Positions 1 to 32,000 of a DNA stretch of 32,000 bases are shown here, piece by piece. The position numbers and the translations under genes are program-made. Where the stretch lies: NCBI RefSeq assembly GCF_016127575.1, contig NZ_CP066018.1, positions 3,930,001 to 3,962,000 of the forward strand, written 5' to 3'. This DNA comes from Cupriavidus necator. Its GTDB lineage: Bacteria > Pseudomonadota > Gammaproteobacteria > Burkholderiales > Burkholderiaceae. Position 1 is the first letter of the stretch; each line of letters begins with the position of its first letter. The notes below the pieces were generated by a model. The model did not search any database. It had not been told where the DNA came from and saw nothing but the letters and a program-made list of their open reading frames with translations.

Positions 1-1
1 C

Positions 2-784
2 CTGGCGGGCTTCATACCCGGCCTGCTGCTGATGCTGCTGTTCTCCGGCTATATCGTGGTCTGGGCACTGGCCAACCCGGACAAAACCCCGCCGTCGGAG
101 CACTTCAACTGGCGTGCGCGGCTGGCATCGATCCGCCAGCTGCTGCCGTGCATCGTGCTGATCGCCTTTATCACCGTGATCATGGTGACCGGCTACTCCA
201 CCGCGACCGAAGCCGCAGCCTATGGCGTGGTGGCTTCGCTGGCGCTGGCGTGGGCGGGCGGCTCGCTCACGCGCGCGGCGTTCTGGGACAGCCTGATGTC
301 GGCCACGCGGCTGACCGCGATGATCATGTTCGTGCTGGGCGCGACCTCGTTCCTGTCGGTTACCATGAGCTTTACCGGCATCCCGCGCGCGCTGGCGGAA
401 TGGGTGGCGGCGATGCACCTGTCGCCGTGGGCGCTGATCGCCGTGCTGACAGTGATCTACATCGTGCTGGGCACGGCGCTGGACGGCATCTCGATGATCG
501 CGCTGACCACCGCGACGGTGCTGCCGATGGTGCAGGCGGCCGGCTTCGACCTGGTCTGGTTCGGCATCTTCATCGTGCTGCTGGTGGAGATCGCCGAGGT
601 GACGCCGCCCGTGGGCTTCAACCTGTTCGTGCTGCAGAGCATGACAGGCAAGGACAGCAATTACATAGCAAGGGTCTCGCTGCCCTTTTTCATGATGATG
701 GTGGTGGCGATCGCCATCGTCACGATCTGGCCGGGCGTGGTCACCTGGCTGCCGGACATTGTCATGCAGCAGGAAGTCAAATAG
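2..784 (+). CDS. TRAP transporter large permease subunit (DctM family), C-terminal part; 5' end lies outside the window
   Basis: The frame is open from the window edge (LAGFIPGLLLMLLFSGY...). The product is very hydrophobic and multi-TM, with a DctM-like C-terminal region (VTPPVGFNLFVLQSM). Stop TAG at 782-784. Confidence 0.8.
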   Translation: MAGFIPGLLLMLLFSGYIVVWALANPDKTPPSEHFNWRARLASIRQLLPCIVLIAFITVIMVTGYSTATEAAAYGVVASLALAWAGGSLTRAAFWDSLMSATRLTAMIMFVLGATSFLSVTMSFTGIPRALAEWVAAMHLSPWALIAVLTVIYIVLGTALDGISMIALTTATVLPMVQAAGFDLVWFGIFIVLLVEIAEVTPPVGFNLFVLQSMTGKDSNYIARVSLPFFMMMVVAIAIVTIWPGVVTWLPDIVMQQEVK

Positions 785-847
785 CATTGGCCGGCCCCGC
801 CCGCGGCCATTTGCCGCCGGCCCGGCAATATGGAGGGTCCCAGTCCG

Positions 848-2146
848 ATGCATGTGATCGTCATCGGCGCCGGCGCGATCGGCGTCAGTTCCGCCTGGTA
901 CCTGCGGCAGGCCGGTTTCGACGTGACCGTGCTCGAACGCCGCGCCGCGCCGGCGCAGGAAGCCAGCTTCGGCAATGCCGGCGTGATCGCGCCCGGCTAT
1001 GTCACGCCATGGGCGGCGCCGGGAATGCCCGGCAAGATCCTGCGCACGCTCTTTGCGCGCGAGGCGCCGGTCCTGTTCCGCCCTTCCGCCGACCCGGCCA
1101 TGTGGCGCTGGATCGCGCGCTGGCTGCGCGAATGCCGGCTGGAGCGCTACCGCGCCAACAAGCTGCGCATGCAGCGGCTGGCGTTCTACAGCCGCGGGTG
1201 CCTGCACCGGCTGCGTAGCGAGCTGGAGATCGACTACGAGCAGTCGCAAGGCTACCTGCAGCTGTTCCGCACCGCGCGCGACCTCGACCTGGCCGCGCCC
1301 GCCGTGGCCCTGCTGCGCGAGAACAACGTGCCGCACCGGCTGGTCAGCGCGCAGGAATGCCGCCGTATCGAACCGGGCCTGGCGGCCGACACGCCGCTGG
1401 CTGGCGGGCTGCACCTGCCGGAAGACGAGTCCGGCAACTGCCCGATGTTCGTGCGCGCGCTGCACCGGCATGCCGAGGCCGCAGGCGTATCGTTCCGCTT
1501 CGACACCCGGGTGGCGCGCGTCAGGCCCGACAACGCGGGCAAGCTGCAGGTCGAGCTGCAGCACTCCGACAAGAAGCGCCCTGGCCAGGTGCTGAGCGCC
1601 GACCGCGTGCTGGTCGCGGCCGGCGCCGACAGCACCGCGCTGCTGCGCCCGCTGGGCCTGCGCATGCCGCTGTATCCGGTCAAGGGCTACTCGGTGACGG
1701 TGATGGTCCGCGACGAACTGCAGGCGCCGCTGGGCGCGCTGATGGATGAGTCCTACAAGGTCGCGATCACGCGCATGGGCAACCGCCTGCGCGTGGCGGG
1801 TACGGCCGAGCTGGGCTCACGCAAGCTTGATCTGCGGCCGGCCGCCCTGAACACCCTGGTCAAGGTCGCGCGCGACTGGTTCCCGGTGGCAGGCAACTAC
1901 CAGGAAGCCACGCAATGGGTGGGCGCGCGGCCGATGCTGCCGGACGGGCCGCCGCTGATCGGCCCAACAGCCGTGCCCGGCCTGTTCCTCAACCTCGGCC
2001 ATGGCTCGACGGGCTGGGCGATGAGCTGCGGATCGGGCAAGATTGCCGCTGACCAGATCGCCGCCAGCGCCGGCACCCATGGCGGCCCGGACATCGACAT
2101 GGAGGGCCTGCTGCCCGACCGCTACGGCCTGGGGCCCGCCAGATAA
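848..2146 (+). CDS. dadA: D-amino acid dehydrogenase (FAD-dependent), DadA-like
   Basis: N-terminal Rossmann motif MHVIVIGAGAIGVSSAWYL. Collinear similarity to E. coli DadA from memory (APGY..PWAAPG, NK.RM.RLA.YSR.CL, LQLFRT, YPVKGYS, YKVAITR, GHGSTGW). GGAGG at 832-836 favours ATG 848 over ATG 830. Confidence 0.85.
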   Translation: MHVIVIGAGAIGVSSAWYLRQAGFDVTVLERRAAPAQEASFGNAGVIAPGYVTPWAAPGMPGKILRTLFAREAPVLFRPSADPAMWRWIARWLRECRLERYRANKLRMQRLAFYSRGCLHRLRSELEIDYEQSQGYLQLFRTARDLDLAAPAVALLRENNVPHRLVSAQECRRIEPGLAADTPLAGGLHLPEDESGNCPMFVRALHRHAEAAGVSFRFDTRVARVRPDNAGKLQVELQHSDKKRPGQVLSADRVLVAAGADSTALLRPLGLRMPLYPVKGYSVTVMVRDELQAPLGALMDESYKVAITRMGNRLRVAGTAELGSRKLDLRPAALNTLVKVARDWFPVAGNYQEATQWVGARPMLPDGPPLIGPTAVPGLFLNLGHGSTGWAMSCGSGKIAADQIAASAGTHGGPDIDMEGLLPDRYGLGPAR

Positions 2147-2152
2147 CCACAC

Positions 2153-3739
2153 ATGACACCCTCTGCCTCTACCGCCACCTCGCACGCAAACGGCGACGGC
2201 TGGTTTGCACTCGATGCCGCTGCCTCCGAACCGGTTCCGCTGTACGACGTCGCCGCCATCCGCCGCATCGAGAACGCCGCCTTCACGCAACTGCCCGCCT
2301 TTACGCTGATGTCGCGCGCCGGCGCCGCGGCCGCGCGCTGGCTGGCCTGCCATGCACCCGCCGGCCCGCTGCTGTTCCTGGCCGGCCCCGGCAATAACGG
2401 CGGCGATGCGCTGGTGGCCGCCACGCAATTGCACAGCGCCGGCCGTGCCGTGCAGGTATGGCTGACGGCGGACCCGCAGCACCTGCCCGCCGACGCCGCG
2501 ACCGCCTGGCAGCAAGCGCACGCAGCCGGCGTCCCGGTCAGCGTGGTCGCAGGCATCGCTGCCTCGCATGACGCGGACTGGCCCGCGGGCACCGCTGCGC
2601 TCGTCGACGGCCTGCTCGGCATCGGCCTGAACCGCCCCGCCGACGGCACCATGGCGTGGTGGATCGGACAAATCAACCGCAGCGCGCTGCCGGTGTTTGC
2701 GCTGGACATCCCCAGCGGCCTGTTCGCCGACACCGGCGCGGGCGCGCCGGCCGTGCGCGCGCAGCGCACGCTGACCTTTATCGCCGCCAAGCCCGGGCTG
2801 CTGACGCTCGACGGGCGCGACTGCGCCGGCGAGGTCGATATCGCGCCGATCGGCCTTGACTATCCGCCGGACGAAACGCCCCATTGCCTGGTAAACGGCC
2901 CGGCGCTGTTCAGCACGGCGCTGCCGCGCCGCCACCATGCCAGCAACAAGGGCACGCATGGCTCGCTGGCGCTCATCGGCGGCAACCTGGGCATGACCGG
3001 GGCGCCGCTGCTGGGCGCCAGGGCCGCGCAGTTCCTCGGCGCGGGCAAGGTGCATATCGGCTTCCTGGCGCAGCCCGCACCGCTGTTCGATCCGCTGCAT
3101 CCGGAGCTGATGCTGCATGCCGTGGACGCACTGGCCCTCGCTGCCATGTCGGCGCTGGTGATCGGTCCTGGCATGGGCACGGACGCCAACGCACACAAGC
3201 AGTTTGCGCGGCTGCTGCAAGCCGCGCCGCTGCCGCTTGTGCTGGATGCCGATGCCCTGAACCTGCTGGCTGCCGATCCGGCGCTGGCCGGGGCACTGGC
3301 CGCCAGCGGCGCGGCCTGCGTGATAACGCCGCACCCGCTCGAAGCCGCCCGGCTGATGGGCGTTCCCGTCGCCGAGGTGCAGCGCGACCGGCCCGCTGCT
3401 GCCGCAGCACTGGCTGCGCAATGGCAGGCCGTGGTCGTGCTGAAGGGATCGGGCACAGTGATCGCGGCGCCTGACGGCAGCCCATGCACGCTCAACCCGA
3501 GCGGCAATGCCGCACTTGCCAGCGCCGGCACCGGCGACGTGCTGGCCGGCATGCTGGGGGCGCTGCTGGCGCAAGGCATGGCGCCGCTGGCCGCGGCCCG
3601 GGCGGCGGTGTGGATCCATGGACGCGCCGCCGATGCCCTTGTCGCCCAGGGCACCGGGCCGGCCGGCGTCACCGCAAGCGAACTGTACGCGCCCGCGCGC
3701 ACCATCTTCAACCAGTTGCTGGCCGGGGCCCGCGCATGA
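2153..3739 (+). CDS. nnr: Bifunctional NAD(P)H-hydrate repair enzyme Nnr (epimerase + ADP-dependent dehydratase)
   Basis: YjeF_N motif GPGNNGGDAL in the N-terminal half. Carbohydrate-kinase-type C-terminal half with GTGDVLAG. The start codon is uncertain because no clear SD was seen. Confidence 0.85.
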   Translation: MTPSASTATSHANGDGWFALDAAASEPVPLYDVAAIRRIENAAFTQLPAFTLMSRAGAAAARWLACHAPAGPLLFLAGPGNNGGDALVAATQLHSAGRAVQVWLTADPQHLPADAATAWQQAHAAGVPVSVVAGIAASHDADWPAGTAALVDGLLGIGLNRPADGTMAWWIGQINRSALPVFALDIPSGLFADTGAGAPAVRAQRTLTFIAAKPGLLTLDGRDCAGEVDIAPIGLDYPPDETPHCLVNGPALFSTALPRRHHASNKGTHGSLALIGGNLGMTGAPLLGARAAQFLGAGKVHIGFLAQPAPLFDPLHPELMLHAVDALALAAMSALVIGPGMGTDANAHKQFARLLQAAPLPLVLDADALNLLAADPALAGALAASGAACVITPHPLEAARLMGVPVAEVQRDRPAAAAALAAQWQAVVVLKGSGTVIAAPDGSPCTLNPSGNAALASAGTGDVLAGMLGALLAQGMAPLAAARAAVWIHGRAADALVAQGTGPAGVTASELYAPARTIFNQLLAGARA

Positions 3740-4698
3740 CGCGCGGCGCGATGCTGCGCGATCCCGCCGACCGCCGCCACCTGCTCACCGGCATCGCCCT
3801 GCTGGTCATCGGGCAATGGATCCTCAGCCTGCTCGATGCCACCAGCAAGACCCTGACGCAGCAAGGACTGCCGCTGGTGGCCGTGGCATGGGTGCGCTAT
3901 GTCGGCCATGTGGTCGCGATCTTCCTGCTGCTCGGCCCCGCCGGCTGGCGGCACCAGTGGCGGGCGGCAAGGCCAGGGCTGCAGTGGCTGCGGGGCGCGC
4001 TGATGCTGGTCTCGACGCTGGTGTTCTTCAGCGTGCTGATGCTGATGCCGCTGGCGCAGGCCACGGCGCTGAATTTCTGCGCGCCGCTGTTCGTGGTGGC
4101 ACTATCGCCGTGGCTGCTGGGCGAGCGCCCCGGGCGCCATGCCCGCTGGATGCGCTGGACCGGTGTGGTGGTCGGCTTTGCCGGCATGCTGGTGGTGGTG
4201 CGCCCGGGGGGCCAGCTCAGTCCGCTCGGTGTCGGCCTGGGCCTGGTGTCGGCGCTGGTGTTCGCGCTGATGCAGATGCTGACACGCCGCATTGCCGCGC
4301 ACGACACACCGATGACCACGCTGATCCAGAGCGGCGTAACCGGCGCCTGCCTGACCACGCTGATCGTGCCCTTCTTCTGGTTCAGCGCCTGGCCTACGCC
4401 GATGCAATGTGCGCTGCTGTTGTCCGCGGGGATCACCGGATCACTTGGCCATTATTTCGTCATCCGGGCCTTCCAGTACGCGGATGCGTCTTTCCTGAGC
4501 CCCTTCCTCTACCTGCAGATCCTGTCCGCGACGGTAATCGGCTACCTGGCCTTCGGCCAGTTGCCCGACTGGACCACCGCAATCGGCATCGGCATCATCT
4601 GTCTGGGAGGCTTGTGCGTCGCTGGGGGAGAACCCGTGCTACGCGCCATCGCGGCCCGGCTCGGCGGCGCGCGCCGTCAGACAATGTCCGATACTTAG
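3736..4698 (+). CDS. DMT-superfamily (EamA-like) permease
   Basis: About 10 predicted TM helices with a duplicated EamA-like architecture. ATG 3736 overlaps the nnr stop (ATGA at 3736-3739). The upstream part of the 404-aa track ORF is Arg/Gly-rich out-of-frame overlap with nnr. Confidence 0.75.
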   Translation: MTRGAMLRDPADRRHLLTGIALLVIGQWILSLLDATSKTLTQQGLPLVAVAWVRYVGHVVAIFLLLGPAGWRHQWRAARPGLQWLRGALMLVSTLVFFSVLMLMPLAQATALNFCAPLFVVALSPWLLGERPGRHARWMRWTGVVVGFAGMLVVVRPGGQLSPLGVGLGLVSALVFALMQMLTRRIAAHDTPMTTLIQSGVTGACLTTLIVPFFWFSAWPTPMQCALLLSAGITGSLGHYFVIRAFQYADASFLSPFLYLQILSATVIGYLAFGQLPDWTTAIGIGIICLGGLCVAGGEPVLRAIAARLGGARRQTMSDT

Positions 4699-4841
4699 CC
4701 TGCGCCCACGCTGGTATGTTGCAAGTGGTAACGATATGACGCCGCTGCCAGGCCGGATCCCGGCAGCGCTGACGATATACTTGCATCTCTGTCTTGTGAG
4801 CCGGCAACGCCACGCGGCTCGCGCAACCTCGATTGTCCTGC

Positions 4842-6485
4842 ATGCCCACTGACCTTCACGCCTGGAACGCCCTGCTGCGGCACCACGACACCCTTCGCGA
4901 CGCCCAGATGCGCGACGGGTTCGATCGCGAAGGCGCGCAGCGCGTCGCACAATTCTCGCTGGAAGCCGCCGGGCTCTATCTCGACTATTCGAAGAACCGG
5001 ATCACGCCCGAAACCATGCGCCTGCTGGTACAGCTGGCAGCCGAGGCCGGCGTGACCAGACGCCGCGACGCGATGTTCACGGGCGAGCATATCAATACGA
5101 CTGAAGACCGCGCGGCACTGCACGTAGCGCTGCGCGCGACTGCCGGCGCCGGCTACAAGGTCGACGGCGAGCAGGTCATGCCGGCAATCCGGAAGGTGCT
5201 GGTACGCATGCGCGATTTCTCGGAACGCGTGCGCAGCGGCGCCTGGAAGGGTGTCACCGGCGAGCGCATCACCGATGTCATCAATATCGGCATCGGCGGC
5301 TCCGACCTGGGACCGCGCATGGTGTGCCGCGCGCTGTCGCACCTGGCCGATGCCGATGGCAATGCCGCGCCGCGCATGCACTTTGTTTCCAATGTCGACG
5401 GCACCGACCTGGCCGAGACGCTGGTGCGGCTCGACCCGCAACGGACGCTGGTGATCGTCTGCTCCAAGACCTTCACCACGCTGGAAACCATGGCCAACGC
5501 GCGCAGCGCGCGCGCCTGGTTTGTCGCCAACGGCGTGGCCGAGCATGACCTTGCCAAGCATTTCGTCGCAGTCTCGACCAATACCGAAGCGGTGCGCGAG
5601 TTCGGCATCGACCCGGCCAATATGTTCGAGTTCTGGGACTGGATCGGCGGACGCTTCTCGCTGTGGTCGTCGGTCGGCCTGTCGATCACGCTGGCCGTGG
5701 GCTTCAACGCCTTCGCCGACTTGCTGGCCGGCGCGCGCGCCATGGACGAGCATTTCCGCACCGCGCCGCTGGAACGCAACATGCCGGTGGTCCTGGGCAT
5801 GCTGGGCATCTGGTACCGCAATTTCTGGCATTTGCCCACCAGCTGCATGGCGCCCTACTCCACCTCGCTGGAGCTGTTTCCCGCCTTCCTGCAGCAGCTG
5901 GAGATGGAGAGCAACGGCAAGTCGGTGCAGCTTGACGGGCAGCCCGTGCGCACGCATACCTCGCCGGTGGTGTGGGGCACGGCCGGCACCAACGGGCAGC
6001 ATGCCTATTTCCAGCAGATCCACCAGGGCTCGCAGGTGGTGCCGGTGGATTTTGTCGCGCCGCTGGTGCCGCCGCGCCGGCTGGCAGGCCATCACGCCAA
6101 GCTGCTGGCCAACTGCTTTGCGCAGGCCGAGGCGCTGATGCGCGGGCGCAGCGCCGATGAGCTGCGTGCCGCCGGCCTGAAGGACGAAGTCCGTATCGCC
6201 CATATGGTGTTCGAGGGCAATCGCCCCAGCAACACCTTGCTGATGGAAAACCTGACGCCGCATGTGCTGGGTGCGCTGATTGCGCTGTATGAGCACCGCA
6301 CCTTCGTGCAGGGCGTGGTCTGGAAGATCAATTCCTTCGACCAGTGGGGCGTCGAGCTGGGCAAGATCCTGGCCCGTCCGATCGAGGCCGAGCTGACCGG
6401 GAATGCCGTCGGCCAGCACGATGCCTCCACCACGTCGCTGATCGAGCGCGCCCGCGCGGTGCTGAAGGCGGGCGCCGCCAGCTAG
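4842..6485 (+). CDS. pgi: Glucose-6-phosphate isomerase
   Basis: Strong PGI motifs (INIGIGGSDLGP, SKTFTTLET, FWDWIGGRFSLWS, ESNGK, GTNGQHAYFQ). The track ORF begins at a TTG (4833); the first ATG is at 4842. Confidence 0.95.
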   Translation: MPTDLHAWNALLRHHDTLRDAQMRDGFDREGAQRVAQFSLEAAGLYLDYSKNRITPETMRLLVQLAAEAGVTRRRDAMFTGEHINTTEDRAALHVALRATAGAGYKVDGEQVMPAIRKVLVRMRDFSERVRSGAWKGVTGERITDVINIGIGGSDLGPRMVCRALSHLADADGNAAPRMHFVSNVDGTDLAETLVRLDPQRTLVIVCSKTFTTLETMANARSARAWFVANGVAEHDLAKHFVAVSTNTEAVREFGIDPANMFEFWDWIGGRFSLWSSVGLSITLAVGFNAFADLLAGARAMDEHFRTAPLERNMPVVLGMLGIWYRNFWHLPTSCMAPYSTSLELFPAFLQQLEMESNGKSVQLDGQPVRTHTSPVVWGTAGTNGQHAYFQQIHQGSQVVPVDFVAPLVPPRRLAGHHAKLLANCFAQAEALMRGRSADELRAAGLKDEVRIAHMVFEGNRPSNTLLMENLTPHVLGALIALYEHRTFVQGVVWKINSFDQWGVELGKILARPIEAELTGNAVGQHDASTTSLIERARAVLKAGAAS

Positions 6486-7180
6486 ACCTCCGCGCCCATC
6501 CATTCATCGCTGGCCACGCGGCCGGCGTCGATGGTCAGGATACGGCCACAGCGCGCCGCCACCGAGCGGTCATGCGTTACCAGCACCAGCGTTGAGCCGG
6601 CATCGCGGTTAAGCTCGAACATCAGCGCGATCACGGCTTCGCCAGTGGCGGTATCGAGGCTGCCGGTGGGCTCGTCGGCAAACAGGATGTCCGGGCGCGC
6701 CACGAACGCGCGCGCCAGCGCCACGCGCTGCTGCTCGCCGCCCGACAGCGTGCGCGGATAGTGCCCCAGCCGCGCGCCCAGGCCCACGCGCAGCAGCATG
6801 TCCAGGGCGCGCTCGCGCACCTGCGACGTTTCGCCGCGCAGCTCCAGCGGCAGCATCACGTTTTCCAGCGCGGTCAGGTGGCCGACCAGCTGGAACGACT
6901 GGAACACAAAGCCGACATGGCGGCCCCGCACGGCGGCGCGCTGGTCCTCGTCCAGCGCGAACAGGTCCTGGCCCTGCAGCCGTACCGTGCCCGTGCTGGG
7001 CAGGTCCAGCCCCGCCAGCAGCCCGAGCAGCGTCGACTTGCCCGATCCGGACGCCCCCACGATGGCGAGCGTTTCGCCCGGCGTGACGGAAAAGGTCACG
7101 TCGTGCAAAATCGTCAGCGAACCGGTCGTGTCGGCAACGGTCTTTCCGAGGGACTCGACAGCGAGAATGGAAGAAGACAT
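6482..7180 (-). CDS. ABC transporter ATP-binding protein, YbbA/LolD-like
   Basis: Walker [10 protein letters not shown], signature LSGGEQQRV, Walker [13 protein letters not shown]. Start [11 protein letters not shown] at 7180. The longer track ORF extends into the tesA-like gene. Confidence 0.85.
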
Positions 7181-7835
7181 GGATATTGGGATCCGAGGCA
7201 AATGGCGCCGGCTGCTGCTGGCAACCGGCATGGCACTGACGATATCGGCCGGGGCCTCAGCCCAGGCTGCGGCGCCGGCACTGCTGGTGCTTGGCGACAG
7301 CCTCTCCGCCGAGTACGGCATCGCGCGCGGCGCGGGCTGGGTCACGCTGCTGCAGGACCGCCTGCGGCAGGAGCGCTTCGATTATAGCGTTGTCAATGCC
7401 AGCATCAGCGGCGAGACCACCATCGGCGGCAAGACGCGGCTGCCGGAGCTGCTGTCGCGGCACCGCCCGGCCATCGTGGTGGTGGAGCTTGGCGCCAACG
7501 ACGCGCTGCGCGGATTGCCGCTGCAGACCACTGAGGCCAACCTGCGCAACATCGTCAGCATGGCACAGAAGGCCGGCGCGGGCGTGCTGCTGATCGGCAT
7601 GCGCATCCCGCCCAACTACGGGCAGGACTACACCGAGAAGTTCGTCTCGCTGTATCCGAAGCTGGCCGGCGAGTACAAGGTGCGGCTGGTGCCGTTCTTC
7701 CTCGACAATGTCATCGCGCGGCAGGACTGGTTCCAGCCCGACCGCATCCACCCGACCGCCGCGGCACAGCCAGTGCTGCTCGATACGGTGTGGCCGCAGC
7801 TCAAGCCGATGCTCAGGCGCAGCGGCGCGAAGTAA
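7179..7835 (+). CDS. tesA: SGNH/GDSL arylesterase / thioesterase I-lysophospholipase L1-like, secreted
   Basis: Signal peptide followed by SGNH block I GDSLSAEYG, block III GANDALRG and block V DRIHPT. An alternative ATG lies at 7167. Confidence 0.8.
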   Translation: MDIGIRGKWRRLLLATGMALTISAGASAQAAAPALLVLGDSLSAEYGIARGAGWVTLLQDRLRQERFDYSVVNASISGETTIGGKTRLPELLSRHRPAIVVVELGANDALRGLPLQTTEANLRNIVSMAQKAGAGVLLIGMRIPPNYGQDYTEKFVSLYPKLAGEYKVRLVPFFLDNVIARQDWFQPDRIHPTAAAQPVLLDTVWPQLKPMLRRSGAK

Positions 7836-7837
7836 GA

Positions 7838-7867
7838 ATAAAAAAAACCCCTGCCGCCTGGCAGGGG
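7838..7867 (-). terminator. Rho-independent terminator downstream of ppiD; may also serve the convergent tesA-like gene
   Basis: Perfect 8-bp stem CCCCTGCC (7848-7855) / GGCAGGGG (7860-7867) with a 4-nt loop. The flanking A-run (7840-7847) is a U-tract on the minus strand. Confidence 0.75.
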
Positions 7868-7906
7868 TCCTTGCTGGCAGCGGGGCTGCCGGGGCTGATC
7901 TGGCGC

Positions 7907-9841
7907 TTACTCGGCGCCTTGCGGCTGCGTGGCACCCACCGGCGTCAGCATCTTGACCTTCGAGCGTGCCTTCAGGCTTTCATAGAATGCCTGCAGGTCG
8001 GTCTGGCCGGCGAGCTGCGACAGCTGCTGCGCTTCGGCCTGGCGTTGCGCCGGGTTGGCCTGCGTCGGCTGGCTGACCTTGGTGATACGGTAGACCGCGT
8101 AGCCTTCGGCCCCCAGGTCGACACCCACCACCGCGGGCAGCTTGTTCGCATCGGCGCGCAGCACCGCTTCGACCGCCTTCGGCGGCATACCCTCGGCCTT
8201 GGCGCGCGACACGGTCTGCACCGCGCCAAAGCCGTCGGCGCTGTCTGCCTTCTTCAGTGCGGCAAGCCGGGCCTCGCCGTCCTTGCGCGCCAGTTCGGCC
8301 GCCTGCTGGGCGATATAGCCCTCGCGCACCTTGGCTTCGACTTCCTCGAACTTGCGCACGGCCGCCGGGCGGTACTCGACGATGCGCGCGGCCACCAGCG
8401 TGTTCGGGGCCACCTGGACGGCCTCGGTGTTGCGCTTATTCTTGATCGCGTCGTCGCTGAACAGCGCCTTGAGCAGCTTGTCGTTGTTGAGCGGGCTCTG
8501 CGCGCCCAGCGCCGGGTTCGGCTGGCGCGTGACGTTGTCGGCGGTCTGGATGGTCAGCTTGAACTTGTCGGCGGCGGGCTTGAGGCTGTCAGCCTGCTCA
8601 TAGACGGTGTTGCCGAAGGCATCGGCCTGCTCGGCAAACTTCTTGTCGGCGAACTGCTTGCGCAGCTCAGCTTCGAGTTCCGTGCGCACGGCTTCCAGCG
8701 GCTTGGTCTCGGCGGGCTTGATGCCAGTCAGCTTGATGATGTGATAGCCGTAGTCGGTTTCCACCACGTCGCTGACCTGGCCATCCTTGAGCGCGTACAT
8801 GGCGTCCTCGAACGGCTTGACCAGCGCGCCGCGGCCCATGAAGCCCAGGTCGCCGCCCTTCTCGGCCGAGCCCGGGTCCTGCGAGTTCTTGCGCGCCACG
8901 TCGGCGAAGGTGTCAGGGTGCTTGCGCAGGTCCTCCAGCAGCTTGGTGGCCTTGTCCTTCGCGGCCTGGCGCTGGGCGGCCGGCGCATCCTTCGGCGCGC
9001 TGATCAGGATATGGCTGGCGCGGCGCTGCTCGTCGATGCGGAAGCGCGCGATATTGCTGTCGTAGTAGGACTTCAGCTCTTCGGGCGTGACCGCCTGCGT
9101 CGCGGCCAGGGCCTCGCCCGACAGCAGCAGGTACTCGACCTTGGCTTGTTCCGGCACCGAGAAGGCCTGCTGGTGGCTGTCGTAGTAGGCCTTCAGCGCG
9201 GCTGCATCGGGCTGCACCTTGGCGGTGTAGCCGGCCGGCTTGAACAGCAGCGCCTGCACATCGCGCTGCTGATCGCGCACGGCGATCAGGCGATCGAGCA
9301 GCGACTTGGGCACGAATGCCGTCGCGGCGACCGATGCGCCCAGCTGCTGCGTGGCCAGCTCGAAGCGCATGCGGGCATCGAACTGCTCGGGCGTCATGCC
9401 CTGCGACTGCAGCAGCTGCAGGTAGGCCTTGTCGTCGACCTTGCCGTCCTTGGTGCGCGGCAACTGCGCGATCGCCGGCAGGTTGCTGATTTCCTCGAGC
9501 AGCTTGGCGTCGGACACGGTCAGGTGCTCACGCGCCACGGCACTGGCCATCACGCGCTGCAGGATCAGCTGGTCCAGCACGGCCTTGCGGGCGTCCGGGC
9601 CTTCGAACTGGCGCGGGTCATAGCTGGCGCCCAGGACCTGGCGCGCGCGTTCGCTCTGGTCGCGCACGACGTTATCGATCTCCTGCACGCTGATGGCGCG
9701 GCCGTCGACCTTGGCGGCATCGTGCGAGCTGTCCATGAAGCGCGAATAGCTTTCCACGCCGAAGAACACGAACGACGGGAAAACAAGCACCAGCAGCAGC
9801 AAGAGCATCAGGCGCCGGTTGTTGCGTACGAAATCAAGCAT
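7907..9841 (-). CDS. ppiD: Periplasmic chaperone / peptidyl-prolyl isomerase PpiD
   Basis: N-terminal membrane anchor MLDFVRNNRRLMLLLLLVLVFPSFVFFG, a SurA-N-like region, and a parvulin domain (GGDLGFMGRGALVKPFEDA...YGYHIIK). Confidence 0.9.
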   Translation of the reverse strand: MLDFVRNNRRLMLLLLLVLVFPSFVFFGVESYSRFMDSSHDAAKVDGRAISVQEIDNVVRDQSERARQVLGASYDPRQFEGPDARKAVLDQLILQRVMASAVAREHLTVSDAKLLEEISNLPAIAQLPRTKDGKVDDKAYLQLLQSQGMTPEQFDARMRFELATQQLGASVAATAFVPKSLLDRLIAVRDQQRDVQALLFKPAGYTAKVQPDAAALKAYYDSHQQAFSVPEQAKVEYLLLSGEALAATQAVTPEELKSYYDSNIARFRIDEQRRASHILISAPKDAPAAQRQAAKDKATKLLEDLRKHPDTFADVARKNSQDPGSAEKGGDLGFMGRGALVKPFEDAMYALKDGQVSDVVETDYGYHIIKLTGIKPAETKPLEAVRTELEAELRKQFADKKFAEQADAFGNTVYEQADSLKPAADKFKLTIQTADNVTRQPNPALGAQSPLNNDKLLKALFSDDAIKNKRNTEAVQVAPNTLVAARIVEYRPAAVRKFEEVEAKVREGYIAQQAAELARKDGEARLAALKKADSADGFGAVQTVSRAKAEGMPPKAVEAVLRADANKLPAVVGVDLGAEGYAVYRITKVSQPTQANPAQRQAEAQQLSQLAGQTDLQAFYESLKARSKVKMLTPVGATQPQGAE

Positions 9842-9946
9842 GCGGATTCGGGTAGTGGATTGGCACGAAAGACAAACTCCACAATTCTATCAGGAGCCGC
9901 TGGGCACGCACCCTTGTGCAGGGTGGGAAACATGGGGGAGCAAATG

Positions 9947-9971
9947 AAAAACGCCCGCTAATGCGGGCGTT
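9947..9971 (-). terminator. Rho-independent terminator after tRNA-Asp
   Basis: Stem AACGCCCGC (9950-9958) / GCGGGCGTT (9963-9971) with loop TAAT. The minus-strand hairpin is followed by TTTTT. Confidence 0.7.
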
Positions 9972-9981
9972 TCCGTAAAAC

Positions 9982-10058
9982 TGGCGGAGTGGACGGGACT
10001 CGAACCCGCGACCCCCGGCGTGACAGGCCGGTATTCTAACCGACTGAACTACCACTCC
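9982..10058 (-). tRNA. tRNA-Asp (anticodon GTC)
   Basis: The reverse complement reads GGAGTGGTAGTTCAGTCGGTTAGAATACCGGCCTGTCACGCCGGGGGTCGCGGGTTCGAGTCCCGTCCACTCCGCCA. It has cloverleaf arms, anticodon loop CTGTCAC and an encoded CCA, and is near-identical in form to E. coli tRNA-Asp. Confidence 0.95.
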
Positions 10059-10110
10059 TGTGTCGGCGCTTGCTGCTGGCGATGCACATGCCCTTGCGAT
10101 GGCGAGTAGC

Positions 10111-10135
10111 GGGTGCTGAGGACGCCTTGCAAGGG
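10111..10135 (-). repeat. Decayed partial copy of tRNA-Val (anticodon-arm/variable region plus 3' acceptor strand, T-arm missing); candidate att-type direct repeat
   Basis: GGGTGCTGAGG (10111-10121) is identical to 21534-21544 of tRNA-Val. ACGCCTTGCAAGGG (10122-10135) matches 21563-21576 at 13 of 14 positions. Order and orientation are the same, with the 18 nt of the T-arm absent between the two blocks. Confidence 0.6.
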
Positions 10136-10312
10136 AATCGAATTTCCTTACAAATCATAAGCCTACAACGCCTACCAACCTTCCCTTGCCGACCGTGCCC
10201 TGCTGCAAGAGGCCGAACTATAGCTCGTGTTCATCATCTGCGCAATACCCGGATGACTCAACCTTGTACCCTCGCCGCTCTGCCCGATGAGGTGGCGTTC
10301 AGCGCAAACTCC

Positions 10313-11329
10313 TTACTCCTCAATCCGTATCCTTGCCGCCTTGACAGCCGCGCCCCATCGTTGATTCTCAGCCTGGACAAATTCACCGAACTTCTTGGGG
10401 TCAATCGTGATTGGCGTATAGCCCATGTCGGCGAGGCGTGCACGGAACTCTGGTTGGGACGTGGCGCGAGTCACCTGCGCCTGGATGGCATCAACCACCA
10501 CTTGCGGCGTATTTGGCGGAGCGAGCACGCCAAACCAGGTGTCAGCGTCGATGGCATAGCCACTTTCGGTGAGCGTAGGAATCTCCTTGATTGACGGGAA
10601 GCGCTCAGGAGATCCCAATGCATAAAGCCGCAGTTTGGTCTTGTTGGCGACCGCCAAAGGTGTGGGAATGAATGCATAGTCAACTTGACCACCCATGACA
10701 GCTGTCATGACCGGTGCAGCGCCGCCGAACGGCACTTCGAGCATGTTGTTGATGTGCGCCTTGGTCTTGAGCAATTCCATGCCCATTTGCGCCATGCTCC
10801 CCGGCCCCCAATGACCATAGGAAAGTGAGCTGGCTTTTGCCTTCGCGACGATGTCCTGGACAGTCCTGGTCTCGGCATCTGGACGACTTGCCAGAACGAA
10901 GCCCATCTTGGCTACGGGAGCAACGGGCCGGAAGCCATTGGGCTGAAACTGGACGACCTTCTTGTGAATATACGGTGCGACTGAAATAAAGTCGGCGGCC
11001 GCAAACAGCAACGTGTACCCATCCGGTGGCGATGCATAAGCGACATTGGCACCAATCACGCCGTTGGCACCCGGCCGGTTCTCCACCACGATGGGTTGGC
11101 CAAGTCCGTTACCAATGCCCGCCACGACAAGGCGGGCGAGTACATCCGTTCCCCCGCCTGGCGCATACGGAACGACCAGCCGAATCGGTTTAGTGGGCGT
11201 CCACCCCGGTTGAGCGTTTGCCGGATTGGCCGCCCACATTGCGGCGAACAGCGTCGCAGCGGCGCCCACAAGGCGAACGCCTCCCTTGGCGCTTCCAGCA
11301 AAGCGCCCCACTGATACCATGAAGTTCAT
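10313..11329 (-). CDS. Bug-family (TctC-like) tripartite tricarboxylate transporter substrate-binding protein
   Basis: Signal peptide, then the typical Bug N-terminus KPIRLVVPYAPGGGTDVLARL...ENRPGANG. AGGAGA SD 5 nt before ATG 11329. Confidence 0.85.
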   Translation of the reverse strand: MNFMVSVGRFAGSAKGGVRLVGAAATLFAAMWAANPANAQPGWTPTKPIRLVVPYAPGGGTDVLARLVVAGIGNGLGQPIVVENRPGANGVIGANVAYASPPDGYTLLFAAADFISVAPYIHKKVVQFQPNGFRPVAPVAKMGFVLASRPDAETRTVQDIVAKAKASSLSYGHWGPGSMAQMGMELLKTKAHINNMLEVPFGGAAPVMTAVMGGQVDYAFIPTPLAVANKTKLRLYALGSPERFPSIKEIPTLTESGYAIDADTWFGVLAPPNTPQVVVDAIQAQVTRATSQPEFRARLADMGYTPITIDPKKFGEFVQAENQRWGAAVKAARIRIEE

Positions 11330-11372
11330 GTTGTCTCCTGACTGTTCTAATGTGCCATCGTGTGGTTCGCAG

Positions 11373-12842
11373 TCATCTGTGGACTGCCTGCTGCGCTGCA
11401 TGCTCGCCGGCAAGCTTTCCGAATACCGCGCCTCGCATTACCGACGTAGCCCCCGTGTAGACCTGGTAGTAAAGGCCCGATGCTTCGCCCGCGGCATACA
11501 GTCCGGGGATAGCCTTGCCGTCGGCGTCCACAACCTGAGCGTCCCGATTGATCTTGATGCCTCCGAACGTGAAACAAATGCCAGGCATGATCGGATAGGC
11601 ATAGTAGGGTGCGCTGGCAATGGGGCGTGCCCAATTGGACTTCCTGGGGAGAATGCCTGAGGTCGCAAGATGGTCCTCTTCGAGCGGCATGAAAGTCCCG
11701 GTAGGGCAAGCCGCGTTGAACCCTCGCACAGTCCCTTCAAGGCCCTCAGCGGAAATGCCGCAACGCTGCGCCAACTCTGCCAGCGTTCCTGCCTGGAGGG
11801 GGGGCTGATCTGTGCGAATGCCTTTTCTCCAGTTCGGCACATCGTTGATCCGCTCGTCGAAGATGACGTAAGCGATGCCGTCTGGCTGGTCCTTGATCGC
11901 ACGGGAGATATGATCGTAATGCACGTCGACCGGTCCCGGCGCCTCATCCGTAAAGCGTAGACCGAGCTTGTTCACCAGGATCCCATACGGAAAATTCATC
12001 ACAAGCGCTTCGACCTGTGCGGATCGGGGATCCAGCGGCTCGGCGTGAAACGAGCTGAAATCTCCGGCTGGTGCCGCACCCAGGTTCAGCGCCATGCGGA
12101 TTCCTTCGCCCTTGTTGTAGTAGCCGCCGCGTGCGACAGGACGGATATAGCGCGCCGCGGGCCCCATGTACTGCGTCAGCATTTCCGGATTGCCTTCAAA
12201 TCCACCCGACGCAATCACAACCGAGCGGCCGAGGAGTTCGAATGCATTCCCATCGGCGCCAACCAGACCCAGTCGAAGCTGGCCATTGGCGTCGCGCCGG
12301 GACAGCGAGTTTGCTGTCGTCTCGTAGTAGAACTTGACGCCAAGATCGCCAGCACGCGCATGCAATGCCTCGATCATGGCCAGGCCTCCGCCAACCGGCA
12401 TTAGCCGAGGTGCCGCCGCCGTGACGAAGTAAGTGGGCAGCGCGTCAAAGCGAATGCCAAAGGTCTGGAGCCACTGCACCGTCGGGCCAGCTTCGCACGA
12501 AAGCGTCGACAGCAGTTCGGGGTCCGGCATGCCATGTGCCTTCACGTACGCGGGCCACTCTGCATACGGTGCGGCCATGCTGCGAACAACGTTGGGATCG
12601 AGATTGTCGCCCGCATTGGCGCTCAGCAAGTCATCGAAATCGTCGCTGACCTCGGTATCGCTCTTCATGCGGAAGTACGCCTCGGTCCATCGCGTGTTGC
12701 CGCCATACTCTGCTCGCGTGGCGCGCTCAAGCACGGCCACGCGAGCACCCTTCCCCGCGGCAGCCACGGCCGCCGACAAGCCGGAGATGCCGCAACCGAT
12801 AACGACGACATCGTAGTAGGCGGCACTGTGTGCAGCGCTCAT
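11373..12842 (-). CDS. FAD-dependent oxidoreductase, fumarate reductase/succinate dehydrogenase flavoprotein-like (TcuA / KstD-type)
   Basis: Dinucleotide fold YDVVVIGCGISGLSAAVAAA. The C-terminal region NWARPIASAPYYAYPIMPGICFTFGGIKIN...LYAAGE resembles TcuA-type flavoproteins (recalled, not searched). GAGGAGA SD before ATG 12842. Confidence 0.8.
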   Translation of the reverse strand: MSAAHSAAYYDVVVIGCGISGLSAAVAAAGKGARVAVLERATRAEYGGNTRWTEAYFRMKSDTEVSDDFDDLLSANAGDNLDPNVVRSMAAPYAEWPAYVKAHGMPDPELLSTLSCEAGPTVQWLQTFGIRFDALPTYFVTAAAPRLMPVGGGLAMIEALHARAGDLGVKFYYETTANSLSRRDANGQLRLGLVGADGNAFELLGRSVVIASGGFEGNPEMLTQYMGPAARYIRPVARGGYYNKGEGIRMALNLGAAPAGDFSSFHAEPLDPRSAQVEALVMNFPYGILVNKLGLRFTDEAPGPVDVHYDHISRAIKDQPDGIAYVIFDERINDVPNWRKGIRTDQPPLQAGTLAELAQRCGISAEGLEGTVRGFNAACPTGTFMPLEEDHLATSGILPRKSNWARPIASAPYYAYPIMPGICFTFGGIKINRDAQVVDADGKAIPGLYAAGEASGLYYQVYTGATSVMRGAVFGKLAGEHAAQQAVHR

Positions 12843-12865
12843 CGTGCGTCTCCTCTTTTTTGCTT

Positions 12866-14347
12866 TTAGTACTTCCGGACAAACGGATCCGGCATCTCGA
12901 GATCGGTGGATACCCATACGCTCTTGGTCTCCATGAACTCCTTGACCGCCTCTGTGCCACCCTCACGCCCTAGACCGCTATCCTTGTAGCCGCCAAATGG
13001 CGTGGTGAAACTCGTGGAGCGGTAGTTGTTGATCCAGACCGTTCCTGCTTGCAAGCGCTCAGACATGTACATGGCTCGGTGCAGACTCTTGGTCCATACG
13101 CCGGCCGCGAGGCCGAACCGGATATCGTTCGCGATGCGCAGCGCATCGTCTTCATCCTTGAACTTAAGCACAGACAGTACAGGGCCAAAGACCTCTTCCT
13201 GCGCAATGCGCATGTCGTTGGTCACATTGGTAAAAATTGTCGGCTCGACGAACTGACCCGCGCCGTAGTCCGCGCCGCTGCGCGTCTTGCCACCGAAAGC
13301 ACAGGTCGCCCCGTCTTCCCGAGCAATGCGGATGTAGTCGACCACCTTCTCAAACTGCGGACGGGTCGCCACAGGCCCCATCTGCACATCCGAACGCGCG
13401 GGATCACCGAGCTTCGCCTTGCTCGTGATTGCAACCAGCCGATCGACGAACTCGTCGTGAATGCTCTCCTGCAGCAGCAATCGCGAGCCGGCCATGCAAG
13501 TCTGGCCACCTGCCGAGAAGATCCCGGTGATGACCCCATTTGCTGCGTTGGTGAGGTCGGCATCGTCGAAGACGATATTCGGTGATTTTCCGCCAAGTTC
13601 CAGGGTGACCTTCTTGAAGTGTGCCGCCGCGGCAAGATTGACGCGTCGGCCTCCTTCATCCCCCCCGGTAAAGGCGATCATGGGCACTAGCGGATGCTCG
13701 ACCAGCGGCTCGCCGACATCCCTGCCGAATCCCGTCACCACATTGAAGACACCCGGCGGAAAGCCCGCCTTGACGAACAGCCTGGCCAGTTCCAGCAGGG
13801 ATGCCGAGGTGTGCTCGGACGGCTTGGCTACGATCGCATTGCCCGCACAAAGGGCAGGCGCAACCTTCCAGGCTGTCAGCAGCAGGGAAGAATTCCACGG
13901 CGTGATCGTGCCAACGACGCCCACCGGCTCCAGTCGGGTGTAGTTAAACACCTTCGGCTTGTCCATCGGCACGACCGCGCCCTGAATCTTGTCCGCCATG
14001 CCCGCATAGTAATAGAAGTACTTGGCGACATAGCCGACCTGGCCTCGTACTTCGCTGCGCAATTTGCCATTGTCACGCGCTTCCACTTCCGTCAGCAGAT
14101 CGATGTTCTCTTCGATCAGTCCGGCCAGCTTGTACAGCAGCATCCCGCGGTTAGTCGCCGACATTTTGGACCATGGCCCTTTCATCGCTGCGGCGGCAGC
14201 CTGAGCCGCGCGATCGACGTCTTCGCGTGTTCCGCGCGGAATCTCGGCCCATGCTTCGCCGGTGAACGGATCGAGCGATTCAAACCATTGACCTCGGCTC
14301 GGATCAACCCATTCGTTATTGATGAAGAGTTGGTATCGCGGCTGCAT
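12866..14347 (-). CDS. NAD(P)+-dependent aldehyde dehydrogenase
   Basis: ALDH hallmarks: LFINNEWV N-terminus, catalytic Glu motif ELGGKSP, catalytic Cys motif GQTCMAGSR. AGGAGA SD before ATG 14347. Confidence 0.9.
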   Translation of the reverse strand: MQPRYQLFINNEWVDPSRGQWFESLDPFTGEAWAEIPRGTREDVDRAAQAAAAAMKGPWSKMSATNRGMLLYKLAGLIEENIDLLTEVEARDNGKLRSEVRGQVGYVAKYFYYYAGMADKIQGAVVPMDKPKVFNYTRLEPVGVVGTITPWNSSLLLTAWKVAPALCAGNAIVAKPSEHTSASLLELARLFVKAGFPPGVFNVVTGFGRDVGEPLVEHPLVPMIAFTGGDEGGRRVNLAAAAHFKKVTLELGGKSPNIVFDDADLTNAANGVITGIFSAGGQTCMAGSRLLLQESIHDEFVDRLVAITSKAKLGDPARSDVQMGPVATRPQFEKVVDYIRIAREDGATCAFGGKTRSGADYGAGQFVEPTIFTNVTNDMRIAQEEVFGPVLSVLKFKDEDDALRIANDIRFGLAAGVWTKSLHRAMYMSERLQAGTVWINNYRSTSFTTPFGGYKDSGLGREGGTEAVKEFMETKSVWVSTDLEMPDPFVRKY

Positions 14348-14460
14348 CTATGTCTCCTGAGGTGAGTAAGGCCAGCGAAAAGCGCTGTATTGTGGGGATA
14401 TTCTGGCGGCCACAACGCGCGACGGCAAACGAGAAGAACTGTGGACTTGATGAGGTTTTC

Positions 14461-15681
14461 TCACGATCTGGAGGCCGCAAGATTCAGCCGGAATGCAGCC
14501 GCCAGCGCGTCTGCCACACGCGCAAGGTTTTGGCTGTTGAGCGCAGCGATGCAGATGCGACCCGAGTCAGCCCCGTAGATGGCGCACTCTTCGCGCAAGT
14601 ACTCCATTTGGGCTTGTTTGAGACCGGAATAGCTGAACATGCCCTTCTGGCGTTCGATGAAGGCGAAATCCTTATCGACACCTCGGGCCTTGAGCGCTTC
14701 ACTTAACTCTGTGCGCATGCGGCAGATCCGCAGGCGAATCGCTTCGAGCTCTGCCTGCCAATGCTCTCGCAGCAATGGCGTGGTCAGGACCTGCGTGACC
14801 AGCCGCCCGCCATGGGATGGCGGATTCGAGTAATTCGTACGGATCAGGAGTTTCAACTGCGAGCGCACGCGCACAGCCACATCTTCTGTCGGACAAACCA
14901 CAGAGAGGGCCCCGACTCGCTCGCCGTACAGCGAGAAGTTCTTTGAGAATGACGTGGCCACCATGCATGGCAATCCTGCCTCCACAAATGCGCGAGCCAC
15001 ACGCGCATCGGCGTCGAGGCCATCCCCGAAGCCCTGATATGCCATGTCAATCAGTGGTATCAGACGTCGCTGCGCGATGATATCGATGATCGCCGGCCAG
15101 GCATCCTGGGGCAGGTCGTACCCGGTCGGGTTGTGACAGCAGGCATGCAAGACCACAACCGTCCCGGCACTTGCATGCGACAGGTCGGTCAGCATGCCGC
15201 TCAGGTCTGGCTGCTCCGCATCGCGCGGAAGGTAGCGATACGTATGAACCTGGTAACCCGCCCTTGACAGTACTCCGCGGTGGTTTTCCCAAGTCGGCTC
15301 GCTAATCAGGGCACGCGCAGGCGCCCCCCATCGTCTCGCGAATTCTGCGCCAAGGCGCAGCGCACTGGTTCCGCCCACCGTTTGCACCGTGGCAACGCGC
15401 CTGGCCAGCGCCGAGTCCGCGTCGATACCGAAGACGATGGGAAGAACTGCATGCTGGAAGGCCACAGTGCCGTCGATAGGCTGATAACCGCGCGGCAGCC
15501 TCGCCGCTACCAGGTCAGCCTCAGCGTTTGCAATGCATTCGAGCAGGGGAATCCGGCCACCATCGTCGTGGTAGACACCTACCGCAAGGTTCACCTTCTC
15601 AGGACGCGGATCGTGTGCAAATTGCTCGTTCAGGCCAAGGATTGGATCCCTGGGAGCCATTGGAAGGGACGTCAGAAACAT
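14461..15681 (-). CDS. Class I aminotransferase, aspartate/aromatic amino acid type (AspC/TyrB family)
   Basis: N-terminus MF...APRDPILGL...NLAVGVY and the PLP-lysine motif SFSKNFSLYGERVG parallel E. coli AspC (SYSKNFGLYNERVG). Confidence 0.88.
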   Translation of the reverse strand: MFLTSLPMAPRDPILGLNEQFAHDPRPEKVNLAVGVYHDDGGRIPLLECIANAEADLVAARLPRGYQPIDGTVAFQHAVLPIVFGIDADSALARRVATVQTVGGTSALRLGAEFARRWGAPARALISEPTWENHRGVLSRAGYQVHTYRYLPRDAEQPDLSGMLTDLSHASAGTVVVLHACCHNPTGYDLPQDAWPAIIDIIAQRRLIPLIDMAYQGFGDGLDADARVARAFVEAGLPCMVATSFSKNFSLYGERVGALSVVCPTEDVAVRVRSQLKLLIRTNYSNPPSHGGRLVTQVLTTPLLREHWQAELEAIRLRICRMRTELSEALKARGVDKDFAFIERQKGMFSYSGLKQAQMEYLREECAIYGADSGRICIAALNSQNLARVADALAAAFRLNLAASRS

Positions 15682-15788
15682 CTTGAACTCGCTCTACTTG
15701 GTGGGAGCGAGTCATTCTCCGTGTCGCCTGGAACGGCAGTAAAACGAGTTTTTCTCCAGTACTGATGCGCCTGGCGCAAGTAGCCCCC

Positions 15789-15809
15789 AAAAAGTTACGC
15801 GAACGCAAC
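15789..15809 (-). terminator. Weak candidate intrinsic terminator after the LysR gene
   Basis: Imperfect hairpin GTTGCG-TTCG-CGTAAC on the minus strand, with one mismatch, followed by TTTTT. Confidence 0.3.
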
Positions 15810-15818
15810 TTATCGACC

Positions 15819-16724
15819 CTACTTTAGCCGGGATTTCCACTCCGCTTCGATCCCGACCACCCAGTCTCGAAATAGCTGCACGAGCGCCGAGTCCTTCTTC
15901 CGTTCCGGATACACGAGGCAATAGCGCTTCTCGTGCTTAAGAGACAGATCGAACGGCACGACAAGATCGTTGCGCTCGATCTCATCTTGTACATACATGC
16001 GGGGAACCAGGCCAGCGCCTAACCCTGCTCGCGCAGCTTCGATGACCATGCCGTACAACTCGAAATGCATGCTCGAAACCGGTGTAAAGTCCGCCACCGC
16101 GGCCATCGCAAACCAGTGCCGCCATGCTTCTGGCCGGGTGGACTTGTGCAAGAGCGGCAGTTCCGCCAAGTCTGCCGGCGCACCCAAGAGCTGGGTGTCA
16201 AAGTAGCGGGGGCTCACGATCGGGACCAGTTCTTCGTCAAACAGGTCGACCCTTACCACATTGGTCCAGGCCGGATGCTCGAAATTGAGCGCCGCATCGA
16301 AGTTGGTTTCGTCAAAGCTAAAGGGCAGTGGGCGCTCTGAGAGATTGAGAATAATGTCCGGATGACGCTCACGGAAATCGCGCAGGCGCGGCAGCAGCCA
16401 CCTGTTTGCAAACGTGGGGATCACCGCCAGTTCAAGCACGCCGCCAACGCCCTTGTGCGCCATCAGAGCGGAGGTGTGTGCCTCTATCTCCGCAAGGTTA
16501 CGCGCAATATTCTTCAGATACAGGCGGCCGGCATCATTGAGAACGACCTGCTTGCGGACCCGCGTGAAGAGCTTGACGCCCAGATATGTTTCCAGTGTCG
16601 CGATCTGCCTGCTCACGGCGCTCTCGGTCAGGCACACCTCGCTTGCCGCACGGGCAAAACTGCCTTGCCTTGCTGCCGCCTCGAAGACCGCCAGGGCGAT
16701 CGTGCTTGGAATCTTACGTCTCAT
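15819..16724 (-). CDS. LysR-family transcriptional regulator (GcvA-like subgroup)
   Basis: N-terminal wHTH (FEAAARQGSFARAASEVCLTESAVSRQIATLE) plus a LysR substrate-binding domain. Confidence 0.9.
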   Translation of the reverse strand: MRRKIPSTIALAVFEAAARQGSFARAASEVCLTESAVSRQIATLETYLGVKLFTRVRKQVVLNDAGRLYLKNIARNLAEIEAHTSALMAHKGVGGVLELAVIPTFANRWLLPRLRDFRERHPDIILNLSERPLPFSFDETNFDAALNFEHPAWTNVVRVDLFDEELVPIVSPRYFDTQLLGAPADLAELPLLHKSTRPEAWRHWFAMAAVADFTPVSSMHFELYGMVIEAARAGLGAGLVPRMYVQDEIERNDLVVPFDLSLKHEKRYCLVYPERKKDSALVQLFRDWVVGIEAEWKSRLK

Positions 16725-16861
16725 GGCTCACATCCACGTCTTGCTTACTCAGATTGCATTAGTTGTTGATTATTACTCAGTTGCCCGTATTACGCGGTTT
16801 CGCCAATACTCCGGGGCAACCCGCATGGTCCTGCAGACGGCGGATACGATCCGGAAATGCT

Positions 16862-17158
16862 ATGACCCAGAACTTGATGGCACGAATTCGCGAGGCGATT
16901 CTCGATGCCGCACCCTTAGAGCCTCTTGTCAGCCCTCTCGACCGGGATCAGGCCATTACCTTGCTGCAGGATGCCATCCTGGCTGACGACATCGAACGTC
17001 AGATCATCTGCCTCGCTGCCGCGGTGGAGCTACACGCGGTTGTTTCCCAGGATCTGTGGCGACATTGCGAGCGCAAGGCCGGAGACAGTGGCGATGCCGC
17101 ATTGAGTCGACTGTTCCGCAGCGCGCGTGGCCGATCCTTCGCCAGGATGATGCGCTGA
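16862..17158 (+). CDS. Hypothetical protein (98 aa), no family recognised; may be a 5' gene remnant
   Basis: ORF divergent from the LysR gene, with codon usage like the surrounding low-GC3 block and a weak SD. The C-terminal about 20 aa are Arg-rich (SRLFRSARGRSFARMMR), so the end may not be native. Confidence 0.3.
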   Translation: MTQNLMARIREAILDAAPLEPLVSPLDRDQAITLLQDAILADDIERQIICLAAAVELHAVVSQDLWRHCERKAGDSGDAALSRLFRSARGRSFARMMR

Positions 17159-17303
17159 TACGCATGCCTGACACCGGCGCTTGCTGTTCCCACTGTTGCA
17201 TATGGCTATTTTACGATCTGCAACAGCTCGACCCGCCCCGCCTCGAGCCGCGCCTGCATCACGGCGTGGGCCTGCCACTCGGCTGCCAATTCCGCCTGCA
17301 CGC

Positions 17304-17843
17304 TCAGGCGCACATGCGCGCCTGGAGCGCCATCAGCTCATGCTTGACGACCTTGCCCGCGGCATTGGTCGGCAGGGCCGCCATGAAGGCCACGGAACGT
17401 GGCACCTTATAGTTTGCCAGGCGGGCTTTGCACCATTCCAGCAATACCTCCCCGCTCATGCTCTCGCCTTCGCGCAACACCACGAAGGTGCGGCCAACCT
17501 CGCCCAGGCGCGTATCGGGTACGCCGACCACCGCGACCTGCGCCACCGCCGGATGCGTGCCAATCAGGTGCTCGATCTCCGCGGGATAGCAGTTGAAGCC
17601 GCCCACGATGAACATGTCCTTGAGCCGGCCGGTGATACACAGGTTTCCGGCGGCGTCGACGCTGCCGATGTCGCCTGTATGCAGCCACCCCGCGTCGTCG
17701 ATGGCCTCGCGTGTGGCGGCCTCGCCGTCGAAGTACCCACGCATGACGGTGTAGCCGCGGATCCACACTTCGCCCGGGTCACCGCCACTCAGCGAGCTGA
17801 CGGTACGATGAGCAGACGCATCGCCCTGGCCGGAGGGTGCCAT
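17304..17843 (-). pseudogene. 5'-truncated acyl-CoA synthetase / AMP-dependent ligase (C-terminal about 165 aa only)
   Basis: The clear ANL-superfamily C-terminal half is present (GEVWIRGYTVMRGY, WLHTGDIG, GRLKDMFIVGGFNCYPAEIE, HPAVAQVAVVGVPD, YKVPR). Similarity stops near 17800. The space for the missing about 350 N-terminal aa is occupied by an intact SDR gene on the other strand. Confidence 0.75.
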
Positions 17844-17993
17844 GGCGAAAAAATCGTCTCGGGCGCGGTTGTTTTGGTCCATTTGGACTATGTCGCACCC
17901 CGCGTGACCGGAAACAATGCGCCTATCAGCCGCGAATATCGGCCGACATGTCGCCGCTGCGCGACCAACCATGACATCCGGGAGAGACATCCA

Positions 17994-18791
17994 GTGACGA
18001 CCCAACACCCTGTCACCGACGATTTTCGCGTGACCCTCAACACGCCGGCCAGCGCGGTCGTGGTTACCGGCGGCGCGTCCGGCATTGGCGAGGCTTGTGC
18101 AGCGGCCCTGTCCGCCATCGGCCGGCCGGTCGCCATCTGGGATATCCAGGAGGACAAGGCGCGTGCCGTCGCCGCGGCGCTCGCCGAACGTTATGACGTG
18201 CCCACCTTCGGGCTCGGCATCGACCTGCGCGCCCCCGCCGGCCTGGAACACGCGCTGGTCCGCACCCGCGCCGCCCTGCCGGCGCTGGGCGGCATGGTGC
18301 ATGCTGCCGGCGTGGTGGACCAGAGCGGGATCGACGGCCTTACACAGGCGCGCTGGGACGCGGTGCTTGATGTCAACCTGCGCGCCATGGCCCTGCTGGT
18401 GCAAGCCATGCTGCCTGACCTGCGCGCGCAACCTGGCGCGGCAGTCGTCGGCATCGCGTCGATCAATGCCACGCTGGGCAACGCCCTGATTCCGGCTTAC
18501 TCCGCCTCCAAGGGCGGCCTGCTCTCGCTGGTGCGCTCGCTCGCGGACAGCCTGGGCCGCGACGGCATCCGCATCAACGCCGTCTCTCCCGGACAGATCC
18601 ACACACCGATGCTTCAACCTGCCATCGATGCCCTGCCCGAAGGCACCTTCGAGCGACGCATCCAGCTGGGCCGCCTCGGCACCCCCGCGGAGATCGGGCG
18701 AGTGGTCCGTTTCCTTCTGTCGGACGAGGCCAGCTACGTCACCGGCACCGAGCTCATCGTCGACGGCGGCAACATTCCTTCGCAGCGCTGA
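17994..18791 (+). CDS. SDR-family oxidoreductase
   Basis: TGGASGIG cofactor motif, NAxG-like HAAG, and catalytic YSASK. GTG start with GGAGAG 7 nt upstream. The upstream part of the 536-aa track ORF is an antisense shadow of the ligase remnant. Confidence 0.85.
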   Translation: MTTQHPVTDDFRVTLNTPASAVVVTGGASGIGEACAAALSAIGRPVAIWDIQEDKARAVAAALAERYDVPTFGLGIDLRAPAGLEHALVRTRAALPALGGMVHAAGVVDQSGIDGLTQARWDAVLDVNLRAMALLVQAMLPDLRAQPGAAVVGIASINATLGNALIPAYSASKGGLLSLVRSLADSLGRDGIRINAVSPGQIHTPMLQPAIDALPEGTFERRIQLGRLGTPAEIGRVVRFLLSDEASYVTGTELIVDGGNIPSQR

Positions 18792-18914
18792 ATCGGAGCG
18801 CCCTGTCCTGTGGCTGCTGGGCCGTTCTCATACTGGGTCGCCATCCTCCGGCCGGACGTCCAGCCCTGGTTCTTCCGTCAGCCTTTCGACGCTCGAGGCT
18901 CACCGCGGGACGCC

Positions 18915-20039
18915 CTATGCAGTCCTGGCCCGTTCTGCAAGCAGCTTCAGCAGCCGTGCCTCGTCGGCACGCAGGCGGCTGACGATGGCGACGCGCGCGC
19001 AGTCCTGCAATCCGTCGTCGATGAAGGCCTCGATCACCGCCGGATGGACATAGCACTTGCGGCACACCGCCACGGTGTTGCGCAGGCGCTGGGCCACTGA
19101 CTTGATGACCTCGGCCACGCACTTCCTGCGCGCTGCTTCGCCGTCCGCGCCGGCCGCGCGCAGCAGCGCGAGCGCATGCACGCTGCCCGCCCAGGTGCGG
19201 AAGTCCTTGGCAGTGAAGTCGCCGCCGGTCGCCTGTTGCAGGTAGGCGTTGACGTCGGCGGATCCGACCTCGCGGATCTCGCCGTCGCTGTCGCGATACT
19301 TGAACAGGCACTGGCCTGGCAGGTCGGCACAATTGCGCACGATGCGGGCCAGGCGCGGATCGTTGACCGATACGTCGTGGGTGATGCCGCTCTTGCCAGT
19401 GAACTGGAAACGCAGCCGGCTGCCGCGCACGGTGACATGGCGGCGGCGCAGCGTGGTGAGGCCGTAGGTGCGGTTCTGCCGCGCATATTGCGGACTACCC
19501 ACGCGCACAAGCGTGGCGTCGAGCAGTTGCACCACCGCCGCGACCACTTTTTCGCGCGGCATGCCGTTGCGGCGCAGGTCGCGCGCGACGCGCGCCCGCA
19601 AGCGGGGCAGTACGCTGCCGAAGGCCGGCAACCGCGCGTATTTGTCCGAATCGCGCTGCGCGCTCCACTCAGGGTGGTAGACATACTGCTTGCGGCCGCG
19701 CGCATCGCGCCCGGTCGCCTGCAGGTGGCCCGCAGGGTTCGCACAGATCCACACTTCCTCGTAGGCAGGAGGAATCGCCAGCGCAGCAATGCGTGCCAGC
19801 GTGGCGGCATCGTCCACGCGCTTGCCGTTGGCGTCGATGTAGGCAAAGCCGCCGCCCTGACGGCGGCGCCCGATGCCCGGCATACTGTCATCGACATAAC
19901 GCAACCCGGCCTCGCGCAATACCGTACGCAACGCTTTGTCGGCACCATTAGTCGGGAGGGCACTATCCAAGGCTGGGTCTCTTTCCGGGGCTGCCAGCGC
20001 GCCGTCCGGGTCTTCCGGCGCTTTATGCGTGCGGGCCAC
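18915..20039 (-). CDS. Type IB DNA topoisomerase (poxvirus/eukaryote-like bacterial TopIB)
   Basis: Family-typical blocks are present: YVDDSMPGIGRRR..GFAY.D, ALAIPPAYEEVWIC, GRDARGRKQYVYH, F.FTGKSG (catalytic Lys region), DFRTWAGS (Arg region) and RNTVAVCRKCYVHP (catalytic Tyr). The start is uncertain. GTG 20039 overlaps the upstream gene by 17 nt. TTG 19970 is an alternative. The ATGs at 20189-20270 would overlap the upstream gene by more than 160 nt. Confidence 0.85.
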   Translation of the reverse strand: MARTHKAPEDPDGALAAPERDPALDSALPTNGADKALRTVLREAGLRYVDDSMPGIGRRRQGGGFAYIDANGKRVDDAATLARIAALAIPPAYEEVWICANPAGHLQATGRDARGRKQYVYHPEWSAQRDSDKYARLPAFGSVLPRLRARVARDLRRNGMPREKVVAAVVQLLDATLVRVGSPQYARQNRTYGLTTLRRRHVTVRGSRLRFQFTGKSGITHDVSVNDPRLARIVRNCADLPGQCLFKYRDSDGEIREVGSADVNAYLQQATGGDFTAKDFRTWAGSVHALALLRAAGADGEAARRKCVAEVIKSVAQRLRNTVAVCRKCYVHPAVIEAFIDDGLQDCARVAIVSRLRADEARLLKLLAERARTA

Positions 20040-20589
20040 AGTGGCCTTGCCCGCGCTGCGCCTGTTCGTGGTAATGGCAAATGCGAGCCAGCGCCCAGTC
20101 GGCAGCGGCTTCGCGTACGGCGTTACGCGTCCCCGGAAAGCGCCGCGTTTCCGTGAACGCGGCAATACCCCCGGTGCTCCGCAGCACATCACGCGCCGCA
20201 TGGCCGTGGCGGCGGAACACCCAGGCAAAGCACTGCGTGCCCGCCGGGATATCGCCATCGCCGCCATCATCGGCGACGCCGGTGTTGGCGATCGCGAGGT
20301 CGGCGCCGGTCATCTCCATGGCGCCCAGCGCCATCGCCAGCGAGACCGCCTCGCTGGTCAGTCCGTGTTGCCTGATGGTCTCAGGCGGCACGTGCAGCAA
20401 CTGTTCCTTGGCCGAGGGCGAATACGCCACGATGGCGCAGTGCAAGACATCTCCGCAACCCGGCACCTCGGCGATGCGCGAGGCGATCAGCCCCGCGGTA
20501 CAGGACTCCGCCGTGACCACATGCAAATGGTGGCGCAGCAAATAGCGCGCAATGCTGCCGTTGTCGCTGCCGTTTTCCCCAAGCGTCAT
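20023..20589 (-). CDS. pncC: CinA C-terminal domain / PncC-like nicotinamide-nucleotide amidohydrolase
   Basis: TAESCTAG motif, YS.SAKEQLL, HG.TSEAV, and NTG..DDGG...P.GT..FAW align with E. coli PncC/YgaD as recalled. ATG 20589 overlaps the upstream stop (ATGA). Confidence 0.8.
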   Translation of the reverse strand: MTLGENGSDNGSIARYLLRHHLHVVTAESCTAGLIASRIAEVPGCGDVLHCAIVAYSPSAKEQLLHVPPETIRQHGLTSEAVSLAMALGAMEMTGADLAIANTGVADDGGDGDIPAGTQCFAWVFRRHGHAARDVLRSTGGIAAFTETRRFPGTRNAVREAAADWALARICHYHEQAQRGQGHCGPHA

Positions 20590-21185
20590 CGCTGCGCCTC
20601 CGACGCCTGCACAGACACTCCGTTGCTGCGCGAGACAGCATGCGTGGCCGGTGCTGCGGGTACGCGGCCGTCGCCGCCGCGGCCCTTCACGAACGTCACC
20701 TTGCCGTCGCGCTCCAGCACCACCCGGGTAAGGTCGTCGAAGCTGTCGGTCTGAAGTGTCGCACGCAGGTTGGCCTTGAGGTCCTCCTCGGTCAGCATTG
20801 CGTGGCTCACGCGCTCCCGGTCCAGTTCCCCCTCGCGCAGCAGGTCCAGCGCGTGGCCGCCAGTGGCGCGGTCGAATGCCGGAGAACGGCTCGACAGCCA
20901 GCCCACCACCCGGTGCAGAAGCACCAATGCCAGCCCGGCGGAAAACGCCACCGCGAACGAAGTGGCCCCGACCACGGCGCGCGACAACACCGCGCCCAGC
21001 AGCAACATGATGCACAGGTCGAACGATGTCTTTTGCGCGAAGGCCCGCCTGCCGGCCAACCGCAGCATCGCCCAGGTGCCGGCGAAGATGATGGCGGCAC
21101 GCACGGCGCCTTGCCACCACGCCAGGTCGTCACCTTCGCCCACGAGCTTGCGCATCGCATCGACGATCACTTCCACGCTGTCCAT
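20586..21185 (-). CDS. DUF421 (YetF-like) membrane protein
   Basis: N-terminal TM helices, R.FAQKTSFD..IMLLLGAVLS, and a YetF-type C-terminal domain (LLREGELDRERVSHAMLTEEDLKANLR...VVLERDGKVTFVK). Confidence 0.75.
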   Translation of the reverse strand: MDSVEVIVDAMRKLVGEGDDLAWWQGAVRAAIIFAGTWAMLRLAGRRAFAQKTSFDLCIMLLLGAVLSRAVVGATSFAVAFSAGLALVLLHRVVGWLSSRSPAFDRATGGHALDLLREGELDRERVSHAMLTEEDLKANLRATLQTDSFDDLTRVVLERDGKVTFVKGRGGDGRVPAAPATHAVSRSNGVSVQASEAQR

Positions 21186-21479
21186 GTCGGCGTCCGCAGT
21201 CGATTTCCTGACTGGTTCCGCAAGTTCCGCGCCAGGCTCACGACACTGGGCCGTGCTGCCGTGCACGTCCCATATGCGCTCATTCGCGCGGGAATGCGGG
21301 GAAATCGTACGTGCAGTGCCGGGCCAGGCCTGAAAAAACTGCGCAGAGCGCGCGCAACATCGGGAGCGAATAGCGCTTATCTGTGGGACGCCGGAAAACA
21401 CCGGCCGGGAGCGCCATGCCGAGCAACGGCGGAACAGCAATTTAGCGCGCGGCTCGGCCGGAGGGAGATGAAAATACCA

Positions 21480-21511
21480 ACAAAAAAGGACTTAGATCGC
21501 TCTAAGTCCTT
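21480..21511 (-). terminator. Rho-independent terminator immediately after tRNA-Val
   Basis: Perfect 11-bp AT-rich stem AAGGACTTAGA (21486-21496) / TCTAAGTCCTT (21501-21511) with a 4-nt loop. On the minus strand it is followed by TTTTTTGTT. Confidence 0.75.
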
Positions 21512-21529
21512 GATTTTGTTAGTCAAGCG

Positions 21530-21606
21530 TGGTGGGTGCTGAGGGGTTCGAACCCCCGACCTACGCCTTGTAAGGGCGCCGCTCTACCAACTGAGCTAAG
21601 CACCCG
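21530..21606 (-). tRNA. tRNA-Val (anticodon TAC)
   Basis: The reverse complement reads GGGTGCTTAGCTCAGTTGGTAGAGCGGCGCCCTTACAAGGCGTAGGTCGGGGGTTCGAACCCCTCAGCACCCACCA. It forms a cloverleaf with anticodon loop CTTACAA and an encoded CCA. Confidence 0.95.
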
Positions 21607-21734
21607 CTCGACCATCACAGGCTGGCTGCCTGCAACTTGCTGATCGCTCCACACCTCGCGGCAGTTGCCGTGGTTTGCGTTGCGAGGGCGCAAGTGTAAT
21701 ACAGGTGATTTCGGTTTGCCAAGGCCTGTGCGCG

Positions 21735-21772
21735 CAAAAAAACGCCGCCGGGCATCGCTACCCCGCGGCGTT
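21735..21772 (-). terminator. Rho-independent terminator after lon
   Basis: Stem AACGCCGC (21741-21748) / GCGGCGTT (21765-21772), with additional inner GGG/CCC pairs. On the minus strand it is followed by TTTTTTT. Confidence 0.7.
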
Positions 21773-21795
21773 TCGTTCATGCGGCCAAAGCTGTG

Positions 21796-24210
21796 TCAGT
21801 GATGCAGACGCTCAACCTTGGCCGTGGCCTTGTCCGCCACTTCGGCGGGCTTGGCATCTTCTTCAGGCAACGCCTCGGGCTTGCGCTCGAGCGCCAGTTC
21901 CAGCACCTTGTCGATCCAGCGGACCGGCACGATCTCGATGGCGTTCTTCACGTTGTCGGGGATCTCGGCCAGATCCTTGACGTTTTCCTCCGGGATCAGC
22001 ACCAGCTTGATGCCGCCCCGGTGGGCCGCCAGCAGCTTCTCCTTGAGGCCCCCGATCGGCAGCACCTCGCCGCGCAGCGTGATCTCGCCGGTCATGGCGA
22101 CATCCGCGCGCACCGGGATGCCGGTCAGCACCGACACCAGCGCCGTGGTCATGGCACCGCCTGCGGACGGGCCGTCCTTGGGCGTGGCGCCTTCAGGCAC
22201 GTGGATGTGGATGTCGCGCTTCTCGAACATCTCATCCGTGATACCCAGGCGACGTGCCCGCGAACGCACCACCGAACGTGCGGCCTCGACCGACTCCTTC
22301 ATCACATCGCCCAGCGAACCGGTACGCGTGATGTTGCCCTTGCCCGGCATGATCGCGGCTTCGATGGTCAGCAGATCGCCGCCCACCTCGGTCCACGCCA
22401 GACCGGTGACCTGGCCAACCTGGTTTTCCTTGCCGGCCAGGCCGAAATCGTACTTGCGCACGCCGAGGAATTTGTCCAGGTTCTCGGAATCGACCTTGAT
22501 CGTGCCCGACTCCTTCTTCAGCAGCAGCAGCTTGACCACCTTGCGCGCGATCTTGGAGACCTCGCGTTCCAGCGAACGCACCCCCGCTTCACGTGTGTAG
22601 TAGCGGATGATGTCGCGGATCGCGCTTTCGGCAACCTCGATCTCGCCTGCCTTCAGACCGTTGTTCTTGATCTGCTTGGGCAACAGGTAGCGCTGCGCGA
22701 TATTGACCTTCTCGTCCTCGGTGTAACCCGACAGGCGGATCACCTCCATACGATCGAGCAGCGGCGGCGGGATGTTGAGCGAGTTCGACGTGGCCACGAA
22801 CATCACGTCGGACAGGTCGAAATCCACTTCGATGTAGTGGTCCTGGAACGTGTGGTTCTGTTCCGGGTCCAGCACCTCGAGCAGCGCCGACGACGGATCG
22901 CCGCGGAAATCCATGCCCATCTTGTCGATCTCGTCGAGCAGGAAGAGCGGATTGCGCACGCCGACCTTGGACAGGCTCTGCAGGATCTTGCCCGGCATCG
23001 AGCCGATATAGGTCCTGCGGTGGCCGCGGATTTCGGCCTCGTCACGCACGCCACCCAGTGCCATGCGCACGAACTTGCGGTTCGTCGCGCGCGCCACCGA
23101 CTGGCCGAGCGAGGTCTTGCCCACGCCGGGAGGCCCGACCAGGCAGAGGATAGGTGCCTTCACCTTGTCCACGCGCTGTTGCACCGCGAGGTACTCGAGA
23201 ATGCGTTCCTTGACCTTCTCCAGGCCGTAGTGGTCTTCATCCAGCACGCGCTCGGCGTTGGCGAGGTCGTTGTTGACCTTGCTCTTCTTGCGCCATGGCA
23301 GGTTCACCAGCGTGTCGATGTAGTTGCGCACGACGGTGGCTTCGGCCGACATCGGCGACATCAGCTTGAGCTTCTTGAATTCGGCGTCGGCCTTCTTCTT
23401 GGCTTCCTTCGGCATCCGCGCAGCCTTGATGCGCTTGTCGAGTTCTTCCAGGTCGGCGCCTTCTTCGCCCTCGCCGAGTTCCTTCTGGATGGCCTTGACC
23501 TGCTCGTTCAGGTAGTACTCGCGCTGGCTCTTCTCCATCTGGCGCTTGACGCGGCCACGGATGCGCTTTTCAACCTGGAGGATGTCGATCTCGCCCTCGA
23601 GCTGCGACAGCAGGCTTTCCAGGCGTTCGGTCACATTGACCATCTCCAGGATCTTCTGCTTCTGCTCGAGCTTGATCGGCAGGTGCGCGGCGATGGTGTC
23701 CGCCAGGCGGCCTGCCTCGTCGATGCCCGACAGCGAGGTCAGGATCTCGGGCGGGATCTTCTTGTTGAGCTTCACGTACTGGTCGAACTGCGACACGATC
23801 GCGCGGCGCAGGGCCTCGGTCTCGGCGCTTTCGCCAGGTGCGGGCGGCACGGGCACGGCTTCGCACATAAAGTGCGCATCGTCCTCGCTCACCTCGCGGA
23901 TATTCGCGCGCTGGGTACCCTCGACCAGCACCTTCACGGTACCGTCGGGCAGTTTCAGCATTTGCAGGATATTGGCGATGCAGCCGACCTCATACAGGTC
24001 GTCGGCGGTCGGCTCGTCCTTGGCCGCCGTCTTCTGGGCCACGAGCATGATGCTCTTGCCCGCCTCCATCGCAGTCTCAAGCGCCTTGATGGACTTCGGG
24101 CGTCCCACGAACAGCGGGATCACCATGTGCGGAAACACCACCACGTCGCGCAGCGGCAACAGTGGGAGGCGAATCGGCTCGGCCGGGAGGAGTTGTGTTC
24201 CGGACATCAT
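21796..24210 (-). CDS. lon: ATP-dependent Lon protease
   Basis: LON N-domain, Walker [10 protein letters not shown], and the catalytic Ser region PKDGPSAG. The GGGGA SD sits just before the ATGATG pair at 24210/24207. The track start at 24228 has no SD. Confidence 0.95.
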
Positions 24211-24372
24211 TTTCCCCAAGTCAGTCATTTAAGGCGTAAATTGGGCCGCCCGAATCGATTACAAGATACGTGCCAATCGATTCATCAAGGCAGGCAGATG
24301 CCGCTCCCTGCACTTGCTGGCCCCTCTGAAACAGCATACCCGCGTTTCCTCCCTCTCGTCGGTAGAAATAAA

Positions 24373-24404
24373 CAAAAAAAGCCGCTCGCTTCTACGCGAA
24401 CGGC
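24373..24404 (-). terminator. Rho-independent terminator after clpX
   Basis: Stem GCCGCTCGC (24381-24389) / GCGAACGGC (24396-24404) with one mismatch. On the minus strand it is followed by TTTTTTTGTTT. Confidence 0.65.
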
Positions 24405-24462
24405 CTTTTCGCCCGGCTGCCGGTGTGGTCCCGACCACTTACCACGTCTGGCAGCCCTCGCG

Positions 24463-25740
<1,278 letters not shown>

Positions 25741-25865
25741 AGGAATCAGTCACTTATGCAGGGCGCACACCGCGGGGCGACAGGCTCCCCAGCGATACGC
25801 TTCAAACGCATCATACGCCAAAACAATTGGCACCACCGGCGGTTCCCCCCGGCTGTGGGGCAAAA

Positions 25866-25891
25866 GCAAAAAACGAGGCACGGGGCCTCGT
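25866..25891 (-). terminator. Hairpin plus U-tract in the clpP-clpX spacer (possible partial terminator/attenuator)
   Basis: Stem ACGAGGC (25873-25879) / GCCTCGT (25885-25891). On the minus strand it is followed by TTTTTTGCTTTT. Confidence 0.5.
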
Positions 25892-25971
25892 TCCGGTGTA
25901 GCCTTCGCCATTTGAGCCCGTGCCAGCCTGGCCGGCCGCCGCTGCGGATTGCGCCACGGCGGCCCGCTGCA

Positions 25972-26622
25972 TCAGCCGCGGCGGGCGAGGACCTTGTCGA
26001 TCAGGCCGTAGTCAACTGCCTGGTCGCCGCTCATGAAGTTGTCGCGATCGGTATCGCGCGCAATCTTCTCGACCGGCTGGCCCGTCACCTCGGACAGGAT
26101 GGTGTTGAGCCGCTCGCGCAGGTACAGGATCTCGCGCGCCTGGATCTCGATGTCAGAGGCCTGGCCGCGCGCGCCGCCCAGCGGCTGGTGGATCATGATG
26201 CGCGAGTTGGGCAGCGCCGAACGCTTGCCCTTGGCGCCAGCCGCCAGCAGGAACGCGCCCATGCTTGCCGCCATGCCCATGCACAGCGTGGACACGTCCG
26301 GCTTGATGAACTGCATGGTGTCGTAGATCGCCAGCCCCGCCGATACGGAACCGCCCGGCGAGTTGATGTACAGCGACACGTCCTTGTCGGGGTTCTCGCT
26401 CTCGAGGAACAGCAGCTGGGCCACCACCAGGTTGGCGGTCTGGTCGTTGACCTCGCCCACCATGAACACCACGCGCTCCTTCAGCAGGCGCGAGTAGATG
26501 TCATAAGCGCGCTCGCCCCGGCCGGACTGCTCGACGACCATCGGCACCAGCCCCAGGCCCTGGGTTTCCAGTGCCGAAGCCTGCGTGGTGGCGAGACGGT
26601 CAAGCAAATCATTGCGGGTCAT
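25972..26622 (-). CDS. clpP: ATP-dependent Clp protease proteolytic subunit ClpP
   Basis: Catalytic Ser motif [11 protein letters not shown], plus [18 protein letters not shown] 5 nt upstream of ATG 26622. Confidence 0.95.
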
Positions 26623-26681
26623 GCATGTTCTCCATGGATTCGTCGGATCGCAAGGCAATCCGGGGTAACTCGGGAAGCTGC

Positions 26682-26706
26682 CCCCGCCCCACGCCGTGGC
26701 GCGGGG
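26682..26706 (-). other. GC-rich hairpin in the tig-clpP spacer, without a U-tract
   Basis: CCCCGC-c-CCAC-gcc-GTGG-c-GCGGGG: 10 bp with one C/C mismatch. Function is unknown; it may be a processing or attenuation element. Confidence 0.3.
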
Positions 26707-26725
26707 CTGCGGGTCACTTCCGGCC

Positions 26726-28081
26726 TCAGGCTTGCTGCTGGTTGCCTTCGGCGGTGAGTTCCTCGAAGGACACCTTCTTGTCGGTGACCTTGGCCTTGCC
26801 GCATACGAAATTTACCACGTTGTTTTCGAGCACGTAGGCTTCCATTTCGGCCAGGCGCTGCTGGTCGCCGTAGTACCAGCGCATGACTTCCTTCGGGTCT
26901 TCGTAGCTCTTGGCGAAGTCCTCGATCTCGGCCTTGATCTGGTCAGCCTTGGCTTCCAGGCCGTTGGCCTTGACGATCTCGGCCAGGATCAGGCCCAGCT
27001 TGACGCGGCGCTCGGCCTGCTGCGCGAACATCTCGGCCGGGATCGGCATGTCCTTGGCGTTGGGCATGCCACGCTGCTCCAGGTCGCGGCGGGCCATTTC
27101 CACCAGGCGTTCCTGGTCCTGCTCGATCAGGGCCTTGGGCACCTCCAGCTCGCTGGCCTTCAGCAGCGCTTCCATGACCTGGTCCTTCAGCATGGAGTGC
27201 GTGCGGCGCTTCACTTCGCGCTCGAGGTTCTCGCGGATGTCGGCGCGCATCTTCTCGACGCTGCCGTCGGCGATGCCCAGCGACTTGGCGAAGGCATCAT
27301 TGACTTCCGGCAGGTGCGCCCACTCGATCTTCTTCAGCGTCACGGTGAACTCGGCGGTCTTGCCGGCCACTTCCTTGCCGTGGTAGTCCTCCGGGAAGGC
27401 CAGCGGGAAGGTCTTGCTTTCGCCGACCTTCAGGCCCAGCGCGGCCTGCTCGAACTCGGGCAGCATGCGGCCTTCGCCCAGCACGAACGGGAAGTCCTCG
27501 GCCTTGCCGCCGGCGAACTCTTCACCGTCGATCTTGCCGACGAAGTCCAGCGTCACGCGGTCGCCGTTCTGGGCGGCGACGTCGGCACCGCCGTCGCCAT
27601 GCTCGCCGGCTTCGCCGCGGGCGTGGTAGTGCACGCGCTGCTTGCGCAGGATGTCGATGGTCTTGTCGACTTCGGCATCGGTGATTTCAGTGCCGGTGCG
27701 GGTGACTTCGGCAGCCGACAGGTCGCCGATGGTCACTTCCGGGTACACCTCGAAGGTGGCGTCGAAGGCGACTTCGTCCTCGCCCACGCCTTCGTTCTTG
27801 ATCTCGAACTTGGGCTGGCCGGCAACCTTGACGTCCTGTTCCTTGGTGATGTCGAAGAACTTGCGCGCGGCCTTGTCGAAGCGCACTTCGAACTCGACCT
27901 GCTGGCCGTACTGCTTCTCGACCATCTTCATCGGCACCTTGCCCGGACGGAAGCCCGACATCTTCACGGTCTTCGACAGGCGAACCAGGCGCTCCTGCTT
28001 TTCCTTCTCCACTTCGGCCTTGGGGATGGCCAGGGTCACCTTGCGGTCCAGCTTGCCGAGGTTCTCAATCACGTTCGACAT
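26726..28081 (-). CDS. tig: Trigger factor
   Basis: A typical trigger-factor sequence (GFRPGKVP ribosome-binding motif, central FKBP-type PPIase region), located upstream of clpP-clpX-lon. Confidence 0.95.
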
Positions 28082-28310
28082 GGTCGTAGATCCAATCCAG
28101 AAAATGTAGTTGTGTTCGTAGGTGCTACCGCTTGCGCATGTACCGCCCGCTTTACCGCCACGGCGCCGTCACGACAGGACGGCCGGGGCGGCGCACCGGC
28201 GAACGGGCAGCTCCGCGCAAACGGAAAACGAGGATTATCGCACGGTTTTCATTCGCTTCCGGCAGATTTTGCCCGGAACGGGCCTGGAACCGCCCGCCGG
28301 ACCCGCGGCG

Positions 28311-30284
28311 CTATCCCGTGTGCCCGTGACGCAGCGCGCGCAGCAGCAGGCGTGCCGGATCCATCGCATCGGCCAGGTCCGACTCCAGCGGCAGCGGCTC
28401 GCCCTCGATCTGGCTGGCCAGCAGTTCCGCGCCCAGCGCTGCCCAGGTGAGGCCGCGCGAGCCATATGCAAGGGCGGCGTAGAGCCCGGGCATGCGCGGC
28501 AGGTCCCGCAAGTGCGCGCCGCGCAGCGATGCGGCCTGCGCCAGCGCGGCGGCCTCGTCAGGCACCTGGCCGACCAGCGGCAGCCGGTTGTGCGTGACCG
28601 TGCGCACGCCGACATAGCCGGAGAGCGTCGCGGGATCGATGGCGGCCACGGCATCGGCCTGGCGCGGCAGCATGCCGGACAGGCGCGCCAGGTTGGCCGC
28701 GTGGACCGCCGGCTGCTCCACCAGCGGGCCCTCGTCGGCGTCGTAGCTGGAGCCGACCCGGCCAGCGCCGTCCGCGGTGCGCGGCAGCAGGTAGCCGGCA
28801 CCAGTCACCACGCAATCCGGCCAGCCGCCGAGCGCATCCACCTGCGCGGATGCCAGCGTGGTCAGCTGCCCGCGCACGCGCCGCATGGTCCAGTGCTGCT
28901 GCGGCAGCAGTTGCTGCGCCTCATGCGCGTTGGCCAGTACCAGCACCGGCGCCGATGCCAGCACTTCGCCGTCCTGCCCGAGCGCCTGCCATTGCCCGTC
29001 GACGCGCGCGATTGCAGCAACCCGGCAGCCGAAACGTGCCGTCACCGCAGCGCCCGCTTGCGCCAGCTGCGCCGAGCAGATGTCAGGCGGCGCCACCCAG
29101 CCGCCTTGCGGGAACCACAGGCCGCCACGCGGCACGCCGGCATGGTGGGCCGCTGCCGCCTCTTCAGCGCTCATCCAGCGCACGAACCCTTCCGGCAAGC
29201 GCATCGCCGCCAGCGCGGCGCGCTGGGCCTCGCCCTCGGCTTCGTCCTCGCCGATCTGCAGCACGCCGCAGCCATGCCAGCCGACCGCATGGCCGGCCTC
29301 GGCCAACTCCGCCCAGGCACGCAGCGCGTACTGGTTGCCGGTGCGCGACAGCCGCGACAGCAGGCTGTCGTCGGCGGACAAATGTGCGTGCATGGCCGCC
29401 GCGCGATGCGCCGAGGTCTGCCGCGCCGGCCCGTCGTGGCCATCGAACAGTGTCACGCGCCAGCCGCGCGCGGCCAGCCGTTCGGTCACGGCGCAGCCGG
29501 CCAGGCCGGCGCCGATCACGATGGCATGGCGCTCGGCCCATTGGGCCGGCAGTGGCGGCGCATGGCGGCGCGCTTTCCATTGCGGGCGGAAGCTCGCGAC
29601 GGTCATTTGCCACTTGCCGCCAAAGCCGGGCGCCCTGCTGACTTCGAAACCGACCTCCTTGAGCCCGCGCCGCACAAAGCCCGCGGCCGCCCACGTGGCC
29701 AGCCTGGCGCCTGGCCGGGCCAGCCGCGCCAGGCCGCGGAACACTTGCGGCGACCACATCTCCGTATTGCGCGCCGGCGCGAAACCGTCCAGGTAAAAGG
29801 CATCCGCGCCGGCCGCCAGCCGCGGCAGCATCTGCTCGATATCGCCCAGTGCCAGCGTCAGCACCACGCGCCCGCCGTCGAAGGCCAGGCGGTGCAGGCC
29901 CGGCAGCGCCAGCGGCCATTGCGCCTGCAGCGCCTGCGCCAGCGGCTGCAGCCCGTCCAGCCCGGCGTGCAACTGCGCCAGCCCTTCGCGGGTGAACGGG
30001 TGCTTTTCGATCGAGACGAAATGCAGCGTGCCGCAGCGCTGGGGATCAGCGCGCCACGCCTGCCAGGTAGCCAGGAAATTCAGCCCCAGGCCGAAGCCGG
30101 TCTCGACGATGACGAACTGGCGCTGACCGGCCCACGCCTGCGGCAGGCCGTTGCCACCCAGGAAGACATGGGCGGCCTGCGCCAGCCCGCCTTCGGTGCT
30201 GTGGTAGACGTCGTCGTAGCGGGGCGAATACGGGATGCCTTCGGCAGAAAGGATCGGCTCGGCGGGCTCTAGTGCGCGCGGCAT
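28311..30284 (-). CDS. mnmC: Bifunctional tRNA (mnm5s2U34) methyltransferase / FAD-dependent cmnm5s2U34 oxidoreductase MnmC
   Basis: N-terminal DUF752/SAM-MTase part ([31 protein letters not shown]) and C-terminal DAO-type FAD domain ([11 protein letters not shown]). The track ORF is artificially extended to 31166. Confidence 0.88.
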
Positions 30285-30440
30285 GGGACAGGAAATTCGG
30301 CGAAAAGCAAAATGCCCGGGCGGATTCGCCGGGGCGTGGGAGCGGGCTTGGTAATTCGCGCCGGATGGTAGCATAGCGGCCTTCCCGCAGACCGCATCGC
30401 CCTGCCCCTTGATTTGCGCCGTCCAGGCGCCCCGCTCCAC

Positions 30441-31298
30441 ATGCTCAGCTACCGTCACGCCTTCCACGCCGGCAACCATGCCGATGTCCTCAAACACGCC
30501 GTCGTGGTGCAACTGCTTGAGCACCTGGCGCAGAAGGACAAGGCGTTCTGGTATATCGACACCCATGCCGGTGCCGGCCTTTACGCGCTGGATCACGCCT
30601 ACGCGCAGAAGAAGGCCGAATTCGAAACCGGGATCGCACCGCTGTGGCGTGCCGCCGCCAGCGGCACCCAGCTGCCGGCGATGCTGGACGAATACCTGGA
30701 CCAGGTGCGCGCGCTCAACCCGGACGGCAACCTGCGCCACTACCCCGGCTCGCCCTGGCTGGCCTGGCAGATGCTGCGCGAGCACGACCGGCTGCGGCTG
30801 TTCGAGCTGCACAGCACCGAGATCCAGGTGCTGCGCGACAACTTCCGCGGCGCCGGGCGCCGCGTCATGCTGTACGACGGCGACGGCTTCGGCGGCATCA
30901 AGGCCATCCTGCCTCCGCCGCCGCGCCGCGCGCTGGTGCTGGTCGACCCGTCCTACGAGGACAAGCAGGACTACGCCCGCACCGTGCAGACCATCCGCGA
31001 CGGGCTGGAGCGTTTTGCCACCGGCGTCTATGCGGTCTGGTACCCGCAGGTGCAGCGGCGCGAATCGGCGCAGCTGTCGGTGCAGCTCAAGGGCCTGCCG
31101 CTCAAAAGCTGGCTGCACGTGACCCTGACCGTCAGGCATCCGGTCGAGGGCGGCCTGGGCCTGCATGGCAGCGGCATGTTCATCGTCAATCCGCCGTGGC
31201 GGCTGAAGGAATCGCTGCAGCAGGCCATGCCGGTGCTGACCGACCTGCTCGGCCAGGACGATGGCGCAAGGTTCACGCTCGAAGCCGAGGAGAACTGA
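30441..31298 (+). CDS. rlmJ: 23S rRNA (adenine2030-N6)-methyltransferase RlmJ
   Basis: Characteristic N-terminus [19 protein letters not shown], plus YPGSP and LVDPSYE motifs. Confidence 0.88.
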
Positions 31299-31647
31299 GG
31301 CGGCGCACCAGCCAGTCCAGCGCCATGCCCGCGGCCAGGCCGACGCTGTCGGCCAGCAGGTCGAGCCAGTCGGCCTCGCGGTAGCCGGTCTGCCCCTGCA
31401 GCAGTTCGATCAGCGCGCCGTACGCCACCAGCCCCAGCAAGACGGCCCAGCCACGGCCGCTGTAGGCGCGCCGGCCCAGCACGCCCAGCACCGCGAACGC
31501 CAGCATATGGTTGGCCTTGTCCCAGCCGGTGGTCGGCAGGGGCTGCGTCGGCGGCATCAGCGACAGCGCCAGCACCGCGGCCGCGCAGCCCCAGAACAGC
31601 AGGCGCCAGCGCAGCGGGGTCAGGGTCGGGACGGCAATCATCGGCAT
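31273..31647 (-). CDS. VanZ-family membrane protein
   Basis: Small four-TM protein with a VanZ-like DKANHMLAF motif and an acidic C-terminal helix ([11 protein letters not shown]). It overlaps the rlmJ 3' end by 26 nt, convergently. Confidence 0.65.
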
Positions 31648-31826
31648 GTGTGCGTCATCTGGAAAGCCGACAATATATCCCTGCCGCCTGCCGCAGGCAC
31701 CGGAGCCCCCGGCGGGGCTGGATTCCCCCCGCGCCTTGCGCTACAATCCGCAGCCTCGTTGCACTACAGGCGCAAGCCATGCCGACACCACGGTTCGGCG
31801 GCCAGAGCCGGCAGAGCGGACAGAAG

Positions 31827-31856
31827 AAAGGCGGGCAGTTCCAGCCGCCTTTTTTG
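31827..31856 (+). terminator. Orphan plus-strand intrinsic terminator-like hairpin upstream of tRNA-Leu
   Basis: AAAGGCGG (31827-31834) / CCGCCTTT (31846-31853), with the T-run continuing to 31855. No plus-strand gene lies upstream of it. Confidence 0.4.
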
Positions 31857-31920
31857 CTTTCCTGTCCGGCGCAAGCCAGCGAGCATCGCGGCCGCCCGCC
31901 CGGGCAGCGCCGCAAGGACC

Positions 31921-32000
31921 GCGAGGGTGGCGAAATTGGTAGACGCACCAGGTTTAGGTCCTGACGCCAGCAATGGTGTAGGGGTTCGAGTCCCCTCCCT
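31921..32000 (+). tRNA. tRNA-Leu (anticodon TAG), 3' end cut by the window edge
   Basis: GCGAGGGTGGCGAAATTGGTAGACGCACCAGGTTTAGGTCCTGACGCCAGCAATGGTGTAGGGGTTCGAGTCCCCTCCCT. It has a long variable arm, resembles E. coli leuW-type tRNA, and lacks the last acceptor bases. Confidence 0.9.

Follow-up and report, generated by a model that had tools for sequence, protein, structure and literature searches.

We analysed a 32,000-nt stretch of chromosome 1 of Cupriavidus necator H16 (the window, to whose positions all coordinates refer), in which two tRNA genes separate lon from ppiD. The core genes that frame the interval are the following:

7907-9841, minus strand: ppiD
9982-10058, minus strand: tRNA-Asp(GTC), called by ARAGORN and Rfam
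21530-21605, minus strand: tRNA-Val(TAC), called by ARAGORN and Rfam
21796-24207, minus strand: lon

Past lon, the genes tig, clpP and clpX are contiguous on the minus strand, and ppiD has the same orientation, as described in the initial annotation. The spacing from tRNA-Val to tRNA-Asp is 11,471 bp, and the 10 genes and one remnant originally counted in this 11.4-kb interval are indeed there. An Rfam scan of the interval returned nothing except the two tRNAs. A terminator-like hairpin, read by eye, follows tRNA-Asp.

Most relatives have no such interval. In about 46 of the 55 Cupriavidus species loci, only 26-83 bp separate tRNA-Val from tRNA-Asp (both tRNAs were called at that distance in 45 species loci, and they are adjacent by sequence in 2 more), and from this close spacing it follows that the two tRNAs of the empty-site species are probably co-transcribed. 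Homology of H16 to the empty-site loci ends at 10121 and restarts at 21526-21529, and it takes in a short stretch next to tRNA-Asp:

10059-10106 (48 nt), minus strand: native, ancestral tRNA-Val/tRNA-Asp spacer, aligning colinearly with the spacer at empty sites

The whole of 10059-21529 had been proposed as the inserted segment, which holds for most of it and fails for these 48 nt. The alignments thereby show the segment to be an insertion absent from most relatives. In a tree built on 6.3 kb of flanking DNA, the occupied species all group in a single clade (bootstrap support 100%), and the outgroups all have adjacent tRNA-Val and tRNA-Asp. Two empty-site members, TMH.W2 and C. lacunae, nest within the occupied clade as sister to H16 and Cupriavidus sp. 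UYPR2.512 (97% bootstrap), which implies either a precise loss or two gains that happened independently.

Base composition, for which a GC and GC3 profile had been suggested at the outset, is atypical for the host core. GC over 10000-17000 is 0.58-0.61, compared with 0.62-0.72 in the flanks, and GC3, which is 0.87-0.90 in lon, clpX and ppiD, is 0.79-0.85 in the genes nearest tRNA-Val and 0.64-0.72 in a low-GC module. That the 11 kb might be ancestral core DNA, deleted in other species, is thus scarcely credible: the absence of mobility genes is the one point in its favour, and it is refuted by the adjacent tRNAs of most species and all outgroups, by the single derived clade that holds the occupied species, and by a tRNA-half repeat at the boundary (below), with the atypical GC3 and a cargo that is unrelated between occupied species also speaking against it. 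Clearly, the relatives do not all carry the same 11 kb in host-like composition.

The hupB gene, found at the corresponding place in other Betaproteobacteria, is missing from the H16 locus, as had been noted together with the proposed insertion. Its absence is real, and the island did not cause it, because every Cupriavidus locus examined, empty or occupied, lacks hupB at this position. By this comparison, the lack of hupB is a genus-wide Cupriavidus trait that is independent of the island.

Insertion at the 3' end of tRNA-Val, as the initial annotation had proposed, is borne out by a displaced 3' half of this tRNA, which marks the far boundary:

21530-21576, minus strand: putative att core, the 3' 47 nt of tRNA-Val (anticodon loop to CCA), with a second copy at the opposite end of the island
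10107-10135 (29 nt), minus strand: displaced 3' half of tRNA-Val (putative attR remnant), from repeat comparison

In UYPR2.512, the copy of the tRNA-Val 3' half is 47 nt long, is identical at 45 of 47 positions, and lies ~48 nt upstream of tRNA-Asp. The H16 copy has been reduced to 29 nt by a 19-nt internal deletion, which is common to strains of a second cargo variant (variant B), and a degenerate copy is present in C. alkaliphilus. The boundaries have no meaningful inverted repeats. A second candidate fragment of tRNA-Val, at 10262-10291 (5' half, 22/30 match), straddles a module junction and was set aside, as we estimate that chance alone would produce about one match of this quality in the region.

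Inside these limits, the two extremities of the inserted element are conserved:

21482-21529 (48 nt), minus strand: conserved left end
21486-21511, beginning 18 nt after tRNA-Val: intrinsic-terminator-like hairpin (11-bp stem and T run), from a terminator scan
10136-10274, minus strand: conserved right end
10240-10245 and 10217-10222, minus strand: promoter-like blocks reading toward tRNA-Asp (-35 TTGCGC and -10 TATAGT, 17-nt spacer)

C. taiwanensis and four viral contigs with an integrase have the same left-end hairpin, with compensatory changes in its stem; the empty-site loci retrieved all lack it. At the right end, every occupied locus has the 16-mer GCTATAGTTCGGCCTC, which none of the 74 other loci compared contains, and across 7 species this end consists of two invariant blocks with a variable spacer of 17-18 nt. 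From these features, we infer that the left end acts as a terminator and the right end as a promoter; a generic promoter scan did not flag the right-end motif, of which the -35 matches at only 3 of 6 positions. We also looked for an intact progenitor carrying the right-end 16-mer. Among the matches listed were 6 viral and 98 metagenome sequences, which we regard as chance matches because none of the 86 checked shares any further similarity, and the gapped -35/-10 pattern of the right end has no match in viral sequences.

The closest indication of what the founding element may have been comes from its left end. In four IMG/VR contigs (UViG 2643221672, 2731957648, 3300017792 and 3300005515), hupB and tRNA-Val are followed by the same hairpin and by a 374-aa tyrosine integrase (PF00589, phrog_1), which lies ~170 nt past the tRNA. 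In alignment, the hairpin stands at an equal offset from tRNA-Val in H16 and in these contigs, and in C. taiwanensis the homology runs ~110 nt past tRNA-Val. The contigs come from a genus other than Cupriavidus (hupB upstream, GC 0.60-0.65), and neither a shorter tRNA-Val 3' pattern nor tRNA-Asp searches revealed a second tRNA-Val copy in them. Alignment thus shows the H16 left end to be homologous to the presumptive attL end of these integrase-bearing contigs, a homology that concerns the left end only.

No integrase was recovered from the island itself. The initial annotation had recognised no integrase, transposase or conjugation gene from the letters alone, and a Pfam scan of all island ORFs found no integrase (PF00589), transposase or conjugation domain, and Pfam and NCBIfam together gave metabolic, regulatory and housekeeping domains only, with no phage, conjugation or transposase genes. 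Searches by tblastn with two integrases (L114 and that of the viral contigs) gave no match in the window at E<=1; the sole match up to E=10 covers 30 aa at E=4 and is noise. Likewise, no integrase or remnant of one was found in UYPR2.512, at the left end of C. taiwanensis, or in the 10 kb adjoining tRNA-Asp in five other species. Because none of the occupied loci examined has an integrase, its involvement rests on the tRNA repeat and the left-end homology, from which we infer that the original insertion was made by such an enzyme.

The initial annotation had called the ORFs of the interval unrelated; rather, they fall into three modules, of which the one nearest tRNA-Val (Layer 1, with genes identified by domain searches) contains a topoisomerase:

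18915-21185, minus strand: Layer 1, whole
20586-21185, minus strand: DUF421-like membrane protein
20023-20589, minus strand: CinA/PncC-domain protein
18915-20039, minus strand: bacterial type IB topoisomerase (TopIB)

At the same site in UYPR2.512, TopIB is 96% and the DUF421-like protein 93% identical to H16, and CinA is a 25-aa trace. TopIB enzymes and tyrosine recombinases have a common fold and chemistry, and in H16 and UYPR2.512 TopIB occupies the tRNA-proximal part, a position roughly like that expected of an integrase, so that it might be the recombinase of the island. We hold this to be very unlikely. Orthologs that are 76-84% identical lie away from tRNAs in a stress-type cluster (LigD, PRC, DUF3182, BON, ParB-like), both in an empty-site strain (on a 2.67-Mb replicon) and in one further assembly; in C. 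taiwanensis, the 10 kb beside tRNA-Val contain no TopIB; and the integrase of the family with the same left end is an ordinary tyrosine integrase.

The second module, Layer 2, is represented in H16 by remnants:

17278-18805, no single strand: Layer 2 remnants
17994-18791, plus strand: SDR gene
17304-17882, minus strand: final (3') third of an acyl-CoA ligase gene of FadD3 type (matches positions 349-500 of the 500-position FadD3 model)

The complete 8.7-kb cluster (SDR, a 389-aa ORF, Rieske/KshA, SDR, SDR, SnoaL, OYE, FadD3) is preserved in other strains of this species, whereas in H16 a 7.2-kb deletion within it has joined the remnants at 17783/17784. This deletion explains the truncated FadD3-type gene annotated in H16. 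The SDR-to-FadD3 cluster is 89.6-91% identical to, and colinear with, megaplasmid DNA of C. necator C39 and N-1, and it is the only part for which a plasmid search found relatives; the search found none for the third, low-GC module:

10275-17277, minus strand: Layer 3, 7.0-kb low-GC module
16862-17158, plus strand: 98-aa ORF
15819-16724, minus strand: GcvA-type LysR regulator
14461-15681, minus strand: aromatic amino-acid aminotransferase
12866-14347, minus strand: aldehyde dehydrogenase
11373-12842, minus strand: TcuA-like FAD dehydrogenase (flavoprotein)
10313-11329, minus strand: TctC/Bug solute-binding protein

The role of the cargo is probably the catabolism of an amino or carboxylic acid. 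A 6.9-kb copy of Layer 3, 94.9% identical, lies in a different context in another Cupriavidus genome, where it adjoins a phage-type integrase. Variant-B strains are without Layer 3, and its junctions share CGAG only. Together, these alignments show the layering and the junctions of the island interior.

Turnover of cargo is not limited to H16. Among 7 species, the interval holds at least five unrelated cargo sets with the ends kept, and within the H16 species there are two cargo variants between flanks that are 99.4-99.6% identical. On this comparative evidence the interval is a region of genomic plasticity, or hotspot of horizontal gene transfer, and the recombination hotspot that was one of the two initial suggestions describes it well. 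Could it always have been a hotspot, without any integrative element, filled with DNA that came in by conjugation or transduction and was then incorporated either illegitimately or through homologous recombination within the conserved lon and ppiD flanks? The missing integrases of all occupied loci examined fit that history, as do the cargo differences between strains with near-identical flanks and the junctions of both H16-specific events (the 7.2-kb deletion and the 7.0-kb insertion), where there is only microhomology of 2-4 nt. It leaves unexplained, however, the 47-nt distal copy of the tRNA-Val 3' half and the 48-110 nt of homology to the viral attL end, and we consider it improbable as an account of the whole locus. 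Such a process is better seen as fitting the later turnover of the cargo than the origin of the interval.

The other initial suggestion, an old and immobilised island, agrees with the empty sites, the tRNA-half repeat, the left-end homology and the lack of an integrase. We think it very probable that a phage-like tyrosine-integrase element entered tRNA-Val(TAC), decayed, and had its interior rebuilt several times. The element would have entered a lon-tRNA-Val-tRNA-Asp-ppiD locus, either in a single ancestor of the C. necator H16/C. taiwanensis group or in two ancestors that were close relatives of each other, with a crossover in or near the anticodon loop. The 3' half of tRNA-Val would then have been rebuilt by element DNA, which also supplied the terminator hairpin, and the original half would have been displaced to the far end. 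Later loss of the integrase and all other mobility genes would have left the element immobile, its presumed survivors being 48 nt with the terminator, and ~170 nt that hold what remains of the tRNA half and a promoter-like element directed at tRNA-Asp. As for the layers of H16, the DUF421-like, CinA and TopIB genes came first and the 8.7-kb megaplasmid-type SDR-to-FadD3 catabolic cluster second, after which H16 itself underwent the deletion in this cluster and gained the low-GC module.

As for why the ends should have outlasted the rest, we offer a tentative reading, somewhat less likely to be right than wrong, in which both have been domesticated: the insertion would have split what was probably a joint transcript of tRNA-Val and tRNA-Asp, the left end would now terminate tRNA-Val transcription, the right end would serve as the new tRNA-Asp promoter, and purifying selection would have kept them across at least 7 species. 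This reading covers ends of ~50 nt and ~170 nt, between which the interior has been replaced, and, if it is true, the domesticated ends would amount to a stable landing pad at which cassettes are exchanged.

Among known systems, tRNA-associated islands and prophages (P4-like and related) use tyrosine integrases with a crossover in the anticodon or T loop, and are classed by tRNA sublocation. The H16 locus resembles them in its insertion at the 3' side of a tRNA rebuilt by element DNA, in a tRNA 3' half (from the anticodon loop to CCA, 47 nt) that recurs as a direct repeat at the distal end, and in having empty sites in relatives, atypical composition, and a left end homologous to integrase-bearing contigs. 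It differs in that it has no integrase, excisionase, phage or transfer genes, and in an interior made up entirely of metabolic or housekeeping-type cargo from at least three separate origins. Integrase-less hotspots, or regions of genomic plasticity, are a concept from the comparative genomics of Pseudomonas, E. coli and other bacteria, and, like them, the H16 locus is a core-flanked interval beside a tRNA with variable gene sets, mostly without mobility genes. Unlike them, it can be traced to a specific integration whose founder has two short ends kept around every cargo. A third comparison is with the catabolic or metabolic islands of Cupriavidus and Ralstonia. Among these, the CMGI islands of C. 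metallidurans CH34 are said to span tens of kb or more and mostly to carry integrases, Tn4371-type transfer genes or transposases, whereas the H16 island is 11.4 kb long and has none of those mobility genes. The likeness to the CMGI islands (PMC2864759) lies in accessory catabolic clusters within a Cupriavidus chromosome that have relatives on megaplasmids or chromids.

A literature search yielded no paper dealing with this locus or with its presumed locus tags, H16_A1486 to H16_A1494. The segment is a genuine but ordinary genomic island, and leaves the current understanding of such islands unchanged. It does provide a clear worked example of a tRNA-integrated element decaying to an integrase-less hotspot, in which the att repeat, the founder ends and three cargo layers are still readable. 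C. necator H16 serves as a major chassis for making bioplastics and for production from CO2, and the interval at ~10.1-21.5 kb is plausibly a dispensable region or a neutral integration site, because it is accessory, variable between strains of the same species, and bounded by defined junctions.

The DNA between tRNA-Val and tRNA-Asp in Cupriavidus necator H16 is what is left of a decayed tRNA-Val island; it lacks an integrase and has turned into a hotspot where metabolic modules are exchanged. The finding is real, and the kind of element is already well known; this island is a further case. The initial annotation had proposed an old, immobilised island or a recombination hotspot at tRNA-Val, and empty sites in relatives, a repeat of half the tRNA, the lack of an integrase, and the turnover of cargo all support this proposal.

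The window is 100% identical to the C. necator chromosome CP196472.1, and 99.995% identical (19.8 kb compared) to CP039287.1, which we take to be H16 chromosome 1. Among the other species in the genome collection, Cupriavidus sp. UYPR2.512 is closest, with a 98% identical PpiD. In the window, lon ends at 21796, with tig, clpP, and clpX contiguous beyond it, and ppiD starts at 9841. Since tRNA-Val lies on the minus strand, its 3' end faces into the interval. The features are as follows.

tRNA genes and interval genes of the window
9982-10058, minus strand: tRNA-Asp(GTC)
21530-21605, minus strand: tRNA-Val(TAC)
Interval: membrane protein, weakly DUF421-like
Interval: CinA/PncC-domain protein
Interval: bacterial type IB topoisomerase (TopIB)
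Interval: SDR
Interval: FadD3-type acyl-CoA ligase, 3' third only
Interval: 98-aa ORF
Interval: LysR regulator, GcvA-type
Interval: aromatic amino-acid aminotransferase
Interval: aldehyde dehydrogenase
Interval: FAD dehydrogenase, TcuA-like
Interval: TctC/Bug binding protein

None of the interval's genes carries an integrase, transposase, or transfer domain, which bears out the initial reading that mobility and conjugation genes are missing here. The composition also departs from the core, as expected of an insertion: GC3 is 0.64-0.72 in the low-GC genes and 0.79-0.85 in the tRNA-Val-proximal genes, vs. 0.87-0.90 in lon, clpX, and ppiD. GC is 0.58-0.61 over 10000-17000 and ~0.68 over 17500-21000.

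For the comparison, each species was represented by the ppiD locus of a single genome, which gave 55 Cupriavidus loci among others. The two tRNAs were called 26-83 bp apart in 45 of the 55 and are adjacent by sequence in 2 more, so the empty site that the initial annotation had looked to for an insertion is present in most Cupriavidus species. In six species (UYPR2.512, "C. necator" SHC 2-3, C. nantongensis, C. alkaliphilus, C. phytorum, and C. neocaledonicus), no tRNA-Val was found within ~9.6 kb upstream of tRNA-Asp. Against the empty-site loci, homology of the window on the Asp side reaches 10121, and on the Val side it restarts at 21526-21529.

The tRNA-Asp side retains an att-type repeat. 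In UYPR2.512, the 3' half of tRNA-Val is repeated ~48 nt upstream of tRNA-Asp as a 47-nt stretch, CCCTTACAAGGCATAGGTCGGGGGTTCGAACCCCTCAGCACCCGCCA (read from tRNA-Val to tRNA-Asp), which covers the anticodon loop through CCA, with 45 of 47 positions identical. The H16 copy, at 10107-10135, has lost 19 internal nt, a deletion common to other strains of its species, and in C. alkaliphilus the copy is degenerate. The 48 nt from the H16 remnant to tRNA-Asp (10059-10106) align colinearly with the spacer native to empty-site species. When a tyrosine integrase inserts an element into a tRNA gene, the 3' half of the gene is replaced by one that the element brings, and the original one ends up at the distal end; the repeat layout is the classical signature of such integration. 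Separately, 10262-10291 resembles the tRNA-Val 5' half from D-arm to anticodon stem (22 of 30 positions match) and lies across the right junction of the low-GC module (10275-17277); we estimate that about one such match is expected in the region by chance.

At the left end, 18 nt past tRNA-Val, is a hairpin with an 11-bp stem followed by a T run (21486-21511). In C. taiwanensis this hairpin is found at the same position and differs by a compensatory pair change and a G-U change; the homology of C. taiwanensis to H16 stops at 21482. Searching a viral collection (IMG/VR) with the tRNA-Val 3' half recovered four contigs (L224-L227) in which hupB and tRNA-Val are followed, after ~20 nt, by the same hairpin, and a tyrosine integrase of 374 aa is encoded ~170 nt past the tRNA. 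Identity among these integrases is 87-100%, and they match PF00589 and phrog_1; in L226, the sole contig examined further, DNA methyltransferases and uncharacterised phage-family proteins follow. In an alignment of the left ends including the viral contigs (A3), the position and sequence of the hairpin are nearly invariant and stem substitutions are compensatory. C. taiwanensis can be aligned with the viral contigs for ~110 nt past the tRNA, to ~60 nt short of their integrase gene start. The hairpin is absent from all fetched empty-site loci. Together, this homology and this absence identify the H16 left end as the attL end of a phage-like, integrase-bearing family targeting this tRNA-Val, now without the integrase itself. 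Just past the conserved hairpin region in C. taiwanensis LT976856.1 (L118, 12728-12985), an 85-aa ORF appears by eye to resemble the N-terminal helix-turn-helix part of an IS-type transposase.

The viral contigs also bear on hupB, which ends ~30 nt before their tRNA-Val; the host genus of these prophages probably has the order lon-hupB-tRNA-Val. In Rhodocyclales, Nitrosospira, and other Betaproteobacteria loci, hupB is directly upstream of ppiD. As the initial annotation noted, hupB is missing here, but this is not an effect of the island: none of the Cupriavidus loci examined has hupB in the lon-ppiD interval, whether the site is empty or occupied, and its absence is therefore a genus-level trait. 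It was lost or moved from this position in Cupriavidus.

At the right end (10136-10274), the 16-mer GCTATAGTTCGGCCTC (10209-10224) is present in all occupied loci and in 0 of 74 other loci compared. Across seven aligned species, two blocks stay invariant, GT(A/C)TTGC(G/A)C and GCTATAGTTCGGCCTC, with a variable spacer of 17-18 nt and variable flanks. The blocks fit a sigma-70-type pattern (TTGCGC-N17-TATAGT) and may form a promoter directed at tRNA-Asp. A generic promoter scan did not call this motif, because just 3 of the 6 bases in its -35 hexamer fit the consensus, and we therefore only infer the function. The same scan gave a candidate promoter upstream of tRNA-Val (TTGGCA-N18-TACACT). Given their close spacing, the two tRNAs are presumably co-transcribed in empty-site species, and an insertion between them would separate tRNA-Asp from any promoter upstream of tRNA-Val. 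The one mildly unusual feature of the island is that both short founder ends, one with a terminator-like hairpin and the other with a putative promoter, have been retained in at least seven species whose enclosed cargo is completely different.

Cargo of the locus in other species
UYPR2.512: common to the window, TopIB (96%) and the DUF421-like gene (93%) only; remainder, aspartase, Lrp, different aminotransferase, RidA, porin, amino-acid permease
SHC 2-3: phenol-MetA-type porin, GntR, LysR, HpcH aldolase, HisD-like dehydrogenase, TctC, PLP decarboxylase
C. nantongensis: xanthine-dehydrogenase-type molybdoenzymes, ABC transporter, LacI
C. phytorum: M20 peptidase among partly scanned ORFs; 39-40%-identical aldehyde dehydrogenase
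C. neocaledonicus: ORFs partly scanned; 39-40%-identical aldehyde dehydrogenase
C. alkaliphilus: xanthine-dehydrogenase-type genes, STAND regulator, hydrolases
C. taiwanensis, left end (no integrase there): PAS-cyclase, phenol-MetA porin, amine oxidase, flavin reductase, SmoA-like monooxygenase, SDR, AraC

In UYPR2.512, a 25-aa trace of CinA lies between the DUF421-like gene and TopIB (L001, 871-945), and CinA was therefore probably deleted there rather than gained in H16. TopIB was considered as the island's recombinase and is better read as H16 cargo: orthologs (76-84% identical) sit in a stress-type cluster with LigD, PRC, DUF3182, BON, and ParB-like genes, both on a 2.67-Mb replicon of the empty-site strain TMH.W2 and in one other assembly.

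In a neighbour-joining tree of the ppiD-side flank (6,343 ungapped columns), which may itself be affected by recombination, the seven occupied species and the empty-site TMH.W2 and C. lacunae form one clade (100% bootstrap), outside which all species are empty-site. TMH.W2 and C. lacunae are sister to H16 and UYPR2.512 (97% support). A single gain with one precise loss is as parsimonious as two independent gains of elements from one family; a precise loss is mechanistically plausible via integrase-mediated excision or recombination between the 47-nt repeats.

Genomes with identical Lon split into two groups, variant A (the window's arrangement) and variant B (for example, GCA_001481455.1, GCA_000389805.1, and GCA_051903315.1). 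Variant B reads tRNA-Val, DUF421, CinA, TopIB, SDR, 389-aa ORF, Rieske/KshA-like oxygenase, SDR, SDR, SnoaL, OYE, full-length FadD3-type ligase, right end, tRNA-Asp.

Alignment of the window to a composite variant B
17783-32000: common to A and B, 99.4%
7.2 kb: variant-B-specific stretch
17278-17784: common to A and B, ligase 3' end, 97.4%
10275-17277: H16-specific block
10274 down to 1: common to A and B; right end (9943-10274) 96.4%, 1-10018 99.6%

From these blocks, two events separate H16 from a B-like ancestor. One is a 7.2-kb deletion, with 2-3 nt of microhomology at its junction; in the other, 7.0 kb were inserted after the ligase stop codon, ahead of the right end, and the junctions share only CGAG. 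A C. necator C39 plasmid has 8.7 kb colinear with the variant B SDR-to-FadD3 cluster (89.6% identity), and the part retained in H16 (~1 kb around SDR) is 91% identical to this plasmid and to the N-1 megaplasmid. A 6.9-kb copy of the low-GC module, 94.9% identical, stands in a different context in the Cupriavidus assembly GCA_964252715.2, where it immediately adjoins a 408-aa phage-type integrase and KfrA, H-NS-like, SIR2-like, and DUF87 genes (L114, 12677-21470). No tRNA is found at the junction of copy and integrase region, the latter probably being a separate integrative island with defence-type cargo. Cupriavidus sp. USMAA2-4 has a more distant version of the module (77-80% identical) without the aminotransferase.

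Between tRNA-Asp and ppiD, most species have roughly 140-300 bp; ~1.9 kb of extra DNA in Cupriavidus sp. H19C3 (L047) and ~0.8 kb in Burkholderiaceae bacterium 16 (L021) indicate that this side is also variable in some lineages. In addition, a 9.8-kb Logan contig (L101, SRR24949872; the same contig reported in 5 samples) is 99.9% identical to 5598-10071 and has gltX, tRNA-Ala, tRNA-Glu, and tRNA-Asp joined directly to ppiD, reflecting either a second tRNA-Asp copy with short-read assembly across the 77-nt repeat, or recombination between two tRNA-Asp genes in some H16-like strains.

Follow-up and report, generated by a model that had tools for sequence, protein, structure and literature searches.

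A decayed tRNA-Val fragment beside tRNA-Asp in Cupriavidus necator H16 as the probable attR scar of an old, integrase-less island

Introduction

Upstream of the tRNA-Asp gene of Cupriavidus necator H16 lies a stretch of 25 nt that resembles part of the tRNA-Val gene found 11.4 kb away. Why should a piece of one tRNA gene sit beside another? An initial annotation of the window (the whole 32-kb stretch of DNA analyzed here, to which all coordinates refer) proposed that these 25 nt are an att-type repeat, left when a tyrosine recombinase integrated an island into tRNA-Val, and that they mark the far border of that island. Our comparison of the locus with its relatives and with viral contigs leads us to conclude, with high confidence, that 10111-10135 is what remains, after decay, of the attR of an old tRNA-Val island, which spans 10136-21529 and no longer has an integrase. 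No earlier description of this island was found in the searched literature.

Results

A fragment of tRNA-Val lies next to tRNA-Asp

The features of the locus are listed in Table 1. On the minus strand, the order is clpX, lon, tRNA-Val, 11.4 kb of other sequence, tRNA-Asp and ppiD. AM260479.1 and CP039287.1 encode PpiD and Lon proteins identical to those of the window, and we take both records to be chromosome 1 of C. necator H16.

Table 1. Features of the tRNA-Val/tRNA-Asp interval and its borders in the window
Feature	Coordinates	Strand	Basis and remarks
tRNA-Asp(GTC)	9982-10058	-	ARAGORN; Rfam tRNA 70.4 bits; formerly second gene of a Val-Asp pair
Original Val-Asp spacer, 48 nt	10059-10106	-	Homology to empty-site spacers, 47-51 nt long
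Decayed discriminator and CCA	10107-10110	-	GCTA; GCCA in L010; ACCA in intact genes
Probable attR scar, block 2: tRNA-Val positions 62-72 (T-stem end and 3' acceptor strand)	10111-10121	-	11/11
Probable attR scar, block 1: tRNA-Val positions 30-43	10122-10135	-	13/14; A to G in anticodon
Inserted block, 11,394 bp	10136-21529	.	Pfam and gene calls; absent from about 45 Cupriavidus species
Right-arm motif TAGGCTTATGATTT	10152-10165	-	Inverted partner of AATCAAGGACTTA in left arm
Promoter-like TTGCGC-N17-TATAGT, then TCGGCCTC	10217-10245	-	158 nt upstream of tRNA-Asp
TctC-family receptor gene	10313-11329		Pfam/gene calls
FAD oxidoreductase gene	11373-12842		Pfam/gene calls
Aldehyde dehydrogenase gene	12866-14347		Pfam/gene calls
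Aminotransferase gene	14461-15681		Pfam/gene calls
LysR gene	15819-16724		Pfam/gene calls
AMP-binding_C pseudogene remnant	17304-17972	-	Pfam/gene calls
SDR gene	17808-18791	+	Pfam/gene calls
Topoisomerase IB gene	18915-20039		Pfam/gene calls
CinA-domain gene	20023-20589		Pfam/gene calls
YetF/DUF421-like gene	20586-21185		Pfam/gene calls
Left arm of probable former element, 11-bp hairpin and T-run	21483-21517	-	Terminator scan; stem 21486-21511; terminates tRNA-Val
Intact tRNA-Val(TAC), attL side	21530-21605	-	ARAGORN; repeated core (positions 30-76) is 21530-21576

The site is made of two adjoining blocks that are collinear with the intact tRNA-Val(TAC), in the same orientation, and match it at 24 of 25 positions. 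The block GGGTGCTGAGG (10111-10121) is identical to 21534-21544 over all 11 positions, and ACGCCTTGCAAGGG (10122-10135) agrees with 21563-21576 at 13 of 14. Read on the minus strand, tRNA-Val positions 30-43, from the end of the 5' anticodon stem through the loop and the 3' stem, are joined directly to positions 62-72. The 18 nt skipped between the blocks (positions 44-61) are the variable loop, the 5' T-stem, the T-loop and one base of the 3' T-stem; they are in place in the nearest relative, L010. The distance from the scar to the 5' end of tRNA-Asp (10058) is exactly 52 nt. Pairwise comparison thus agrees with the initial annotation on the identical 11-mer, the 14-mer with one mismatch in the anticodon arm, the shared orientation with the intact gene 11.4 kb away, the 52-nt distance and the 18 missing nucleotides. 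The annotation had equated the 11-mer with the 3' strand of the acceptor. This holds as far as the last acceptor-stem base; the discriminator and CCA fall outside the match and read GCTA instead of ACCA.

Two blocks this short could resemble tRNA-Val by chance. The 11-mer alone is borderline in 64 kb of sequence. GGGTGCTGAGG is the sole 11-mer of tRNA-Val that recurs elsewhere in the window. When whole 32-kb windows were simulated with a Markov model, 2 of 300 reached the observed gapped score of the local alignment with tRNA-Val, a score that also counts a third, probably fortuitous alignment block (D-loop-like, 10170-10180). At the specific place and strand, the same score was reached in 0 of 20,000 simulated 150-nt stretches upstream of tRNA-Asp. 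In addition, both blocks can be placed, column for column, on the tRNA-Val of relatives with an empty site and on a 47-nt fragment in L010, with homologous spacer next to them. We therefore give a chance resemblance virtually no credence; the initial annotation had called it unlikely because of the collinear second block.

A complete tRNA-Val occupies this position in relatives that lack the insertion

Relatives were collected by scanning one genome per species with PpiD, which gave 80 loci. About 45 other Cupriavidus species have tRNA-Val(TAC) immediately before tRNA-Asp. The gene order at these empty sites is clpX, lon, tRNA-Val, spacer, tRNA-Asp and ppiD. Spacer lengths range over 22-150 nt, with 47-51 nt among the nearest species. 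A complete tRNA-Val therefore stands at exactly the position of the scar when the insertion is absent. The initial annotation had named insertion-free relatives with the same 25 nt and no tRNA-Val as the finding that would speak against it; the comparative loci gave the opposite outcome.

The borders of the insertion can be read from the same relatives. With the empty sites L014 and L018 as BLASTN queries against the window, one arm ends at 21526/21529 and the alignment resumes at 10121. The clpX/lon side aligns continuously through tRNA-Val down to 21526-21529. The arms share 16-19 nt of the empty-site relative, as they should if the target was duplicated. In a multiple alignment, both scar blocks fall on the matching tRNA-Val columns of the relatives and are followed by homologous spacer, 10059-10106 corresponding to the empty-site spacers (CTCnCCATCGCAAG...GCAGCAAGCGCCGACACA).

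Several loci depart from these arrangements on the tRNA-Asp side. In some Cupriavidus species, 0.8-1.9 kb lies between tRNA-Asp and ppiD (L056, 8086-10001; L030, 9164-10001), and C. pampae (L062) lacks a tRNA-Asp call after its tRNA-Val. Given these loci, the neighboring tRNA may also be a site of insertion or rearrangement. Among the Rhodocyclales/Sulfuritalea MAGs (L065-L071), which are betaproteobacteria at a greater distance, five (L065, L066, L068, L069 and L071) have no tRNA-Asp call near ppiD, and therefore the Val-Asp pair is not universal at the locus; four of the five have tRNA-Val about 55 nt before ppiD, and L071 has it about 3 kb upstream. Several short-read Logan assemblies with an identical PpiD (L003, L004, L005 and L006) show gltX, tRNA-Ala, tRNA-Glu and tRNA-Asp joined directly to ppiD. 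They diverge from the window exactly at the 5' end of tRNA-Asp (9982-10058), and the island-side contigs break inside tRNA-Asp. The likeliest cause of this join is that the assembly path ran through another, identical copy of tRNA-Asp, with no real rearrangement behind it.

The fragment is longer in the nearest relative and decayed or lost in others

The adjacent tRNA-Val is absent in six other species (L010, L011, L012, L013, L015 and L023), giving seven occupied taxa with H16. They form one clade in a neighbor-joining tree built from 5 kb of flank, which is a rough tree. The nearest relative, Cupriavidus sp. UYPR2.512 (L010), has a flank 96.7% identical to that of H16. Its island end is H16-like and is followed by an unbroken 47-nt fragment, CCCTTACAAGGCATAGGTCGGGGGTTCGAACCCCTCAGCACCCGCCA, that matches tRNA-Val positions 30-76 at 45 of 47 positions. 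In C. alkaliphilus (L013), a 47-nt version is present with about half of its positions changed, and in L011, L012, L015 and L023 the fragment and most of the spacer are lost. Judged from these sequences, the H16 fragment derives from the L010-type 47-mer by loss of 18 nt and two more substitutions. The change A73G is common to H16 and L010, so we infer that the fragment had ceased to function before the two lineages split.

The L010 fragment is far better kept (45/47) than that of L013 (roughly half). A single old event, which is how we would explain the occupied clade, thus needs uneven decay or gene conversion, and more than one insertion of related elements may have taken place at the locus. 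The base in the T-loop, A or G, was considered as a marker of the element-derived copy of the repeat and was rejected, being polymorphic across species.

The fragment could have a function of its own. Its 25 nt contain the palindrome CCTTGCAAGG and sit in the probable 5' leader of tRNA-Asp, downstream of a promoter-like motif, so that they might be a conserved leader, processing or regulatory signal for tRNA-Asp. Such a signal should be kept, and the occupied taxa show 47 nt in L010, a deletion in H16, a mutated version in L013 and no fragment in L011, L012, L015 and L023, while the promoter-like motif and tRNA-Asp are retained in all of them. A fragment so often lost or mutated is therefore not under selection, and we consider a functional element very unlikely.

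A different origin for the fragment would be a tandem duplication of the whole tRNA-Val gene, with genes brought in between the copies by transposition or illegitimate recombination and the Asp-proximal copy rotting afterwards. A trace of the 5' half might be seen in GGTTGGTAGGC (10170-10180, minus strand), a short D-loop-like match to tRNA-Val that lies 34 nt upstream of the scar, inside the right arm of the island; L010 also has it. This weak match is probably due to chance, or the original attP may have held a longer tRNA-like stretch around it. What counts against a whole-gene copy is the sharp junction in L010, where identity falls from 45/47 to 10/29 exactly at tRNA position 29|30, the 29 nt being those where the 5' half would lie. 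No relative was seen with a fragment extending 5' into the D-arm and the 5' acceptor strand. The Rfam tRNA model, run permissively with Infernal (E up to 10) in place of the pseudogene-type search suggested by the initial annotation, found no match at the scar site in the H16 window or in L010. This is as expected for a 3' part only. Viral contigs, described below, also bear on the whole-gene duplication.

Viral contigs share the attachment segment and the arm next to tRNA-Val

IMG/VR was scanned with the 47-mer and with its last 25 nt, which gave 11 contigs; two of these (L114 and L115) are not tRNA-Val-type sites. In contigs L107-L110, a hairpin comes after a complete tRNA-Val. About 170 nt further on, L108-L110 have an entire tyrosine integrase ORF of 374 aa, and in L107 the same tRNA-Val and hairpin are followed by the first 219 integrase codons, where the stored stretch ends. 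The 374-aa ORF matches Phage_integrase (PF00589, Pfam) in L108 and L109 and the phrog_1 integrase (PHROGs) in L109, and the L110 integrase is 97% identical to the L109 copy. The gene upstream of tRNA-Val in L109 we read as that of an HU-like protein instead of lon, which means that at least this contig comes from another host.

The H16 arm directly after tRNA-Val, AAAATCAAGGACTTAGAGCGATCTAAGTCCTTTTT, is homologous to this integrase side. It is 88-91% identical over 34-41 nt to L107, L109 and L110, and 80% identical over 46 nt to L108. The hairpin is not present in the aligned Val-Asp spacers of empty sites, and its stem shows compensatory changes from G-C to A-T, for which L125 supplies a G-T intermediate. 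L125 is a further Cupriavidus chromosome (flank 96.4% identical) that does not differ from H16 across tRNA-Val and the hairpin. About 102 nt of the arm remain there before unrelated cargo begins, and H16 keeps only the first 47 nt or so.

The remaining contigs (L111, L112, L113, L116 and L117) carry only the 3' part of tRNA-Val, with unrelated sequence before it. The start of each, at or next to CCCTTACAAGG, agrees to within one base with the tRNA position at which the 47-nt fragment begins. L111 has an integrase after the 3' part, which identifies it as an attP-type site. The boundary of the H16 and L010 fragment coincides with that of these attP-type sites. Together with the homology of the arm after the intact tRNA-Val to the integrase-side arm of viral elements, this leaves a decayed whole-gene duplicate only a slight chance of being right.

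Motifs like TAAGnnnTTGATT occur upstream of the core in L111, L112, L113 and L117, at the same distance as the right-arm motif of H16, and AATCAAnnACTTA occurs downstream of the core in L107-L111, L116 and L117. At attP-type sites, this inverted pair, about 100 nt apart, brackets the 47-nt core. Both motifs are recognizable at the ends of the H16 insert (10152-10165 and 21498-21517), the upstream one only modestly. Viral right arms are known only from attP-type contigs, to which the likeness of the H16 right arm is modest. The inverted motifs could possibly be integrase-binding sites. No second copy of the core (attR) was found in the stored stretches of the viral contigs. A BLAST search of a phage collection with 221 nt covering tRNA-Val and the downstream arm gave generic tRNA matches only, and the tRNA-Val-proximal 2.7 kb matched only topoisomerase IB (TopIB) homologues in plasmids when phage and plasmid collections were searched.

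The initial annotation's reading of the site as an att-type repeat from integration into a tRNA gene is therefore supported by the empty sites, the 47-nt fragment of L010 and the viral attachment sites. Its attribution to a tyrosine recombinase is upheld insofar as viral elements share the attachment segment and the arm; no integrase is left at the locus, and catalysis by a tyrosine integrase is what we infer from those elements.

The island lacks an integrase and its cargo varies between strains

No integrase or recombinase was found in the 11.4 kb by Pfam searches of large and small ORFs or by tblastn with three integrases from the viral contigs. Relics of an integrase were also absent when the small ORFs of two gene-poor stretches were searched with Pfam at E up to 1 and tblastn was run with the three integrases. 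The same negative result was obtained for the 10 kb nearest tRNA-Asp in L010, L011 and L013, and for the tRNA-Val-proximal parts of other C. necator variants and of L125. PHROGs searches with three island genes gave only families of unknown function for the CinA-domain and TopIB genes and no match for the YetF-like gene. The remaining island genes are metabolic or regulatory by Pfam, with no phage genes in the present cargo.

The G+C content is 0.58-0.61 over 10.0-17.0 kb, 0.68 over 17-21 kb and 0.66-0.72 in both flanks. C. necator strains with an identical Lon fall into two variants. They follow the window at 99.4% identity as far as 17783 and diverge beyond it, where one has the H16 gene set and the other a Rieske/KshA-SDR-SnoaL-OYE set. 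The AMP-binding_C remnant sits at this junction, and the 7-kb module of lower G+C content (0.58-0.61) at 10300-17800, from LysR to TctC, is specific to H16-type strains. What L010 has in common with the H16 island is limited to the YetF-like gene, the TopIB gene and the final 140 nt or so; in L011, L013, L015/L023 and L125, the cargo is made up of different metabolic or regulatory genes. At least five different gene sets thus occupy the interval between tRNA-Val and tRNA-Asp across strains and species. The borders of the island are mapped, in agreement with the initial annotation's placing of the far border at 10111-10135, and the present cargo between them is mostly later replacement and not the original element.

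TopIB was considered as a possible recombinase of the island and was rejected as very unlikely. Its homologues are not near tRNA genes, and the island ends match elements with classical integrases. The homologues are found on the C. basilensis plasmid pRK1-2 (L100; 82% aa identity) and on a 2.8-Mb C. campinensis replicon (73%), which was taken from a plasmid collection, and no tRNA lies within 15 kb of either. In the window, TopIB and YetF/DUF421 are close together (18915-21185) with the CinA-domain gene between them. On pRK1-2, they are about 6 kb apart, and the surroundings of TopIB are mostly uncharacterized genes, a catalase and a YetF-domain gene. This suggests that TopIB and YetF form a linked module.

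A promoter-like motif is kept upstream of tRNA-Asp

A second feature is common to the occupied loci. The sequence gTATTGCGC-N17/18-TATAGT-TCGGCCTC occurs in 7 of 7 occupied taxa, upstream of tRNA-Asp by 52-57 or 158-177 nt. The hexamers, their 17-18 nt spacing and the G+C-rich TCGGCCTC are kept across the seven taxa; the sequence of the spacer and the surroundings are not. Within the fetched loci and the window, the motif is limited to occupied loci and is always upstream of tRNA-Asp. Both are retained even where the att fragment is deleted. A consensus promoter scan did not call the motif, its -35 hexamer scoring only 3/6. No match to the motif was found in the viral contigs, and it may have come with the element or have arisen at the locus.

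Upstream of tRNA-Val is another promoter-like sequence, TTGGCA-N18-TACACT. At empty sites, the two tRNA genes are separated by a gap of 47-51 nt without a terminator, so tRNA-Val and tRNA-Asp are presumably co-transcribed from it. In H16, the terminator scan places a strong terminator after tRNA-Val. The motif at the Asp-side end of the insert probably now drives the orphaned tRNA-Asp. It may have become the promoter of this gene when the element separated the two tRNAs and put a terminator behind tRNA-Val, and since been held by selection across the H16/taiwanensis clade, a proposal to which we give even odds. No published map of H16 transcription start sites was found in the searched literature.

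Discussion

Our results point to the following history. In the ancestral locus, clpX and lon were followed by tRNA-Val(TAC), about 48 nt of spacer, tRNA-Asp(GTC) and ppiD. The element that entered is proposed to have been circular, phage-like and integrative, with an attP in which tRNA-Val positions 30-76 (anticodon stem through CCA) were duplicated, and its tyrosine integrase would have recombined this attP with the chromosomal gene. Recombination would have rebuilt a working tRNA-Val beside lon, followed by the element's own terminator hairpin, and moved the 47-nt 3' portion that the host gene originally had, together with its spacer and tRNA-Asp, to the opposite end. Later, the element presumably lost its integrase and all else by deletion, and stress-type and metabolic cargo, differing by strain and species, took their place. 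The displaced fragment, no longer constrained, decayed, in H16 by loss of 18 nt and three point changes that left 25 nt. Of this history, the comparisons show the empty site, the duplication with its exact borders, the series of decay and the homology between the left end of the island and elements that carry an integrase; the action of a tyrosine integrase, a single ancient event and the use of the promoter-like motif by tRNA-Asp are proposals built on them.

The mechanism of origin is an ordinary, textbook process, and current understanding is unchanged by it. What the locus provides is more specific. The borders of an 11.4-kb accessory block (10136-21529) are fixed to the base in the model organism C. 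necator H16, and the att duplication explains the hypervariability of the tRNA-Val/tRNA-Asp interval in the H16 clade. The relatives supply a decay series for an att scar, from 47 nt intact through the 18-nt deletion and heavy mutation to loss. Displaced tRNA fragments can thus map integrase-less islands that integrase-dependent finders miss. Strain engineering gains a dispensable region and, for integrases specific to tRNA-Val, a candidate natural attB.

Two kinds of known object do not fit the locus. A prophage of the L108-L110 type would have an integrase, phage genes and both arms; H16 has no integrase or phage genes and keeps only the start of the left arm. A tRNA pseudogene would be a decayed complete copy, which does not fit the 10/29 match of the 5' half in L010 or the lack of a covariance-model match. 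H16 shares with L107-L111 the 47-nt core and its left boundary, and the hairpin arm lies directly after the tRNA. Those contigs are 13-46 kb long with an integrase about 170 nt from the tRNA, whereas H16 keeps only the start of the arm.

Among the closest known classes is that of Islander (Hudson, Lau & Williams 2015; PMC4383910), whose signature is a regenerated tDNA with a displaced fragment and which recognizes an anticodon-centered class of attP sites. The H16 locus has an intact target tRNA at one end and a 3' fragment in the same orientation at the other, the fragment runs from the anticodon stem to the CCA, and relatives keep the target uninterrupted. The boundary also lies at one of the recognized crossover sub-sites (anticodon loop, T loop and T/acceptor junction), being 29|30 at the anticodon stem-loop, as seen in L010 and in the attP-type viral sites. 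Unlike islands under the Islander definition, that of H16 has no tyrosine integrase gene and its attR is damaged, and for these reasons the Islander filters would reject it. It also differs from Islander elements in being immobile, with its content replaced by ordinary metabolic and stress genes. In its present state, the interval is like the hot spots of gene turnover next to tRNA genes, as these are outlined by Oliveira et al. (2017; PMC5635113): a fixed interval with varying cargo. In contrast to the hot spots as outlined there, the origin of the one in H16 can be traced to a specific att duplication.

Follow-up and report, generated by a model that had tools for sequence, protein, structure and literature searches.

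A DUF421-CinA-topoisomerase IB gene unit beside tRNA-Val in Cupriavidus necator is probably a lineage-specific mosaic operon

Among described systems, the closest counterparts of the topoisomerase studied here are the bacterial type IB enzymes of D. radiodurans (DraTopIB; PDB 2F4Q and 3M4A) and P. aeruginosa (PAT; PMC2666729). The C. necator enzyme (TopIB) shares with them a Top1B_N_bact domain followed by a Topoisom_I core and the conserved pentad, and the sole real differences are its genomic context, as the third gene after DUF421-CinA, and its start codon, which is probably TTG. The NMN deamidases of the PncC/CinA C-terminal type (E. coli PncC/YgaD; PDB 6L19, 2A9S and 5KVK) resemble the C. 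necator CinA-like protein in being stand-alone CinA domains of about 165 to 190 residues with a TAESCT motif, whereas the partner of its gene is DUF421 rather than recA or a NAD-salvage gene; unlike full-length CinA, the protein lacks the N-terminal MoCF-type domain. In Bacillus, the DUF421 proteins YetF and YdfS reside in the spore inner membrane (PDB 3C6F; PMC10126465). The C. necator protein is likewise predicted to have a membrane region at its N terminus and, after it, a probable YetF_C-like soluble domain, but its host is a non-sporulating betaproteobacterium, and the match covers only about half of the YetF_C model. For operons that depend on sigma-54 (RpoN), the -24/-12 consensus is YTGGCACGrNNNTTGCW (PMC13207237). 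Literature searches on Cupriavidus TopIB returned nothing relevant, and those on sigma-54 with TopIB nothing relevant beyond an incidental mention.

The window, a stretch of 32,000 nucleotides from chromosome 1 of an H16-like C. necator, carries genes for a DUF421/YetF-like protein, a stand-alone CinA/PncC protein and TopIB, all on the minus strand and co-directional at 18915-21185 (Table 1). All three genes are unremarkable representatives of known families and probably form a mosaic operon on a tRNA-Val island, one that is specific to the H16-like lineage of C. necator. Since the trio is adjacent only in these strains, it is not a new system with a conserved gene set and probably represents a patchwork operon of recent origin.

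Table 1. Features of the DUF421-CinA-TopIB unit and its surroundings, in window coordinates
Feature	Position	Strand	Details
tRNA-Val (TAC)	21530..21605	-	ARAGORN; Rfam tRNA 73.5 bits; intact boundary of the accessory segment, directly upstream of the unit
Terminator-like hairpin with T-run after tRNA-Val	21486..21511	-	11-pair stem, then TTTTGTTGGT
Second terminator-like hairpin	21338..21358	-	upstream of the promoter region
Sigma-54-type -24/-12 element TGGCGCGGAACTTGC	21220..21234	-	3' end 34 nt upstream of the DUF421 ATG
DUF421/YetF-family membrane protein	20586..21185	-	199 aa; hydrophobic N-terminal segments and one YetF_C-like half-domain
ATGA stop/start overlap, DUF421/CinA	20586..20589	-	ancestral to the DUF421-CinA module
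Stand-alone CinA C-terminal (PncC-like) amidohydrolase domain protein	20023..20589	-	188 aa
Spacer and module joint	19971..20022	-	CinA module 3' flank, then joint to TopIB; Shine-Dalgarno-like GGAAAGAG at 19986-19979
Type IB DNA topoisomerase (bacterial, poxvirus-like)	18915..19970	-	351 aa from TTG 19970
Degenerate tRNA-Val 3' fragment	10105..10140	-	18-nt internal deletion; far boundary of the ~11.4-kb accessory segment

The identities given to the three genes in a first-pass annotation of the window held up against profile and structure matches, and its observation of the unit as a whole was confirmed. The open frame at 18915-20270 contains Top1B_N_bact (PF21338, 88.6 bits) and Topoisom_I (PF01028, 117.8 bits), both well over their cut-offs, and the protein matches the DraTopIB structure 2F4Q with an E value of 6.9e-67. 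Residues R179, K216, R281, N321 and Y330 (374-residue numbering) align with R137, K174, R239, N280 and Y289 of 2F4Q. This Arg-Lys-Arg-Asn-Tyr pentad was invariant in 23 homologues, and the dN/dS values of the gene were 0.13-0.24. We take the aligned positions to be the catalytic ones of DraTopIB, and on this alignment the active site is intact. The predicted product would relax DNA supercoils independently of ATP.

The CinA-like protein matches PF02464 with 128.2 bits, which is its sole Pfam match, and TIGR00199 (PncC_domain) with 89.6 bits (cut-off, 68.9). No MoCF_biosynth-like N-terminal domain was found in the 188 residues, and the protein aligns only with the C-terminal part of NF001813 (positions 262-407 of 414). 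Its PDB matches ranged from 1e-18 to 7e-15, with 5KVK at 1.4e-18 and with 6L19, a PncC family amidohydrolase, among them. The score against the PncC equivalog NF002975 was 99 bits (cut-off, 212) and that against a 2-oxo-tetronate isomerase model was 78.6 bits (cut-off, 201); since it falls far under the PncC equivalog cut-off, the protein is filed merely as a member of the CinA-domain family. Ser29 lies within TAESCT and Lys61 within YSPSAK, and thus the Ser/Lys dyad is present. These are presumably the positions of the S29/K61 catalytic dyad of E. coli PncC. The product is predicted to be a Ser/Lys amidohydrolase of the NMN-deamidase family, and the dN/dS values of the gene were 0.18-0.20.

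The single DUF421 sequence scored 22.8 bits against Pfam YetF_C (PF04239), just below the cut-off of 23.6, over profile positions 3-68 of 129, which is about half the model. Against YetF_N (PF20730) it scored 18.6 bits (cut-off, 26.5), and hydrophobic segments are visible in the sequence. A PDB search with the single sequence returned noise only, whereas a profile built from 24 homologues matched the B. subtilis YetF structure 3C6F with an E value of 1.4e-4, and many homologues have a precomputed PF04239 assignment. The subfamily is nearly confined to Cupriavidus (62 clusters), and the dN/dS values of the gene were 0.26-0.44. The protein is a probable, though divergent and half-length, member of the DUF421/YetF family and would be a YetF-like membrane protein.

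We then analyzed the two gene junctions. The ATGA overlap that had been noted at the first junction is present in the sequence, and the same 4-nt overlap was found in five other loci (L086-L088, L091 and L092); it would couple DUF421 and CinA translationally. At the second junction, the CinA stop codon (TAA, 20025-20023) lies where the first-pass annotation had placed it, but an overlap with TopIB exists only under the start in the NCBI model (P0001), which is GTG 20039 and gives 374 residues and a 17-nt overlap with CinA. DNA alignments showed that homology to the CinA flank of L091 and L086 extends to about 19991, while homology to the TopIB genes of L005 and L007 starts at the ATG of those genes, which is aligned with TTG 19970. 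This puts the joint between the DUF421-CinA and TopIB modules at about 19975-19991 and makes TTG 19970 the probable native start of TopIB, which leaves 52 nt and no overlap between the two genes. The N termini of the close TopIBs P0004, P0007, P0009 and P0011, MDS(T/N)LP, agree with this start. The NCBI model is thus probably 23 codons too long. Because the native start aligns with TTG 19970, the translational coupling of CinA and TopIB that had been put forward is doubtful, and TopIB would be translated separately, most likely from TTG 19970 after the Shine-Dalgarno-like sequence GGAAAGAG.

Two other readings of this junction were considered and rejected. The GTG 20039 start was suggested by the likeness of MARTHK... 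to the Caballeronia and Paraburkholderia N termini MARTEKD and MAKTQKC. However, the DNA encoding it shares homology with the CinA flank, the GTG lacks conservation and has a stop after it in Cupriavidus sp. UYPR2.512 (locus L006), and the closest TopIBs begin at the position aligned with TTG 19970. A recombination joint within the 3' end of cinA, with the 17-nt overlap as its scar, is refuted: the native sequence of the DUF421-CinA module includes the CinA stop and continues for about 30 nt past it. On the other side, the NCBI annotation counts against TTG 19970, since its GTG 20039 start would restore an overlap with CinA.

The two modules have separate homes elsewhere. In other Cupriavidus, the usual place of the DUF421-CinA pair is on chromosome 2, with BON/FMN-reductase genes on one side and glgE on the other. 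Losses of CinA have occurred repeatedly at this home, the gene being absent in L093 and reduced to a 49-residue stub in L094 and L095. TopIB orthologues at 77-84% identity (84% for P0003) lie in PRC-BON-DUF3182-hydrolase-TopIB-ParBc_2-BON-SDR arrays; in other Cupriavidus, TopIB normally ends the DUF3182-hydrolase-TopIB array or has its own promoter. In the mosaic operon, a DUF421-CinA module with its ancestral ATGA overlap and its own sigma-54-type promoter would have been joined at the junction directly to the TopIB start codon. All three genes may belong to a set of stress and stationary-phase genes that Cupriavidus carries on its secondary replicons (BON, PRC-barrel, catalase, ParB/Srx and GlgE). 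The three products probably act independently, with regulation rather than a joint mechanism as their probable common link.

To search for promoters, we scored the sigma-54 pattern TGGCAC-N5-TTGC at its 10 positions. The element upstream of DUF421, TGGCGCGGAACTTGC, was the sole site with at least 9 of 10 matches in the window. A single match of this kind is not above chance (with a looser pattern, 2 sites were found against 2.05 expected in 32 kb), and the case therefore rests on positional conservation. The element is kept at the same position upstream of DUF421 in seven loci (the window, UYPR2.512, L086, L091, L092, L093 and L094), while the DNA around it diverges and has indels whose lengths are not divisible by three. 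Its GG-N10-GC spacing, its matches at 9 of the 10 consensus positions and its conserved placement before the first gene resemble those of sigma-54-dependent operons; unlike in such operons, the window yielded neither a cognate enhancer-binding-protein gene (GAFTGA-type open reading frame) nor an upstream activating sequence. The conserved GGAAC upstream of DUF421 had been considered as an ECF/RpoE -35 box, and the wider alignment showed the conserved core to be TGGCAC-N5-(C/T)TGC, which is the sigma-54 element.

These data suggest that transcription would begin near 21208, some 12 nt past the -12 element, through sigma-54 and some enhancer-binding activator, and would run through all three genes. 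The hairpin behind tRNA-Val would shield the unit from read-through out of tRNA/lon. A sigma-70 consensus scan of 18600-21700 gave no sigma-70-like promoter, and no terminator-like site lies within the unit. The native upstream DNA of TopIB is missing, the 52 nt before its start coming from the CinA module flank. Co-transcription, which the first-pass annotation had proposed, is thus plausible. It was also considered that the three genes are merely adjacent and separately transcribed, with a TopIB promoter inside or after cinA and no operon. The 52-nt gap that follows from a start at TTG 19970 would leave room for this reading, the promoter scan was limited to the sigma-70 consensus and hence blind to other promoter types, and the TopIB gene of UYPR2.512 is under purifying selection (dN/dS 0.13) despite an upstream deletion and insertion, so that TopIB expression may not depend on the upstream genes. 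Nevertheless, neither a sigma-54-like site (at least 8 of 10) nor a sigma-70-like site was found on the coding strand in 19971-20600, and together with the loss of the native upstream region and the absence of terminator-like structures between the genes, this makes separate transcription unlikely.

The gene unit lies on an island. As had been proposed, it adjoins the tRNA-Val side of an accessory segment, which has the tRNA gene at one end and a degenerate repeat of its 3' part at the other, as in tRNA-associated islands; at the same junction UYPR2.512 has an undeleted 51-nt tRNA-Val fragment. An Rfam search matched only the tRNA. By Pfam, the island encodes TctC, an FAD oxidoreductase, an aldehyde dehydrogenase, an aminotransferase, a LysR protein, an AMP-binding fragment and an SDR protein, and Pfam scans found no integrase or other mobility gene among its open reading frames. 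The joined block sits in an old, integrase-less segment between tRNA-Val and the tRNA-Val fragment. Such a setting could mean that the block, as cargo of an old genomic island, is in decay, with at least one gene no longer functional in H16. The missing integrase, the truncated AMP-binding gene (17304-17882) and the degenerate repeat fit this reading, as do the TTG start of TopIB where relatives have ATG, the deletion of CinA in the sister species UYPR2.512 and the DUF421 score below the Pfam cut-off. However, the three genes have no internal stops or frameshifts, their dN/dS values against relatives (0.13-0.44) indicate purifying selection on all three, the TopIB pentad and CinA Ser29/Lys61 are intact, and an identical protein from the block occurs on 81 contigs of H16-like strains. 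Decay is therefore improbable.

To further explore the neighborhood of TopIB, we used tblastn to survey 80 species-representative loci, each with 8 kb on either side, from a scan that found more than 595 TopIB loci; neighboring open reading frames were clustered all against all, and the nearest ones were scanned with Pfam. The first-pass annotation had put the trio forward as a conserved, undescribed system, a proposal to be given up if the TopIB neighborhood were not conserved, and the neighborhood is not conserved. CinA was next to TopIB in none of the 79 other species-level loci; in L023, a CinA lay about 4.7 kb away on the opposite strand. DUF421 accounted for 2 of 112 open reading frames upstream of TopIB, and CinA was outside the top 25 families. 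Among the 80 loci, the arrangement beyond C. necator was found only in the closest relative, UYPR2.512 (TopIB identity, 96%), where CinA has been destroyed by a 439-bp deletion and about 49 nt are inserted before TopIB, with DUF421 and TopIB intact. The sole other TopIB locus with an upstream DUF421 is an unrelated Pseudomonas locus (L078) with a distant DUF421 (27% identity). No neighbor of TopIB was universally conserved; a large ABC_tran cluster proved to be mostly Pseudomonas modABC synteny, the Pseudomonas TopIB gene following modABC, with unrelated ABC ATPase genes in a few loci.

The flanks in UYPR2.512 are unrelated to those in the C. necator window, and the block 21442-18901 is the only DNA common to the two islands, which indicates that it was inherited as a unit. 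The 96%-identical block shows that the trio has been inherited together for some time, and its linkage may therefore bring a weak selective benefit. A dedicated system of interdependent components, for example one in which DNA relaxation is tied to nucleotide signals or DNA damage, would accord with this joint inheritance, with the tight co-directional packing and ATGA overlap and with purifying selection on all three genes, but it is very improbable, given that the arrangement is missing from 79 of the 80 loci, that the lone other carrier has lost CinA while keeping DUF421 and TopIB, that several loci have DUF421-CinA without TopIB and others DUF421 without CinA, that TopIB orthologues have other partners and that PADLOC anti-phage defense models gave 0 families for all three proteins.

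The hidden conserved system was a tempting false lead, and its removal means that the trio gives no guilt-by-association clue to bacterial TopIB function. In Cupriavidus, Paraburkholderia and Caballeronia, TopIB and the DUF421 module lie repeatedly behind predicted sigma-54-type promoters among stress-protection genes, and these promoters would be a handle on the conditions under which a type IB topoisomerase is put to use in bacteria. In the 300 nt upstream of TopIB, 7 motifs with at least 9 of 10 matches were found over 81 loci against 1.2 expected, 6 of them in Burkholderiaceae. A perfect match upstream of TopIB in L005, L007 and L009 was rejected as a promoter because it falls inside the coding region of DUF3182 and codes for HHGTTLA there. 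The results suggest a shared sigma-54 stress regulon of the DUF421 module and TopIB in Burkholderiaceae. More specifically, we tentatively propose, as a possibility well short of an even chance, that Burkholderiaceae TopIB belongs to a sigma-54-dependent stress/dormancy regulon on secondary replicons, with BON, PRC-barrel, catalase, ParB/Srx, YetF-like and CinA-like genes. DUF421, CinA and TopIB may have a stress role; the label "stress cluster" derives from the Pfam family names of neighboring genes. If the regulon reading is true, the H16 operon would be a natural fusion that puts TopIB under the DUF421 sigma-54 promoter, and the long-undefined physiological role of bacterial TopIB would become testable through the activator and its signal. 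On the C. basilensis plasmid pRK1-2, TopIB, YetF, BON, PRC, ParB/Srx, catalase and GlgE genes lie within about 25 kb, and in the TopIB clusters L007, L009 and L011 a gene for an enhancer-binding protein with a GSFTGA motif lies about 7.5 kb away from TopIB.

The window comes from chromosome 1 of an H16-like Cupriavidus necator, in which clpX, lon and tRNA-Val are followed on the minus strand by three co-directional ORFs (see table). The first is predicted to encode a divergent YetF-family membrane protein, because its YetF_C score lies just below the Pfam cut-off and a profile built from 24 homologues matches the B. subtilis YetF structure 3C6F (E=1.4e-4). The CinA-domain protein has PDB relatives matching at ~1e-18 and contains Ser29 and Lys61; against the PncC equivalog model it scored only 99 bits, the cut-off being 212 bits. 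The 374-aa model of the type IB topoisomerase (TopIB), identical to the NCBI protein P0001, matches the D. radiodurans TopIB structure 2F4Q with E=6.9e-67. R179, K216, R281, N321 and Y330 (374-aa numbering) are invariant in an alignment across 23 homologues and align with what we take to be the active-site positions of the Deinococcus enzyme. None of the three genes contains an internal stop, and their dN/dS values against relatives (0.13-0.44) indicate purifying selection. These identities bear out the three-gene unit described in the first-pass annotation, as do the ATGA overlap (20586-20589) and the position of the CinA stop (20025-20023). The genes and junctions of the unit are real, and each component is an unremarkable member of a family already known. 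PADLOC defence models gave no match to the three proteins, and tRNA was the only family matched in an Rfam search.

Coordinates of genes, gene remnants and putative regulatory features (in the window unless a locus, L, is named)
Feature	Position	Strand	Remarks
lon	21796-24228	-	
tRNA-Val, intact	21530-21605	-	
Terminator-like hairpin	21511-21486	-	after tRNA-Val
Terminator-like hairpin	21358-21338	-	after tRNA-Val
Sigma-54-type element TGGCGCGGAACTTGC	21234-21220	-	upstream of DUF421; 9/10 versus TGGCAC-N5-TTGC
DUF421/YetF-like gene	20586-21185	-	YetF_C 22.8 bits (cut-off 23.6); YetF_N 18.6 bits
Stand-alone CinA C-terminal domain gene	20023-20589	-	PF02464 128 bits; TIGR00199 89.6 bits (cut-off 68.9)
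Bacterial type IB topoisomerase gene	18915-19970/20039	-	PF21338 and PF01028 both match
AMP-binding fragment	17304-17882	-	C-terminal domain only
tRNA-Val 3' fragment, degenerate	~10105-10140	-	just before tRNA-Asp and ppiD
tRNA-Val fragment, undeleted	L006 16478-16528		51 nt
CinA stubs	L006 7800-7886; L094 6588-6737; L095 3161-3310		
Sigma-54-type motifs upstream of TopIB	L010 7949; L011 7955; L017 7823; L018 7839; L020 7864; L022 7875; L029 7908		

The CinA stop had also been described as lying inside or just before the TopIB start region. Its position was as described, but the overlap is probably an annotation artefact, as TopIB is most likely a 351-aa protein starting at TTG 19970, 52 nt past the CinA stop. 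This assignment is based on the following observations. DNA alignment showed that homology to the TopIB loci L005 and L007 begins exactly at their ATG, which corresponds to this TTG; the closest TopIBs start with MDS(T/N)LP or MGSTLP at the aligned position, where Cupriavidus sp. UYPR2.512 (L006) also has TTG; an SD-like GGAAAGAG is located 8 nt upstream; and the GTG at 20039 used by NCBI is not conserved in UYPR2.512, in which a stop comes after it. That GTG falls in DNA of the cinA module, and the 3' end of the window cinA, its stop and ~30 nt further share homology with the native flank of cinA in the DUF421 loci L091 and L086. The alignment found no native upstream DNA of TopIB retained in the window, which argues that the gene would depend on transcription from upstream.

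A TopIB scan of one genome per species returned >595 loci, and the 80 best were retrieved together with 8 kb on either side and queried by tblastn with the window DUF421 and CinA proteins. Among these best 80 of >595 loci, only UYPR2.512, with a TopIB of 96% identity, shared the block. A DUF421 protein (27% identical) was found upstream of TopIB in a Pseudomonas (L078), and CinA was ~4.7 kb off on the opposite strand in locus L023. As a guard against tblastn insensitivity, the first two ORFs to either side of TopIB were scanned with Pfam in 57 loci, with the Pseudomonas synteny group thinned to three. DUF421 accounted for 2 of the 112 upstream ORFs, and CinA was outside the 25 commonest upstream families; the commonest downstream families were response regulators (6), ParBc_2 (5) and RES (4), and no neighbour family was dominant in the 57 loci. 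TopIB orthologues of 77-84% identity from other Cupriavidus reside in a PRC-BON-DUF3182-hydrolase-TopIB-ParBc_2-BON-SDR array, and the Pseudomonas arrangement is modABC-TopIB. Since, among the best 80 loci, the block recurs in UYPR2.512 only and no neighbour family is dominant in the 57 scanned with Pfam, the TopIB neighbourhood is not conserved, an outcome that the first-pass annotation had itself named as counting against its possible undescribed system.

In 26 Pseudomonas species (L021, L024, L025 and 23 more loci), a same-strand molybdate-type ABC transporter (binding protein, permease and ATPase with a TOBE domain) directly precedes TopIB in an array ~4 kb upstream, headed in 22 of the 26 loci by a nitronate monooxygenase-like gene. 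This order is a lineage-specific synteny. The two nearest downstream neighbours in diverse bacteria include RES-domain toxins (4 ORFs) and Xre/MbcA/ParS antitoxin domains (2 ORFs), which hints that some TopIB genes are located in mobile or variable regions.

The DUF421-CinA-TopIB combination is a young, lineage-restricted mosaic, and its closest other carrier is already without the middle gene. UYPR2.512 aligns with window 21442-20504 and 20064-18901 and has lost the 439 bp at 20065-20503 by deletion, so that CinA is cut down to a stub of 29 aa; a ~49-nt insertion with stop codons lies ahead of its TopIB. Its DUF421 and TopIB genes are intact (dN/dS of 0.39 and 0.13, respectively), and the block flanks, CYTH-CHAD upstream and a fumarase-like lyase downstream, are unrelated to those of the window. 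CinA is a 49-aa stub in two C. numazuensis-like loci (L094 and L095) and absent from Cupriavidus sp. WKF15 (L093), with DUF421 intact in all the CinA-loss loci (L006, L093, L094 and L095). The CinA gene behind DUF421 was thus lost at least two times independently.

The DUF421 subfamily comprises only 62 clusters, nearly all from Cupriavidus, and its usual home is on chromosome 2, in the order MFS, DUF2188, BON, (FMN_red), DUF421, [CinA], ~115-aa ORF and GlgE. Because CinA follows DUF421 with the identical 4-nt overlap in L086-L088, L091 and L092 and is missing or a stub in L093-L095, the coupling is ancestral and CinA dispensable. On the C. basilensis plasmid pRK1-2 (L096, record 196000-224000), a TopIB 82% identical to the window's is found in a ~25-kb cluster with GlgE, DJ-1-like protein, catalase, PA2169-family protein, DUF6496, DUF4397, PRC-barrel, ParB/Srx, YetF/DUF421 and BON, which has the look of a gene island for stress protection under putative alternative-sigma control. 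The trio genes thus derive from one shared pool of stress-type genes on the secondary replicons of Cupriavidus, where they are not neighbours. The dS values against those relatives are alike for all three genes (~0.57-0.83).

In the window, the trio belongs to an accessory segment of ~11.4 kb in the lon-tRNA-Val-tRNA-Asp-ppiD region, bounded by the intact tRNA-Val and its degenerate fragment. The segment also carries TctC, FAD oxidoreductase, aldehyde dehydrogenase, aminotransferase, LysR, a truncated AMP-binding fragment and SDR, and no integrase was found among its ORFs. The window's tRNA-Val fragment has an 18-nt internal deletion, and UYPR2.512 has the undeleted fragment at the same junction; since the junction sequence is common to both, the segment insertion is old. 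Flanked by the SDR gene and a small hypothetical ORF, the AMP-binding (acyl-CoA synthetase-like) fragment is apparently what is left of a truncated gene and points to earlier rearrangement of the island. Gene callers differ on the length of the neighbouring SDR (265 versus 327 aa) in identical strains. The island is compositionally mosaic, because G+C is 0.575-0.62 across 10001-17000 versus 0.64-0.74 in the flanks, and the TopIB unit (G+C 0.68, GC3 0.79-0.85) looks native to Cupriavidus.

A scan of 18600-21700 found no sigma-70-like promoter, and no terminator-like site occurs within the three-gene unit; from these sequence features, the proposed operon is plausible. The sigma-54-type element is the sole site at its score in the whole window. 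Since a single such match is by itself not above chance, the candidate promoter rests on conservation: each of the seven orthologous DUF421 loci has the element in the same place, amid DNA that diverges and has indels of lengths not divisible by three. Other observations agree with sigma-54 control. A further sigma-54-type element belongs to the divergent FMN_red/BON operon in L086, L091, L092 and L093. Within 300 nt upstream of TopIB, seven motifs of ≥9/10 were observed versus 1.2 expected, 15-80 nt ahead of likely start codons in Cupriavidus, Paraburkholderia, Caballeronia and one Pseudomonas. A GSFTGA-type enhancer-binding-protein ORF is located ~7.5 kb upstream of TopIB in L007, L009 and L011. 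A promoter match upstream of TopIB in L005, L007 and L009 was discarded as coding sequence.

Also in line with sigma-54 control, a Bradyrhizobium study (PMC13207237) includes a TopIB gene in its list of genes altered in a double rpoN mutant. The enzymology of P. aeruginosa TopIB (PMC2666729) and some physiology of Deinococcus TopIB (bioRxiv 10.1101/2020.06.24.169326) have been published, and the published bacterial TopIB work contains no link to CinA or DUF421. Of what remains, the point of most interest is that sigma-54 is predicted to control both TopIB and the DUF421 module in Burkholderiaceae; we regard this prediction as a testable lead, not a result. Several intergenic sigma-54-like motifs are also present in the pRK1-2 cluster, including a perfect TGGCACGCTAATTGC directly before the catalase gene.
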